A DNA stretch of 62,708 nt, filler included. It is 4 parts of 4 records of this genome, joined end to end, with 100 filler letters (N's around TTAATTAATTAA, not from the genome) between each part and the next. Parts side by side here need not be neighbours in the genome. Positions count along the whole stretch, not along the records: positions 17,312 to 32,772 come from SRR20825006_1055; 3 more parts are not named here. One strand, 5' to 3'. This document shows, piece by piece, positions 1 through 62,708 of the stretch (position 1 is the first letter of the stretch; each line of letters begins with the position of its first letter). Position numbers and translations under genes: made by a program. The notes under the pieces were generated by a model. The model was not told the DNA's origin. It did not search any database and saw nothing but the letters and a program-made list of their open reading frames with translations.

Positions 1-1
1 G

Positions 2-547
2 GTGATCGGCGGCGGCATGGCCAATACCTTTGTTGCTGCCAAAGGCATCGATGTTGGTAAATCACTCTGCGAACACGACCTGGCCGACACCGCCCGCACG
101 ATCATGAAAAAAGCCGAAAGCGGAAACTGCACGATCGTACTGCCGGTTGACGGTGTCGTCGCCCGCGAATTCAAAGCCAATGCCGAGAACGAAACCGTCG
201 CCATTGATGCGATCCCGGCTGACGCGATGATGCTCGACGTCGGGCCCGGCTCGGTCAGGGTCGTCAATGAATGGATTGAAAAAGCTGAAACGCTGGTTTG
301 GAACGGCCCGCTTGGTGCTTTCGAAATCGAGCCGTTCGACACCGCAACGGTTTCTGCCGCGAAATTCGCCGCAGAAAGAACGAAAGCAGGTAAACTAACG
401 TCTGTCGCAGGTGGCGGCGATACGGTTTCAGCACTGAGCCATGCCGGTGTGAAGGGTGACTTCTCTTATGTTTCGACAGCAGGCGGCGCTTTCCTCGAAT
501 GGATGGAAGGCAAGGTTCTGCCGGGCGTCGAAATTCTTCAGAAGTGA
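2..547 (+). CDS. pgk: Phosphoglycerate kinase, C-terminal part (5' truncated by window edge)
   Basis: PGK motifs [44 protein letters not shown]. Confidence 0.97.
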
Positions 548-614
548 ACCAACCCAACTGAAGATGCCTTATGTCGGGAGCGGCCTTCTGGCCGCTCTCT
601 TCGTTCAGCAGTAC

Positions 615-770
615 TCAGGGCCTCAGTACAGCGATCAACCCCGTCAGAACGAAGGCCACAACAATAATCTTCCAGAAATCCATGCGCTTTTTCAGGCCGG
701 GCAAACCCAGCGGCTTGATGATATGCACAACCATGGCGGCAATCAGCAGAACCGCAATCAGTTTTGTCAT
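615..770 (-). CDS. Small 51-aa membrane protein, not in the ORF track
   Basis: Manual translation MTKLIAVLLIAAMVVHIIKPLGLPGLKKRMDFWKIIVVAFVLTGLIAVLRP*; two hydrophobic segments; purine-rich sequence upstream of the ATG. Confidence 0.7.
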   Translation of the reverse strand: MTKLIAVLLIAAMVVHIIKPLGLPGLKKRMDFWKIIVVAFVLTGLIAVLRP

Positions 771-960
771 TGCACTTTCTCTTCTTCCCGTCCGTCTTCA
801 TCCCCCCTCTTACATGGATCGCCACCTCGCGTCACGGCGCAATATTTTGCTCATTCAGCCGCTGGCGTTATAAAAAACAGGCGCATTTTTCGGAACAAGG
901 GCTAAGGTAAGACATTGAACAATCGTCCTGCATCGCGACTTTCATGACCAAGGCCTGTTG

Positions 961-2247
961 ATGAGACCTAATCTTTTTCCGGTTTTCGCCCTGCTTCTCG
1001 GCACCCTTTTCCTTTTTCTCGGCAATGGTCTCCACGGCCTTTTGCTCCCGGTCAGAGGTACAGCGGAAGGCTATAGCGATACCGCGCTCGGCCTTATTGG
1101 TACCTCCTGGGCATCAGGATTTGTTCTGGGCTGCATTTTCGCCCCCAAGCTGATCATGCGCATTGGTCATGTGCGCGCTTTTTCAGGCTTCATTTCCATC
1201 ATCTGTATGGTCGCACTCACGACCGGCATATTCATCGACGAGTACGCCTGGATCATCCTTCGCGCAGCAACCGGCTTTGCGATGGCAGGGACGCAGATGA
1301 TCATTGAAAGCTGGCTGAATGAACGCGTCGACAATGCTTCAAGAGGCGTCGTTTTCACATCCTATACAGGCATCACCCTTTTCGGTGTTGTCGGCGGTCA
1401 GCTGATGGTGGGGTTCGGCAATCCGAATACCCCTTATCTCTTTATGATCGCGGGGATTCTGTACTGCATTGCCATGTTGCCGACAACTGTCTCAAAGGCC
1501 GCTTCTCCAAGACCGCTTCAGGCTGTCAAAATCGACCTGAAGCTACTTTACCGCAACTCGCCGGTCGCATGCCTCGGTGTTCTGCTCACCGGCATCGCCA
1601 ACGGCGCATTCGGTACATTGGGTGCAGTCTTCGGCGCACGCGCCGGTTTGCATGACAGCCAGATCGCGTTTCTGATGACATCGGCGATCCTGGCCGGGGC
1701 TTTGGCGCAGGTACCATTCGGCAAGATTTCCGACATGGTAGACCGGCGCTTCGTTATTGCCGTTCTGGCGGGTTTTGCAGCTGCCGCCGCAACGCTGATT
1801 ATCATCTTCAGACCCGGTGCAACGTCGCTTATCATCCTGATTGCAGTCTACGGTGCCGCCGCCAACGTTCTCTATCCCATCATTGCCTCGCACGCCAACG
1901 ACTTTGCCAATCCGGAAGATTACGTCAAAATTTCGAGTGGCCTGCTGTTTCTTTTTGGTATCGGCACGATCATCGGACCAACAGTCGGCGGTCCGGTCAT
2001 GACGGTTTTAGGCCCCTATGCCCTGTTTCTCGTCACCGCCAGCGCGCATGTGCTCATTCTGGGCTATGCGATCATCCGCTCGCGTGTACGCGCGGCAGTG
2101 CCCGTCGCAGAGAAAGAAGCTTTCGCGGCCATGCCGGATGCCGCCACACCAGTTTCAACCCCTGAGGGGATGCAATTAAGAACAGCAACGCCGGAACCGA
2201 CATCTTACACAGAAGCCGAAACTCCCAGTCGAAAATCGGAGGGATGA
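961..2247 (+). CDS. MFS transporter (YcaD-like)
   Basis: About 12 hydrophobic segments; MFS loop motifs (RIGHVRAF, IIESWLNE, GKISDMVDRR). Confidence 0.9.
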   Translation: MRPNLFPVFALLLGTLFLFLGNGLHGLLLPVRGTAEGYSDTALGLIGTSWASGFVLGCIFAPKLIMRIGHVRAFSGFISIICMVALTTGIFIDEYAWIILRAATGFAMAGTQMIIESWLNERVDNASRGVVFTSYTGITLFGVVGGQLMVGFGNPNTPYLFMIAGILYCIAMLPTTVSKAASPRPLQAVKIDLKLLYRNSPVACLGVLLTGIANGAFGTLGAVFGARAGLHDSQIAFLMTSAILAGALAQVPFGKISDMVDRRFVIAVLAGFAAAAATLIIIFRPGATSLIILIAVYGAAANVLYPIIASHANDFANPEDYVKISSGLLFLFGIGTIIGPTVGGPVMTVLGPYALFLVTASAHVLILGYAIIRSRVRAAVPVAEKEAFAAMPDAATPVSTPEGMQLRTATPEPTSYTEAETPSRKSEG

Positions 2248-2248
2248 A

Positions 2249-2437
2249 ATGGAAGACAACGAAGATAAGAAGCCGCCGAAGAACCAATATATCATTGGTA
2301 CAGATCTCGAAGAACATTCCGTGGAAGCTCTTGAAAATCTGGTCAATGAGCTGCGCAGTGAAATTGATCGCGTCGAAATGGCGATCTCAAGGAAAAGTGC
2401 TGGCCGGAAAGCAGCGGAAAGCCTGTTTAAAAGATAG
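2249..2437 (+). CDS. DUF1192-family small coiled-coil protein
   Basis: IGTDLEEHSVEALE...LRSEIDR...AAESLFK pattern; starts 1 nt after the MFS stop. Confidence 0.8.
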   Translation: MEDNEDKKPPKNQYIIGTDLEEHSVEALENLVNELRSEIDRVEMAISRKSAGRKAAESLFKR

Positions 2438-2461
2438 AAGTATACATCCCGTCATTCGGCG

Positions 2462-2476
2462 TTAACCGAAAGTTAA
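2462..2476. promoter_or_regulatory. CtrA binding box 1 (TTAA-N7-TTAA)
   Basis: TTAAccgaaagTTAA(C), exact consensus; TATAAG -10-like hexamer at 2491-2496. Confidence 0.8.
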
Positions 2477-2502
2477 CCTTTCTAAGTTGTTATAAGCTTA
2501 TC

Positions 2503-2584
2503 CGTTTAGCGGAGTCGGGATCTCTGTCTTAATTCCGATCATCACCCTTAATTTACCAGCCGCTTTTTCAAGCGGCTTTTTTTT
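2503..2584 (+). ncRNA. Candidate ~80-nt CtrA-controlled small RNA
   Basis: CtrA box and -10-like element upstream; hairpin GTCGGGAT/ATTCCGAT with a CU-rich loop; intrinsic terminator; 5' end approximate. Confidence 0.45.
2558..2584 (+). terminator. Rho-independent terminator
   Basis: AGCCGCTT-TTTC-AAGCGGCT followed by T7. Confidence 0.85.
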
Positions 2585-2612
2585 CGTGGTTTCATGCGAT
2601 TGGTAGTGGGTA

Positions 2613-2627
2613 TTAACCTTCTGTTAA
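2613..2627. promoter_or_regulatory. CtrA binding box 2, upstream of rcdA
   Basis: TTAAccttctgTTAA, about 90 nt before the rcdA start. Confidence 0.8.
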
Positions 2628-2716
2628 GAAACAACTTGCGGATTTGCACTACAGGTTTAAGTGTTCACGTGTTTCAAGACTGAACGTTAGTTAGCCCGCA
2701 GGCGCAAGGGAAAAAC

Positions 2717-3241
2717 ATGTCACAATCCGGGGCGAAAACCATCAATTTCGCAGGTCGCGCAGCAAACTCGCCACAGTTTGACGCCCTTTACGCAGAAGGC
2801 ATGAAACTGGTCGAAACGACTGCGGCTTATCTTGACGGCCCGGGCCGGGCCGTCGCCAAGACCCTGCCTGCCAACGCTGCATCACTTTATTCCGCCGAAT
2901 CGATTCGCCTGACAACGCGGCTGATGCAGCTTGCATCGTGGCTGCTTCTCCAGCGCTCGCTCAATACCGGCGAGATGACGCGCGAACAGGTTCTTCAGGA
3001 GCGCCACAAGCTGCGCTTCAGTGAAGGTGGCCTCAATCGCAGTGTCGCCGGCTGGTCTGATCTTCCGGTCGGTTTTCAGGAATTGCTGGAAGCTTCTCAG
3101 CGTCTGGAGGCCCGTATCCGCATTCTGGATGACAACCTCATGCAGGAAGAAAGCGGTGAACCGTCCACCTGCGAGAGTGCCAACGAAAATCAGGTCATCG
3201 CCCAGATCGATCTTCTGCAGACAGCTTTCAGCCGCCGCTGA
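2717..3241 (+). CDS. rcdA: DUF1465 family protein / regulator of CtrA degradation RcdA
   Basis: LYAEGMKLVETTAAYLDG, ESIRLTTRLMQLASWLLLQR and C-terminal LQTAF are typical of RcdA; CtrA boxes upstream. Confidence 0.88.
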   Translation: MSQSGAKTINFAGRAANSPQFDALYAEGMKLVETTAAYLDGPGRAVAKTLPANAASLYSAESIRLTTRLMQLASWLLLQRSLNTGEMTREQVLQERHKLRFSEGGLNRSVAGWSDLPVGFQELLEASQRLEARIRILDDNLMQEESGEPSTCESANENQVIAQIDLLQTAFSRR

Positions 3242-3343
3242 AATTTAAAAAAGGCGCAGCTTTTCCTCAAACCGGGCTACCGTGTGCAGATGCCCGGCAA
3301 CCCGGCGCCCCTTCCCTCAATTCCCGCCAGAAATTCCTGCAAC

Positions 3344-3368
3344 AAAAAACCCGGCACAAAGGCCGGGT
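3344..3368 (-). terminator. Intrinsic terminator of rpmE
   Basis: ACCCGGC/GCCGGGT stem with an A-run on + (U-run on -). Confidence 0.8.
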
Positions 3369-3395
3369 CTTGATTGACTGGTCGTTCTGAAAGAA

Positions 3396-3617
3396 TCAGA
3401 TGCCGAGACCACCGAAGCGCTTGTTGAACTTCGAAACCCGGCCGCCGCGATCCATCAGGTTCTGTTGACCGCCGGTCCACGCCGGATGGGAGGTCGGATC
3501 GATATCAAGGTTCATGACATCGCCTTCCTTGCCCCAGGTGGAGCGGGTTTCATATTCGGTGCCGTCCGTCATGACGACCTTGATTGTGTGATAATCGGGA
3601 TGAATATCAGCCTTCAT
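3396..3617 (-). CDS. rpmE: 50S ribosomal protein L31 (Cys-free form)
   Basis: [10 protein letters not shown]...HPAWTGG...[10 protein letters not shown]; true start is internal to the 157-aa ORF call. Confidence 0.97.
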
Positions 3618-3811
3618 AACATTCTTCCTGCAAGCTTCGTCCGCACTTGGCACCATTGCGCCGGCTGGACCTATTGAATAAACAAAGCCGTGACACCTGA
3701 CAACGAGGCCACGGCTTTCCGACTGGTTGCGGTCGCTATACAGGAACGCGTTACGAATAACAAGAGCCGCCTCGGCCATTATGACGGCTTGTTGAACATA
3801 AGGACGATCCT

Positions 3812-5599
3812 TTGAGCCGGAATGAAAAATCCAATAGCAGCCGGACGAAACAGCTTCAGCCGCTATCACGACTTCTGCCCTATCTGAAAACCTATCGCGG
3901 CCTTGTCGCCGGTGCGCTGTTTTTCCTGTTGATGGCGTCGGTGGTCACATTGGCGCTGCCGGTCGCAGTCCGGCGCGTAATTGATCATGGCTTCAGCGCA
4001 GACGATGCAGCATTGGTCAACAGCTACTTCATGATGCTTGGCTGCATGGCGCTGGCGCTCGGCATTGCCAGTGCCATGCGCTATTATTTCGTCATGGTGC
4101 TGGGCGAGCGGATAGTTGCGGATTTACGTCGCGATGTGTTTACCCATGTCGTTCGGCTGTCACCCGCCTTTTTCGACGTCAACCAATCCGGCGAAATTGT
4201 TTCGCGATTGACGGCGGATACCGTGCAGATCAAGTCTGCGTTTGGCGCCTCGGCCTCAATCGCACTCAGGAATCTGATTATGGGCTTCGGTGCACTGGTG
4301 ATGATGATTTACACCGCGCCCTGGCTTTCGGTGATGGTTATCGTTGCCATTCCAGTGATTGTACTTCCGCTGATCGCTTTTGGCCGGAAGGTGCGTGGCA
4401 GATCACGCACGGCACAGGATTCATTGGCCAGTGCCTCGGCTTTTGCCAGCGAGACGATAGCGGCCACACGCGCGCTTCAGGCCTTCAACGGCGAAGCCAT
4501 GGCAAGCCATCAGTATACACAAAGTATCGACCGCGCTTTTGCCGCCAGCCGCTCCGCCACACGCGCGCGCGCAACTCTGACGGCCATTGCCATCACGCTT
4601 GTCTTCTGCAGTGTCACGGCGATCCTGTGGGTCGGTGCGCAGGGCGTGCTTTCCGGCACCATGACTGGCGGCACACTGGGCCAGTTCCTGCTTTACTCCG
4701 TTCTGGCCGCCGGTGCGCTGGGTCAGCTTTCAGAAGTCTGGGGAGAACTCTCACTCGCCGCCGGCGCAGCGGAACGATTAAGCGAGCTTTTGAGCGAACC
4801 GGAAATCATCAAGGCGCCTGAGAACCCAAAGACACTGCCGGAACCTCCGAAAGGCCGGATCGATATTGATGACCTCGCCTTTCGCTATCCCGCAAGCGGT
4901 GCAAAGGCTGGCGCTCTGAATGGCATTTCACTGTCGGTGGAAAGCGGTGAAACAGTCGCGATTGTCGGCCCTTCCGGTGCGGGCAAAAGCACACTTTTCT
5001 CGCTGCTCCTGCGTTTCTACGATCCGGTGTCCGGAACCATACGGCTCGACGGTATTGATCTGCGCGACGCAGATCCGCAGGCTGTCCGGCAACGCTTCGC
5101 AATCGTGCCACAGGATGTTGCGATCTTTGCCGCCAGCATCCACGACAATATTGCTCTTGGAAGACCGGAGGCGACTCGCGATGACGTCAGAGCCGCGGCC
5201 ATCGCCGCTCAGGCTGACGGCTTTATCGAAAAGCTGGAGCATGGCTATGACACGCTGGCGGGAGAGCGCGGCATTACGCTTTCCGGTGGTCAGCGCCAGC
5301 GCATCGCCATCGCTCGCGCCATTCTGCGCGATGCCCCGGTCCTGCTGCTGGATGAGGCGACCTCTGCACTGGATGCAGAAAGTGAGACATTGGTGCAGAA
5401 GGCTTTGGGTGAATTGATGCGGGGGCGCACGACACTGGTGATCGCCCACCGGCTGGCAACTGTGCTGTCCGCCGACAGGCTGATCGTGATGGATGAAGGC
5501 CGCATCGTGGAAGAAGGCACCCATGACGCACTGGTGGCGCAAAACGGCCTTTATGCCCGCCTCGCCCGGCTTCAGTTCAATATAGAAGCTACGGGCTGA
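3812..5599 (+). CDS. ABC exporter, fused permease/ATPase (MsbA/ABCB-like)
   Basis: N-terminal TM domain; Walker A GPSGAGKS, signature LSGGQRQR, Walker [17 protein letters not shown]. Confidence 0.95.
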
Positions 5600-5807
5600 G
5601 AACATTTTGCAGCAACAGTAGTCTTCATGGAGAAATGGCGCGCTAGATGGTGACAGTCACCGAAAGCCCACGCAAATGGCGGTCACCTGGAGCATTTGCA
5701 GAGCAATCCGGCGCGCCTGAACCGCAGTCTGCGCGGTTGAGACGATATCGCTTTGAAAGCGCTCTCATGCTTTCTTGAGTATTTTATATGACGCGATGGA
5801 TCGCCGC

Positions 5808-5839
5808 TGGCATTATGGCATTATGGCATTATGGCATTA
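5808..5839. repeat. Tandem 8-mer repeat (TGGCATTA)x4
   Basis: Four exact copies read directly in the convergent intergenic region. Confidence 0.9.
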
Positions 5840-5885
5840 TCGGATAAAACCTGCTCCATAACGCCATGGGTCAAACCCTACGCTC

Positions 5886-7541
5886 TCAGTCGTGAATGCG
5901 GGCGCAAAAGCCGTCAAACGCGCCCAGATCGATATGGGAACCGTTGAGCACGGCGGTTGCCCCCGGCAGATCAATCGTATCCACGTGACTGGTTACAGTG
6001 TGAAGTGTCACGCTTTTTGGCTGACCGGAGAAGTTAAAGACAAACAGCAGCGTCTCTGCATCCCTGGAACGTGTAAACATCAGCACATCATCATCACCGC
6101 TGTCCTGAAAGGCGATATCACCGTCATAAAGTGCCGTATGTTCCTTCCTGAAGGCAAGCATGGCCCGATAGTGATTATAAACGCTTTCCGGCTCGCCCGC
6201 CTGTCTGGAAACGCTGAGCGGTAAATGCGAACCGGGTACAGGCAACCAGGGCTTTGCAGACGTGGTAAATCCGGCATGGGCCTGATCGGCATTCCATGGC
6301 ATCGGCGTCCGGCACCCATCCCTGCCCTTGAATGATGGCCAGAAGCGAATGCCATACGGATCCTGCAGGTCTTCAAATGCCAGTTCCGCCTGTGGCAGGC
6401 CCAGCTCTTCCCCCTGATAAAGGCAGACAGAACCGCGCAGCGTTGCAATCACTGAAAGTGCAAGCCGGGCAACAGGTTCGCGGTCATGCTCGTCTTCGGC
6501 AAAGCGCGATGCGTGACGATCAACATCGTGATTGGAAAAGGCCCAGCAGACCCAGCCATCTTTGACCGTAGCAAAGAAGTCTTCGACGCATTTGCGGATA
6601 TGTGTGGGCGAGAAAAGCGGACCGAGAAAATCGAAGGTGTAGCACATGTGCAGCTTATCGCCGCCGGACGTATAGCCGGCCACGGTCTTCAAAGAACGTG
6701 CACCATCTCCGACTTCGCCAACCGATGCACGCGCATCATATTGATCAAGCAAAGCGCGGAAGCGCTGCAGAAAAGCGACATTTTCCGGCTGCGTCTTGTC
6801 ATATTCATGCTGCTGGAATCCGTAAGGATTGACGTCCGGCGCATCAAGACCGGTTGGGCCAATCTCACCATCAACCGGAGGATTGTCGCGCAATTTCCTG
6901 TCGCAGAAATAGTAATTCACCGTATCAAGGCGAAAACCATCAACCCCGCGCTCCAGCCAGAAACGCACGGTTTCGAGCAGCGCATCCTGCACCGCCTTGC
7001 AGTGAAAGTTCAGATCCGGCTGGCTCGCCAGAAAATTATGCATGTAATATTGCTTGCGGGTGCCATCCCACTCCCAGGCGGGGCCTCCGAACACCGAAAG
7101 CCAGTTGTTGGGAGCGGTCCCATCCGGCTTTGCATCCGCCCAGACATACCAGTCCGCCTTGTCATTATCCTTGTTTTCACGGCTTTGCCTGAACCAGGCG
7201 TGGCGGTCGGATGTGTGCGAAAGCACCTGATCGATGATAATCTTTAAGCCGAGCCGGTGCGCCTCGGCCACAAGTGCGTCGAACTCATCCAGCGTGCCAA
7301 ACATCGGATCGACATCACAATAATCGGACACATCATAGCCCATGTCCGCCATCGGCGATGTAAAGAACGGCGACAGCCAGATTGCATCGATGCCAAGCTC
7401 GGCCACATAACCAAGCCGCTTTGTGATGCCCTTCAGGTCACCGATGCCATCGCTGGTCGTATCCTGAAACGAACGCGGATAAATCTGGTAGATCACACAC
7501 CCACGCCACCAGTTGACGCTGTCATTCGTCCGCTCCTGCAT
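5886..7541 (-). CDS. aglA: Alpha-glucosidase, GH13
   Basis: YQIYPRSFQD, DMGYDVSDY, GVDGFRLD, NHD, YQGEELGL, GRDGCRTPMPW. Confidence 0.92.
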   Translation of the reverse strand: MQERTNDSVNWWRGCVIYQIYPRSFQDTTSDGIGDLKGITKRLGYVAELGIDAIWLSPFFTSPMADMGYDVSDYCDVDPMFGTLDEFDALVAEAHRLGLKIIIDQVLSHTSDRHAWFRQSRENKDNDKADWYVWADAKPDGTAPNNWLSVFGGPAWEWDGTRKQYYMHNFLASQPDLNFHCKAVQDALLETVRFWLERGVDGFRLDTVNYYFCDRKLRDNPPVDGEIGPTGLDAPDVNPYGFQQHEYDKTQPENVAFLQRFRALLDQYDARASVGEVGDGARSLKTVAGYTSGGDKLHMCYTFDFLGPLFSPTHIRKCVEDFFATVKDGWVCWAFSNHDVDRHASRFAEDEHDREPVARLALSVIATLRGSVCLYQGEELGLPQAELAFEDLQDPYGIRFWPSFKGRDGCRTPMPWNADQAHAGFTTSAKPWLPVPGSHLPLSVSRQAGEPESVYNHYRAMLAFRKEHTALYDGDIAFQDSGDDDVLMFTRSRDAETLLFVFNFSGQPKSVTLHTVTSHVDTIDLPGATAVLNGSHIDLGAFDGFCARIHD

Positions 7542-7676
7542 CGCAATACCCTTTTAGAAATTGTTCATGGCAAGACTATTATCTGAAAGTATGATCGTAA
7601 ATGTGAAGACGCATTATTCTGTTCCTGCTTTCCGTAAACAGTGGACAAGCAAAAAGCCTGGCGCAACAACGGGCAA

Positions 7677-7694
7677 CTGTAATACACCTGTCAC
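7677..7694 (+). promoter_or_regulatory. Pho box (PhoB site)
   Basis: CTGTAAT-ACAC-CTGTCAC, 7-4-7 direct repeat close to the CTGTCAT consensus, about 55 nt upstream of the glycosyltransferase. Confidence 0.7.
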
Positions 7695-7747
7695 ACGCCC
7701 CATCTAACAGAGCGTAACGTCTTACGTCGAATGCGGGGCATCAAATC

Positions 7748-8824
7748 GTGGACACCATCATTGCGCAGAAATCACGCATCGGTCAAAACGGCAGCTATGA
7801 CAAAAAACTGACGCTGATTTCCGATGCCTGGCACCCCCAGGTCAACGGCGTGGTACGCTCGATTGAGAACACCAATGCGGAACTTGACAGGATGGGCGTC
7901 AAGATCACCATGATCACACCTGATCTGTTCCGCAGTCTTCCGATGCCGACTTATCCCGAAATCCGGCTTGCAATGGCTTCCTACAGCCATGTGGCGCGGT
8001 TGATCGAGGAATCAAAGCCGGATTATGTGCATATTGCCACAGAAGGTCCGCTCGGCTTCAAGGCGCGCAAGTGGTGCCTGAAAAACAAAATGCCATTCAC
8101 CACCAGCTATCATACGCGGTTTCCCGAATATGTTTCAGCCCGCGTCCCCATTCCGAAGGACTGGCTTTATAAATTTGTGCGCCGTTTCCATAACTCCGGC
8201 AATGGTTGCATGGTTGCAACCGACAGTCTGGAGCAGGAACTTCGCGAACGCGGGATCAAGAACCTGATGCGCTGGAGCCGCGGTATCGATGCAGAACACT
8301 TCCATCCACAACCGTTGGAAGAAAAGCCGTTCGGCCTTGAACGCCCGATCTTTTTGACGGTCGCGCGTGTGGCGGTTGAGAAAAACCTGCCTGCCTTTCT
8401 TGAGCTTGATCTTCCGGGCAGCAAGGTGCTTGTGGGTGACGGCCCCGCCCGCAAGGCGCTTGAAGAAAAATATCCCGATACCCATTTCGCCGGTCAGTTG
8501 AGCAATGGAAAACTGGCCGCCGCCTATGCGCAAGCCGACGTCTTTGTCTTCACCTCAAAGACGGACACATTCGGCAACACCACGATCGAAGCGCTGGCCA
8601 GCGGTGTTCCGGTCGCAGCTTACCCGGTCACCGGCCCGCGCGATATTCTGGGCGGTCATGAAGAAGCAGGCGCACTTGATGACGACCTGCGCACTGCCTG
8701 CCTGAAGGCACTCGAATGCTCGCGCGAAAAAGCACGCGAACTGGCAGAAGATTTCAGTTGGGAAGCTGCGGCCAAACAGTTTTACAACAACATGATCGAA
8801 GCGCACGATCACCCTTCGCACTAA
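7748..8824 (+). CDS. agt: GT4 glycosyltransferase, Agt-like diacylglycerol glucosyl/glucuronosyltransferase
   Basis: SDAWHPQVNGVVR, HIATEGPLG, SYHTRFPEY, KTDTFG...EALASGVPVAAYP; upstream Pho box. Confidence 0.75.
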   Translation: MDTIIAQKSRIGQNGSYDKKLTLISDAWHPQVNGVVRSIENTNAELDRMGVKITMITPDLFRSLPMPTYPEIRLAMASYSHVARLIEESKPDYVHIATEGPLGFKARKWCLKNKMPFTTSYHTRFPEYVSARVPIPKDWLYKFVRRFHNSGNGCMVATDSLEQELRERGIKNLMRWSRGIDAEHFHPQPLEEKPFGLERPIFLTVARVAVEKNLPAFLELDLPGSKVLVGDGPARKALEEKYPDTHFAGQLSNGKLAAAYAQADVFVFTSKTDTFGNTTIEALASGVPVAAYPVTGPRDILGGHEEAGALDDDLRTACLKALECSREKARELAEDFSWEAAAKQFYNNMIEAHDHPSH

Positions 8825-8843
8825 ACAAAAAGCGCTGACGTTT

Positions 8844-10268
8844 TCAGCGTTTCTTGCGCTTGCGCTCAAACGGGTTATCACCGGCACGCAAGTGAATACG
8901 GATCGGCACACCCGGCATATTAAAATCCTTGCGCAGACCGTTAGTGAGATACCGCAGATATGATTCCGGCACGGCATCCGGTCGTGTACACGAAATCATG
9001 AAGCCCGGTGGCCGGGTTTTCACCTGCGTCATGTATTTCATCTTCAGGCGGCGCCCCGCAACCGCTGGCGGCGGATGACTGACCGTCTGCGCATCAAGCC
9101 AGCGATTGAGCTTTGCCGTTGCGATACGGCTGTTCCAGACCTTGTCGGTTTCGGAAATGGCCTGCATCAGCTTGTCGAGGCCAGTGCCACGCTCACCGGA
9201 AATCGGAACCGCACGAATGCCGCGCGCCTGAGGCAAAAGCCGGTCGGTTTTCTCGCGCAAATCGGCCAGTACAGCCTGCCGGTCTTCGATCAGATCCCAC
9301 TTGTTGAAGGCCAGCACGGCGGCACGACCTTCTCGGATCACCAGATCGACAATTTGTAAGTCCTGCTTTTCAAACGGGATCGTGGCGTCGAATACGATCA
9401 CCACACATTCAGCAAAGCGGATGGCCCGCAGCGCATCCCCGACGGAGAGCTTTTCGAGCTTCTCGGTCACGCGCGCCTTGCGGCGCATTCCGGCGGTATC
9501 AAAAAGCTTGATTCCACGTCCGCGCCACTCCCACTCCACGGAGATGGAGTCCCGCGTAATGCCTGCCTCCGGCCCGGTCAGCAAACGCTCTTCGCCCAGA
9601 TAGCGGTTGATCAGGGTTGACTTGCCTGCATTCGGTCGCCCGACGATAGCAACACGCAGCGGCTTTGTATCATCATAGGGTGCAATCTCTTCCGGATTGT
9701 CCGCTTCTTCCTTTGTCAGCAGAACATCGGTGCGGGCCTCATCTATAGCGCCATCCTTGCCGAAGGCACGATCTTCGCCGATCGTTTCGATTATCGCTTC
9801 GCGCAGATCGTTCATTCCCTGGCCATGTTCGGCAGAGATCGGGCACGGCTCGCCAAGACCGAGCGTATAGGCATCATAGAAACCTGCGTCCGAACCACGC
9901 GCTTCGGCCTTGTTGGCCACCAGCACGACTGGTTTTCCATGGCGGCGCAGCATGTCGGCCATGGTGTGGTCGTCGGGTGTCAGACCATACTTGGCATCAA
10001 CAACAAACAGCGACAGGTCGGCGTCATCAATTGCGGCCTCTGTCTGGGCGCGCATACGTCCGGGCAGCGTATCTTCATGCGCCACTTCCAGTCCGGCAGT
10101 GTCGATGATTGTAAATCTGAGATCGAAAAGGCGCGCCTCTCCGGGCCGCCGATCGCGGGTCACACCCGGCGTATCATCGACAAGCGCAAGTTTCTGACCG
10201 ACAAGCCGGTTGAACAGCGTCGATTTGCCGACATTCGGTCTTCCAACGATGGCAACCGTAAAACTCAT
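8844..10268 (-). CDS. der: Ribosome biogenesis GTPase Der (EngA)
   Basis: Two GTPase domains ([28 protein letters not shown]). Confidence 0.98.
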
Positions 10269-10302
10269 GGGATCGTTTTCCTCGAAAACGGCGTATGACC
10301 GT

Positions 10303-10983
10303 TTACTGCTGTTCCGGAATTTCGCCGTTTGCGGTCATGACTTCAAGAAGGATCTGTGCGCGATTGAGCACATTTCGCGGCGATTCGGTGTCGTTGGCAA
10401 TGGCTTCGAACCAGTCTGCGGCCTGCTGATAGTTCTGCGCACGATAGGCCGAAAGGCCAAGGATTTCGCGGGCCGAAAAGCGGAATGGATTACCGTCATT
10501 GGAAAGTTCTTCCACTTCTGCCGATACCTGATCATATGTTCCTGTATCAACCAGCAGCCAGCCTGCCCTCAGCTTTGCAGCATCACGAACGGCTTTCGGA
10601 ATGCTGCGATCCTTGCCGATGCGCGAAAAGGCAGAAATTGCAGCAGCTGTATCGCCGTCCTCAGCCAGAAGCGTGGCTGCACGCAGCTGCGCCAGAACCG
10701 GGTAAGCACCATGCCCTTCGGCTTCGAGCTGATCGAGGGTTTCCTTTGCGGCATCCAGATTGCCGTTTTCGATAGCCGTCAGGGCCGAAAGGAAAACATC
10801 GCCGGATTGCGCAGCCTGCCGCGACTGCCAGTATTCCCAACCGCGCCAGCCTGCCGTGCCCAGCACAAGAAGGATAGCGAGTGCGATAAGGATGCGCCCA
10901 TAGCGCCGCCATGCGTCACGCATACGGTCGGAACGCAGTTCCTCGTTGACTTCGCGAATAAAGCTGTCGTCCTGATTAGCCAT
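10303..10983 (-). CDS. YfgM-like TPR membrane protein
   Basis: [12 protein letters not shown], single TM helix, helical repeats; directly upstream of der. Confidence 0.85.
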
Positions 10984-11098
10984 TCGATACTCCGGCCCGC
11001 TCTTTCAAGTTCCAGTGCCGGGCCTTCTAAACGTTTTTTTCCCGCGTGGTAAGGGCAAAAGCGGTCCTTTACCCTTCAATTCAAAACGAAAGCTGCCG

Positions 11099-11686
11099 TT
11101 ACATGGCAAACGAGATCGGAACGCCGATCAGCCAGACGTGCAATTTCCAGACAAACAGGCCCCAGAGGATAACGCCAAGCAACACCGAGAAGAGGTCGTA
11201 ACGGGCAGACACAAACGGCTTGCGGCTATAGCTTCCGGAGCGTTCGCGCCGGGCCAGCGAGATGCGCAGAATAACCGCCCAGATCAGAATGCCGGTAAAC
11301 AGGATAACCGATGACGTTTCGCCATTGGCCAGAAGATGCGCAAATGCCCAGATTTTTACAGAGAGCACCATCGGATGTTTTGCAATGCCAGCTATTTTCC
11401 CCGGTGGGAAAAAGCTGGCGGACAGACAGATCATCGCGATCAGCATCAACAGGCTGGTCAGATGCGCCATCCACAATGGAGACACATAAAGAACACCCGT
11501 AACCTGCCGCGCCTGACCGAAGGACCATATCAGGAAAATCAACGCTGCGGTGGCGGCCAGAGAAAAAACGACCCGCCAGCCATTTTCGCCAAGCCGCTCA
11601 ATCATCGACTGGCGAAAATCGGGAGCAAAAGCATGGATGAGGTGTAGCAGCGTGAAGATCAACACCGCGATAACGAGCATAGTCAT
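11099..11686 (-). CDS. NnrU family membrane protein
   Basis: KHPMVLSVKIWAFAHLLANG motif, multiple TM helices. Confidence 0.85.
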   Translation of the reverse strand: MTMLVIAVLIFTLLHLIHAFAPDFRQSMIERLGENGWRVVFSLAATAALIFLIWSFGQARQVTGVLYVSPLWMAHLTSLLMLIAMICLSASFFPPGKIAGIAKHPMVLSVKIWAFAHLLANGETSSVILFTGILIWAVILRISLARRERSGSYSRKPFVSARYDLFSVLLGVILWGLFVWKLHVWLIGVPISFAM

Positions 11687-11792
11687 GGAAACGCCCTCTC
11701 ATTGAAACCGGAAAGTCGCGCTCACACTATCGCAGACGGCAGAAAACAGAAATGACGTTCTTCATCAAACCGCACGTCTGCCGAAAACACCT

Positions 11793-13052
11793 TCAGCTTT
11801 CCACATCGCCCCCCGGCTCCATGTACTGCTCCTGATCGATCTCCGGCAAACCATCACCGAAGATCGCCGCCTCGAAAGCATGGAGACGTTTGTATATCGA
11901 AAGCAATTCCACAATTGTCGTCCATGAATTAACCAGATACTGGAATGAACTGGATACCTGACCGAATGCAGTCAGTATTTGCTGGAATATACCATATGTA
12001 ATTGTTGCTGTGACGATGGTTGGAACCAGAATGAAGGTTGCGAACAGGTTATCGGCATTAATGTAAAATGACCGCGCCAGATTAAAATACATGTAGTGAA
12101 AATAAAGCTTGAAGTAGTTCTTGCGCACATTGCCGAATAGTTCACCAAGGGTCAGCGGGTCGGCTCGGTCGGCGTGATCTTCACCATAGACCAGTTCCTT
12201 ACGGTAGGCTGCTTCAACGCGCTGATTGCGGAATTCAAGTCCCGGCAATTTAATACCGACAACGGCAAGAAATAGCGTCCCGAAGATTGACCAGAATATG
12301 GAGGCCGTCAAAAGCGGTGCGGGGATCTGGCCGACAATCGGAAGCTCCTGAACATAACCAGATAAGGAAACAAGAACCGGCATGAAGGCAATCAGGGTCA
12401 TGACCGCGTCAATCATGGAAACACCGAGGCCTTCCATAATGGACGCAAATCGCATCGTATCTTCCTGAATACGCTGGGAAGCCCCCTCAATGTGACGCAC
12501 TTTCGACCACATACCGGTGTAATAATCATTCATGGCAGTGCGCCACCGAAACACATAGTGGCTGACAAAAAAGCGCTGCAGCACAAAAACGGCAATCGCC
12601 ATGAAGGCAATCTGTGCGAAAACCAGCATCAGACTGTAGAAATCACCGGCGGTCACGCCAGCTTCTCCTTCAAGTGCGTTTTGCAGCAAATCACCGAAAG
12701 GCCGGCGCCAGTTATTAATGGCAACGGCGACCTGAACGGAATAGTAAGTGATGAAGATGATCAGTGCCGAACCCCAGACCGACCAGGGTTGCCATTTGTG
12801 ATTATCGCCGAAAAACCACCAGAAGGCGCCGAAACAAACGGTAAAGATACCGTAGACGATATAAAACCAGAGGAAGTCCGGGGTGATGAAATGCGCCAGA
12901 CCAATCGGTTGCTGATCAGGAGGGAGCCGTACGAAACCCAGACCTTCGCCAAGACTTCGGCCAATCGTGTACCAGAACAGGACGCCGACAAGCGCCCAAA
13001 CAACTGCCGAAGAGAAAAACAACTTGGGTTTGGGGAAAAACGACTGAAACAA
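11793..13052 (-). CDS. sbmA: Peptide transporter SbmA/BacA
   Basis: [50 protein letters not shown]. Confidence 0.95.
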
Positions 13053-13248
13053 GATGTGCCCTTCTGGATTTTTGAATCGATAACACTCACACTCGCCAAA
13101 GTAGCGCTTGTATCAGGAAATCTATGGCAAATTTGTCAGCAAAGAGAAAACAAACATTAAAGTTTGGACATATTTATGCCGGCTTCTGATCACCGGCACG
13201 TTTCTATTAGTTTCCAGTGTATTTCAGCATGGAAACTGAGCGCTGCTG

Positions 13249-14007
13249 CTATTCCCGATCACCAAGTGTCAGGATCAGCGGTCCATTGCGGGTGGCAATC
13301 AACGTGTGCTCGTACTGAACAGTCAAGGCACGCGGAACACTGTAAAGCACCCAGTCCTGGTCTTCCGCCTCATCGGCCCATTCGCCGCCCAGCGATAAAA
13401 ACGGCTCGATGGTGAAGACCTGACCTTCGGCAATTTTCCGGCGCTCGCTCTTGTCCGGCCAGGTGGAAAGCTCTGAAGGCTCATCATGCAGAGACCGGCC
13501 AACGCCGTGACTGGCGAGGTTCTGAATCAGCGAATAGCGGTTCTTCTTCGCAAACGCGCCGATTGCCTTGCCAATCTCGCCAAACGATGCGCCGGGCTGC
13601 ACCTGATTGATGCCTGTCCACATGGCGCGCTTGCCGTCCCGGCAAAGCCGTTTCACCTTCGATGAAACCGGCGGCACGGCGAAAGACGCCCCTGTATCGG
13701 AGAAGAAACCGTTCTTTTCCGCCGAAACGTCGATATTGACGAGATCGCCTGCCGCAATCACCCGTTCGCCGGGGATGCCGTGCGCGACCTCCTCATTGAC
13801 CGAAATGCAGGTGGCGCCGGGAAACTGGTAGGTTACCTCCGGCGCCGACTGCGCACCGTGATCATTCAGGAATTTTCGCCCGATATGATCCAGTTCGAGG
13901 GTCGTGATACCGGGCTCAAGCGCATCCGCCATCGTCTGAACCGCCTGCGCACAAATACGGCCAATTTCTTTCAGGGCTTCAAGCTCGGCTTCGGTCTCGA
14001 CAATCAT
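13249..14007 (-). CDS. map: Type I methionine aminopeptidase
   Basis: CISVNEEVAHGIP, DVSA...SDTG, HGVGRSLH, TIEP, QYEHT. Confidence 0.93.
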   Translation of the reverse strand: MIVETEAELEALKEIGRICAQAVQTMADALEPGITTLELDHIGRKFLNDHGAQSAPEVTYQFPGATCISVNEEVAHGIPGERVIAAGDLVNIDVSAEKNGFFSDTGASFAVPPVSSKVKRLCRDGKRAMWTGINQVQPGASFGEIGKAIGAFAKKNRYSLIQNLASHGVGRSLHDEPSELSTWPDKSERRKIAEGQVFTIEPFLSLGGEWADEAEDQDWVLYSVPRALTVQYEHTLIATRNGPLILTLGDRE

Positions 14008-14022
14008 TCTTCATTCTTTCTT

Positions 14023-15069
14023 TCATGCAGAGGCATCATCGGCCACCATTTCGCGCACCATCGGCGCGACTTTTGTGCCGAACAATTCAATGGCGTGCAA
14101 CAGTTCGTCATGCGGCACCAGCCCGACTGACATCTGAATGATAAAGCGGTCAAGACCGAAAATCTTCGCATGTGTTGCAATCTTGGTTGCAAGATCTTCC
14201 GGCCCGCCGACAAAAAGCGCGCCTTCCGGCCCCATGGAAGCGTTGAACTGCGCCCGGCTTTGCGGTGGCCAGCCACGCTCACGCCCAATCCGGTCCATCA
14301 CCGCTTTTTGCGGCTCAAAGAAGATATCGGCAGCCTTTTCACTCGTATCAGCGACGAAGCCGTGAACACTGATACCACGCTTCAGTTTGCCTGGATCAGG
14401 GCCTGCCTGCTTTCCGGCCTGGGCGTAAATATCAAACAACGGCGCAAACCGCCGCGGCTGACCACCCAGAATGGCGATAATCAGCGGCAATCCCAGAAAA
14501 CCGGCCCGCGCCATGGATTGCGGGGTACCACCAGCGGCAATCGAGACCGGCAGCGGGTTTTGCAGTGGTCGCGGATAAACGCCAAGATTGTCAATCGGCG
14601 CACGGGTGCGACCGGACCAGGTGACGCTCTCACTTTCCCGCAGCTTCAGCAGCAGATCCAGCTTTTCGGAAAACAGCGCGTCATAGTCTTCCAGCGGATA
14701 GCCGAACAGCGGAAAGGATTCGATGAACGAGCCACGCCCGGCGATTATTTCCGCACGACCGCCGGAGATGAGATCAACCGAGGCAAATTGCTGAAATACC
14801 CTGACCGGATCATCGGAACTTAAAATCGAAACGGCGCTGGTGAGCCGGATATTCTTCGTGATCGCAGCGGCAGCGGCCAGTATCGTAGAAGGAGACGAGG
14901 CCATGTAGTCCACGCGGTGATGCTCCCCAAGCCCAAAAATGTCGAGGCCGACATCATCGGCGAGCTTCACCTCTTCCATCAGATTTTGCATCCGGCGATG
15001 CGCTTCTTCACCGCGATCAATATCGGCGGATGGGTCAACGTCGGCAAAAGTGAAAATTCCCAGTTCCAT
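14023..15069 (-). CDS. LLM-class flavin-dependent oxidoreductase
   Basis: GLGEHHR, SSDDPVRVFQQF, GRGSFIESFPLFG. Confidence 0.9.
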   Translation of the reverse strand: MELGIFTFADVDPSADIDRGEEAHRRMQNLMEEVKLADDVGLDIFGLGEHHRVDYMASSPSTILAAAAAITKNIRLTSAVSILSSDDPVRVFQQFASVDLISGGRAEIIAGRGSFIESFPLFGYPLEDYDALFSEKLDLLLKLRESESVTWSGRTRAPIDNLGVYPRPLQNPLPVSIAAGGTPQSMARAGFLGLPLIIAILGGQPRRFAPLFDIYAQAGKQAGPDPGKLKRGISVHGFVADTSEKAADIFFEPQKAVMDRIGRERGWPPQSRAQFNASMGPEGALFVGGPEDLATKIATHAKIFGLDRFIIQMSVGLVPHDELLHAIELFGTKVAPMVREMVADDASA

Positions 15070-15180
15070 GGCTCTCTCCTTGATTTCGATACGAAGCCCT
15101 CAAGCGCGCCGACCGAAAGTGTTTTTCTTCTATATGGGCTATAGGATCAGAGCTTTCACGCAGGAGACAGGCACAGAGCG

Positions 15181-15197
15181 GTGAACGCAGCGTTCAC
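15181..15197. promoter_or_regulatory. Perfect 8-1-8 palindrome, candidate operator
   Basis: GTGAACGC-A-GCGTTCAC between the divergent LLM and bdhA genes. Confidence 0.45.
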
Positions 15198-15375
15198 AGT
15201 TTTACGGTGGGTCAGGAGATGGCCGTCCCCTTTTTGTGCCCATCTTGCACACATTTTTCTTCTTCTTCCGGTGGCCTTGATAGCCTATCCGGCGATTGCA
15301 AGCGCCGTTGATTGGGCATAACCTTTTCCGGCAAAACAGCAAATGCGCCCATCAATCCGCCGGGAGGTTTTCAGC

Positions 15376-16152
15376 ATGGCACGCAGCGTCGTTATTACAG
15401 GCTCCACCAGCGGCATCGGCCTGGGTATTGCCGAAGGCTTTGCCAAGGCAGGCGATAATGTCGTGCTGAACGGTTTCGGCAACGAGGAATCCATCAACAA
15501 GGCCGTCGCAAAAATCGGCAGCCTTGGCGACGGCTCGGTGATTTACCATCCTGCCGACATGACCAAACCGGACGAAATCGCCGACCTGATCGCCTGCGCT
15601 GAGCGAACATTCGGCAGCCTCGATGTTCTGGTCAACAATGCGGGCGTTCAGTTTGTCAGCCCGATTGAGGATTTCCCAACGGAAAAATGGAACCAGATCA
15701 TTGCCATCAATCTGACCAGCTCCTATCACACAATCCATCATGCTGTGCCGATCATGAAGAAAGCGGGAAAGGGCCGGATCATCAATGTGGTTTCGGCCCA
15801 TGGCCTTGTCGCCTCACCGTTCAAATCGGCCTATGTTGCAGCCAAGCATGGCATGATGGGGCTGACAAAAACCGTGGCGCTGGAACTGGCACAGCAAGGT
15901 ATTACGGTAAACGCAATCTGTCCCGGCTACGTGCTGACCCCGCTGGTGGAGAAGCAAATTCCCGATACTGCAAAGGCCCGCGGCCTGAGCGAAGAAGAGG
16001 TCAAGCGCGACGTCCTTCTGGCGGCGCAGCCAACCAAGGAATTTGTAACCACCGAAGATATTGCATCTGCCGCACTTTACCTCGCCAGCGACGCTGCAAG
16101 GCAGATAACAGGCACACATATTTCTATCGATGGCGGCTGGACCGCCCAATAA
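15376..16152 (+). CDS. bdhA: 3-hydroxybutyrate dehydrogenase
   Basis: TGSTSGIG, NNAGVQ, SAHGLVASPFKSAYVAAKHG, DGGWTAQ; GGAGG RBS upstream of ATG 15376. Confidence 0.95.
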   Translation: MARSVVITGSTSGIGLGIAEGFAKAGDNVVLNGFGNEESINKAVAKIGSLGDGSVIYHPADMTKPDEIADLIACAERTFGSLDVLVNNAGVQFVSPIEDFPTEKWNQIIAINLTSSYHTIHHAVPIMKKAGKGRIINVVSAHGLVASPFKSAYVAAKHGMMGLTKTVALELAQQGITVNAICPGYVLTPLVEKQIPDTAKARGLSEEEVKRDVLLAAQPTKEFVTTEDIASAALYLASDAARQITGTHISIDGGWTAQ

Positions 16153-16170
16153 CCTGACAAGGGAACTTGC

Positions 16171-17211
16171 ATGACGATCCGTTTCATACTGAACGCACAG
16201 GAGGTCGCACTCGACAGGCTTTCTCCAACGGCAACGCTGCTGGATTATCTTCGGCTGGAGAAACGACTGACCGGCTCGAAGGAAGGCTGTGCGGAAGGCG
16301 ATTGCGGGGCCTGCACGGTTTTGGTCGGCCGTCTGGTGCGTGGACGACTCGTTTATGAAACAGTCAATGCCTGTATCCGCTTCGTCGCTTCGCTTCATGC
16401 CACACATGTTGTGACTATCGAGCATCTGGCGGGCATGGACGGTGCGCTTCACCCGGTCCAACAGGCCATGGTGGATCTCAACGGATCACAATGCGGTTTC
16501 TGCACACCCGGCATCGTCATGTCGCTTTATGCGCTGTGGATGGAAAATCCGTCTCCCTCGCGCCCGGCGATTGAGCAGGCTCTTCAGGGTAATCTCTGTC
16601 GCTGCACAGGCTATGAACCGATTATCAAAGCCGCCGAGAAAGCATCTGCAATGCGCCCGGATGCCGCCTTCGACGCGATAGCCCGCGAACGTGACAGCGT
16701 GATGGAAATGCTTGCTGCCTATAAAACCAGCGAGACGGTTACAGTTGGCAATGACAGCGCGCGTGCCATTATTCCAGGCTCAATTGATGCATTGACCGGG
16801 ATTTTAAAGGAATTCCGCGACGCAACCATCGTTGCCGGTTCCACCGATGTCGGGCTTTGGGTCACCAAGCAGATGCGCAAGCCAAATCCGGTGGTCTTCA
16901 TCAATCATCTGGAAGAGTTGCAGACGATCACCGAGACAGAAGACAGCTTTATCATCGGCGCCGGTGTCACCTACTCCGAAGCGCTTCCGGCGATGGCCGC
17001 GAAAATCCCCTCGCTTGGTAAGCTGATCACACGCATCGGCGGCGAACAGGTCCGCAATATGGGAACCATCGGCGGCAATATTGCCAACGGCTCGCCGATC
17101 GGCGACACGCCACCCGCGCTGATTGCTCTGAGTGCTCAGTTGACACTGACCTCGGCAGACGGAACGCGCACGATCGCGCTTGAGGATTTCTTCATCGATT
17201 ACGGCAAGCAG
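16171..17211 (+). CDS. xdhA: Xanthine dehydrogenase small subunit (3' truncated at contig end)
   Basis: KEGCAEGDCGAC, SQCGFCTPG and NLCRCTGY Fe-S motifs; FAD domain GTIGGNIANGSPIGD. Confidence 0.95.
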
Positions 17212-17311
17212 NNNNNNNNNNNNNNNNNNNNNNNNNNNNNNNNNNNNNNNNNNNNTTAATTAATTAANNNNNNNNNNNNNNNNNNNNNNNNNNNNNNNNN
17301 NNNNNNNNNNN
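17212..17311. other. Artificial contig spacer
   Basis: 44 N + TTAATTAATTAA (stops in all six frames) + 44 N. Confidence 0.99.
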
Positions 17312-18123
17312 TCCCACAACCGCGCCGACCAACCTCCCGTCGTCTTGTCGTGCGTTGTCCAGGAGCGCTCGCGCTCGCGGCTGATCCGATGGCGAGCGCG
17401 CACGAGATGGAGCTGCTCTCCGCGCTGCACGAGCGCGGTTTTCAAGTCCCTGAGCCCATCTTGCTCGGCCAGGATGAGCTCCTCGGGTCCTGTGTGATCA
17501 GCGCGTTTGTTCCTGGCCAGCCGGCGACTTTTCTGGAGCAGCCGATGCTTCCAGATCAGTTGGCGTCGCTGCTCGCGAGGTTGCATGCGTCGGACCTCCC
17601 TCGGTTTCCATGGTCGAGGGATGCACACGAGGTGATGCGCGAGAGCGTCATGCGCGAGGGCAGCGTTTACGATGCTTCTGTCGATCACGAGCTCTTGCGC
17701 GAGCACTTCGTGCGACGGTGGGATACTGTTCGTCAGCAAGATAAATCGCGGTCTGGAGGCATCGTATTGCACGGCGACCCGTGGCCCGGAAACCTGTTGG
17801 TAGAAGATGGCGAGGTTCGCGCGCTGATCGATTGGGAGGATGCCTGTCTAGGCGATCCCATGATGGATGTGGCCATCGCCAGGTTGGAGCTGCATCTGCT
17901 CTTTGGCGAGGAGTACGCCGCGCGGTTTGTCGACGCCTACCGCCGCGCATCCAAAGCAAATACAGATACGCTGGCGGACTGGGCGTTGGCCGTGGCCGCT
18001 CGCCCGACCGGGTCGTTCGACGCCTGGGAAGAAGGATTCGCGCAGATGGGCAGGGCTGATTTGACCGCGCGCGTCTTGCGCGCGCGGCACGCCGAGTTTG
18101 TCAGGATGCTACAGCTTGGCTAG
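17312..18123 (+). CDS. Aminoglycoside phosphotransferase/choline kinase-like protein (probably 5' truncated)
   Basis: LHGDPWPGNLL and LIDWEDA motifs; frame open to the contig edge. Confidence 0.85.
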
Positions 18124-18196
18124 GATGGCCGCGTCGAATACTTCACGCGTTTCACCGCGAAATAACACACCCTTGGCCAACTCCCAGGCAACCACC

Positions 18197-19018
18197 ATGA
18201 CTCCAGGAAATGTCTTTATCACCGGGGGCGCCTCTGGCCTCGGTCAGGCGCTCGCCAAGCAATACGGTCGCGCCGGATGGCGCGTGTGCATCGGCGACTT
18301 GAGCGTCGAGCGTTGTGACGAGACGATGCGTGCCCTCGAAGCGCTCGGCGCGACCGCTCATGCGATCGCCTGTGATGTCACGCGCGAGCCAGATCTGGAG
18401 AGCGCCGCGCGCTGGATGGACGAGCACTGGGGCGGCGCAGACATGATCATCAACAACGCTGGCGTCGCGCAGGTCGGTCCGCTCAAGGATGTCACGCTCA
18501 AGGACTGGCGCTGGATCATCGAGATCAACATGCTCGGCGTCGTGCGAGGGTGTAAGGTCTTTATCCCACGCTTCGAAGAGCAGGGACATGGCGCCATCCT
18601 CAACATCGCGTCGATGGCCGGGCTCACGCACATGCCCAGATCCGCATCCTACAACGCCACCAAGTCCGCCGTGATCGCCATCTCCGAGACGCTCGAGCTC
18701 GAGCTCGATCCGAGCATCCAGGTCTCTGTCGCCTGTCCCGCGTTCTTTCGCACCAACCTCACGGAGTCGCTGCGCGCGACCGATTCGCGCGGCGAGAAGA
18801 TGGTCAACAAGCTGGTGGGTCACGCGCGCGTGGGCGCAGACGAGATCGCCGAGAAGATCTTCCAGGGGGTCGAGCGTGGTGATTTTCACATCCTCACGCA
18901 CCCGGACTCCGAGAAGGTCTGGTGGCTCAAGCGCTTGCTACCTCACAAGCTCTACCTCAAGGCGCTCTCGACCTTACAGGAGCGCGCCGCGAAGCGGCGC
19001 GCCGGGCGTAATTCCTGA
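18197..19018 (+). CDS. SDR family oxidoreductase
   Basis: TGGASGLG, NNAG, YNATK. Confidence 0.92.
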   Translation: MTPGNVFITGGASGLGQALAKQYGRAGWRVCIGDLSVERCDETMRALEALGATAHAIACDVTREPDLESAARWMDEHWGGADMIINNAGVAQVGPLKDVTLKDWRWIIEINMLGVVRGCKVFIPRFEEQGHGAILNIASMAGLTHMPRSASYNATKSAVIAISETLELELDPSIQVSVACPAFFRTNLTESLRATDSRGEKMVNKLVGHARVGADEIAEKIFQGVERGDFHILTHPDSEKVWWLKRLLPHKLYLKALSTLQERAAKRRAGRNS

Positions 19019-19024
19019 GCATTC

Positions 19025-20419
19025 TTACTCGCGCTCTTTCAATGGCAAGATCCAGGCGCGGTGCGCGAACGTATCGAGCGGCTCGCTCGCCAGGTCGACC
19101 TCGGGGTCGATCATGCGCTGCGCGGGCCTGCCATCGAGCGAGACGAAGCTCTCGGCGTAGACCTCGGGCGTGTAGCCGTGATTTTCGCGATGTCGCCTCG
19201 CGAGCTCGTGCGCGAACTCGAGGATCATGTCAGGCTGCGTCACCAACATCTTGTGTTGAAGCGGCGTCAGGTGATGCCTCGGGTAGATCCTCCATCGCCT
19301 TCCATCCACCGGGCTCACGAGCGTGTACTCCAGCCTCCCGGTCTTCTCGATAAGCATCACGCGCCAGGAGAACCTGAACCCCTCTTCGGTCCAGTTCACC
19401 CACCCCGGGTATGCCAGAAATCGCAGCGGTATAAGCGCCTGCGCGCCGAGCCAGCATACAAGAAACAGGTTGCCGAGTTTGTGGCGAAACCTGTCATAAG
19501 ACGCCTCGACGCCGCTGGCGTGGGGCATATCGACGTGCTTGCCGGTTAGCTTTGCTGGCCAGTCGGGCGCGAAGAAGAGCGTCAGGCTCGCGAGCATCAC
19601 GAACGAGAACATCCCGATGGGAAAGAGCGCCCAGACCGTCAGGTGAAAGAACAGCGCTACCGCGAAGGCCCACGGTCTCGTCCTTGGATAAAGCAAGAAG
19701 AGCCACACCGTCCCATCAAAGAGCATCCCTCCCCAACTCATCGCGATGGCGACCTCGGGGAGCACCAGCCACGAGCCAATCACCGGAATCCCCTGGTGAG
19801 CCTGAAGCCATGTGTGCAACGGCTCGCCGCGCAATAACCAGTCGCCGTTGATCTTGGCAAAGCTCGCGAACCCATAGACGAGAATCATCTGCCCTCGAAA
19901 CAGCCAGTAATCGCGCCACCGCGTCCTGTTTTGGGTGTCATTGCTCGACCTCTCAGGCAAGAGCGCGAAGACCTGATCGGTGCGCACCACCATCAGCAGC
20001 ACCGCCAACAAACTCACCAGGTAATAGTGGTTGAGGTAGGCGGCCTTCTCGATGAGTTCCAGCCAGGTGAACGCCACGAAGAAGATGCCCGCAGACAACC
20101 TCGCCCTCACCCCGAGCGCGAGCGCGAGCGCGCTCGCGCCAATGACACCCAGGTGCAAGGTCACGCCGAGGTGACCCCCCAGCGGCTCGACCCATCGAAA
20201 GTTCGCGTAGGTGAAGTGATAGGTCGGCGCGACGAGGATCGTGTCGACCCAACCCATCATCACATAGCGCGCCGCCGCGACCGCCATGATGAGACCGAAC
20301 ATGACGCGAAAGGCAGCGAGGGCGTGGGGTGGCGCGGGCGCTTCGAGCGCCCGCACCGCCCCACGCCCTCGCTGCCAGGGTGACTTTATCGCTGGACGTT
20401 CAGTCTCCATCGCTGTCAT
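19025..20419 (-). CDS. HTTM-domain protein, vitamin K-dependent gamma-carboxylase homologue
   Basis: LAAFRVMFG, YLNHYYL, FAKINGDWL, FHL...LFPIGMF, FRFSWRVML, QPDMILEFAH and IDPEVDL match GGCX/HTTM family motifs. Confidence 0.88.
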   Translation of the reverse strand: MTAMETERPAIKSPWQRGRGAVRALEAPAPPHALAAFRVMFGLIMAVAAARYVMMGWVDTILVAPTYHFTYANFRWVEPLGGHLGVTLHLGVIGASALALALGVRARLSAGIFFVAFTWLELIEKAAYLNHYYLVSLLAVLLMVVRTDQVFALLPERSSNDTQNRTRWRDYWLFRGQMILVYGFASFAKINGDWLLRGEPLHTWLQAHQGIPVIGSWLVLPEVAIAMSWGGMLFDGTVWLFLLYPRTRPWAFAVALFFHLTVWALFPIGMFSFVMLASLTLFFAPDWPAKLTGKHVDMPHASGVEASYDRFRHKLGNLFLVCWLGAQALIPLRFLAYPGWVNWTEEGFRFSWRVMLIEKTGRLEYTLVSPVDGRRWRIYPRHHLTPLQHKMLVTQPDMILEFAHELARRHRENHGYTPEVYAESFVSLDGRPAQRMIDPEVDLASEPLDTFAHRAWILPLKERE

Positions 20420-21515
20420 TGAAGCTCGGTGTCAACGAGAGCAGCCCGACCACATCTGCTTGAATCAACGTCTGCAATTCTCCAAGCGCCTCGTGCGCAG
20501 AGCGCACGCGGTCGGGCTCTTCGAGCACGGCTTTGCTCAAGGGCGCTTCGATCGCATCGAGCGCGCCGCGTGCGGCCGCGAGTTTTCCGTCAAACGCTGC
20601 CACGAGGTCTGGTCTGCCTTGAAGGCGAGGGTGAGAGGCGAGCCCGCGAGCGCTCTCATCGCCGTGGAACAGCAGCTCGATCATCTCGAGGTTGGCCTCG
20701 ATATCCTCGATGCTATGGCCGCTCCAGTAGGACTCGACCTTGTGCGGTTGAGGCTCGCCGCCGGTTTCATCTCCGAGCGGTCTCCCGAGCTTATCACGGC
20801 GGATGTTCTCGAGCGTGAAGCCCATCCGGTTGACCACCTCGCTCATCGCCTCCTGGGTGTTCATATACATCCCATCCTCGACCGAAGCTGGCGCGACGAG
20901 CTCGTCGAGGAAGTTGCCGCCTTCTCGGCTCCATGCGTCCTCGAAGCCTTTCGCCAGGTTGGCAAGATCGCCGGATGCGGCCACGAGATAGGTGCACCTG
21001 CGCGGGTTCTCGGCAAATGCAGCGAGCGTGTCATCGCCTGCGGACCAGAGCAGGTACTCGATCACGGGCAACCCGCGTCGGCTCGCGCCGCTCGTGCCCA
21101 GTGATGCCGCGTCGAGGTCGTCTTCGGAGAGCAACGTCTCCTCGATCGTGGTCTCGCGCGCTGGCCAGAAGTCGATGTTCGGTCCGAAGCGTTCGGGGTA
21201 GGCGACATGCGGACCGAAGGCAAAGACCTCCATGCGCTTGTATGCGTATCGCGCCTTCTCCCACGCATCGCGTGTGGATAGAAGCAGCGCTTCATCCTCG
21301 GGGGAGTCGCAGAACGCGTTGCTCGCTGCGGCGAGCGCTTCGCTCTCGCTGGTGAAGCGCTCGTAGCCAGGCAGGATCGCTCCCTCTCCCTGGGACTTCA
21401 GGATGTCTTCGCGCGGGTCCTCTTCTGGAGTGTTCTCTCTCAGGCAGGACGCCAGCCCGATCAACAGGATCAGCCAGGGGAGCAGGGCGAGGCGTGTTCG
21501 TTTCGGTTCGGGCAT
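20400..21515 (-). CDS. Imelysin-family lipoprotein (second type, lacking the HxxE His)
   Basis: Lipobox LASC; IDFWP, GLPVIEYLL; C-terminal FNDSDGD. Confidence 0.85.
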   Translation of the reverse strand: MPEPKRTRLALLPWLILLIGLASCLRENTPEEDPREDILKSQGEGAILPGYERFTSESEALAAASNAFCDSPEDEALLLSTRDAWEKARYAYKRMEVFAFGPHVAYPERFGPNIDFWPARETTIEETLLSEDDLDAASLGTSGASRRGLPVIEYLLWSAGDDTLAAFAENPRRCTYLVAASGDLANLAKGFEDAWSREGGNFLDELVAPASVEDGMYMNTQEAMSEVVNRMGFTLENIRRDKLGRPLGDETGGEPQPHKVESYWSGHSIEDIEANLEMIELLFHGDESARGLASHPRLQGRPDLVAAFDGKLAAARGALDAIEAPLSKAVLEEPDRVRSAHEALGELQTLIQADVVGLLSLTPSFNDSDGD

Positions 21516-22996
21516 CAGAGCGACTCCAGAAATGCGATGAGCGCTTCGCGCTCGCGCGCGTCCATGGCTCTAAAGGCTTCGCGCGATGCTTCGGCCTCTC
21601 CGCCATGCCACAGGATCGCTTCGGCGAATCCTCGCGCCCGCCCATCGTGCAGCAGGCGAGTGTGATCGTTGACTGCATCGACGAGCCCCAATCCCCACAG
21701 CGGCGGCGTGCGCCACTCTCGAGAGGATGCGTCGTGGACGGGGCGACCATCCGCGAGCGCCTCTCCCATGTCATGCAAGAGCAGGTCTGTGTACGGCCAG
21801 ATCTTCTGGTCGCGCGTCTCCTCGAGCGAGGCGTCCGCCGAGGTCCGGTGTGAGGGCGTATGACATCCATCACAACCCGCGTCGAGGAAGAGTTGCTTGC
21901 CCTGTCTGACCGCTGGATCTTCGAGGTTCCGGCGCGCCGGAACCGCCAGCAAGCTCGTGTACAGCACGACGCGCTCGAAGTTGCCATCCTGGATCTCGAG
22001 TCTTTCGGCCGCGTCCTCCGTGTTCGCGTGTTGTGCTTCGAGGCTCTCGGCGCAGGCAACCTGTGGACCCTCGCACTCACCAGATGCGATCAGCGGTGAG
22101 GTGATGCCGATATCACCCAGGAAAGCACCCGCGACCTGTTGCTCGACCGTGGGTTGATCTCCCTTCCAGCCAAAACGTCCGGGGCGGTGCTCGCCAGCGC
22201 GGATATCCCAGACGCGGTTGATGCGTCCGCTGATTCCATCGCCATCGCGATCCTCGGGATCTTCGAGCGCTTCGAGCCGATCCTCGGGGATCGCTTCGAG
22301 TAACCCCAGGCCGATGACCTGCGGCGCGATGCGCGGCGAGACCATCATGTCATCGGGGAAGTCCCCGTAGGCAGGATCGTTTAGGGTGTAGACAGGCTCG
22401 AGGAGGGTGTAGGGCGTGCCATCGCCATACGTTCCCTCGATCTCCTTGTAGGTCACCGAAGGGTTCGCCTCGGCGGGGACGCCGAGGATGCCAAACGGTT
22501 GAAGTTGATCCCCGTAGCCCTCGACGGGCTTTGGCCCGCCGTGACTGTTTTCGCCAGGGATACTGAGTCTGAGGAGGAGCCCTAAAAAAGGCTCCTCCTC
22601 AGACTCCGGCGGCCTCCCACGCCCATCTCGCGGGTGGCACGCAGCACAAGATCTCGCGTTAAAATTCGGCCCCAGGCCATCTCTGTTCCTGGTGCTTGCA
22701 GGCGCCTCGACCCAGGCCTGGTTAAAGAAGCTGTTGCCCGAGTAGAACATCGGCTCGTGCTCGGGCGTGATGTTCTCGGCTGGCCTGATGAACGCGTTTC
22801 GGCCAAACAGCAGCGTGTTGGTCGCTTCGCCGCCTGGCAGCCGCTCGCCATCCTCCAACCACGCCTCGGCCTGTTCCTCGCTGCCGCATCCCGTGAATAA
22901 CAGGATGGCCAGCAAGGGGAGCGCGAGGCGCGCCGGTGATATCTTCGAGCAGTGCTTCAGGCTTCTTTCATGATGATGACGATGGGGGCACATCAT
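21515..22996 (-). CDS. Di-heme oxidoreductase (DHOR)-family c-type cytochrome lipoprotein
   Basis: Two CxxCH motifs (CAACH, CDGCH); DGLGP, GRFGWK, YTDLLLHDMG, WRTPPLWG, LHDGRAR; lipobox FTGC. Confidence 0.92.
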   Translation of the reverse strand: MMCPHRHHHERSLKHCSKISPARLALPLLAILLFTGCGSEEQAEAWLEDGERLPGGEATNTLLFGRNAFIRPAENITPEHEPMFYSGNSFFNQAWVEAPASTRNRDGLGPNFNARSCAACHPRDGRGRPPESEEEPFLGLLLRLSIPGENSHGGPKPVEGYGDQLQPFGILGVPAEANPSVTYKEIEGTYGDGTPYTLLEPVYTLNDPAYGDFPDDMMVSPRIAPQVIGLGLLEAIPEDRLEALEDPEDRDGDGISGRINRVWDIRAGEHRPGRFGWKGDQPTVEQQVAGAFLGDIGITSPLIASGECEGPQVACAESLEAQHANTEDAAERLEIQDGNFERVVLYTSLLAVPARRNLEDPAVRQGKQLFLDAGCDGCHTPSHRTSADASLEETRDQKIWPYTDLLLHDMGEALADGRPVHDASSREWRTPPLWGLGLVDAVNDHTRLLHDGRARGFAEAILWHGGEAEASREAFRAMDAREREALIAFLESL

Positions 22997-23004
22997 GGGT
23001 CAGC

Positions 23005-24180
23005 TCACTCCGCCACGGGGATGTCGAGTTCGAAGAGGCGGAAGGCGTCCTCGAGCAAGTCTTCCTGAGCACGCAGCGAGACGATCAGCGCCTCGACGCG
23101 AGCGCGGCCTTCGGCGTTGTCGACGGCGATCTCTTGATCGAAGGGCGTCTCCATGGCGTTCGCGGCGGCGAGGCTCTCGGCGATCTGTGCCTCGATCTTG
23201 TCGGCGAGCTCGGCGTCGCGCGCGGCGATCACGTCCTTGACGCCAGTGCCCGAGACCTTGGTGCCATCGAGGCGCGTGTAGGTCCCGAGGTAGACGTTCT
23301 GGATGCCCTGGACGTCCTGGATCATGTCGCGGTGTGTGTTGTCACTAAAGCAGGAGTGCTCGTCCTCTTGGTCCCCGGAGTCGAGCGCGGTTTGCAGTCG
23401 CTCGCCGCCTGTCTCGAAGCCGCTCAGGATGATCATTCCGGTGAGCACTTTGCGGAGGCTATCTTCTGGCGACTCGCTCACGAACGAAGCGCGGTAGTTG
23501 TCTCCACCTTCGGCCCATTCGCTCTCGACGGACTCGAGGTGTGTGACGAGCAAGTCCGAGGTCGTCGTCAGGTAGAGGGTGCGGCGGTCAGGGTTTGCCG
23601 CGTTGTCCTCTCCTTCGACGTAGTCGGTGTAGGCGCGATCGCCAGGGCCTGCGGGGTTCATGTCCTGACCCCAGAGCAAGAACTCGATGGCGTGGTATCC
23701 CGTGGCGATGTTCTCCTCGCCACCCTGCTCGTTCAGAGATTCGAGCGACGTGGCCGAGATCTCGACGCTCGTGTCCTGGATGATCCCTGCGTCGGCGTTT
23801 CCTTCGACGTAGTCGATGTATGCCTCGTCGAGCGGCCACGCGTTAAGCAGTCCCTCTGGGCCATCCTCGTCATCGATCGGGCCGCCGTAGAAGCGGTAGA
23901 CCTCGGTCTGGAGGTAGGGCTCGCGAGAGTCGAGCCATGCCTGACGCGCAGCATCGAGGTTTGCTTGCGTCGGGTCCGCAGCGAACGCGTCGATCGCGGC
24001 GTCCAAATCCTTGGCCGCGGTCACGGAGTCTGTGTAGGACGCCGAGACGATGGCGGCGTAGTTGGTGACCATGTCCGAGGTGTTCTCTGGGATCACGGGC
24101 TCGGCTTCACCACAGGCGGTGAGTGCGAGCATCGAGAGCAGCGGCAAGAAGAGCGCGGGTTTCATCATCGACTTCATCAA
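23005..24180 (-). CDS. Imelysin / iron-regulated protein A (IrpA-like) lipoprotein
   Basis: Lipobox LTAC; NAWPLDE, TGYHAIEFLLWGQD, EDEHSCFSDNT. Confidence 0.92.
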   Translation of the reverse strand: MMKSMMKPALFLPLLSMLALTACGEAEPVIPENTSDMVTNYAAIVSASYTDSVTAAKDLDAAIDAFAADPTQANLDAARQAWLDSREPYLQTEVYRFYGGPIDDEDGPEGLLNAWPLDEAYIDYVEGNADAGIIQDTSVEISATSLESLNEQGGEENIATGYHAIEFLLWGQDMNPAGPGDRAYTDYVEGEDNAANPDRRTLYLTTTSDLLVTHLESVESEWAEGGDNYRASFVSESPEDSLRKVLTGMIILSGFETGGERLQTALDSGDQEDEHSCFSDNTHRDMIQDVQGIQNVYLGTYTRLDGTKVSGTGVKDVIAARDAELADKIEAQIAESLAAANAMETPFDQEIAVDNAEGRARVEALIVSLRAQEDLLEDAFRLFELDIPVAE

Positions 24181-24255
24181 TACATTCCTGGTTTATCGAA
24201 CAAACGGGTCGAGACGCGCCGACTTTTGCGTGGCGGTCCGTGTGGCTTGCGATGA

Positions 24256-24310
24256 TTTTGATAATCGATTTCAAATAAAACGCAAGGTGTTTTTGAGAAT
24301 GGATTTCAAA
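24256..24310. promoter_or_regulatory. Two tandem Fur-like boxes
   Basis: TTTTGATAATCGATTTCAAA (24256-24275) and TTTTGAGAATGGATTTCAAA (24291-24310), an AT-rich patch upstream of the imelysin operon. Confidence 0.7.
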
Positions 24311-24411
24311 ATCAACTAAAGTTGTCGCGCGAACACTCGCGCTCGAAGCTTATTGGCGCGCAGCGAACAGGGGGTTGTTCGAGCAAGGTCGGATGACGCT
24401 GAGGGCGTCCG

Positions 24412-25074
24412 TCAGGTTTCGGCAGGAGGGATCTCGATGGGGAAGACGCCGCGAGCATCGAGATCAAAGACAGAGGCGGCGCGCTCGCTCTCCCACGTGG
24501 TCACGTTGGCGAGCACCGATCCCGCGCGCGCCCAACAACCACCCGCGTGGTGAATGTGGCCATAGAGGTGGAGCCTCGGTTTGGCGCGATCGACGGCCTC
24601 GAGCAAGTCCGCGCAGCCTCCTCGACCCGGGACAAACTCCTTGTCTCCGTAGCCCGCGGGCGGGCCATGGGTGACGAGCACGTCGAGACCGGTCGGAATC
24701 AGCGCCCACTTGCTCGCGAGCTGCTCGCCGCGCGGCAGGTTAAACCCCCAGTCGTTGTAGGCGGGTTGCCAGGGGCTCCCATAGATGCGCAGCCCGAGCA
24801 CTGTGGTCTCCTGATCCTGCAGGTAGCAGATCCCCTCAGGCAACATCGCCAGCGCTTGCTCGGGGGTCTTCTCGAAGCATACATCATGATTCCCCGCCAC
24901 GAGGATCTTGTGCGGGTGGGGGAGGGCGTCGAGCCACGCGAGGCCACGCTCCAGTTCATCGAGGTCGCCACGTTGGAGGAGATCTCCGGCGTGGATGAGG
25001 ATGTCTCCCTGCGGCAATTCTGGGAGGTCGTCATGGTAGAGGTGGGTGTCGGCGATCGCGACGATGCGTGGCAT
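24412..25074 (-). CDS. Metallophosphoesterase (MPPED/239FB-like)
   Basis: DTH, HAGD, AGNHD, THGPP, GHIH. Confidence 0.92.
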   Translation of the reverse strand: MPRIVAIADTHLYHDDLPELPQGDILIHAGDLLQRGDLDELERGLAWLDALPHPHKILVAGNHDVCFEKTPEQALAMLPEGICYLQDQETTVLGLRIYGSPWQPAYNDWGFNLPRGEQLASKWALIPTGLDVLVTHGPPAGYGDKEFVPGRGGCADLLEAVDRAKPRLHLYGHIHHAGGCWARAGSVLANVTTWESERAASVFDLDARGVFPIEIPPAET

Positions 25075-25144
25075 GGCATCCTCCGTGTGTGTCAGGCGTC
25101 AGGATACCTTATCGTGCCACTTGCCAGCGCATCCTGGCCAGCGT

Positions 25145-25768
25145 TCACTTGCGCGCGATGATCCACGTGACGATCGGCCACTCGGGGTCATCGCGGATGG
25201 CGAGCTTGGTGAGCGGGTGCCACTTTGCGGCGGGGAGCTTCTCGTAGCGCAGCCCGACGCGCTCGAGCAGCCACACCGAGAAGTTGCCCCAGCCATCGCA
25301 GTCGATGACTTCGCCAAAGTCCTCGCACAACAGCTCGAGCGCGTTGGGCGTAAAGCGCCAGTAGTCGTGCGGGTAGTCGTGCACCGGGTTGATAAAGCAG
25401 GTGGTGTGGATGGCGATGCCACCCGGCTTGAGGACCCTGAGCGATTCTTCCATCGCCAGCTTGGGGTTCCCCTGAACGTGCTCGAGCACCTGGTCGCTGA
25501 CGATAAAGTCGTAGGCGCCATCCTCGAAGCCCTTCAAGTCGAGCAGGTCGTGATCGGGAAAGTTCGCCTCATCGATCTGGCAATCGCCAAGACCCATCCG
25601 CGCGCACAACTTCGTGGAGTGTGAAACCGACAGCACGCGCGCTCCTGGCTCGGGCGTAAATCGGTGGCGCTCCATCCGCTCGTACATCGTGTAGCGCGTC
25701 ATATGCGGGCCGCGCTCGAAGCCTTTCATCGAGAGCTTCAGGGTGTGTTTGATCAGGTTTTTGAACAT
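25145..25768 (-). CDS. Class I SAM-dependent methyltransferase-like protein
   Basis: YDFIVSDQVLEHV, RVLKPGG, HDYPHDYWRF; start uncertain (25768, 25804 or 25855). Confidence 0.8.
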   Translation of the reverse strand: MFKNLIKHTLKLSMKGFERGPHMTRYTMYERMERHRFTPEPGARVLSVSHSTKLCARMGLGDCQIDEANFPDHDLLDLKGFEDGAYDFIVSDQVLEHVQGNPKLAMEESLRVLKPGGIAIHTTCFINPVHDYPHDYWRFTPNALELLCEDFGEVIDCDGWGNFSVWLLERVGLRYEKLPAAKWHPLTKLAIRDDPEWPIVTWIIARK

Positions 25769-26063
25769 CGCTCGCTGCCCCTTTTGCGCACCTGTTTTGA
25801 TCATCGGTGCAACCTTAGATAGTGGGGCGCGAGCAATGGCGCAACCACGAATCATGCGGTGAAAGTGGTTGTATAAAATGTTTTTATTGATTTTGGTGTC
25901 GTTTTTGTGCAGTGCACAAAAGCGGCGCTCGTTTCTACGCCGTGCGGGCCCGAGGTGGATTGTCTGTTTTTATGTTCAGTGGTTGCTCGGTCATCGATGA
26001 TCTCCGCATGGTTCAACGAATTGCCTTGCCTTCATCTCGGTCGTGATCACCATCCAGAATGTT

Positions 26064-26082
26064 AAATGACTCGTGGTCATTT
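26064..26082. promoter_or_regulatory. 7-5-7 inverted repeat, candidate operator
   Basis: AAATGAC-TCGTG-GTCATTT upstream of the MBL hydrolase. Confidence 0.4.
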
Positions 26083-26205
26083 GTCGCGCTGGCGATGTTT
26101 TTCGTATCCACCACGCCGCCCCAAAAATGGACCTCGCGTGAGGTCGTTTTCACGCACGAGGACACCCTCCAAGAAGTGGACGAAGAGGAATGAGAGGTAT
26201 CGAGT

Positions 26206-27366
26206 TTGAAAGAGCTAAAGAGCAAGAGATCCTGGAAGTGGTGGCTTGGACGAGGCGCGCTCGCGCTGACTGGCGTCGGCTTGCTCGGCGGCCTCGTGGT
26301 CTATGCTTCGACTGGCTGGGGGGAGGCGCTCGGGGCTGCTCCCAGCGGTGAGCGCCTCGAGCGGATGAAGGCGAGCAAGCAACACGCCGGGGACAAGTTC
26401 ATCAACAAGGTGGAGACGGGCACCATGAAACCGGGCGATGCGCCCGGAGTGATCCTCGAGATGCTCACCAACGATGCTGTGCGAACGCCTACCGTCGAGA
26501 TCCCGGTCCTCTCGCCAGCGCAGCAGCTCGCCACGCCCCCCGAGTCAGGCATGCGCGTGACCTGGATGGGGCACTCCTCACTTCTCATCGAGATCGATGG
26601 CGCCAGAATCCTGACCGATCCTGTCTGGGGAGAGCGCGCTTCTCCATCGACATTGCTCGGACCTGCGCGGTTTCACGAGCCGCCGATTTCGCTCGACGAA
26701 ATCGGCAAACTCGACGCCGTGATCATCTCGCACGATCACTACGATCACCTCGACATGCCCTCGATCAAGAAGCTCGTCGAGCAGGAGGTGCACTTCTATA
26801 TGCCGCTCGGCATCGGCGCGCATATGGAGCGCTGGGGTGTCCCCGAGGAGAGGATTCACGAGTTCGATTGGTGGGAAAAGACCACGCTCGAGGCGCACGG
26901 CGTCGAGCTCGTCTCCACGCCATCCCGCCACTTCTCCGGGAGGGCTGGTATCGACGCGAACCGCACGCTCTGGACCTCGTGGACGATCCTCGGCCCGAAG
27001 CACCGCGTCTACTTTAGCGGTGATAGCGGGTACTCTCCGCACTTCAAGGAGATCGGCGACAAGTATGGTCCGTTCGATCTGACCATGGTCGAGGTCGGCG
27101 CGTATCACGAGGCGTGGGGAGATATTCACCTCGGCCCACATCACGCGATGCAGGCGCACCTCGATCTCGGCGGCAAGAAGATGCTGCCCGTGCACTGGGG
27201 AACCTTTGACCTCGCCCTCCATAGCTGGACGCATCCCGCCCGCGTGCTCGCCGAGGAAGCCCCTGGCAAGCAAATACAGCTCGTCACGCCGCGCGTCGGT
27301 GAGCCGATCGAGCCCACGTCATCGACCACGACAACGCCATGGTGGGAAGCGCTCGGCAGGGAGTGA
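26206..27366 (+). CDS. MBL-fold metallo-hydrolase (NAPE-PLD/RomA-like)
   Basis: WMGHSS, SHDHYDHLD, RHFSGR, SGDSGY, PVHWGTF; N-terminal TM segment. Confidence 0.92.
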   Translation: MKELKSKRSWKWWLGRGALALTGVGLLGGLVVYASTGWGEALGAAPSGERLERMKASKQHAGDKFINKVETGTMKPGDAPGVILEMLTNDAVRTPTVEIPVLSPAQQLATPPESGMRVTWMGHSSLLIEIDGARILTDPVWGERASPSTLLGPARFHEPPISLDEIGKLDAVIISHDHYDHLDMPSIKKLVEQEVHFYMPLGIGAHMERWGVPEERIHEFDWWEKTTLEAHGVELVSTPSRHFSGRAGIDANRTLWTSWTILGPKHRVYFSGDSGYSPHFKEIGDKYGPFDLTMVEVGAYHEAWGDIHLGPHHAMQAHLDLGGKKMLPVHWGTFDLALHSWTHPARVLAEEAPGKQIQLVTPRVGEPIEPTSSTTTTPWWEALGRE

Positions 27367-27378
27367 TGCTGGCGCTAT

Positions 27379-29778
27379 CTAAAAGGTCGCGCTCAGGGTC
27401 AGGCGCGCGTTGATCGGTGAGCCTGGCGAGTAGTGAATCACTGGCAAGGTGTTCGATGTGCTGTCCGAATTGTCCCAGTCGCTGGCGAAGTGATACTCGC
27501 CCTCGCGCAACTGGCGGTTGAGCACGTTCTCGACCTCGAGCCCCGCGCGCATCTTTCGCCACCTGTAACCCAACGTCGCGCCGAGCGCTGAATAGGTCGA
27601 CCCTGTGGCGCCATGTGGGAGCGGCCTCGCGGCGATGACGAGCAGGTTGCCGCCAGCGCTCACGCCGCTCGGGTGATTGCCCAGAGCGCGAAGTCCGGTG
27701 ACAAACCTCGGGGCCAGCGGGACGACGTTCCCCGACTCGACAAAGCGCGCGTCGACAAACGTCATGTTGGCGTGCACTTCGGCCCAGTGATTCGGGTAGA
27801 TCGCCAGCGCGCTCTCGACCCCGAGCCTGCGAGTGCTGTTGAGCTCGAGGCTCAGGCCAGAGACGTGGTCAAAGATCGACTCGCGCTCGATCCTCGTCCC
27901 GAAGAGCGCGCCGCGGAGCTCGATCACTTTGCTCGGTGCGATCGTCGCGCCCATTTCCACCGAGTCTGCGGTCGTCAGTGATGGCGCGCCGGTCCCTGCG
28001 ACCTCGTCGCCGATCCCTTCCCGCGATGGCGTGTAACTCGAGAACGTCCGCGCCTCTGGAGGACGCACGCCTCTCCCGTAGGCCGCGATGAGTTCGAGCC
28101 AGGATGTCGGCTTGTAGGCCGTCAGAACCCTTGGCAGCGGCGCTGCGAGCAAACCGCCGCCTTGTTCGTCTTCATTCTTGTCATTCGCGCGGATGGCGAC
28201 AGCCTGAAGGCGTCCTCCAAGCTCGATGGCGTGCTTGTCCGTCGGTCGCAACCTCAAGGACGCGTTCGTGTTCGCGCCCGCCTGGGTTGCCTCGAGATCG
28301 CGGCGCAGGTCACGCATCTCCTCGGTCTCCGGGTCGACGCGCTCCTCGCGCTGCGTCAACCAATCACCGCGCATCCCCGCGCCGAGCTCGAGCTCGACGC
28401 GTCGATCCTCGCGCAAGGCGATCGCATCGCTGATGGCCAGATCGAGCGATGCGGTGGTCTGCGTCTGCGCGCGCCAGTCGCCAGCGACAGGATCTTCGAT
28501 GTACCCGGTGAAGTTCTCCAGCAGGTCCAGATGGCGCGCGCTCATGGATGCACGCGCCGCGATCAGGTGTGCTCCAGAGGATTGTCGATAGTGTGCCCCC
28601 AGCAAACCTCTGGCGCTCATGCCCTGGCCAAGATCCGAGTACGCGTCGTGGAAGCCGATGCGCTCTCGCTCGACGTCTTCCATGCGCAACAACCCTGGCA
28701 GCTCGAAGCGCCCGAGATAACCGCTCGCCATGAGCGAGAGCGTCTTGTCTCCTGACGAGATCACGCGTCGCCTCGCCATGAGCGAGATGCGTTGCGCGGC
28801 GCGTTGCTGGCCAAAGCCCTCGTCCGCCATCAGCTCCATCGCCAAGAAGTCACGCCCATCGCCATCGCGCGGCGAGAGCGTGAAGATCCCGCGCAGTCGC
28901 CCCGTGGAGCCGACCTCGTAGCCCATCCTGGCGCCTCGGGCATCCGGGGCGACCCCGAGCGTGTATTTCGCCGTGCCCGCCATCGCGAAGAGGCCTTGCG
29001 TCGGGAGAAACGGCCCCTTGATGACCTCGACCTCCGAGATCAACTCCGGGATGATAAACCCGAGGTCGAGATAGCCTTGCGCGTGGATGTTGGACCATTC
29101 GTTGACGGGGATGCCCTCGAGCGTGACCTCGAGGTCGGCGCCATGGATGGCGTCGAAGCCGCGCAGGAAGAACTGATGCCCCTTTCCCTCGCTGCCATGC
29201 TGGACCAGCACCACGCCAGGGACGATCCGAAGCGCATCCTCTGCGGTTCGGATCGGCACCGCTTCGAGGTCGATGCTGTCGACGCGAGAGGATGTCGTGG
29301 TGCGTTGTCCTGTGATTTCAGCGCGCGTCTCGACCTGCTCCGCTTCGCCGCCCTTGGCGGCTTCGGTCAGGTCGATGACGAGCTCCAGTGAGCCGTCTGG
29401 CGCGAGCGCGTCGATCTCGGTGGTAAACGTCTCGAAGTAATCGGATGAGATCGTCGCGGTGAAGGGGAGGGCAGTACATGTATCGAGTTGGATGGCGCCT
29501 TCGCCATCCGAGACGGCGCTCGCGTCAGCGATGGTGACGCGAACGCCAGGGAGAGGATAGCCGTCAGAATCGAGGACAACGCCCTCGAGCGCCGTGACGC
29601 CATCCTCACAGGCGACCTCGGTGGAGGTCGCCTGCTGTGCAGCCGCGGTCGATGTCTGCGCCGCGGTTGCAGCCACGCAGAGGATGGCGGCGATCAGTCG
29701 CCGTGCGTGTGTGCGTCGCAATGCCCCTCTCCGTCCACGTGACCGAGCGTCGCGTTTTGCGCGACGAGCCACTGCCAC
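27379..29778 (-). CDS. TonB-dependent receptor with N-terminal carboxypeptidase-regulatory-like domain
   Basis: Plug region QHGSEGKGHQFFLRGFDAIHG, HAQGYLDL, EVIKGP; VENVLN; terminal F; true start may be TTG at 29721. Confidence 0.88.
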   Translation of the reverse strand: MAVARRAKRDARSRGRRGALRRTHARRLIAAILCVAATAAQTSTAAAQQATSTEVACEDGVTALEGVVLDSDGYPLPGVRVTIADASAVSDGEGAIQLDTCTALPFTATISSDYFETFTTEIDALAPDGSLELVIDLTEAAKGGEAEQVETRAEITGQRTTTSSRVDSIDLEAVPIRTAEDALRIVPGVVLVQHGSEGKGHQFFLRGFDAIHGADLEVTLEGIPVNEWSNIHAQGYLDLGFIIPELISEVEVIKGPFLPTQGLFAMAGTAKYTLGVAPDARGARMGYEVGSTGRLRGIFTLSPRDGDGRDFLAMELMADEGFGQQRAAQRISLMARRRVISSGDKTLSLMASGYLGRFELPGLLRMEDVERERIGFHDAYSDLGQGMSARGLLGAHYRQSSGAHLIAARASMSARHLDLLENFTGYIEDPVAGDWRAQTQTTASLDLAISDAIALREDRRVELELGAGMRGDWLTQREERVDPETEEMRDLRRDLEATQAGANTNASLRLRPTDKHAIELGGRLQAVAIRANDKNEDEQGGGLLAAPLPRVLTAYKPTSWLELIAAYGRGVRPPEARTFSSYTPSREGIGDEVAGTGAPSLTTADSVEMGATIAPSKVIELRGALFGTRIERESIFDHVSGLSLELNSTRRLGVESALAIYPNHWAEVHANMTFVDARFVESGNVVPLAPRFVTGLRALGNHPSGVSAGGNLLVIAARPLPHGATGSTYSALGATLGYRWRKMRAGLEVENVLNRQLREGEYHFASDWDNSDSTSNTLPVIHYSPGSPINARLTLSATF

Positions 29779-30422
29779 ATGTTGCTCACGTCTTCATTGC
29801 CAGGATCGTAGGCGCCGATGCCCGTGGCCTCGAGCTCTTCCTTGGTGATCTCGCCATCTCCATCCACGTCGGAATCGGCCAGAGCTTGAAAGAGCACCTG
29901 GGGCTCTTCCGAGACGAGGCTGTCATAGAGGTAGTGATCGGCGTGAATGGTAACCTGGAAGCTCGCGACTCCGCCATCCTCGACTGCTGTCGTCGTCTCA
30001 CACCTCTCATAGTGAACGGGCGCATCGAAGGTCCAGGAGAAGGTCTTCTCCTGGCCATCCTTCGTCGCGATGCCGCTCAGTTCGACGCGCTCGATGCCAA
30101 ACGACTGGCTCGTGTACTCGCCAGCGGGCAGGGTCAGCGCGCCGACTTCATGCCCCGCGCCATCCGTGCCTTGCGACACGTCGACCTTGTAAGGTCCCGC
30201 CAGCGTCTGCTCGCCGATGGTGATGTCAGTGAGCGAGACATCGAACTTGTTAAAGGTCACGGCCCAGCCATCGCCGACCTCTTCTGCCGGGATGCCTTCC
30301 TCGATGAAGGCTTCGCCATAGGTGTTCACCTTGACCGTGCCTTCGCCAGCGTCGCCGGAACATCCGGTGAATGCAAAGAGTCCAGCCGAGAGCAGCGCGA
30401 TAGCGGTTGTTTTTTCGAGCAT
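29694..30422 (-). CDS. Lipoprotein with DxDxDG motif and His-rich C-terminus
   Basis: Start MLEKTT; lipobox FTGC; TIHADH, DVDGDGEIT, GHVDGEGHCDAHTHGD. Confidence 0.8.
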   Translation of the reverse strand: MLEKTTAIALLSAGLFAFTGCSGDAGEGTVKVNTYGEAFIEEGIPAEEVGDGWAVTFNKFDVSLTDITIGEQTLAGPYKVDVSQGTDGAGHEVGALTLPAGEYTSQSFGIERVELSGIATKDGQEKTFSWTFDAPVHYERCETTTAVEDGGVASFQVTIHADHYLYDSLVSEEPQVLFQALADSDVDGDGEITKEELEATGIGAYDPGNEDVSNMWQWLVAQNATLGHVDGEGHCDAHTHGD

Positions 30423-30489
30423 GTGATTCCTCGTGGCGCACCTGTCATGCGCTGTGTGGGAGAGAGTACGTTTTAACGGGAAATGAAGA

Positions 30490-31320
30490 TCAGTCGAGCA
30501 GCACGACGTCGAAGTGGTCGTGCGTCTGGAATGTACGCCGGAGTGTGTTGTAGGCGTCCTGTTCGGCGTCTGATGCGGAGCTCTCCGAGATGTTGATGGC
30601 GCCATCTCCATCGTCGTCGAGCGCGGCGAAATCGAGCGCGTCGTAGAGCGTGTCTTCTTCGTACCGATCATAGGGGAGGAGCCGAAAACCGAGGCGCTTG
30701 CCTGCGTCCGCTTCGGAGAGCTCCGCCTTGAACGGGATGCCCACGATCTGCCGACCGTCAGGGGCACCGAGCAGGAAGGAGAACGAGATCTCCTCGCCAT
30801 CCTTGCGCGCGACCCCCTCGATAAGCGCGGTCTCGCCAACGAGCGGGTCCTCGTCAGAGAGTCCGCCATCGACAGCCACGCCGCGCTCGAGCGTGAAGTT
30901 CGATGCCTCGTAGCGACCCACCAGCAACGTCGCCTCTCCGAGCGCTTCGTTTGCTTGCGGCCACTTGGCGATGTACGCACCATCGAGCACGCCGGTGACT
31001 TCGCCTCCCTGGTAATGTCCAGGGTGCGCGTGCGCAGGTGTGACGAGCCAGTCGCTTGTTTTCTGTAGCAGCGAGCTCGTGTGCACCTCGCCAGCGATCG
31101 TGAACTGGATGTCTCGGACCACCACGCGTACATTGGTCGTCTCGACCTCCCAGCCAAGATCGGTGGTCACGGGCTCTTCGAGCCCGCTATCATCGAGCTC
31201 TACCGAGAGCTGGATTCGCGGCGTTTCTCGCGCGTCGGTGCAACTGGTCAGCGTTAGCAGCATCCCCATAAGAGGGAGCAGCGTACATCTGAACGGTGTG
31301 TTGTTGGCTCGGGTGAGCAT
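30490..31320 (-). CDS. Lipoprotein with AHAHPGH motif
   Basis: Lipobox LTSC; PAHAHPGHYQGGEVTG; DDDGDG; C-terminal THDHF. Confidence 0.8.
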   Translation of the reverse strand: MLTRANNTPFRCTLLPLMGMLLTLTSCTDARETPRIQLSVELDDSGLEEPVTTDLGWEVETTNVRVVVRDIQFTIAGEVHTSSLLQKTSDWLVTPAHAHPGHYQGGEVTGVLDGAYIAKWPQANEALGEATLLVGRYEASNFTLERGVAVDGGLSDEDPLVGETALIEGVARKDGEEISFSFLLGAPDGRQIVGIPFKAELSEADAGKRLGFRLLPYDRYEEDTLYDALDFAALDDDGDGAINISESSASDAEQDAYNTLRRTFQTHDHFDVVLLD

Positions 31321-31506
31321 CGAGGGCTCCAGGTATCGAAGGACAACGCGCTGTGAACGCGTCGTATGATAATTATAGTTCTTTTACGAGCGACCGATGC
31401 ATTTCGATCATGGGTTTCTTAGCAAAAGGTTCTCTCCGTGGAAACCGTTCACCAGGGGCATACGTATCGATGAAGACAGGGTCGCAATGGGTGCAAGGAG
31501 GCACGT

Positions 31507-32466
31507 GTGAGTAATATTCGAGACTGGACCACGCTACAGCGGTGGCTTTACGCGATCAAACCCGCGAGTTGGCCAAAGCTGCTCGTGCCGATGGTGTTCG
31601 GGCAAGCGCTCGGGATCGCGGTCACGGGGCATATCTCGATGCTCGCGCTCTTGCTCGGGTTTCTCTTCACGCTGTGTGATGGTCTCTTTATCGTGTTGCT
31701 CAACGACTGGGGAGACGAGCACGTCGATCGCATCAAGCGCGAGCTCTTCCCGAACGGTTGCTCTCCGAAGACCATCCCCGATGGCGTGCTCCCTTCACAC
31801 CAGGTGCTCATCGCGGGATTGCTCGCCGGTCTCGGCGCGCTCGTCATCGGCGCGATCGCGACCGTCTCGCTCGGGCTGACTTACGGGTTGCTCGGCGCAG
31901 GTATTTGCCTGGCGATCTTTGTCGCTTACTCACTCCCTCCCTTCGAGCTCAATTATCGCGGCGGCGGCGAGCTGCTGGAGATGCTCGGGGTCGGCGTGGC
32001 GCTGCCGCTGTTCAACGCTTACCTGCAATCCGGGACCCTCTGGGATCCTCGCTACGAGCTGCTCGTGGGCTACGCCTTGCTCTCGATGGCGAGCGCGCTC
32101 GCGAGCGGCCTCTCGGATGAGGTCAGCGATCATCAGGGAGGAAAGAGGACCTTCACCACGATGTTCGGCAATCGCCGCGTGCGCAAGGCGGTCGAGGTGA
32201 CCCTCGGGCTTGGCGGTTTTGCCTGGTGGATCGCGCGCTGGAGGCATGGGGCTGTGATTCCCTGGGTCGCCGTCGCGGGCGCCAACGCCGCGGTGGTTTA
32301 CTACCAGTGGCAACTGCTCGAGATGACGCATCGCGCCAGGACCAACGCGTGGGATGCGCTCGGGCTTTACAAACTCCACCTGCACCGCGGCATCTGGTAC
32401 GCTGGCCTCGTGATGGCATCGGGGCTTTTGCTCCACGCTCTCTGGATTGCAGGAGGCTCCCTGTGA
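31507..32466 (+). CDS. UbiA-family prenyltransferase, MenA-like
   Basis: NDWGD...D, YSLPP...YRGGGE and DEVSD...GKRT motifs; about 9 TM helices. Confidence 0.8.
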   Translation: MSNIRDWTTLQRWLYAIKPASWPKLLVPMVFGQALGIAVTGHISMLALLLGFLFTLCDGLFIVLLNDWGDEHVDRIKRELFPNGCSPKTIPDGVLPSHQVLIAGLLAGLGALVIGAIATVSLGLTYGLLGAGICLAIFVAYSLPPFELNYRGGGELLEMLGVGVALPLFNAYLQSGTLWDPRYELLVGYALLSMASALASGLSDEVSDHQGGKRTFTTMFGNRRVRKAVEVTLGLGGFAWWIARWRHGAVIPWVAVAGANAAVVYYQWQLLEMTHRARTNAWDALGLYKLHLHRGIWYAGLVMASGLLLHALWIAGGSL

Positions 32467-32772
32467 CGCTCTCGGTCATCGATCGCTCGAAAAACAACGG
32501 CTTGAAAGAAGCTCGCTCCATCCTCGGCGCCACCCACGCGGAGCTCTACGCGAGCCACGGCCCGTTCGCCTCGCTCGCTCCTGATCGAGACGAGGCCACG
32601 CCGCTCCACGCGCTGGCCTCGAAGTTGCTCGATGACGCGGACGATGCTGACCTTTGCGTGGCCTTCGGAGAGGGGCTCGCGGCCATCGCGAAGGCTCAGG
32701 TCGAGCACTTCCCCGAGACCCTTTACTGGGACATGGACTTTATGGCGGCGTCCCTGCTCGAGCAGGGACGCC
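32463..32772 (+). CDS. Hypothetical protein (3' truncated), coupled to the prenyltransferase
   Basis: GTGA start/stop overlap, GGAGG upstream, open frame to the contig end. Confidence 0.65.
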
Positions 32773-32872
32773 NNNNNNNNNNNNNNNNNNNNNNNNNNNN
32801 NNNNNNNNNNNNNNNNTTAATTAATTAANNNNNNNNNNNNNNNNNNNNNNNNNNNNNNNNNNNNNNNNNNNN
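32773..32872. other. Artificial contig spacer
   Basis: 44 N + TTAATTAATTAA + 44 N. Confidence 0.99.
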
Positions 32873-34013
<1,141 letters not shown>

Positions 34014-34022
34014 AGAATTCCT

Positions 34023-34096
34023 CGCTTACACGCTGCACGCCTGCACGCACCATGCTGGAGGGCGCGTGCAGGCGTGGTGCGTGCGGCGTGTTAGCG
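34023..34096. repeat. REP-like long imperfect inverted repeat between liuA and liuB
   Basis: CGCTTACACGCTGCACGC pairs with GCGTGCGGCGTGTTAGCG; CACGCCTGCACGC pairs exactly with GCGTGCAGGCGTG. Confidence 0.7.
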
Positions 34097-35254
34097 TGTC
34101 TCGTTAAATAACTCGCGACCGATGAGCATGCGGCGGATTTCGCTGGTACCGGCGCCGATTTCGTAGAGTTTGGCGTCACGCAGCAGGCGACCGGTGGGGT
34201 ACTCGTTGATGTAGCCGTTGCCGCCCAGGGTCTGGATCGCTTCCAGTGCCATTTTGGTGGCGTTCTCGGCGCAGTAGAGAATCACCCCGGCGGCGTCTTT
34301 ACGGTTGGTCTCGCCGCGATCGCAGGCCTTGGCGACGTTGTAGAGGTAACTGCGGCTGGCGTTGAGCATCACGTACATGTCGGCGATCTTGCCTTGCATA
34401 AGCTGGAATTCGCCGATGGCCTTGCCGAACTGCTTACGTTCGTGGACATAGGGGACGACCACATCCATGCAGGCCTGCATGATGCCGGTGGCTCCACCGG
34501 ACAGTACGGTGCGTTCGTAATCCAGTCCGCTCATCAGCACCTTGACGCCTTCACCTACGGTTCCCAACACGTTTTCTTCCGGGACCTGGCAATCTTCGAA
34601 GACCAGTTCACAGGTGTTGGAGCCACGCATGCCGAGCTTGTCGAGTTTCTGGGCCTGGGAAAAACCGGCAAAACCCCGTTCTACGATAAAGGCGGTGATG
34701 CCGCGGGGGCCGGCGCTGGTATCGGTTTTGGCGTAGATCACATAGGTGTGCGCGTCGGGCCCGTTAGTGATCCACATCTTGTTGCCGTTGAGTACATAGT
34801 GGTCACCTTGCTTGTCGGCCCGCAGCCCCATGCTGACCACATCGGAACCGGCACCGGGTTCACTCATGGCGAGGGCGCCGATATGGTCGCCACTGACCAG
34901 TTTGGGCAGGTATTTCTCGCGCTGGGCATCGGTACCGTTGAGGTAGATCTGGTTGACGCACAGGTTGGAGTGGGCGCCGTAGGACAGGCCAATGGACGCA
35001 GAGGCCCGGGAGATCTCTTCCATTACCAGGGTGTGGGCCAGGTAGCCCATGTTGGCGCCGCCATATTCTTCGCTGACGGTGACCCCGAGAACCCCCAAAT
35101 CACCGAGCTTCTTCCACATCTCCAGCGGGAACTGGTTGCTCTGGTCCACTTCGGCGGCGATCGGCGCGATTTCTTTTTGGGCAAAGTGGCGCACGCTGTC
35201 ACGCAGGGCAACCAGGGTTTCGTCCAGGTCGAAGTTAAAGCTGCTGTCAAACAT
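34091..35254 (-). CDS. liuA: Isovaleryl-CoA dehydrogenase
   Basis: [41 protein letters not shown]. Confidence 0.95.
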
Positions 35255-35645
35255 GGTCGGGTTTCTCCAAAGCGGTAAGGGCGTCTTCGCAGCGCTGGTC
35301 GGCGTCGTCCAGCTCCTGCTGCAGTGCCTGAATATCTCTGAGTTGCTGGTTCAATTGTTCCCGGCGTTGCTGAATCTTGTCTTGCAGGGCCAGTAGCTGA
35401 TTGCGGTTATCGCCGCTGGGTTGATACATCTGAATCAGTTCCCGGGACTCGGCCAGGGAAAAGCCCAGCCGTTTACCGCGCAGAATCAGCTTCAGGGTCA
35501 CCCGGTCCGCAGGGGAGTAGACCCGTGTCTGCCCGCGCCGGGCCGGATTGACCAGATTCTGGTCTTCATAAAAGCGAATCGTACGGGTGGTCACGTCGAA
35601 TTCCCGGGCCAGCTCGCCGATGCTGTAGGTCTGTTTTTTGCTCAT
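35247..35645 (-). CDS. liuR: MerR-family regulator LiuR
   Basis: [34 protein letters not shown]; first gene of the liu operon. Confidence 0.92.
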
Positions 35646-35664
35646 GGCGAAATCCTAGGGGAAG

Positions 35665-35680
35665 TTTACGTTAACGTAAA
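35665..35680. promoter_or_regulatory. LiuR operator
   Basis: Perfect palindrome TTTACGTTAACGTAAA 20 nt upstream of liuR, fitting the TTTACGTwwACGTAAA-type LiuR motif. Confidence 0.85.
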
Positions 35681-35768
35681 GTATGCGTTTTGGCCTTTTT
35701 GGTGCGTGACACCATGTTTACCGGTGCCTAGACTCCGGACTCAATGTCAGGGGACGGTGGGAATAACA

Positions 35769-38072
35769 ATGAAAGAGACGTGGAGTCGCTGGGTGGTGGC
35801 GCACCCGGTGTGGGTGCTGTTTATCTGTATTGCGCTGTGTGCCGCCATGGCCGCCGGCCTGCAGAATTTCCGCAACAATAATGATCCGCGTATTTTCTTC
35901 ACTCAGGAAAACCCGGATTTCAAACGGTTCGTGGCGCTGGAAGACAGCTTTACCGCTAATGAGGTGGTGCTGTTCGTGGTGCACCCGAAAAGCGATCAGG
36001 TGTTTGAAGCGCAAACCCTGGAAGCGATCGAGTCTCTTACCGACGACGCCTGGACGCTGCCTAACTCCACCCGTGTGGATTCCCTGACCAATTTTCAGCA
36101 TACCGAGGTCGAAGGCGACGAGCTGTATGTGGCACCGCTGGTGGAAGATGCTGAGCAAATGGCACCGGCCGCCATTGCTTACGCCCGTGATGTCGCCTTG
36201 AAAGAGCCGGCACTGGTCGGGCGGCTGGTCTCTGACCGGGGGCATGTGGCCGGTGTTGTCGCCACGGTGACCATGGATGAGGGCAATACCGAAGCCCCGG
36301 TGATTACCGCCGCCGCCCGCGATATGGCGCAGGCCTACCGGGAGCGGTATCCGGATATCGAGTTTATGGTCACAGGCACGGTGGTATTTTCCCAGGCCTC
36401 CGCTGACGCCACCGAGCAATCCATGGCCACCACCTTGCCGCTGGCCTTTGTGGTGATGCTGCTATGCCTGTGGCTGATTTTGCGCAGTGGCATGTTTGTG
36501 GTGGTGACGGTGATGGTGATCGGTTTTTCCATCGCCTCTGCCATGGGGGTGGCCATGTGGCTGGGGATCGAGTTTTCCCCCATCGTCGGCATGGCCCCGG
36601 CCATGATTCTGACTCTGGCCGTAGCGGATTCCGTACACATCCTCGCCAGTTATCGACACGAATGCCTGGAAGGCAAAGCACGGGCGGCGGCCATGCTGGA
36701 AAGCCTGCGCATCAATATGCAGCCGGTCTGGTTGACCAGTTTTACCACGGCCATTGGCTTCGCCATCCTCAATTTCTCCGAATCTCAACCGTTCCGTGCG
36801 CTGGGCAATGTGGTGCTGATCGGGGTGCTGCTGGCGTTTGTGTTCTCGGTGATTTTGTTGCCGGCGCTGGTGATGCTGTTGCCGCACCGTATCGAACCCG
36901 GCAAGCAGCGGGATTTTGCGCCCCTGATGGGCGCTCTGGCCGGGCATCTGAGCCGCCGCTTCAAACCCTGGCTGCTGGGCATGTCGGTGGTGGTCGTGGT
37001 GCTGACCGCCTGTATCGGGCTTAACCGCATCAATGATGTGTTCAACGAATACTTCGATGAGACGTTTGAAGTGCGGCGGGTTAATGATTTCGCCATGAAC
37101 AATCTTACCGGCATGCACCGTATTGATTACGCCGTGCATTCCGGCGAGTCCGGCGGAGCCATGGAGCCTGCCTATCTCCAGCACATTGATGATTTGACCG
37201 TGTGGCTGGAGCAGCAGGATGAGGTGGTGTACGCCACCGCCTATACGGATGTGATCAAACGACTCAACCGGGACATGCACGGTGGTGACCCGGCCTGGTA
37301 CCGGATTCCTGAATCCCGGGAGCTGATTTCCCAGTACACCTTGCTGTATGAGCTGTCGCTGCCCCAGGGGCTGGGGCTGGAAGACCAGCTGGATATCGAC
37401 AAGGAGCAGGCCAGGGTGATTGTGATGCTGGAGAATATCGGCTCGCGCCCGGTGCTGGAATTCAATGACCGGGTAGAAGCCTGGATGCAGGACAACTGGC
37501 CGCAAACCATGCAAACCAAAGGCACGGGCATGGATATCCTGTTCGGCCGGGTCACCATGCGCAATATCCAGAGCATGCTGAGCGGTGCGTTGATTGCGCT
37601 GATCAGCGTGTCGGTGTTGCTGGTTATTGCGTTGCGTTCGGTGCGCTATGGCATCTTGTCCCTGTTGCCGAATCTGTTGCCCGCGGCCATGGCCTTCGGC
37701 CTGTGGGGGTTGGTGAACGGGGAGATCGGCCTGGCGGTATCGGTGGTGGCCTGTATGACGTTGGGGATCGTGGTGGATGACACGGTGCACTTCCTGAGCA
37801 AGTACGTGCGGGCCAAACGCGAATTGGGGCTCAAAACCGAACAAGCGGTGGAGTACGCATTCCGTACTGTCGGTGTGGCGCTGGTGGCCACATCGGTGGT
37901 GCTGGTGGCGAACTTTGCGGTTATCGGGACCAGCCATTTTTACCCCAATTCCAGCATGGGGCAGTTGTCTGCGATCACCATCGCCATGGCACTGATTGTG
38001 GATTTCTTCTTTTTCGTGCCACTACTGGTCGCGCTGGACCGTCGCAAGCGGACTGGAGGCAGCGTGCAATAG
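35769..38072 (+). CDS. MMPL/RND-family transporter
   Basis: Two-fold repeat architecture; AVADSVH and GIVVDDTVHF motifs; likely start MKETWS. Confidence 0.9.
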   Translation: MKETWSRWVVAHPVWVLFICIALCAAMAAGLQNFRNNNDPRIFFTQENPDFKRFVALEDSFTANEVVLFVVHPKSDQVFEAQTLEAIESLTDDAWTLPNSTRVDSLTNFQHTEVEGDELYVAPLVEDAEQMAPAAIAYARDVALKEPALVGRLVSDRGHVAGVVATVTMDEGNTEAPVITAAARDMAQAYRERYPDIEFMVTGTVVFSQASADATEQSMATTLPLAFVVMLLCLWLILRSGMFVVVTVMVIGFSIASAMGVAMWLGIEFSPIVGMAPAMILTLAVADSVHILASYRHECLEGKARAAAMLESLRINMQPVWLTSFTTAIGFAILNFSESQPFRALGNVVLIGVLLAFVFSVILLPALVMLLPHRIEPGKQRDFAPLMGALAGHLSRRFKPWLLGMSVVVVVLTACIGLNRINDVFNEYFDETFEVRRVNDFAMNNLTGMHRIDYAVHSGESGGAMEPAYLQHIDDLTVWLEQQDEVVYATAYTDVIKRLNRDMHGGDPAWYRIPESRELISQYTLLYELSLPQGLGLEDQLDIDKEQARVIVMLENIGSRPVLEFNDRVEAWMQDNWPQTMQTKGTGMDILFGRVTMRNIQSMLSGALIALISVSVLLVIALRSVRYGILSLLPNLLPAAMAFGLWGLVNGEIGLAVSVVACMTLGIVVDDTVHFLSKYVRAKRELGLKTEQAVEYAFRTVGVALVATSVVLVANFAVIGTSHFYPNSSMGQLSAITIAMALIVDFFFFVPLLVALDRRKRTGGSVQ

Positions 38073-38148
38073 GCTCTAGCCAGTCTGATGAGGCGGTGTT
38101 AACGTAGCGCGAAACCGGTGAAATCCAGTTTCTGCGGAACAAAATACA

Positions 38149-40356
38149 GTGCCATACAAGAAAGATCGAAAGGTTCTTAAACGCGTAGATTACGGGGCCG
38201 CCAAGAACTCCTTGATGGGAGTCCTGGCGGCCCTTCTGGTTTATGCGCTTGTCTTTGCCTGGGGTCAGGTCTATCAGAGCTTCGAGCTGGAAGCGCTGAT
38301 AGGCGGTGGCGCCGTCCTGTTGGTTACCGCCTATCGGCTGTGGCTGGTGGCGCGTTTCGATGCCCTCTATGGGGCTGGCCCGGCGCGCTGGCGGCGTCTG
38401 TTCGGGGTGGGGTTGGCATTGCATGCCTTGTTATGGGGGCTGCTGCCAGCCTGGTTAATCTGGCGGCTGGGCACCGGCTTCAATTTCTTCGTGGTGATTC
38501 TTTATAACGTGGGCGTGACCACGGCCCTGGGCAGCTCCTGGATGGCCGGGCTGCGGGTTCGGCAGGCTTATATCGTGTTGATGTTCCTGCCGACGCTGGC
38601 GGTTTTATTGTTTGCTGGTAGCTTGCATGACTGGGTGTTGGCGGCCCTGATTGGCTCGTACGCGTTCTATTTGTTCCGGCTTTATCGAGGGCAATACGAA
38701 ACGTTCTGGCATGCAATGACGCGCGAGCGTCGAGGACCGCTGGATCGTAAACAGCCGGTGCGCAGCAGTACCGAAGTCCAGCTCAGCCTGGTCTATCGTT
38801 TGGCCCATGAACTGCGCACGCCAATGAATTCCCTGATGGGGATGATGTCGTTGCTGGAAGACACCCGCCTTAACGATGAACAGAAAGACTACCTGCAGGT
38901 GGCAGGGCAGAGTGGCAAGTTGTTGCTCACCTTGATTGATGACGTGCTGGATTATTCCCGCATCCTTTCCCGACGCATTACCCTCAATTCGGATTATTTC
39001 GATTTCCGCGCGGCGATTGAGCAATCGCTGGAAGCTTTTGGCCCCATGGCGCAGTCATCCGGACTGGAGCTGAGCTGCGTGATCGACCGCATGCTGCCCA
39101 AGCGCATCCGCGGCGATCGCGAGCGCCTGATGCAGGTGCTCAATAATCTGTTCAGCAACGCTATCAAATTCAGTGAGCGGGGCGAAATTCGCCTGGACGT
39201 GGATTTCACCGTGGAAGGGGAAAGTGGTGGCGTGTTACGCGTGCGGGTGAGCGATCAGGGGGCAGGCATGGATCCGGAAACCCTGCGTCATCTGTTCCAG
39301 GATCGCTTTATCGAAGATGGCCAGGACGTGTACAGCAGCCACCACACCGGCTTCGGGCTGCTGGTCTGCAAGGGCCTGATTGATGCCATGGGCGGTGCCC
39401 TCGGGGCGGAAAGTGTCCCGGGTGAGGGCTCTACCTTCTGGTTCACGGTTCCGGTGCAGATGCAGCCGGACATGCGTGAAGCGCAGAGCCTGATACGGGC
39501 ACTGGATGGTGCCCAGGCGGTGGTTGTCGGGGCTGCCTCAGGTACCGTTGCCAGCATTCAGGAAGAGCTGGAAGCGCTGGATTGCCAGGCATCGTCCGCC
39601 AAGGGCTACGATCACGCCTTGCAGGCACTACGCGCTGGCCATCGCGAGCAAAGTGATTTCGATGTGTTGTTTGTGGATACCTGGTCGCGGCCCGAGTTGG
39701 CATTGAATCTGTGTCGCAATGTGCTCGAAGACCCCTCGCTGCGACCGGTGCGCCTGGTATTGCTGGCGACTATTGAAGAGCGCAGCCATGCGGCGGTGCA
39801 ACAGCTTATCGATAAACATGATCTGGTGGTGCTGGTACGCCCGGTTCACCGCACCGTGTTGCGCCAGGGGCTGGCGCGGCTGGTGGGTTTGCAACGGCAA
39901 ATGCCGGTGGGGGATGCGCCACTGCAGACACCGGAAGAGCGCCAGCGGCGCAAACGTTTCCGGCTGATGCTGGTGGAAGACAACGAAGTGAACCAGCTGG
40001 TAACCCGGGGCATGCTAAGCAAGCTGGGTTTTCAGGTGAAAACCGTCAGTAACGGGGAAACCGCGCTGGCGTTGCTGGAACAGGAACCGTTCGATCTGGT
40101 GTTGATGGATTGCATGATGCCGGAAATGGACGGTTTTGAAGTGACCCGGCGCTTGCGTGAAATTGAGCAGAACAAGGCGAGTCTGCGCACACCGGTTGTG
40201 GCGGTGACGGCCAATACGGCGGAAGGGGTTCAGGCCCGTTGTCTGGCTGCGGGCATGGATGATTTTCTTGCCAAGCCGGTGCATCTGGATGCGCTGGAAA
40301 CGGTGTTACGACGCTGGCTGCCAGAGCAGCCAGCTAAAGACGAGGAAGAACAATGA
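38149..40356 (+). CDS. Hybrid sensor histidine kinase/response regulator
   Basis: TM N-terminus, H-box AHELRTPMN, N-box NNLFSNAIKF, degenerate receiver, then canonical receiver (VEDN, LMDCMMP, AKPV). Confidence 0.92.
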   Translation: MPYKKDRKVLKRVDYGAAKNSLMGVLAALLVYALVFAWGQVYQSFELEALIGGGAVLLVTAYRLWLVARFDALYGAGPARWRRLFGVGLALHALLWGLLPAWLIWRLGTGFNFFVVILYNVGVTTALGSSWMAGLRVRQAYIVLMFLPTLAVLLFAGSLHDWVLAALIGSYAFYLFRLYRGQYETFWHAMTRERRGPLDRKQPVRSSTEVQLSLVYRLAHELRTPMNSLMGMMSLLEDTRLNDEQKDYLQVAGQSGKLLLTLIDDVLDYSRILSRRITLNSDYFDFRAAIEQSLEAFGPMAQSSGLELSCVIDRMLPKRIRGDRERLMQVLNNLFSNAIKFSERGEIRLDVDFTVEGESGGVLRVRVSDQGAGMDPETLRHLFQDRFIEDGQDVYSSHHTGFGLLVCKGLIDAMGGALGAESVPGEGSTFWFTVPVQMQPDMREAQSLIRALDGAQAVVVGAASGTVASIQEELEALDCQASSAKGYDHALQALRAGHREQSDFDVLFVDTWSRPELALNLCRNVLEDPSLRPVRLVLLATIEERSHAAVQQLIDKHDLVVLVRPVHRTVLRQGLARLVGLQRQMPVGDAPLQTPEERQRRKRFRLMLVEDNEVNQLVTRGMLSKLGFQVKTVSNGETALALLEQEPFDLVLMDCMMPEMDGFEVTRRLREIEQNKASLRTPVVAVTANTAEGVQARCLAAGMDDFLAKPVHLDALETVLRRWLPEQPAKDEEEQ

Positions 40357-41045
40357 CAAGAAAAGCCTTGCTGCTGGGGGCAACCGGGCTGGTCGGTCGT
40401 GATTGCCTGGAAAACCTGTTGGCCAGTGATGATTACGAACGGGTATGCGTTTTGACACGCCGACCGTTATCCGTGGAGCACCCCAAGCTGGATGTGCATG
40501 AGGTGGATTTCGATAATATCGAAGCCTGTCAGTCGCAGTTTCAGGTGGACGATGTATTTTGCTGTTTAGGCAGCACCATGAAGAAGGCCGGTTCCCGGCA
40601 GGCGTTCCGTCATGTGGACCACGATCTGGTGGTACTGGCGGGTAACATGGCCCGTCGTGCTGGCGTGCAACGATTTCTAGTGGTGTCGGCAGTGAATGCC
40701 AAAGCCCGCTCGCCGTTTTTTTATTCGCGAGTAAAAGGGCAAATGGAGCGTGCGCTCATGAAGCTCGAATTGCCTTTGTTGGCCATTTTGCAGCCATCGT
40801 TGCTGCGCGGCGCACGTGAAGACAAGCGCCCGGCTGAAGACTTGGGCAACATCGTCAACCGCATTGTAGAGCCCCTGACACGCTGGACCGACGCCCACTG
40901 GTTGCCCGTGGATAGCCGCAAGGTAGCGGATGCCATGGTAGGCATGGCATTGGTCGGCCCGGATACAGGGTTGTACCGGTTGCGTTACCGGGATTTTTTG
41001 GTCTTCGCCGGTAAATTCCGCGAGAAAGTGACCCGAGCCGACTGA
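40353..41045 (+). CDS. NAD(P)-binding oxidoreductase (TIP30/YraR-like)
   Basis: GATGLVG, CCLGST, YSRVKG, PSLL; ATGA overlap with the kinase. Confidence 0.88.
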   Translation: MTRKALLLGATGLVGRDCLENLLASDDYERVCVLTRRPLSVEHPKLDVHEVDFDNIEACQSQFQVDDVFCCLGSTMKKAGSRQAFRHVDHDLVVLAGNMARRAGVQRFLVVSAVNAKARSPFFYSRVKGQMERALMKLELPLLAILQPSLLRGAREDKRPAEDLGNIVNRIVEPLTRWTDAHWLPVDSRKVADAMVGMALVGPDTGLYRLRYRDFLVFAGKFREKVTRAD

Positions 41046-41084
41046 GCTCTGGTCGTAACCTGAAAGAAAACCGAAGGAGTCAGT

Positions 41085-41567
41085 ATGACCTTTGTGACCT
41101 GCGATCTTTGTGATGATAATGCGGACAGTGTCTCCGTGGTAACCGGCCTCAACTGGCTCAGTTACGGTGGCCGTTCTGCCTTTGGCGGTGAAATCGTTAC
41201 GGTGAAATGTTTTGAAGACAATAGCCGTGTCAAAGAACATCTGGGCACCGATGGCAAAGGCAAGGTGCTGGTGGTTGATGGTGGCGGTAGCCTCCGCAAT
41301 GCGTTGATCGGCGACATGATCGCGGAAAACGCGGTGAAAAACGGCTGGGAAGGGGTCATCATTTACGGTGCCTGCCGCGACGTGGATGCGCTGGCGACAC
41401 TGGACATCGGCGTTATCACTCAAGGCTGTGTACCGATTAAGTCCGTTCGCCGCGACGAAGGGCAGCTGAATATCGACATCACCTTTGGTGGTGTGACGTT
41501 CCGCCCGGGCGAATTTGTTTATGCCGATAACAACGGTATTATCACTGCGCCGAAGGCGTTGGTGTAG
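41085..41567 (+). CDS. rraA: RraA family protein
   Basis: [33 protein letters not shown]. Confidence 0.9.
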
Positions 41568-41664
41568 CCTCAGCTATTAGCGATTCATGTCACGAATCCT
41601 GCTATAAAGAACAGCACACCCCATAGCCGGCATGATGCCGGCTACCACCGCACAGGGAAAAATT

Positions 41665-42075
41665 ATGCTCAAGTCCATGCACGTGGCGGAGTACATGAGC
41701 CGCCGTCTGGTCACCTTTTCCCCCGATATGTCCGTGAGTGAAGCCATTCGTGTATTGCTGGAAAATCAAATTTCCGGTGGCCCGGTGGTGGATGATGCGG
41801 GCCGTGTGGTGGGGGTCTTTTCCGAATCCGATTGCCTCAAGGGAGCGCTGGAAGCAAGCTACCACGGCACCGAAATCGGTTCGGTAAAAGAGTATATGAG
41901 TGTGGATCTGCAGACCGTGGAAGGCTCGGATTCCATTCTCGATGTGGCAGAAATTTTTCTTGCGGATCATCGTCGGCGGTTACCGGTGTTGGACAACGGA
42001 AAATTGGTCGGCCAGATCAGTCGCCGTGATTTGCTGCGCGCCATGGATGACTTTGGTCAACACCATACGCCGTAG
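41665..42075 (+). CDS. CBS-domain protein
   Basis: CBS pair: ISGGPVVD...SESD, RRLPVLD...GQISRRD. Confidence 0.9.
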   Translation: MLKSMHVAEYMSRRLVTFSPDMSVSEAIRVLLENQISGGPVVDDAGRVVGVFSESDCLKGALEASYHGTEIGSVKEYMSVDLQTVEGSDSILDVAEIFLADHRRRLPVLDNGKLVGQISRRDLLRAMDDFGQHHTP

Positions 42076-42132
42076 AGGCGACGTATTAATCTTTGATTGT
42101 TTGTTTAATCTTGAACCCCAGGGGGAGTACCT

Positions 42133-42714
42133 ATGAACCAACCGTATCAGGCACCCAATGCAGATGTTGCTGTTGCCGGTAACCAGGAAACATATCAACC
42201 CAAATTCCTGTCGCTGTCAGGACGCATCGGCCGTATGCGTTATTTCGTCTATGCCGCTGGCCTGACCTTATTGTTCTACCTGGTGCTGGGTGTCGCAGCT
42301 GCTGTTGTGATCCCGGGCATCATGAGTGCCGGTGACAGCGCCATTGGCGCAGGGGCAATGATCATGGGGCTGATCGCCACCGTGGCTTTCATTGGTGTGA
42401 TGGTGATGAGCTGGGGCTACATGGTGCGTCGTCTCAATGACATCAACGCCAGTGGCTGGTTGAGCCTGCTCATGTTGGTGCCGATTGCCAACCTGGTGCT
42501 GGGTCTGGTGATGTTGTTCAAGCGCGGTAGCGAAGGCAGCAACCAGTACGGCGCCGCTCCGGTCGGTAATTCTGGTGGCGTAAAAGCCGCCTTTGTGATT
42601 GTGCTGTTGTTGATGGTGGGCTACTTCGGTGTGCTGTTCCCGATCACCATGGCCAACTATGCACAGTATTCACAACAGGCCCAGATGCAGCAGATGGATT
42701 ATTCCGAATACTGA
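42133..42714 (+). CDS. DUF805 membrane protein
   Basis: GRIGR, VRRLNDINASGW, NQYG motifs. Confidence 0.88.
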   Translation: MNQPYQAPNADVAVAGNQETYQPKFLSLSGRIGRMRYFVYAAGLTLLFYLVLGVAAAVVIPGIMSAGDSAIGAGAMIMGLIATVAFIGVMVMSWGYMVRRLNDINASGWLSLLMLVPIANLVLGLVMLFKRGSEGSNQYGAAPVGNSGGVKAAFVIVLLLMVGYFGVLFPITMANYAQYSQQAQMQQMDYSEY

Positions 42715-42762
42715 TTGCGTGTTGCATGCTGCGTAAACCGTGTCGCAGCCGCAGAGCGGCAC

Positions 42763-42792
42763 AAAAAAGGGGCTCCTGAGAGCCCCTTTTTT
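42763..42792. terminator. Bidirectional intrinsic terminator
   Basis: A6-GGGGCTC-ctga-GAGCCCC-T6 between convergent genes. Confidence 0.9.
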
Positions 42793-42809
42793 ATTTCCCG
42801 ACCTGAGCC

Positions 42810-43790
42810 TTACGGCAGCAGGTGAGAAACGGCGTCACGTTCTTCCGCCAGTTCCTGCTCGGTGGCTTGCATCTTGCCACGGGAGAAGTCGTTGACTTCC
42901 AGGCCCTGAACGATAGTCCAGTCGCCGTCTTTGCAGGTGCAGGGGAAGGAGTAGATCAGGCCTTCCTGAATGCCGTAGGAGCCATCGCTGTAGATGCCCA
43001 TGGAAACCCAGTCACCTTCGTCGGTGCCCAGTGCCCAGGAACGCATGTGGTCCACAGCAGCGTTGGCAGCAGAGGCGGCAGAGGACGCGCCACGGGCCTT
43101 GATGATGGCCGCACCACGCTGTTGAACAGTCGGGATGTAATCGCTTTCGTACCAGTCTTGCTCGACCTGGTCGATAGCCACTTTGCCGTCCACTTCACAG
43201 TGGTGCAGATCCGGGTACTGGGTGGAAGAGTGGTTGCCCCAGATGAGCATTTTCTTCACGTCATTGACAGTTTTGCCCAGCTTGTTGGCCAGCTGCGCCA
43301 TGGCACGGTTGTGGTCCAGGCGGGTCATGGCAGTAAACTGACGGGGATCGATGTCCGGCGCGTTGCGCTGGGCAATCAGGGCGTTGGTGTTGGCCGGGTT
43401 ACCGACAACGAGAACTTTGATGCCTTTGCTGGCATTGTCGTTGATGGCTTTACCCTGGGCGGAGAAGATGGCTGCGTTAGCTTCCAGCAGGTCTTTACGC
43501 TCCATGCCCGGACCACGCGGACGAGCACCAACCAGCAGCGCGTAATCGGCGTCTTTGAAGGCCACGTTGGCATCGTCGGTACCGGTGATGCCGGCAACCA
43601 GCGGGAATGCGCAATCTTCCAGCTCCATGATGACCCCGTTCAGGGCTTCCAGAGCAGGGGTGATTTCGAGCAGCTGCAGAATAACGGGCTGGTCTTTGCC
43701 GAGCATATCGCCGGAAGCGATGCGGAACAGCAGGGAATAGCTGATTTGGCCAGCGGCGCCGGTGACGGCTACGCGTACGGGTGCTTTCAT
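42810..43790 (-). CDS. mdh: Malate dehydrogenase (type 2)
   Basis: [43 protein letters not shown]. Confidence 0.97.
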
Positions 43791-43879
43791 GAACAATCTC
43801 CTAGCTTTAATTCGGGAGAACTTATGTGGCTGAAACCGAGGGGACCGCTGAACAAGGTCCGTGGGTCAGGGTCCCGGAC

Positions 43880-43892
43880 GGCGCGCATTATA
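43880..43892 (-). promoter_or_regulatory. Sigma70 -10 element of mdh with GC-rich discriminator
   Basis: TATAAT followed by GCGCGCC on the minus strand, about 100 nt upstream of mdh. Confidence 0.55.
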
Positions 43893-43933
43893 AAGGACCC
43901 GGCGGCTAATCGCACGGAATCGGGGGGAGATAT

Positions 43934-45022
43934 ATGACGAACTGGGATGTGTTGATTGTCGGCGCCGGTCAGGCGGGCTGTGCAGCGGCCTGGGATCTGG
44001 CAGCGGCTGGATTGCGAGTGGCCGTGATTTCCCGCCCCTTGTCGCGGGGAAAACCCTGTGCAGGCGGGGTTACCGAGAAAGCCGTGGCGCGCTACCGATT
44101 CAGTATTGCGCCGGTGGTGCGCGAAGCGGTTACCTCTCTGGCGGTGAGTCATCCGTCCTCTCCGGTACGCCACCTTAGTACCGCCACCCCGTTCTGTGTA
44201 ATGACGGAGCGGGCGGAGCTGGATGCGTTTTGCTGTGGGCAGGCAGAACAACAGGGTGCTGTATTTCATGAGACGGGTGGCCTGAGAGGTATAGAGCAGC
44301 GGGCAGACTACGTGCGCATTGAGACCCGGGAGGGGACCGTCTTCTCCGCCCCCTGGCTGATCGCAGCGGACGGAGCCAATAGTGCCGTGGCGCGGCTGCT
44401 GGGTGAGCGCCACCCGGCCGGTGCCATGGCCATCGAAGGCTGTGTGCCACGGGAAAAAGTACGGGACTACCCGCCCATGACGCTGGATTTTGGTGTAATC
44501 CGCGGAGGCTACGGCTGGCTGTTTCCCAAGGGCGATCATGTGAATGTGGGGCTTTATGTCTGGCGGCACGGGGTGGCGGCCCCGGAACGCTCGGCCCTGC
44601 AGCGCTACTGCCGGGCACGCCTTGGGGCAGAGGCGGAGCAGGTGGCGGGCTACCCGCTGGGCACCTGGCTACCACACACCCGGCTGGCCAATGGGCGCGT
44701 GTTGTTTGTGGGCGATGCGGCGGGTTGCACGGAAGTGTTGCTGGGGGAAGGAATTTACGGGGCCGTGCTTAGTGGTCAGCTCGCTGCACAAGCGATACTG
44801 GGCGAAAGGCCGGATGTTTTATATCCCCGTGCATTGGCAGGCTGGCGGGAGGAGCTGCAACAGGTTTCCCGGCTTGGGGCGCTTTTTTACGGGGTGCTAC
44901 CGGTCTCTTCACGGCTGTTACAGGGCCGGTTGGGCAGCACTCTGGTCAACGGCTTTTCACAGGGGCTGACGCTGGGGCAGTGCAAGCGGCAGTGGCGGGG
45001 GGCTCAATCGTTGAAGCTGTGA
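43934..45022 (+). CDS. Geranylgeranyl reductase-family FAD oxidoreductase
   Basis: GAGQAG, KPCAGG, AADGANS, GYGWLFPKG, VGDAAG...GEGI. Confidence 0.88.
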   Translation: MTNWDVLIVGAGQAGCAAAWDLAAAGLRVAVISRPLSRGKPCAGGVTEKAVARYRFSIAPVVREAVTSLAVSHPSSPVRHLSTATPFCVMTERAELDAFCCGQAEQQGAVFHETGGLRGIEQRADYVRIETREGTVFSAPWLIAADGANSAVARLLGERHPAGAMAIEGCVPREKVRDYPPMTLDFGVIRGGYGWLFPKGDHVNVGLYVWRHGVAAPERSALQRYCRARLGAEAEQVAGYPLGTWLPHTRLANGRVLFVGDAAGCTEVLLGEGIYGAVLSGQLAAQAILGERPDVLYPRALAGWREELQQVSRLGALFYGVLPVSSRLLQGRLGSTLVNGFSQGLTLGQCKRQWRGAQSLKL

Positions 45023-46068
45023 TTGCCCTGGCTGTCACGGTACTGCACCGGGGTAATATCAAACCAGCGTTTAAAGGCGCGATTGAACGCGCTTTGTTCG
45101 GAATACCCCAAATCGAGGGCGATCTGGTTAACGGAGCGTTCACTGTGCAGCAGCCAGTCGCAGGCCAGCCGGCGGCGCTCGTCTTCCAGCAGGCTGGAAA
45201 AGTCGGTGTTTTCGGCGCGTAGCTGGCGACGCAGAGTCCAGGGTTTGACGCCCAGCTGATCGGCAATGGGCTCCAGCTGCGGGATGCCCTGCTGCAGGCG
45301 TTTCTGGATTTCCAGGCGCACTTGTTCCAGCAGGTTGTCGCGGGCGTGGTACTGGGTAACCGCCCGCTGCATGCGTGAGCGGGCGACCTTGTGCACTTCC
45401 GGGTCGGCATCGCGCAGGGGCAGATCCAGCAGGTGGCCGGGTAACACAATGGCATTTTCCGGCTGGCCGAAGGTAACGTCGCAACGGAAAATGCGCTGGT
45501 ACTCGGCTTCGTCGCCCTGTGGCGGGTGTTTGAAGAGAATGCGTGCCGGGTTCAGTTCCTGGCCAATTAACCAACGGCCGTAAACGATGGCCGCGGCGAA
45601 ATTGGCGTCGACCCGGGCCGGGTAGGTGGGCAGGTCTTCCAGATCACTTGCCCAGATGAGCCACAGCGTTTTATCGCCATCCTGCTCGCGCCACTCGAAA
45701 CGCAATTGGGCGTATTCGGTGGTGACTTTCATAAAGGGAATCATCAACTCGATGGCATCCCCCAGCGTGGCGCTGGACATGCTGGCGTAACCCAGCTCGC
45801 CCATGAAGCGCGGACGGATGCCTTCCCCCATGTGCAGTCCAAATAGCGGATCCGCACTGCCGGCAATGGCCTGTTTCAGCAACTGGTTCTCGATGGCCAT
45901 GGAAATCCGTGACTGGGGATCTTCCAGGTCGTCGTTGCTGATACCGGACTCCACCAGCGCATAACTCAGGTCCACGCCGGCGCGAAGCGCGGCATCCAGC
46001 AGGTATTCCAGCCAGAAAGGCGCGACGGTTTTATGCTTTAGAGAGGCTGACAGATTAGCGGACGGCAT
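45004..46068 (-). CDS. AraC-family regulator (OruR-like)
   Basis: C-terminal HTH IALDLGYSEQSAFNRAFKRW; likely start MPSANL. Confidence 0.92.
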   Translation of the reverse strand: MPSANLSASLKHKTVAPFWLEYLLDAALRAGVDLSYALVESGISNDDLEDPQSRISMAIENQLLKQAIAGSADPLFGLHMGEGIRPRFMGELGYASMSSATLGDAIELMIPFMKVTTEYAQLRFEWREQDGDKTLWLIWASDLEDLPTYPARVDANFAAAIVYGRWLIGQELNPARILFKHPPQGDEAEYQRIFRCDVTFGQPENAIVLPGHLLDLPLRDADPEVHKVARSRMQRAVTQYHARDNLLEQVRLEIQKRLQQGIPQLEPIADQLGVKPWTLRRQLRAENTDFSSLLEDERRRLACDWLLHSERSVNQIALDLGYSEQSAFNRAFKRWFDITPVQYRDSQGNHSFND

Positions 46069-46250
46069 GAGCTCGCAGTTTTTGTTATCCAGTACAGAAT
46101 CCCTTAGATAACGAGACGCAGCACGGCAAGTCAACACTTGGTGTGGGGTTAAGCGCGTATTGCTGGTTTATTGACCGCGTTGGCGAGTTTATGGCCCGAA
46201 TGGGCTGAAGGTTTGAGTGGAAACAGGAAAAGAGGGCGGGGTCAGTATTG

Positions 46251-46278
46251 TGCCGGGAGCGGCATAGCCGCTCCGGCA
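46251..46278. terminator. GC-rich hairpin after the phasin-like gene
   Basis: GGAGCGGC-ATA-GCCGCTCC stem with TGCCG/CGGCA extension; no U-tract. Confidence 0.45.
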
Positions 46279-46287
46279 GATTGGGGC

Positions 46288-46644
46288 TTACTTGGACTCT
46301 TTGGCCAGTTTATTGACCTTGCGGGTCAGCGAAGCCAACTTCTTGTTCAGTGCTTCGACTTCGTCGCGGGTCGGCAAGCCCAGTGCGGCGGCAACTTTGC
46401 TGCGCACTTCGTCCAGCTGGGAAGGCTGGGCTTTAGTGGTTTTTTTCTGGGGTTTGCTCTGGGCTTTCTGGCGTTTTTCGCCAGCTTTGACCAGGTTCTG
46501 GAACAGTTCGTTACCGTTGTCTTCCAGGCGGGTGTAGGCACCTCGAACGGCGTTGTTCACTTTTTCCAGAGTGGCTTTGGCTTCGGTGGCCACTTGCTCG
46601 TAACGTTCGTTAAAGCGTTGCTCGATGGTTGCGGTCTTGCTCAT
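46288..46644 (-). CDS. Phasin-family (PhaF/PhaI-like) granule protein
   Basis: GAY...ELFQNLVKAGE, LGLPTRDEVEALNKKL; AGGAGG RBS. Confidence 0.75.
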   Translation of the reverse strand: MSKTATIEQRFNERYEQVATEAKATLEKVNNAVRGAYTRLEDNGNELFQNLVKAGEKRQKAQSKPQKKTTKAQPSQLDEVRSKVAAALGLPTRDEVEALNKKLASLTRKVNKLAKESK

Positions 46645-46912
46645 GGGGGCTTCCCTCCTTAGAAAATGCAATGGATGTACAAAGCCCTCGATGTGCCTCG
46701 ATGAGGGCGTGAACAAGTGTAAGTCACTAATAAGACAAGATTGTTAATGTTGTCTAACAATTAAACAGGCGAATTGGCCTACTCGTTAGTATGTATTTTG
46801 TTAGGCTGGACGGCTTGTGTTGGTGCTTGGCGGTGCATGGACTGTAGCGTTCATCGTCCATGATGCATGTTAATTTTCAGGCCAGTGGTGCTGGCAAACA
46901 GGAGGCGGGTAA

Positions 46913-48433
46913 ATGACAGCAGTAACTCGGCAGGGGTGTTATCAGGGGCTCGGCAACAAAGGTGTAACCGAATACCGCGGTGTGCCGTTTGCGCGGGCTC
47001 CGCTGGGCGAGTTGCGGTTCAAGGCTCCGCAGCCTCTGCCAGACGGTGACGCAACGCAATTGGCCGATCGTTACCCGATGCCCTCGCTGCAAATGAAAAA
47101 CCCTGTGATGGGCATCCAGGAATCCAGTGAAGATTGCCTCTACTTGAATATCTGGGTGCCGGATGGGGAGGGGCCTTTCCCGGTGATGGTGTGGTTCCAC
47201 GGTGGCGGCTACCTGGCGGGATCAGTGTCGCAGGTTCTCTACAACGGAGCGGAACTGGCACGCAGCCAGAATGTGGTGGTGGTGAACGCCGCCTACCGAT
47301 TGGGCGCCATGGGCTTTGCGGATTTCTCCGCTGTGGCACCGGAGCTGGATGCAGACACCAACCTGGGCATGCGCGACCAACTGGCAGCGCTGCAATGGGT
47401 GCAGGAAAACATCGGTGCCTTTGCCGGTGATTGCGGCCAGGTGACCCTTTTCGGTGAGTCTGCCGGGGGCTTCAGTGTGGGGGCTCTGCTGGCCTGCCCC
47501 CAGGCGAAAGACCTGTTTCATGGTGCGATTACCCAGTCCGGCGCGGCCGATGTTGTGCTCGCCCCGGATCAGGTGCGCAAGGTAACTGACGCTTTTGTGG
47601 ATGCATTGCCGGGGGCCGGCAGTGCATCCGAGAAATTGGCCAGTGCCGATAACAAGAGCTGGATCAAGGCCCAGAACGCCGCCGTCAAGGTATTGGTTGA
47701 TCGAGGGCTGCGCACCACCACGCCACAGTTCGCCATGAATTTTCTGCCCATGGTCGATGGTGACTTGCTGCCGGCACTGCCGATTGAGGCCATCGCCGCA
47801 GGTGCAGCTGCGGACAAACGCCTGTTGGCCGGCGTTTGCCGTGATGAGTGGCATTTCTTTCAGTACGCGGGGGTGCTTGCGGGCACCACCACTATGGATG
47901 CACTGAAACAGATCGACGACGATGAAATTCTGCGGCGCTTTGAGCGGGCGTTGCCTGGCAATGGCGCTCGGGCGCTGGATTATTACCAAAGCGTAGTGAC
48001 GCCGGACAGTCGCCGTAGCCGTCTGGATTTTCTGTCTGCCATGGAGTCGGACCGCTTGTTCCGGGTACCTACGGTGCGATTGCTCGATGCCCAAAGTCAG
48101 CATAACGCGCAATGCTGGGGTTTCCAGTTCACCTGGCAGAGCGAGCCGTTCGGTATCCCGCTGGGGGCCTGCCATGTGGTGGATGTGCCCTTCGTGTTTG
48201 GCGTTACCGATACGCCGGCGGGCATGTATTTCACCGGAGGCACCGACGAAGCGCGGGCGCTGTCTCAGCAGGTGCAGGCTGTCTGGGGCGCGTTTGCCCG
48301 TGGAGAGGCGCCGGGTTGGGATGGTTGGCAGAGCGCTCGCCAGGTTCGCCAGCTGGGGCCGGGGGAGTCCATGGCCTCCTTGCTTGATGGCGCCGGGGAG
48401 CAGCTCTGGCAGGACATTATCCCCTCCGTCTAA
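46913..48433 (+). CDS. Type-B carboxylesterase
   Basis: SEDCLYLNIW, WFHGGGY, FGESAG, GACH. Confidence 0.93.
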   Translation: MTAVTRQGCYQGLGNKGVTEYRGVPFARAPLGELRFKAPQPLPDGDATQLADRYPMPSLQMKNPVMGIQESSEDCLYLNIWVPDGEGPFPVMVWFHGGGYLAGSVSQVLYNGAELARSQNVVVVNAAYRLGAMGFADFSAVAPELDADTNLGMRDQLAALQWVQENIGAFAGDCGQVTLFGESAGGFSVGALLACPQAKDLFHGAITQSGAADVVLAPDQVRKVTDAFVDALPGAGSASEKLASADNKSWIKAQNAAVKVLVDRGLRTTTPQFAMNFLPMVDGDLLPALPIEAIAAGAAADKRLLAGVCRDEWHFFQYAGVLAGTTTMDALKQIDDDEILRRFERALPGNGARALDYYQSVVTPDSRRSRLDFLSAMESDRLFRVPTVRLLDAQSQHNAQCWGFQFTWQSEPFGIPLGACHVVDVPFVFGVTDTPAGMYFTGGTDEARALSQQVQAVWGAFARGEAPGWDGWQSARQVRQLGPGESMASLLDGAGEQLWQDIIPSV

Positions 48434-48588
48434 TGGCTGGCCGGCGCCTGTATTTTCTCTGCACCGGCAAACCCCGTAGAATACGCGCCCCGCGAGGGGC
48501 GTTTCCGCCCTGGTGAGGCTGGTATAATCAGCCCATTGGCCGTGTTTTTTTGAACGGCTCCGGCCCGATTTTATCTGTGAGGTGGACC

Positions 48589-48948
48589 ATGAGTGTAGCG
48601 ACATTGATCGAGCGCAAGGTTTTCGAGGCGGTGCCTGTGGCACATTTCGCGCTGGAAAATGAAAGCCACAAGCACAGTGTGCCGCCGAACTCGGAAACAC
48701 ATTTCAAATTGGTGCTGGTGAGTGATGCCTTTGACGGCATGATGCCGGTACGCCGCCACCAGATGCTGTACAAAATTTTGGCTGACGAGCTGGATGGCCC
48801 GGTGCATGCACTGGCCTTGCATACCCATACCCCGGCGGAATGGCAGGCCAAGGGCGGCGAGATACTGGCGTCACCGGATTGCCTGGGTGGCAGTAAGCAT
48901 GATCCGCAATTCAGCAAAGGAAAGACAACCGTGGGAGAAAAGCAGTGA
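48589..48948 (+). CDS. bolA: BolA family protein
   Basis: [36 protein letters not shown]. Confidence 0.92.
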
Positions 48949-49517
48949 GTACCCAGCATCGGGTGGAAACCCCGGACAGCATTGTCGTTGCAGCGTTGTA
49001 CAAGTTCGTTCGGCTACACGGTTTCGAGCAACTGCAGCAACCCTTGCTGGACCTGATGCATGCCAACGATGTGCGTGGCACTTTATTGCTCGCGGATGAG
49101 GGCATCAACGGCACCATTTCGGGTCCCCGTGGTGGCGTCGATACCGTGCTTAATTGGCTCAAGGGCGACGAGCGGCTGGCGGCACTGGAGCACAAGGAGT
49201 CCTTCCACGACGAACACCCGTTCCTGCGCACGAAGGTGAAGCTGAAGAAAGAGATTGTCACCATGGGTGTGGAAGGTATCGACCCGAACCGTACCGTCGG
49301 CACTTACTTGTCACCGCAGGAGTGGAATGAGGTGATTGCTGACCCTGACACCGTGTTGATCGATACCCGCAATGATTATGAAGTGGAAGTGGGCACCTTC
49401 AAGGGCGCCATTAACCCGGAAACCCGTACCTTCCGCGAATTCCCGGACTACGTGAAAGAAACCCTGGACCCGGCCAAACACAAGAAAGTGGCCATGTTCT
49501 GCACCGGTGGCATCCGC
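48945..49517 (+). CDS. trhO: Rhodanese-related tRNA uridine hydroxylase TrhO/YceA (3' truncated)
   Basis: [27 protein letters not shown]. Confidence 0.9.
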
Positions 49518-49617
49518 NNNNNNNNNNNNNNNNNNNNNNNNNNNNNNNNNNNNNNNNNNNNTTAATTAATTAANNNNNNNNNNNNNNNNNNNNNNNNNNN
49601 NNNNNNNNNNNNNNNNN
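49518..49617. other. Artificial contig spacer
   Basis: 44 N + TTAATTAATTAA + 44 N. Confidence 0.99.
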
Positions 49618-49879
49618 GTCAGGTGATGTGGAGAATATCTTCAACTCTCTCAAACCTCGAGCCCGTCAAAAGCTGTTCGACTTCCTGACCGACGACCCTT
49701 TTCCATCCCAGCGCTCTCGAGTATCGAGGCGCTGGGATCAGCGCGCAGAGACGACAGCAATACAAAGAACCTAAATAAGTACTCACACCACCGCATTTGC
49801 TTGTAGTTGGATAGCGCACTCAGCTAGTTAAAATAGAACAGATCGGATAACCGGACCGACCATCAGAGTAGGTGTAAAA

Positions 49880-50425
49880 TTGAAAAATCTAATTATAAGA
49901 ACATGTGCTCTTTTGCTTGTTCTGCTGTTCTCCCTTCAAACAATGGCAGAAGACAATGAAATAAAGCTCCTTGATTCATCAGAAGTTAATGCTTTCATAG
50001 ACGAGGGTAGTTTCAACAGTAAGCATTTGAGTCTGTCTTTATCCTTCGAGACGCAAGAAGGTGATGGCATTCGTATTTTTATCTACACAAACTACTCTGA
50101 GATGTCAGGAACTTATGAACTCCAAGGTGATTCGATCAAGGTTTTTTATAGTCATGATGGCAGAGTGATTAAGAACAAAACCGCTGTAGTTAAAATCAAA
50201 CCAATTGCGAGGAAGGGAGATGTTTTAACGTATCATATGGATCTTATAATCGAGGGTGATAGCGATCGTGAGGATGGCTATTTTCATAAGAGCTCTTCTT
50301 TGATTCGAGTCAAGGCTGTTTGTGAAAAAGCCTCTCTGGAGTCAAAGTCAAAAACTATCAATGTACCGATCGATACCAAAGCATGCGCCGAGCTCTTAAG
50401 GCTTCAAAACTTCAAAAATTTATAG
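49880..50425 (+). CDS. Low-GC hypothetical secreted protein
   Basis: 181-aa ORF with signal-peptide-like N-terminus; visibly AT-richer than downstream genes. Confidence 0.6.
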   Translation: MKNLIIRTCALLLVLLFSLQTMAEDNEIKLLDSSEVNAFIDEGSFNSKHLSLSLSFETQEGDGIRIFIYTNYSEMSGTYELQGDSIKVFYSHDGRVIKNKTAVVKIKPIARKGDVLTYHMDLIIEGDSDREDGYFHKSSSLIRVKAVCEKASLESKSKTINVPIDTKACAELLRLQNFKNL

Positions 50426-50653
50426 GCAATACTCTGGATGCTTCGAGATGAGGCTGTTCGACACCACATTGCACCGCCGTTAACCAAGATCATTTCCACC
50501 GATGCAATGTGGGTCAACGGTGTCTTTGGAGCAAAGCACCGGGTTGTTATCGAGATTCGAGGATTTTAAAAGATCCTTTTTGGAGCTCTGGCGTTTCCAA
50601 ATCCTGTTGACGGCAAAGACGGACAAACCTCTTCGAAGACAGGAGCACCGAAC

Positions 50654-52114
50654 ATGAAACGCATCGCCCTTTTGACCGCCCTCATCGCATTGATCGCCGC
50701 GCCAGCGATGGCCCAAGACCCGATCAAAGTCGCCGCGCGCACCAATGGCGAGCAGGCCACCAAAACTGATGTGGGGATTCCCGACGCGAAAAAGGGCGCC
50801 TTCGCGGGCGACAAGCTCCTCTACACGACCTACTTCTACACCGCAGGAGAGGCGATCGTTCACGGCTACGAGAAGGGGACCTCGGCGCGCATCATCTCGC
50901 TCGAGGAGAACCGCACGGTGTGGCAGGGCGAGGTCGGCGCGGGTGAGACAAAGAACATCCCGACGGGACGTGGGGTGTTTGGCTTTGTCAGCGACAAGAA
51001 GGCATCGATTCTTGTCGGTACGCCGTCGAGCTGCACCGCGGTCGGCTACTGGCTCCGGGATGAGAATGGTACCTTCCTCTCCAAGCGCTACTACACCGAG
51101 CTCCCCTCTTCGATCTCGCACGCAGACGCGCGCGTCATCGTCTGGGCCTGGAAAGACACCGCCTTCCAGGTCAAGAATCGCACCAGCGGGAAGGTCCTGG
51201 CCGAGAACAAGTTGAAGGCTGGCGAGTTCTTCGAGCTCGACAGCACCAAGCTCGGCGCGATGAACTCGAACGTGTTGGAGATCACTGCTCCAGACAAGAA
51301 CATCTCCGTGCAGGTCTACTACGATGAGGGCTTCTTCGTGCCCTCTTCAGACGGTCGCCTCGCGGGTAAGATTTTTAATACATACGTCGGCAAGATCACC
51401 GAGGGCTCCAATGATCTCAACCTGATCAATCACCAGGAGCGCCCCGTCAAAGCCAAGATCACCGACATCCAGAGCAAGAAGACGTTGTGGGAGGGAGAGG
51501 TCCCCGCCGAAGGTCTGCACAACATGAGGTTGTCTGGGAAATACGTTCGCGTCACGAGCGCCGAGGAGATCAGCGTCTCTGTCGCGCCGCTCGACTTCTC
51601 GGGTTACGCCGAGCACCACTTCGCCGCAGGCGTCGAGGGCACCGGTATCGAGACCAAGTTCATCAACACGACCTCGCAGGAGCTCTGGCTCTTCTCTTAC
51701 TTCGATAACAATCAGGTCACCGTCCACGACCTCAAGACCGAGAAGGTCATCTGGGAGGGCACCCTGGGTGCAGGACACGCGCGCGGGTTGATGCCAGGGA
51801 TGGGCACCTACATGGTCAAATCCTCGCTCGGGACGAGCGTCATGGGAGGATCGGCCACCTGTGGCGCCGAGTACTCACCCGCTGGCGGCATGTTCCGCAT
51901 CGACGAGGAGCTCTTGAAGGCCGCCAAGGTGATCCTCGAAGAGCGCCGCGCCGCAGCGGCAGCCGAAGGCCGGACCTTGACCGAGGACGAGGCCACCGCG
52001 CCTCTGAGCGCCTCGGAGAAGAAGCGCGTCCGAGATCGCATCAAGCGCAGCTCCAAAAAGACGATGAAGGACGAGGAGCTCGACCAACGCATGGAGAGCA
52101 TGAGCACATACTGA
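50654..52114 (+). CDS. Secreted hypothetical protein with four internal beta-rich repeats
   Basis: AGGAG RBS, signal peptide ending AMA, repeated W(Q/E)G-x-(V/L)-x-AG-like units. Confidence 0.85.
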   Translation: MKRIALLTALIALIAAPAMAQDPIKVAARTNGEQATKTDVGIPDAKKGAFAGDKLLYTTYFYTAGEAIVHGYEKGTSARIISLEENRTVWQGEVGAGETKNIPTGRGVFGFVSDKKASILVGTPSSCTAVGYWLRDENGTFLSKRYYTELPSSISHADARVIVWAWKDTAFQVKNRTSGKVLAENKLKAGEFFELDSTKLGAMNSNVLEITAPDKNISVQVYYDEGFFVPSSDGRLAGKIFNTYVGKITEGSNDLNLINHQERPVKAKITDIQSKKTLWEGEVPAEGLHNMRLSGKYVRVTSAEEISVSVAPLDFSGYAEHHFAAGVEGTGIETKFINTTSQELWLFSYFDNNQVTVHDLKTEKVIWEGTLGAGHARGLMPGMGTYMVKSSLGTSVMGGSATCGAEYSPAGGMFRIDEELLKAAKVILEERRAAAAAEGRTLTEDEATAPLSASEKKRVRDRIKRSSKKTMKDEELDQRMESMSTY

Positions 52115-52116
52115 GC

Positions 52117-54396
52117 TCAGTGCGAGAAGAGCTTGAGCACCGAGAGGATGTTCGAGTAATCATCCGTCCAGGTCTTCATCTTGTTCTCAGGGTCCGGGGT
52201 AACCCAGGACCATTGATTCGAGAGCGCGAGCCGTTTTAACGGCTCGCGCTTTTTCGCGAGCACCACCCAGACAGAGGGGCTGTGGCCCTGGGCGATTTGA
52301 TCTGGCGTGAGCTGCTGATCATTGCGAATCATCATCACCAGCCCGAGCTCTCCGGCAAAGCGCGCGATCACTGGTCTCAAATCGAAGACGCGGTTGGAGA
52401 TGTGCATGGCGAGGACGCCATTTGGCGTCAAACGATGGATATAGATCTGCATCGCCTCGCGCGTGATCAGGTGCATCGGGATCGCGTCCGAGCTGAACGC
52501 GTCGACGACCAACACATCGAAGTGTGTACCGGCTCGACCCGCCAGCTCCATGCGAGCATCCCCCAACACATGATCGATCTTCGCCGCCTTGGAGTTGGCG
52601 AGGAAGGTAAAGTGTTGTTCATCCTGCGCCATGGCGATCACGGCGGGGTTGATCTCGAAGAAGGTCCAGTACTGTCGGCCCGAGGCGTAGCAAGCGAGTG
52701 ATCCTGCGCCGAGCCCCACGATGCCGATGTTGCCCGCGCCTGCCTTGACCCGAAACAGATCCCCCATCGGGCCGCGCCGGTGATAGTAATCGAGCGGTTC
52801 ACACTCATCCCTTCGCGAGATGCGTTGCCGCCCATGAACCGTGGAGCCATGGAACATCATCCTGAACTCCTCTTTGGGGCTGTCCTTGACGCTGACGACG
52901 CCAAAGAAGTTGCGCTCGATCTCGAGGACCCTCCCGCGCGATCCAGTGAAGGTGAGCGTCCCCACCAAACTTATCGCGATGAGTGATGCGCCAAAGCGGC
53001 GAGGCCGCTCCGAGGATTTGAAGCAGACCAGCGCGGGCAACCCGAACGAGAGGATCAGCGCGAAGGGATTCGTCTCCAACCCGAGCGCCGTGATGCCCAG
53101 CACGTTGAGCGCGGTCGCGCCCGCCGTCAGCACTGGCATCAGGTAATCCTTCTGGCGTCTTCGCTTCTCGTCCTCGTCCCAGGATTCGCGCTCGCGCGCG
53201 CTCGGCAACCTGATCATGCAGGCGATGGCCAGCATGATCGGATACTCCCAGATGCGCTCGAAGAACAACGGCGCGACAAAGGTGTTGAGCGCGCCGCCCA
53301 GCACGCCACCAAGCGACATCCAGAAGAAGAACTCGGTCAGGTGTTTTGGCGACGGCGCATCCTTTGCGAGCCTCGCGTGCGCGGCCCACGCAGCCAAGAA
53401 GAACACGAGCAAGTGCGAGGGGACGAGTAACCAGGCGGGGTGGATCGTCTCGACGACGATGGTGATGGTCAAGAGCGTGGCCAGGATAAACATCACGCGC
53501 CCTGCGCGGTGTCCAGGCACGATCGGCTTTTTGGCAAAGACCAGCACGAAGGTCAGCAGGTACAGCGTCAGCGGGATGACCCACAGCAGCGGAAACGAGG
53601 CGATGTCTGTGGACAGAAACCCGGTCACGCCGAGCAAGAGGCTCGAGGGAACAAACGCGAGCCCCACCCAGGTGAGCCTGCGCCTCCAGGTCAACGGCTC
53701 CTCTCCATCATGACTCTCACTGCCCGCGTCTTCTGGCAGGTCTTCTTCGCTCTCAGGTCTCTTGTTATCGCTCGCGATGTTTCGTCCGCGCCACAGAACC
53801 ATCCCTCCAGCGAGCGCGATCAGGCCAAGCAGGACGGTGTACCCCGCGCGCCAGAGGTTCGTCTGGGGGACAAGACTCAGGCTGGGCTCCACGAGGAGCG
53901 GGTACCCGAGCAACGCGACGACCGAGCCGACGTTGCTCGCGGCGTACAGAAAATATGGCGAGTGTGCCGAGGGGTGAGCGCTATAAGAGAACCAGCGTTG
54001 TAGCAGCGGGCTCGTCGTCGACACCGCGAAGAAAGGCAAGGCGACCATGCTCCCGAGCGTGAAGAGGAGCCAGCGCATGGGCGCTTCGACCGGATCGATC
54101 GCCAGGACCGGGAGCCGCATCGGCAGCACGATCCAGGCGACCGACAACACCAGGATATGCACGACCCATTGCCCTCGCCGGGGCACAAACCGCGTGAGCA
54201 GGTGGGCATAAGAATATCCCGCCAGGAGCAGCAGCTGGAAGAACACCATGCAGGTGTTCCACACCGCAGAAGCACCACCCAGCCAGGGCAACAGCATCTT
54301 CCCGACCATCGGTTGAACGAGGAAGAGCAAGACCGCGCTCGTGAAAATGGCCATCGTGTACACGATGGCCAGGGCGCGGTGCGATGTATCGCGCAT
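52117..54396 (-). CDS. Fused membrane domain / spermidine-synthase-like methyltransferase
   Basis: LLPWLGGASAVW, many TM helices, VGLGAGS, EINP, GDAR, VDAFSSDAIPMHL, WTDD. Confidence 0.9.
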   Translation of the reverse strand: MRDTSHRALAIVYTMAIFTSAVLLFLVQPMVGKMLLPWLGGASAVWNTCMVFFQLLLLAGYSYAHLLTRFVPRRGQWVVHILVLSVAWIVLPMRLPVLAIDPVEAPMRWLLFTLGSMVALPFFAVSTTSPLLQRWFSYSAHPSAHSPYFLYAASNVGSVVALLGYPLLVEPSLSLVPQTNLWRAGYTVLLGLIALAGGMVLWRGRNIASDNKRPESEEDLPEDAGSESHDGEEPLTWRRRLTWVGLAFVPSSLLLGVTGFLSTDIASFPLLWVIPLTLYLLTFVLVFAKKPIVPGHRAGRVMFILATLLTITIVVETIHPAWLLVPSHLLVFFLAAWAAHARLAKDAPSPKHLTEFFFWMSLGGVLGGALNTFVAPLFFERIWEYPIMLAIACMIRLPSARERESWDEDEKRRRQKDYLMPVLTAGATALNVLGITALGLETNPFALILSFGLPALVCFKSSERPRRFGASLIAISLVGTLTFTGSRGRVLEIERNFFGVVSVKDSPKEEFRMMFHGSTVHGRQRISRRDECEPLDYYHRRGPMGDLFRVKAGAGNIGIVGLGAGSLACYASGRQYWTFFEINPAVIAMAQDEQHFTFLANSKAAKIDHVLGDARMELAGRAGTHFDVLVVDAFSSDAIPMHLITREAMQIYIHRLTPNGVLAMHISNRVFDLRPVIARFAGELGLVMMIRNDQQLTPDQIAQGHSPSVWVVLAKKREPLKRLALSNQWSWVTPDPENKMKTWTDDYSNILSVLKLFSH

Positions 54397-54571
54397 GAGT
54401 TCCTCTGCGACATGGAGCGTGGCGAGGATGCCACCTTGAACAGATCCTTTTCCCCTTCTAACGTCTCTCGACCGCATTTTCCAGCGGTCTCATATCGAGA
54501 CGCGACCGGAGCCGTGGTTTCATGTTAGGTTTTGTGCTCGGCTCGATTCGCGCAGTTTGGAGGGATGCGAA

Positions 54572-56644
54572 ATGCGACGACGATCATTTCGGATGCGAAT
54601 ACCGGTACTCGTGATGGCCCTCGTGATCTCGGGGTGCACTTATAATTCGGATACGCTCGGACCGATCATTTGCGAGAATGAGGGAGAACGAGACGGGGAC
54701 CGCGAGTGTCGCGGTGGCGTTTGGGTAAGCCTCGCCGAGAATCCGCCCGAGGAGATGGGCCTGGATATGGACATGGCCCTCGGCGAGGAGATGAATCCTC
54801 CGCTCGATATGGAGGATATGATGCCTCCTGTCGATATGCCGCCCGTTGACATGTGCATCCCCGAAACTCAGCTCGAACTGTGCACTGACCGCTGCGAGTC
54901 GATCACGGTGACGAACCGCTGCGGCTCGTCACAGACGCTCGATTGTGGTGCCTGTGGTGGAGACAGCACATGTGACGCCGATGGATTCTGTCAGACCTGT
55001 GATCCCTTCGATATCGAGACATTTTGCACGGACAATGGCTTTGACTGCGGGTTGCACGATCCACCCGAAGGTTCCTGCCAGACGGAGCCATTTGTTTGCG
55101 GGACGTGCACGGGCACCGATGTTTGCAACGCCGACACCAACATATGCGAGGGCTGCACCCCGGAGCCTGACGCGCAGGTCTGCCTCGAGCTCGAGGCGTT
55201 TTGCAGGTCGGCGCCGATCAGACTGACGGACTCTTGCACCATGAGCGAGCGTTCGCTCGATTGCTCGGGGTGTCCCTACAGCTCGAACGCGGCAAAGGAT
55301 GTCGAGCCGGGGACTGGCCCTTACGCGAATCCAGATCCCACAGACATCGCCAAGCCAGCCAACGATCTGATTGGCCTCGTGTACTGGCTCAACCCTGACA
55401 TCGGCTTCGACGCTCAATCGGGCTGGGACAATCAATCCTTGAACGCGAATACTCCTGGCGCGGCCAGCCTCACTGGCGCCGTGGATGTTGTCCCGGATGA
55501 TGCGCGCGTTAACGACCACGCGATGGTGCGTATCGACGAGCAGGGGTTCATCGAGCTCGACATCGACAACGACGTCGATGAGTTCTCCCTGTTGATGGTC
55601 TTTCGCACGGACTTTGTCTCGGGGACCGCGACCACCGCGCCCTGGAACATGCAGCCGACGCTGTTTGGCTATGACTCGATGATGGCTGGCGATCCCGTGT
55701 TCGGCGTGGCGATGCTACAGTCTGGCGAGCTCGTCTATGGCCCCGCGGCGATGAACGAAGATGTGGCGTTCACGAGCATGACGCCTTATCTCGGGGATGA
55801 GCTGCATGTCCTGCATGTCGAGCGCAAGCCGGGCGCTTCAGCCACAGAGGGAGCCGTCAGGATTTTTGTGGACGGCGAGTTGATCGCGGATGATGTCGCC
55901 GCACGCGGTGGCACGATCGCCATGCCCGGGAACTTCAGGGTGGGCGCTCAGACCGATCCTGCCAACGCGATGGTGAGCGCGGGTTGGGCTGGAGATGTCG
56001 GGGATATCATTTACTACGAGAACAGCTCGGACGCCGATCGCGAGATGGCGTTGATGACCTCGATGGCGCTCAAGTACGGCATCACCTTCGATGTCCCGCT
56101 CGAGTACAAGCTCTCGGGGACGCTCACGGTCTTCGACACGACCCCCGAGGATGGCTTCGACCATCACATCGCCGCGCTCATGCGTCAGGATCAGGTCGGT
56201 ATTCACCAGGGCCGCGCGCGCTCGAGCGAGCCCGGCGCGATCCTCACCATCACCAGCGGGGAGTTCCTCGACGAGTTCACGGATCTCGTGCGTAATGCCT
56301 GCGCCATCGCCATCGCCTCCGATGATGGAAACCCGCAAACGACGCTCCCCGCCATCTCGATCGATGACGACTACGAGGTGATCCCCATCGGCAGGAAATG
56401 GCGCATGGACGGAGTCAGCATCACGCGCCAGACCTTTAACCTGAGCTTTGACGCGTCGCTGTTGCCTGATGTGGACACATTGATCGTCTCGGATACGCCT
56501 GATTTCACGGGCTCTCTCGAGTTCTACCAGGTCAAGCTCGTGGACAATAATGGGGAGCTGACGCGCGCTGTGGCCTTGCAGCTCGATGATGGAGCGATGC
56601 CCACGCGGCGCTACTTCACCTTCGGGCAACTCGAGCTCAAATAA
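54572..56644 (+). CDS. Cys-rich lipoprotein with C-terminal LamG/concanavalin-like region (paralog 1)
   Basis: Lipobox ISGC, Asp/Met/Pro linker, Cys modules, YWL...W, MALKYGIT; GGAGG RBS. Confidence 0.8.
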   Translation: MRRRSFRMRIPVLVMALVISGCTYNSDTLGPIICENEGERDGDRECRGGVWVSLAENPPEEMGLDMDMALGEEMNPPLDMEDMMPPVDMPPVDMCIPETQLELCTDRCESITVTNRCGSSQTLDCGACGGDSTCDADGFCQTCDPFDIETFCTDNGFDCGLHDPPEGSCQTEPFVCGTCTGTDVCNADTNICEGCTPEPDAQVCLELEAFCRSAPIRLTDSCTMSERSLDCSGCPYSSNAAKDVEPGTGPYANPDPTDIAKPANDLIGLVYWLNPDIGFDAQSGWDNQSLNANTPGAASLTGAVDVVPDDARVNDHAMVRIDEQGFIELDIDNDVDEFSLLMVFRTDFVSGTATTAPWNMQPTLFGYDSMMAGDPVFGVAMLQSGELVYGPAAMNEDVAFTSMTPYLGDELHVLHVERKPGASATEGAVRIFVDGELIADDVAARGGTIAMPGNFRVGAQTDPANAMVSAGWAGDVGDIIYYENSSDADREMALMTSMALKYGITFDVPLEYKLSGTLTVFDTTPEDGFDHHIAALMRQDQVGIHQGRARSSEPGAILTITSGEFLDEFTDLVRNACAIAIASDDGNPQTTLPAISIDDDYEVIPIGRKWRMDGVSITRQTFNLSFDASLLPDVDTLIVSDTPDFTGSLEFYQVKLVDNNGELTRAVALQLDDGAMPTRRYFTFGQLELK

Positions 56645-56737
56645 GCGCGCTTCCTGTGGCGCGCCTCGCTGCGATTTGCGTCCAGAGCATATTGCGGTGA
56701 TAATTGGTTCTGATAGACCGTCTATTTTGGAGCCAAT

Positions 56738-58861
56738 ATGCGTTCGGATCTCACCTCCCTGTTTTTCCTGTGTGCCTCGATCACAGTGCTCGCGCCTGCG
56801 TGCACGTACACATCCTCTTCGCTCGGAGACTTCCAGTGTGAAGAGGAGGGCGCGCGTGATGGTGATCGCGAATGCCGAGGTGGCGTCTGGATCTCGACCA
56901 GCGCTTCGAACGTTCCCGACATGCCATCCTCACCGGATATGTCGGATGTCCCTGATATGCAGGAGATCGTGGATCTGCCCGAGGACATGTCTCCCCCCGA
57001 TCTCACAGAATGCATCCCCGAGGATGACAGCGAGCTTTGCCAGGAGAGAACCTGTGGCTCGCTGGAGGTCACAGACTCCTGCGGGATGCTGCGCACCATC
57101 GCGTGCGGTTCGTGCGCTCCAGGAGAGATGTGCGATACCTCCGTCGGGCAATGCGTGAGCGATTGCGTGCCCCTCGATGACACACAGTTGTGCGATGAAG
57201 CCAACGACATCGCTTGTGGCGAGGCGACGCTCGTGGATAACTGTGGCGATGATCGTCAGGTCGACTGCGGCGAGTGCCAGAGCGGGACATGCATGGACAA
57301 TATGTGCATGGGATGCGTTCCACAGGATGATACGGCCTTTTGCCAGGAGCAGTACGACAGCATGAACGCCTGCGGGATGGTCACGGCGCCCGATAACTGC
57401 AACGCCGAGCGCACGATCGATTGCGGCAACACCTGCCAGGAGGGTGAGGTTTGCGCGGGCTCCACATGTTGCGTTTCGCCAAGTGACGAGGAAGTCTGCG
57501 CGACGCTCCCTGTCGTGTGCGGAGAGCATGAGGATGTGGTCGATGCCTGTGGTGAGCTTCGAGATGTGCAGTGCGGCGAATGCGTGGTCTTCGAGCCAGA
57601 TATCGCCGTCCCGACCGCGTCAGGCTCGGTCGATAACTCGGCGCCAATCGATAAGGCACCCGGCAACACTCGCCAATCCGAGCTGGCCTTCTGGCTGCGT
57701 GCCTCCGAAGGCTTCAACTCCCCGATGACCTGGAATGACATCTCTGGCGCCATGCGCGATGCCTCCATCTCGAACCCTTCAGATGTCGGCTCGCTCCAAC
57801 GGGTCCCCGAGACAAACTACAACCCCATGATCGACTTCAAGGCCAACGGCTACGTGGAGTTCGATCGCCCTGTGACAGGCGATTTCACGTTGGCGTTTGT
57901 GTTTCGCACGAGCTCTTCACACAGCGGAAGCGAACCATGGTGGAGCGAGCCGCTGCTGTTCGGGTGCGAGGTTCCTGGGGGGTTATCCGACTTCGGTCTG
58001 ACGATGGAGGACGGAGACCTCCACTTTAGCCATAATGCTCTGGATGATGTCGCGGTGAGCACGAGCAACATCGACTACGGTGACAATCGTATGCACATTG
58101 TCATCGTCGAGCGTGACCGAGATGCCGCGCTGGATAACGTTCGGCTCAGCGTCGACGCTGGGCAAGTGCACACAGGAACGATGATCCTCGGTGATATGGA
58201 TGCTTGCAGCAGGCTCCGTATCGGCAGACAGAGCGATGACAATGGTAAGTGGACCGGAGAGGTCGGCGAGGTCGTGGCGTGGACCTCGGATCAGGTCGCC
58301 AAGCGGCGCGTCGAATCGAGCCTCGCGTTGATGTATGGCATCACGCTCGACGCCAACTACCAGGATCACACCGGCGCGAACATCTACGAGCGTCGCACCT
58401 ACCGACACAATATCTTCGGATTGGCCCGCAGCGATGTGTACTCGCTCAGGAAGAACCGCTCCACGTCCAGCGCGGATGGTGCCTTGCTCACGCTCCGCGC
58501 TGGCGAGGATGCCGTCGGAGGAAGCCTGCTCGCGCGCGACAACTCCTACCTCGTGATGGGACATGACAACGCGGACACATCGCGAGGACGCTCGATCACA
58601 TTGAGCAATGGCTTCACGGTGGATGCTTCACAGCGCACCTGGCAAATCCAGAGCACGAACTTCGCCGAGCGCTTCACGCTGACCTTCGACGCTTCGGATA
58701 TCACATCATCGCTCGACGCGGTCGTGCTCGCTGATGACGAGAACTTCACGCAAAACGTGCGCGCCTACGAGATCAAGAGCATCGGCGCGGACGAATCCGT
58801 GGTGCTCGAGCTCCCTTCGGGGAGCACGCGTTACCTGACGTTTGCTGAATCGAGCCCGTGA
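56738..58861 (+). CDS. Cys-rich lipoprotein with C-terminal LamG/concanavalin-like region (paralog 2)
   Basis: Lipobox-like APAC, same N-terminal motif and linker, about 5 Cys modules, FWLRA...W, LALMYGITL. Confidence 0.8.
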   Translation: MRSDLTSLFFLCASITVLAPACTYTSSSLGDFQCEEEGARDGDRECRGGVWISTSASNVPDMPSSPDMSDVPDMQEIVDLPEDMSPPDLTECIPEDDSELCQERTCGSLEVTDSCGMLRTIACGSCAPGEMCDTSVGQCVSDCVPLDDTQLCDEANDIACGEATLVDNCGDDRQVDCGECQSGTCMDNMCMGCVPQDDTAFCQEQYDSMNACGMVTAPDNCNAERTIDCGNTCQEGEVCAGSTCCVSPSDEEVCATLPVVCGEHEDVVDACGELRDVQCGECVVFEPDIAVPTASGSVDNSAPIDKAPGNTRQSELAFWLRASEGFNSPMTWNDISGAMRDASISNPSDVGSLQRVPETNYNPMIDFKANGYVEFDRPVTGDFTLAFVFRTSSSHSGSEPWWSEPLLFGCEVPGGLSDFGLTMEDGDLHFSHNALDDVAVSTSNIDYGDNRMHIVIVERDRDAALDNVRLSVDAGQVHTGTMILGDMDACSRLRIGRQSDDNGKWTGEVGEVVAWTSDQVAKRRVESSLALMYGITLDANYQDHTGANIYERRTYRHNIFGLARSDVYSLRKNRSTSSADGALLTLRAGEDAVGGSLLARDNSYLVMGHDNADTSRGRSITLSNGFTVDASQRTWQIQSTNFAERFTLTFDASDITSSLDAVVLADDENFTQNVRAYEIKSIGADESVVLELPSGSTRYLTFAESSP

Positions 58862-59058
58862 TCTTCGGCCTCGCTCTCTTCCTGATCTTCGAGGATCAGG
58901 TCCTTCAAGGAGAGCTCCGAGGACTCGAAGCCATCATGCGAGATGCGAGCGGAAGAGGCTCGCGCCAGAAGCTCGGTGAAGGGATCGTCGACGCGCTCGA
59001 AGAGGTATCTCGGGCGTGTGTTCGTGGACGGATCTGTCGTGTTGTTTTTCTGACTCAT
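58831..59058 (-). CDS. Small acidic hypothetical protein
   Basis: AAGGAG/GAGGT RBS before the ATG; 75 aa; short convergent overlap with the lipoprotein 3' end. Confidence 0.55.
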   Translation of the reverse strand: MSQKNNTTDPSTNTRPRYLFERVDDPFTELLARASSARISHDGFESSELSLKDLILEDQEESEAEDHGLDSANVR

Positions 59059-59285
59059 ACCTCATCAACTCCTTGTCTCGAGGTGGCAGGTCGGGTGGGC
59101 GAGAGGCGCGCATCCTTGCGCGGTGCTCTCCTTGGTAAAGATCCTAGACGGTTTCTCGCGTTCGTGCACCTGTCGGTTTTGCTCTTTTCATCTCTGACGC
59201 CACGATTCCATCATGCGCCATTGCGTCAGAGGGGTCGGAGTGCTTGAATAAAGCAAGCAGCGCTTTTGACCAGTGATATGACAGG

Positions 59286-60305
59286 ATGGACGGCGACTTT
59301 CCGATGAGCGATTTCTTCTCGAGACAGCGCGTGTTGTGGTTTTCATGCATCCTGCTCGCGACGATGTGCGCCTGGCCCGAGCCGGGATTCTCCGAGGAAC
59401 CCACACCGGACGCGAGGACGCGTTCAGAGGTCCTCGAGGTCGAGGGAATGCGCTCCTATATTCGGGGCAATCACGCGCAGGCCATCGCGTACTGGGAGGC
59501 CGCCATCGCGCACGAAGGGAGCGGCGCGCTCTACCAAAACCTCGCGCGCGCTTACTTCGCCGTCGGTGAGCTGGAAGCAGCCCGGCAGGCGCTGAACCTC
59601 GCGGCGACACAAAAGACTCGCCCCCTCGACCCGCGCGGTGTCGAGGAGAACGCGAGGCTCCTCGCGGATGTCGAGCGCACCATCGCCAAACAAAAAGAAC
59701 CCCTGCTCACCATCGACGAGGCGCCACCACAGCGCATGTTGACGCTCGACGAGATCGAGTCCCACGATGAACTGGGCACCGAGGCGTTGTTCGAGAACCA
59801 GGAGCGGAACGCTCGTAACGAGCTTCGACGCGCCCGGCTGGCGCGTATGCACGCCGAGGCTGCGCGCACGAACGCCGAGGCGGAGGTCATCTACGAGGAG
59901 GCCGCCTCGCTCCGCGCACGCCACGTCGAGCAACCCGCGCCTGAAGAAACCAGGGTCGAGCTCGAGGTACAACCCAGGGACGCTGGCGCGGGAAATCCGA
60001 ACCTGTTTTACGCGGGCGTGGGCAGCGCGACGTTGGGCGTCGTTGGGCTCGGGACAGCAGTTTATCTCGGTGGTCGCGCGCGGCAGACCACGAACCGCCC
60101 AGATTTTTATGATCGCGACGCGCTCCTGCAATCTGCCAAACGTGATCGCGACGTCGGTCTGGGTGCGTTGGTCGTGGGTACGGGGATGATTGCCCTGGGC
60201 GCGACCTTGATTTATTACGAGCGGACGCTTCGCGCTGGCTCATCTGGCGCCTCTACCTTATTACGACTCTCTCCCTCCGGGGTCGGATTCTCTCAAACGT
60301 TTTAG
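59286..60305 (+). CDS. TPR-containing envelope protein
   Basis: Signal peptide, TPR-like helices (LYQNLARAYF), coiled coil, two Gly-rich hydrophobic segments, terminal F; start may be 59304. Confidence 0.75.
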   Translation: MDGDFPMSDFFSRQRVLWFSCILLATMCAWPEPGFSEEPTPDARTRSEVLEVEGMRSYIRGNHAQAIAYWEAAIAHEGSGALYQNLARAYFAVGELEAARQALNLAATQKTRPLDPRGVEENARLLADVERTIAKQKEPLLTIDEAPPQRMLTLDEIESHDELGTEALFENQERNARNELRRARLARMHAEAARTNAEAEVIYEEAASLRARHVEQPAPEETRVELEVQPRDAGAGNPNLFYAGVGSATLGVVGLGTAVYLGGRARQTTNRPDFYDRDALLQSAKRDRDVGLGALVVGTGMIALGATLIYYERTLRAGSSGASTLLRLSPSGVGFSQTF

Positions 60306-60310
60306 ACAAG

Positions 60311-61780
60311 ATGATGCGTTTTAGACAAACGGTGCTCCTGTGTGGGCTCGCGCTCCTTGTCCTATCACCGCGTTCAGCGAGCGCAGGTCCGTTGGACCTC
60401 TATGGTGCGGGCGAGGAAGACACGGCTCAGGGCGGCGCTCAGACCGCTGGAGCGAGTGGTCCGTGGGCGCTCCACTACAATCCTGGCGCGTTGACCGAGT
60501 CCCACGTCGGGTTTCACGTCGGGATGATGGCCGCCATCAACAACCTCGATATCCTCCTCACGCCCAGACCGGGCGGCTACGAGGTCCCTGACCTTGGCGG
60601 TGATTCATCTGCTCGCCCGACCTCTGTGGGCGCGCCATCGCAGGATGTGCAGGGGTTGCCACCCACATATGCGGTCTCGTTTGGCGGCGTCACAGACTTT
60701 GGCCTCGAGCGGTTGCGGCTCGGCGCGATCGTCTGGTTGCCCACGCAGTCCGCGGTCACCATGGATACGCACTACTCCGACGAGCGCGAGCGTTACTCGA
60801 CCAACAAGCTCCACTTCGAGCTGTTGGACAAGCGCCTGCGCAGGTTGGACATCCAGCTCGGAGGCGCCTGGACCGCGACCGACTGGCTCTCGATCGGCGT
60901 CGGTGGGTTGATCGTCCCCGACGCGACGCTCACCAATGATGTCACCTTGCGCGATGCCGCCAACCAGGAGGACGCCGAGATCAACCTCCACGCCGATAGC
61001 GGCGCGGGGCTCGGTTGGACGCTCGGGGGGTTGTTCAAGCTCGGTGATCACTGGCGCATCGGCGCTTCATGGCGCTCCGATGTCGCGCTCGAGCTGACTG
61101 GTGAGAACCGCATCCAGGTGCTCGGCACCGAGGACGCGCAAGGGAACCCGCAAGTGCTGGTGCAGCAGCTCTCGTTCGTCCCATCGTATACGCCAGCGCG
61201 CGGAGCGCTCGGGGTGAATTGGCGCAACGCTGCGTTCGACGTGAACGTGGACGCGGTGTACATGCGTTGGAGTGATTATCGCGACACCCACGGCGCCCGC
61301 GCCGGGTTTCATGACACCTTCAACCTACGCGTTGGCGGCAAGTGGCGTGCCCATGATCGCCACACGCTCATGGCGGGGCTTGGCTTCGAGCCCACGCCCG
61401 TTCCAGATCAAGTCGGCCGCACGAACTACGTCGATAACTCGCGCGGCGTGGTCTCTCTCGGCGCCACGCACCGCGTCGCGATCGCAGACACGCCACTCAC
61501 GGTGGGCTGGTTTGCCAGAGCGCACATCCTCGCCGCGCGCACGACCCGAAAGCAGGTCCCCGATGATCCTGCGGCGTGCACGACCGACACCACCGCGCTC
61601 TGTGACGAGGTCCCTGACGACACCGCTGATGGTCGCACAGGGCAACCCTACCCCGAGGCGCAGGGGCTCCAAACCGGAAACCCAGGTTTCCCGGGGTACA
61701 CTTCAGGAGGTTGGATCGGCGTCGTGGGCTTCTCGGTCAGAAAGGAGCGGCGCGAGGAGCTAGAGGAGGTAAATCCATGA
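60311..61780 (+). CDS. OmpP1/FadL-family outer-membrane transporter
   Basis: Signal peptide, ALHYNPGAL hatch motif, amphipathic beta strands, FEPTPVPD, YVDNSR. Confidence 0.8.
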   Translation: MMRFRQTVLLCGLALLVLSPRSASAGPLDLYGAGEEDTAQGGAQTAGASGPWALHYNPGALTESHVGFHVGMMAAINNLDILLTPRPGGYEVPDLGGDSSARPTSVGAPSQDVQGLPPTYAVSFGGVTDFGLERLRLGAIVWLPTQSAVTMDTHYSDERERYSTNKLHFELLDKRLRRLDIQLGGAWTATDWLSIGVGGLIVPDATLTNDVTLRDAANQEDAEINLHADSGAGLGWTLGGLFKLGDHWRIGASWRSDVALELTGENRIQVLGTEDAQGNPQVLVQQLSFVPSYTPARGALGVNWRNAAFDVNVDAVYMRWSDYRDTHGARAGFHDTFNLRVGGKWRAHDRHTLMAGLGFEPTPVPDQVGRTNYVDNSRGVVSLGATHRVAIADTPLTVGWFARAHILAARTTRKQVPDDPAACTTDTTALCDEVPDDTADGRTGQPYPEAQGLQTGNPGFPGYTSGGWIGVVGFSVRKERREELEEVNP

Positions 61781-62682
61781 ATCGATTCATGATTTCTATG
61801 AAGGGGTTCATCTTTTTCGCCTCGCTCGCCGCGCTGACCACAGGTTGCGTGGAGCGCGCAGAGAACCACCTGCCCGAGCAGAAGATCGTCCTCGATATGG
61901 GCGATACATCTGGCGATGATATGGATGGAGAGGTCGCGCTCGGCGAAGGGGAGGGCGCGGGCACGATGGAGGGCACCTGGTTGCTCGTCCACGAGAACTC
62001 GTCCTGCATCCTCAAGCAGGAGCAGGTCTCGATCGCGGATTATCTGATCGACATCACCGAGGACGGAAACACCCTCAAGGAACAACGCCGTATCTGCAAC
62101 CTCGAGCTCTCGCCAGTGCTTGGCCTCGCGGTCACCATCCCTCCAGCGACCTACGAATCGGTCGCGTTCATCGACCGGGATCGAGGCTTTGTCACCTCGT
62201 TAAACGAGGGCGGAGGTTACACATCCTCGACCGAGGTCGCGCTCTGGGGGCTCGAGCTCGAGGACCCCTTCGAGGAAGACCTACCAAGAGATGTCGATGA
62301 TCCGCGCGTCGTGGATGCCGACGGTGATGGAAACCCCGGCGTGACCTTTATCGTCGGTGACAACACCTGCGAGCGGTGGGCGATCCAACGCCAACTGATT
62401 CATTACCAGGGGTTGTTCTCCTCGCCGAATCGCATCGACGGCGCCTCGATCACGATGACCGAGACGATCGCGCTCGATGGCTCCGCCGCGATCTGTCGCT
62501 CGGCGCCGCCGATCCTGGCCAATGACAGCCTGAACAACTTCATCATGGTCCGCGTCGACGGGCAGGGCGGGGCGTTCGATGCCGACGCTGATGGTGACGG
62601 CGAGGTCTCGTGTGAAGAGATCCAGGGTCTGTCCGTAGGTTTGAACCCTGGCAGAGAGCCAGACAACCAGAACTGTCGTTAG
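61777..62682 (+). CDS. Acidic lipoprotein with DxDxDG motifs
   Basis: ATGA overlap with the FadL-like gene, GGAGG RBS, lipobox TTGC, DADGDGNPG and DADGDGEVS. Confidence 0.8.
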   Translation: MNRFMISMKGFIFFASLAALTTGCVERAENHLPEQKIVLDMGDTSGDDMDGEVALGEGEGAGTMEGTWLLVHENSSCILKQEQVSIADYLIDITEDGNTLKEQRRICNLELSPVLGLAVTIPPATYESVAFIDRDRGFVTSLNEGGGYTSSTEVALWGLELEDPFEEDLPRDVDDPRVVDADGDGNPGVTFIVGDNTCERWAIQRQLIHYQGLFSSPNRIDGASITMTETIALDGSAAICRSAPPILANDSLNNFIMVRVDGQGGAFDADADGDGEVSCEEIQGLSVGLNPGREPDNQNCR

Positions 62683-62708
62683 AGCGGGACTCTCAATAAA
62701 CTGCACGT

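Follow-up and report, generated by a model that had tools for sequence, protein, structure and literature searches.

What do the bacterial orthologues of the vitamin K-dependent carboxylase GGCX do, and how do the Fur-regulated cassettes of imelysins and the di-haem protein DHOR work (PMC3143127)? Both questions are raised by an operon in the stretch of DNA analysed here (62,708 nucleotides, filler included; hereafter the window), in which a GGCX orthologue closes such a cassette. The sole assigned function that we found for a bacterial orthologue is that of MloH, in an antibiotic pathway, and the accessible parts of recent papers on GGCX structure remark on conserved bacterial residues while naming no substrate (PMC12647623). 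From the pairing of the gene with an imelysin, from their co-occurrence even in genomes that keep them apart and from the predicted docking of an imelysin tail, a single candidate peptide substrate and a single catalytic residue can be named, which brings both questions within reach of mass spectrometry and gene knockout.

The operon comprises four minus-strand genes, called from open reading frames and Pfam matches. Gene 1 (23005..24180) codes for a canonical ICMP/LruB-type imelysin lipoprotein, gene 2 (21515..22996) for a DHOR di-haem cytochrome c lipoprotein, gene 3 (20400..21515) for an IPPA-type imelysin lipoprotein and gene 4 (19025..20419; the HTTM gene) for a full-length GGCX/VKGC orthologue of 464 amino acids. 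The tight coupling described in the initial annotation was recovered when the junctions were read letter by letter: an 8-nt gap separates genes 1 and 2 (TGA-gctgaccc-ATG), genes 2 and 3 overlap by 1 nt (ctcTGATGccc), and the HTTM ATG at 20419 lies 20 nt inside gene 3. If HTTM instead began at a second ATG, at 20410, it would overlap gene 3 by 11 nt, as in 8 of the 42 loci of other genomes where the imelysin and HTTM genes adjoin. The listed start of gene 1 (24180) is a TTG, its earliest ATG being at 24177. HTTM is the final gene of the operon, and a convergent SDR gene stops 6 nt from the HTTM stop codon.

Judged by their sequences, the products of genes 1 to 3 are all lipoproteins, and of the two imelysins only the first has the His of the GxHxxE motif. 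The gene 1 product matched Peptidase_M75 (PF09375; 7.5e-79) and has the lipobox LTAC and the motif GYHAIE (GxHxxE, with H163). The gene 2 product matched DHOR (PF06537; 4.1e-93), with CAACH at 117, CDGCH at 375 and the lipobox FTGC. The gene 3 product also matched Peptidase_M75 (3.4e-48) and has the lipobox LASC and GLPVIE, a GxxxxE motif without the His. Both imelysins are as acidic as had been claimed (computed pI 4.05 for gene 1 and 4.48 for gene 3), and they contain 38 and 40 Glu. The A1 profile of gene 3-type proteins matched PDB 3pf0 from end to end (1.4e-35), and a DGD terminus is present in both.

The cassette is of the known imelysin-DHOR-imelysin type, with a GGCX orthologue as a new fourth gene. 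The same first three genes in the same order (a canonical imelysin, a di-haem peroxidase-like protein and an IPPA-type GxxxxE imelysin) are found in the iron-regulated, Fur-controlled operons PA4370-PA4373 of P. aeruginosa and VC1264 onward of V. cholerae (PMC3143127). The IPPA-type protein ends in DGD in cassettes of that type, as in gene 3, but their fourth gene codes for a DUF1513 protein, a periplasmic beta-propeller, whereas a GGCX orthologue occupies this position here and a local DUF1513 HMM gave no match in the window. PA4373 is, we presume, the DUF1513 protein. The EfeUOB system likewise employs an imelysin-domain protein and a haem peroxidase in iron uptake; however, in the present operon DHOR replaces the DyP peroxidase, the cupredoxin domain is missing, and no Ftr1-type permease (EfeU) was found in the operon or its flanks.

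The Fur-like boxes ahead of the operon were re-evaluated by scanning the whole 62.7-kb window with a 19-nt Fur consensus, with block shuffles as the control. The two boxes reported initially proved to be the two best consensus matches: the proximal site (24254..24272, minus strand) scored 14/19 and was the top site of the whole window, and the distal site (24295..24313, minus strand) scored 13/19. Both have the form TGA-N9-TCA, lie within 130 nt upstream of gene 1 and are by eye about 18/20 alike. Nine sites of at least 13/19 occurred in the window, against 2.7 on average and at most 9 in the shuffles; thus, either box alone is weak, and it is their position and pairing that carry the case. 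One published case bears on the iron regulation of the HTTM-imelysin pairing: the genes RAYM_09779-09794 of R. anatipestifer (TonB receptor - VKGC - imelysin - hypothetical) are among the Fur-regulated genes responding to iron restriction and show WT-Fe/WT+Fe ratios of 2.11-3.07 (PMC5609570, Table 4). There, as here, a VKGC homologue lies beside an imelysin, but the layout is that of Bacteroidota, with a TonB receptor and no DHOR named, and the genes are listed undiscussed (PMC5609570). Our literature search returned no searchable paper connecting imelysins with HTTM, this Riemerella Fur-regulon table being the one that names both, uncommented.

The product of gene 4 is a true GGCX orthologue. 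Its transmembrane catalytic domain, HTTM (PF05090; residues 28-287; 19559..20338, minus strand), matched at 3.2e-62 (210.9 bits, cut-off 27.7) and is followed by VKGC_lumenal_dom (PF22777; residues 314-462; 19034..19480, minus strand; 7.7e-47, 159.5 bits, cut-off 27.7), which would here be periplasmic. The phmmer match to human GGCX spanned both domains (E 8e-35). The AF2 model (pLDDT 91) matched GGCX chains over its whole length (TMq 0.79-0.82), and in the fold search E<=0.001 was reached by 16 GGCX chains only, the matches to transporter chains being non-significant (E >= 0.17, TMq about 0.1). Compared with human GGCX (PDB 9bvq, 9l6q, 9wfn and others), the HTTM and lumenal domains are shared at a TMq of about 0.8, but identity is about 25% and the protein is 464 rather than 758 residues long.

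At the level of sequence, the catalytic residues are conserved. N130/H131, K189, W194 and F266/F271 of gene 4 are equivalent to human N159/H160, K218, W223 and F294/F299, and the equivalents of N159, H160, K218, W223, H287, F294, F299 and W399 were invariant in 50 of 50 orthologues. In the part of the literature accessible to us, the human substitutions N159A, H160A, W223A, F299A and Y395A impair carboxylation (PMC12647623), and K218 is named as the catalytic residue of GGCX (10.1101/2025.02.09.637231). Other positions differ from the human enzyme: K217 is A188 in gene 4 and Ala in 46 of the 50 orthologues, and Y395 is F348 (Y in 28, F in 21 and H in one). The human G396 position is an invariant Arg in the bacterial family and that of L394 is a Gly, and these two changes would suit a shorter, more acidic substrate.

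The linkage of HTTM with imelysins, which the initial annotation had suspected to be widespread, was borne out by a gene neighbourhood survey. Among 50 informative loci, an IPPA-type imelysin lay immediately upstream of HTTM in 42 and one gene apart in 3, and was absent from 5. Going by their record titles, these loci belong to Pseudomonadota, Bacteroidota, Chlorobi-type bacteria, Chloroflexota, Myxococcota, Acidobacteriota, Lentisphaerales and Leptospirales (about eight phylum-level groups). In all five genomes without an adjacent imelysin, one is encoded at another place, which in two cases is followed directly by a second HTTM copy. However, the pairing holds for the second, His-less IPPA-type imelysin, which is the constant partner, and not for imelysins in general. 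Co-occurrence extends to 61 Leptospirales genomes, in which an imelysin accompanied HTTM in 27 of 27 cases, mostly unlinked, whereas of the 34 genomes without HTTM only 3 had an imelysin match, and that match lacked the tail. Of 14 Leptospirales regions fetched, HTTM closed the cassette, as here, in 4 and, unlike here, stood away from it in 10; in four loci scanned the unlinked gene was beside DprA, TPR and DoxX-like genes. The expected mutual exclusion of HTTM and DUF1513 at the fourth position was also observed: in a DHOR-anchored sample of 137 sources, HTTM was present in 72, DUF1513 in 23 and both in none, and the DHOR tree required at least four switches between them.

The codons of the gene 3 C-terminal tail (residues 362-371, TPSFNDSDGD; 20403..20432, minus strand) contain both candidate HTTM start codons. 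All 42 HTTM-adjacent imelysins end in DGD-COOH. The gene 3 tail has Asp and no Glu, and by eye no Glu was seen in the last ten residues of the 42 orthologues. DGD is general to IPPA-type imelysins, including PDB 3pf0 and those of HTTM-less cassettes in which DUF1513 comes fourth; the tail can thus exist without the HTTM enzyme, which counts against the proposal made below. In the IPPA crystal the final six residues are disordered (PMC3143127).

The IPPA-type imelysin is the predicted partner of the HTTM enzyme. A single-sequence model of the complex with the gene 3 product, made without alignments, gave ipSAE values of 0.84, 0.85 and 0.85, the best of three controls being 0.00; of 78 solved complexes, 51 pass the ipSAE mark, and of 108 mismatched pairs, 2 do so. 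At least 69% of contacts were shared between the runs, with a partner pLDDT of at least 88. The modelled interface comprises HTTM pocket residues 127, 129-131, 266-269, 271 and 354-355, lumenal-domain residues 358-390 and 425-433, and imelysin residues 345-360 (the last helix) and 362-370 (the tail). In the model, the lumenal domain grips the last helix, and the tail would touch the pocket, as far as contacts can be taken from the two interface lists rather than from printed pairs. A helix docked at the lumenal domain and then an acidic stretch in the pocket would repeat the propeptide-then-Gla-domain order, N to C, of human GGCX.

We propose that the four genes act together as a single cell-envelope cassette induced by iron starvation, a reading that as a whole we consider tentative. 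The gene 4 product would be an inner-membrane enzyme with an active site expected on the periplasmic side, and its periplasmic domain would hold the last imelysin helix, the flexible ...DxDGD-COOH tail and the residues that hold Glu in human GGCX being both in the modelled interface. Since no residue needed to deprotonate the quinol, capture CO2 or form the carbanion has been lost, the enzyme may use reduced quinone and O2 (and CO2) to modify the tail, most likely to beta-carboxy-aspartate, a malonate-type metal chelator. The modification would probably be made at the inner membrane as the lipoprotein matures, and the modified tail would tune the imelysin for iron capture or hand-over. The layout of the operon, the linkage and co-occurrence and the kept catalytic residues are observations and the complex is a model, whereas we infer what the enzyme acts on, its chemistry and cofactor, and its part in iron uptake. 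A quinol- and O2-dependent modification of the tail, most likely an MloH-like Asp carboxylation, is in our view plausible but short of probable. According to the accessible parts of the sources, MloH is a bacterial orthologue that carboxylates an aspartyl residue (PMC12647623, PMC12186529). By description it resembles gene 4 as proposed, being an HTTM-type carboxylase acting in malonomycin biosynthesis, but its substrate is a polyketide-peptide intermediate and its gene belongs to a secondary-metabolite cluster, whereas gene 4 lies in an iron operon and would act on the tail of a protein. The putative gene 4 substrate would also differ from those of GGCX, being the Asp-rich C-terminus of a bacterial lipoprotein, with neither Glu nor a propeptide.

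An RcdA match above cut-off is present in the window, and the host is probably an alphaproteobacterium. Alphaproteobacteria mostly use ubiquinone, and menaquinone may therefore be lacking in this host, so that the menaquinone dependence suggested initially is no more than a possibility. The +2 rule of E. coli predicts an outer-membrane destination for the gene 3 imelysin, which would make any contact with the inner-membrane enzyme transient.

Should the reaction prove to be carboxylation, bacteria would for the first time be seen to carry a vitamin K-type protein modification, and with it a new route to metal-binding sites. The general form of the proposal, that the invariant DxDGD tail of IPPA-type imelysins is the protein substrate of bacterial GGCX orthologues and its Asp is converted to beta-carboxy-aspartate as an iron or calcium chelator, is possible but doubtful. 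Were it correct, a new post-translational modification would be central to a widespread, so far unexplained iron-acquisition cassette, and a prokaryotic role would be suggested from which animal Gla chemistry could derive.

The absence of K217, a residue associated with substrate activation and with the coupling of epoxidation to substrate, and the Phe in place of Y395 speak against carboxylation. The enzyme might instead bind the imelysin without carboxylating it and act as a quinol oxygenase or epoxidase, its base or redox step driving another reaction of the tail or its ligand, such as oxidation of bound Fe2+; we regard this as rather unlikely. K217 is likewise missing from the Leptospira VKGC orthologue of the same family, and the accessible part of one study describes Leptospira homologues without K217 as showing no substrate activation (10.1101/2025.02.09.637231). 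In locus L084, another O2-activating membrane enzyme, a di-iron FA_hydroxylase, occupies the position after the imelysin. Of 10 operon-bearing genomes, only 5 yielded VKOR, which would recycle an epoxide, and this too counts against carboxylation. The Leptospira enzyme was reportedly seen by Rishavy in 2005 to epoxidise vitamin K but not to carboxylate test substrates. However, a lost carboxylation is hard to reconcile with the invariance, in all 50 orthologues, of the H160, F299, W223 and N159 equivalents, residues linked specifically with capturing CO2 and forming the carbanion.

That invariance of catalytic residues also argues against HTTM being a non-catalytic inner-membrane receiver to which the imelysin tail delivers a metal ion for import or signalling, much as EfeO is thought to serve EfeU. 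Such a role, which we consider improbable, would fit the resemblance of DxDGD-COOH to a metal-binding loop (our own reading), and a binding rather than an enzymatic function would be favoured because the DUF1513 propeller can stand in for HTTM; yet a periplasmic propeller could not import iron either, and the structural relatives of gene 4 are GGCX chains, not transporters. Imelysin cassettes have no recognisable permease (PMC3143127), which would also suit a receiver. The conversion of Glu to Gla on the acidic imelysins, as first suggested, draws on their many Glu residues, the conserved Glu-pocket residues and the processivity of GGCX, as stated in the accessible part of PMC12647623. It is nevertheless not the favoured chemistry and quite improbable, since the modelled interface tail holds Asp and no Glu; moreover, only the second imelysin is constantly linked, and L394 and G396 are replaced by Gly and Arg. 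Still less probable is the other early suggestion, that the enzyme ties the quinone pool to DHOR as electron donor or acceptor. The two genes share an operon in this window and, beyond it, in at least 13 loci, but this cannot be the general role, since the Bacteroidota module (DUF4856 - imelysin - HTTM - TonB receptor) has no DHOR. Locus L011 likewise combines two imelysins and HTTM without DHOR, and in the complex model it is the imelysin, not a haem protein, that lies at the pocket.

The four genes of the minus-strand operon encode an imelysin (gene 1, Peptidase_M75, 23005-24180; Pfam 7.5e-79), a DHOR di-haem oxidoreductase with two CxxCH motifs (gene 2, 21515-22996; 4.1e-93), a further imelysin (gene 3, 20400-21515; 3.4e-48) and a protein with an HTTM domain (3.2e-62) followed by a VKGC lumenal domain (7.7e-47; gene 4, 19025-20419). 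As described in the initial annotation, genes 1 and 2 are separated by 8 nt, genes 2 and 3 meet at TGATG, and genes 3 and 4 overlap by 20 nt, a value that holds if HTTM starts at its first ATG and becomes 11 nt with the second ATG, three codons on. Since the operon has unrelated neighbours, with the end of a convergent SDR gene 6 nt past the HTTM stop, we consider these four genes to be the unit; the only sigma-70-like match within it lies at its extreme 3' end. The products of genes 1 to 3 have lipoprotein signals and an acidic pI (4.05, 4.82 and 4.48, respectively), in keeping with the acidity already claimed for the two imelysins. None of the four proteins scored above any NCBIfam family cut-off, LruB reaching 147 bits against a cut-off of 850.

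The two imelysins differ in their motif, which is the canonical GYHAIE in gene 1 and GLPVIE, lacking the His, in gene 3. A GxxxxE motif without His typifies the IPPA family (PA4372/VC1266 type) as defined by Xu et al. (PMC3143127). The 42 HTTM-adjacent imelysins all have DGD-COOH as their C terminus (one with an extra Gln) and share the consensus [TS][FY]xDNDGD. DUF1513-linked IPPA proteins have the same ending (GFNSxDGD), as does the crystallized IPPA protein, whose final six residues are disordered (PMC3143127). In the window, both candidate HTTM ATGs lie inside the codons for the final six residues of gene 3 (N-D-S-D-G-D; 20403-20419, where GAT GGA GAC TGA includes ATG), and the 11-nt overlap recurs in 8 of the 42 adjacent loci. 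Thus, the conserved tail and the translational coupling use the same bases. A variant was seen in two Saprospiraceae genomes (L177:1468-3923 and L178:1429-3954), each with two HTTM copies: the imelysin preceding one copy ends in DSD, and the other copy follows a gene that encodes an Ig-repeat protein of 1236 aa.

To survey the linkage we used 56 HTTM loci from GTDB species genomes, and counted 50 after setting aside six uninformative loci with less than 1 kb upstream. An IPPA-type imelysin was encoded directly upstream of HTTM on the same strand in 42 of the 50 (gaps of -74 to +227 nt), as counted by a script with an HMM made from those same imelysins, whose identities were independently confirmed by Pfam. 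The linkage, which had been put forward as perhaps widespread, is therefore conserved among these genomes. In three loci the imelysin was one gene (about 2.2 kb) away, the intervening gene in locus L006 being a TonB receptor, and in five there was none within 8 kb of HTTM. However, all five of these genomes had an IPPA-type imelysin elsewhere, and two had another HTTM copy immediately after it. The complete layout of imelysin, DHOR, IPPA imelysin and HTTM was found in 13 loci, from Myxococcota, Chloroflexota, Sulfidibacter, Lentisphaerales, Leptospirales and one member of Cytophagales. A Bacteroidota/Chlorobi-type layout runs DUF4856, IPPA imelysin, HTTM and TonB-dependent receptor, without DHOR; at least 21 of the 56 loci have such a receptor immediately after HTTM. 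Of the expected neighbours, imelysins and DHOR, only the IPPA imelysin is thus constant, and since the two recurring layouts share this imelysin and HTTM, the pair is the constant core.

Some loci depart from these layouts. On a Chloroflexota contig (L003:111-4034) the order is DHOR, IPPA imelysin, HTTM and canonical imelysin, with the first gene relocated to the end. Decay was seen on an Anaerolineales chromosome (L017:6770-7743), where the imelysin is in two frames near integrase and transposase-like genes, and in Algoriphagus halophilus (L047:8037-9321 and 9311-11734), where HTTM and the TonB receptor gene after it are fragmented. An E-H-x-W-D motif is invariant in the DUF4856 lipoproteins that precede the imelysin in Bacteroidota (alignment A5, with L013:5574-6728 and its relatives). 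We rejected DUF4856 as a hidden imelysin, as hhalign gave a probability of 25% and an alignment confined to the signal peptides.

The HTTM gene was found in 27 of the 61 Leptospirales genomes sampled. Out of 14 regions fetched from this order, four had the four-gene cassette and ten had neither imelysin nor DHOR within 8 kb; DprA, TPR and DoxX-like genes were the neighbours of HTTM in the four of these ten that were scanned with Pfam. An IPPA-type imelysin was nevertheless encoded in all 27 genomes with HTTM, whereas only 3 of the 34 genomes without it gave an imelysin match, and these ended before the tail. This shows that in Leptospirales the two genes travel together even when up to megabases apart, in a profile that is inflated by kinship.

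According to the initial annotation, DUF1513 holds the fourth position in the Pseudomonas icmP locus. The DHOR-anchored sample (A3) comprised 80 metagenome loci, 54 of them with at least 2.3 kb downstream, and HTTM was found by tblastn in 14 of these 54, a share that is not a natural frequency because the 80 loci were those matching HTTM-linked DHORs best. DUF1513 followed the IPPA imelysin in 17 (by Pfam, applied to the first three ORFs in each of the 40 loci that lacked an HTTM match), and the remaining loci had other genes or the end of the operon. Local HMMs applied to 136 loci and the window detected HTTM in 72, DUF1513 in 23 and both in none, so that the mutual exclusion suggested as a check by the initial annotation is borne out at the level of the locus. 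At the genome level, DUF1513 was found in 0 of 10 HTTM-operon genomes, but likewise in 0 of 14 control genomes. The HTTM/DUF1513 label changed at least four times on a FastTree of 99 DHORs, and the well-supported clade of seven containing the window's DHOR had four members with HTTM, one with DUF1513 (L116) and two on short contigs. This implies that the fourth gene has been swapped repeatedly among otherwise orthologous cassettes. One of the 54 loci (L084:6371-8456) has, after its IPPA-type imelysin, a di-iron membrane FA_hydroxylase in place of HTTM or DUF1513. The DUF1513 fold is a 7-bladed beta-propeller with generic relatives only; its likeness to amine dehydrogenase subunits and to beta'-COP, a binder of C-terminal tails, was discarded as too generic.

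The product of gene 4 aligned to human GGCX across both domains (E 8e-35), and its AF2 model (pLDDT 91) matched GGCX chains only (TMq 0.79-0.82). We mapped the residues named by two GGCX structure papers (human numbering) onto 50 bacterial orthologues. The equivalents of K218, N159, H160, W223, H287, F294, F299 and W399 were invariant, and Y395 was Tyr in 28 and Phe in 21, the window having Phe. Thus, the enzymes retain what is needed to deprotonate quinol, capture CO2 and form the carbanion. Where human GGCX has K217, L394 and G396, the bacterial family has Ala (46/50), Gly (49/50) and Arg (50/50), respectively. By these substitutions the bacterial enzymes lack the coupling lysine and have a more basic and more open substrate linker than the human one. 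VKOR was present in 5 of 10 operon-bearing genomes, a result that neither supports nor speaks against a vitamin K cycle.

To evaluate binding, we predicted the complex of HTTM with the mature IPPA imelysin without supplied alignments and together with three controls. The ipSAE values were 0.84, 0.85 and 0.85, the best of the controls giving 0.00; of 78 solved complexes 51 attain the ipSAE mark used, compared with 2 of 108 mismatched pairs. At least 69% of contacts were common to the runs, with a partner pLDDT of at least 88. The model supports, short of demonstrating, binding of the imelysin by the HTTM protein, and recall of a solved complex is unlikely, because the imelysin is unrelated to GGCX substrates. 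In the best-defined contacts, residues 348-357 (last helix) and 236-250 of the imelysin are paired with residues 360-362, 376-379 and 425-433 of the lumenal domain. Also listed at the interface are the tail (362-370) and HTTM residues 127, 129-131, 266-269, 271 and 354-355; these HTTM residues are equivalents of human N158-H160, F294, F299 and M401/M402. From these two residue lists we infer that the tail would sit in the HTTM pocket. As GGCX substrates have a propeptide and then a Gla domain, the modelled imelysin has a docking helix and then an acidic stretch in the same N-to-C order.

A partnership of some kind between the HTTM enzyme and the IPPA imelysin is, in our view, quite probable. 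The best-supported mechanism would be modification of the imelysin tail on the periplasmic side of the inner membrane, a reading that we hold tentatively and at somewhat short of even chances. Against it we counted that the tail also occurs in cassettes without HTTM, that K217 is missing, that only half of the tested genomes yielded VKOR, and that Leptospira homologues are characterized as uncoupled in a preprint (10.1101/2025.02.09.637231). If the tail is modified, the most likely chemistry would be Asp carboxylation, because the carboxylation-specific residues are invariant and the bacterial orthologue MloH carboxylates an aspartyl residue, as stated in PMC12647623 and PMC12186529. The initial annotation had proposed instead that Glu residues of the imelysins are converted to Gla, which is less likely given that the tail contains no Glu, or that the enzyme is coupled to DHOR, which cannot be the general role, as DHOR is missing from the Bacteroidota module.

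Parts of this picture are already in print. Imelysin-DHOR-imelysin cassettes and the IPPA family are described in PMC3143127, and catalytic-residue conservation in bacterial GGCX orthologues in PMC12647623, whose tree contains Sulfidibacter corallicola, the organism of locus L008. In the Fur-regulon Table 4 of R. anatipestifer (PMC5609570), VKGC and imelysin occupy adjacent rows, a pairing left without comment, with WT-Fe/WT+Fe values of 2.64 for VKGC, 3.07 for imelysin, 2.11 for a TonB receptor and 2.41 for a hypothetical protein. Apart from this Riemerella table, our searches, which did not extend to subscription papers and supplements, found no literature joining the two families. As far as these searches go, what is new is HTTM as the fourth gene of a known cassette and, with it, a specific hypothesis for bacterial vitamin K-type carboxylases, namely that the IPPA imelysin tail may be their substrate.

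Two Fur-like boxes had been noticed ahead of the operon. When every 19-mer of the window was scored against a Fur consensus, the top-scoring site of the whole window (14/19, at 24254) and a second one beside it (13/19, at 24295) were indeed located upstream of gene 1, both fitting TGA-N9-TCA. The window holds nine sites of at least 13/19, whereas shuffles averaged 2.7 and gave up to 9; sites of such quality are not rare, and the case is therefore built on position and pairing. The regulator acting there could be Fur or an alphaproteobacterial relative, and an RcdA match above the cut-off points to Alphaproteobacteria as the host.

A further site with 13/19 matches to the Fur consensus (31368-31386) is located in the gap preceding a 487-aa ORF without family match (29694-31157, minus), which is followed by a TonB-dependent receptor gene (27379-29778, minus). 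These genes may be under iron control as a second unit, 3 kb away from the cassette, and the receptor is a possible outer-membrane partner of the cassette, like the receptors directly after HTTM in Bacteroidota. The G+C content is 0.60-0.64 in 18001-32000, which includes the cassette and the receptor unit, versus 0.53-0.58 in the preceding 18 kb, and horizontal acquisition of this block is possible. A UbiA-family gene (31507-32466) was rejected as a menaquinone link, MenA reaching only 42 bits against a cut-off of 264. Finally, the xanthine dehydrogenase small-subunit ORF at 16171-17259, whose match to the 468-position XdhA model is confined to positions 1-345 and which is followed by an APH-like kinase and not by xdhB, may be a truncated remnant.
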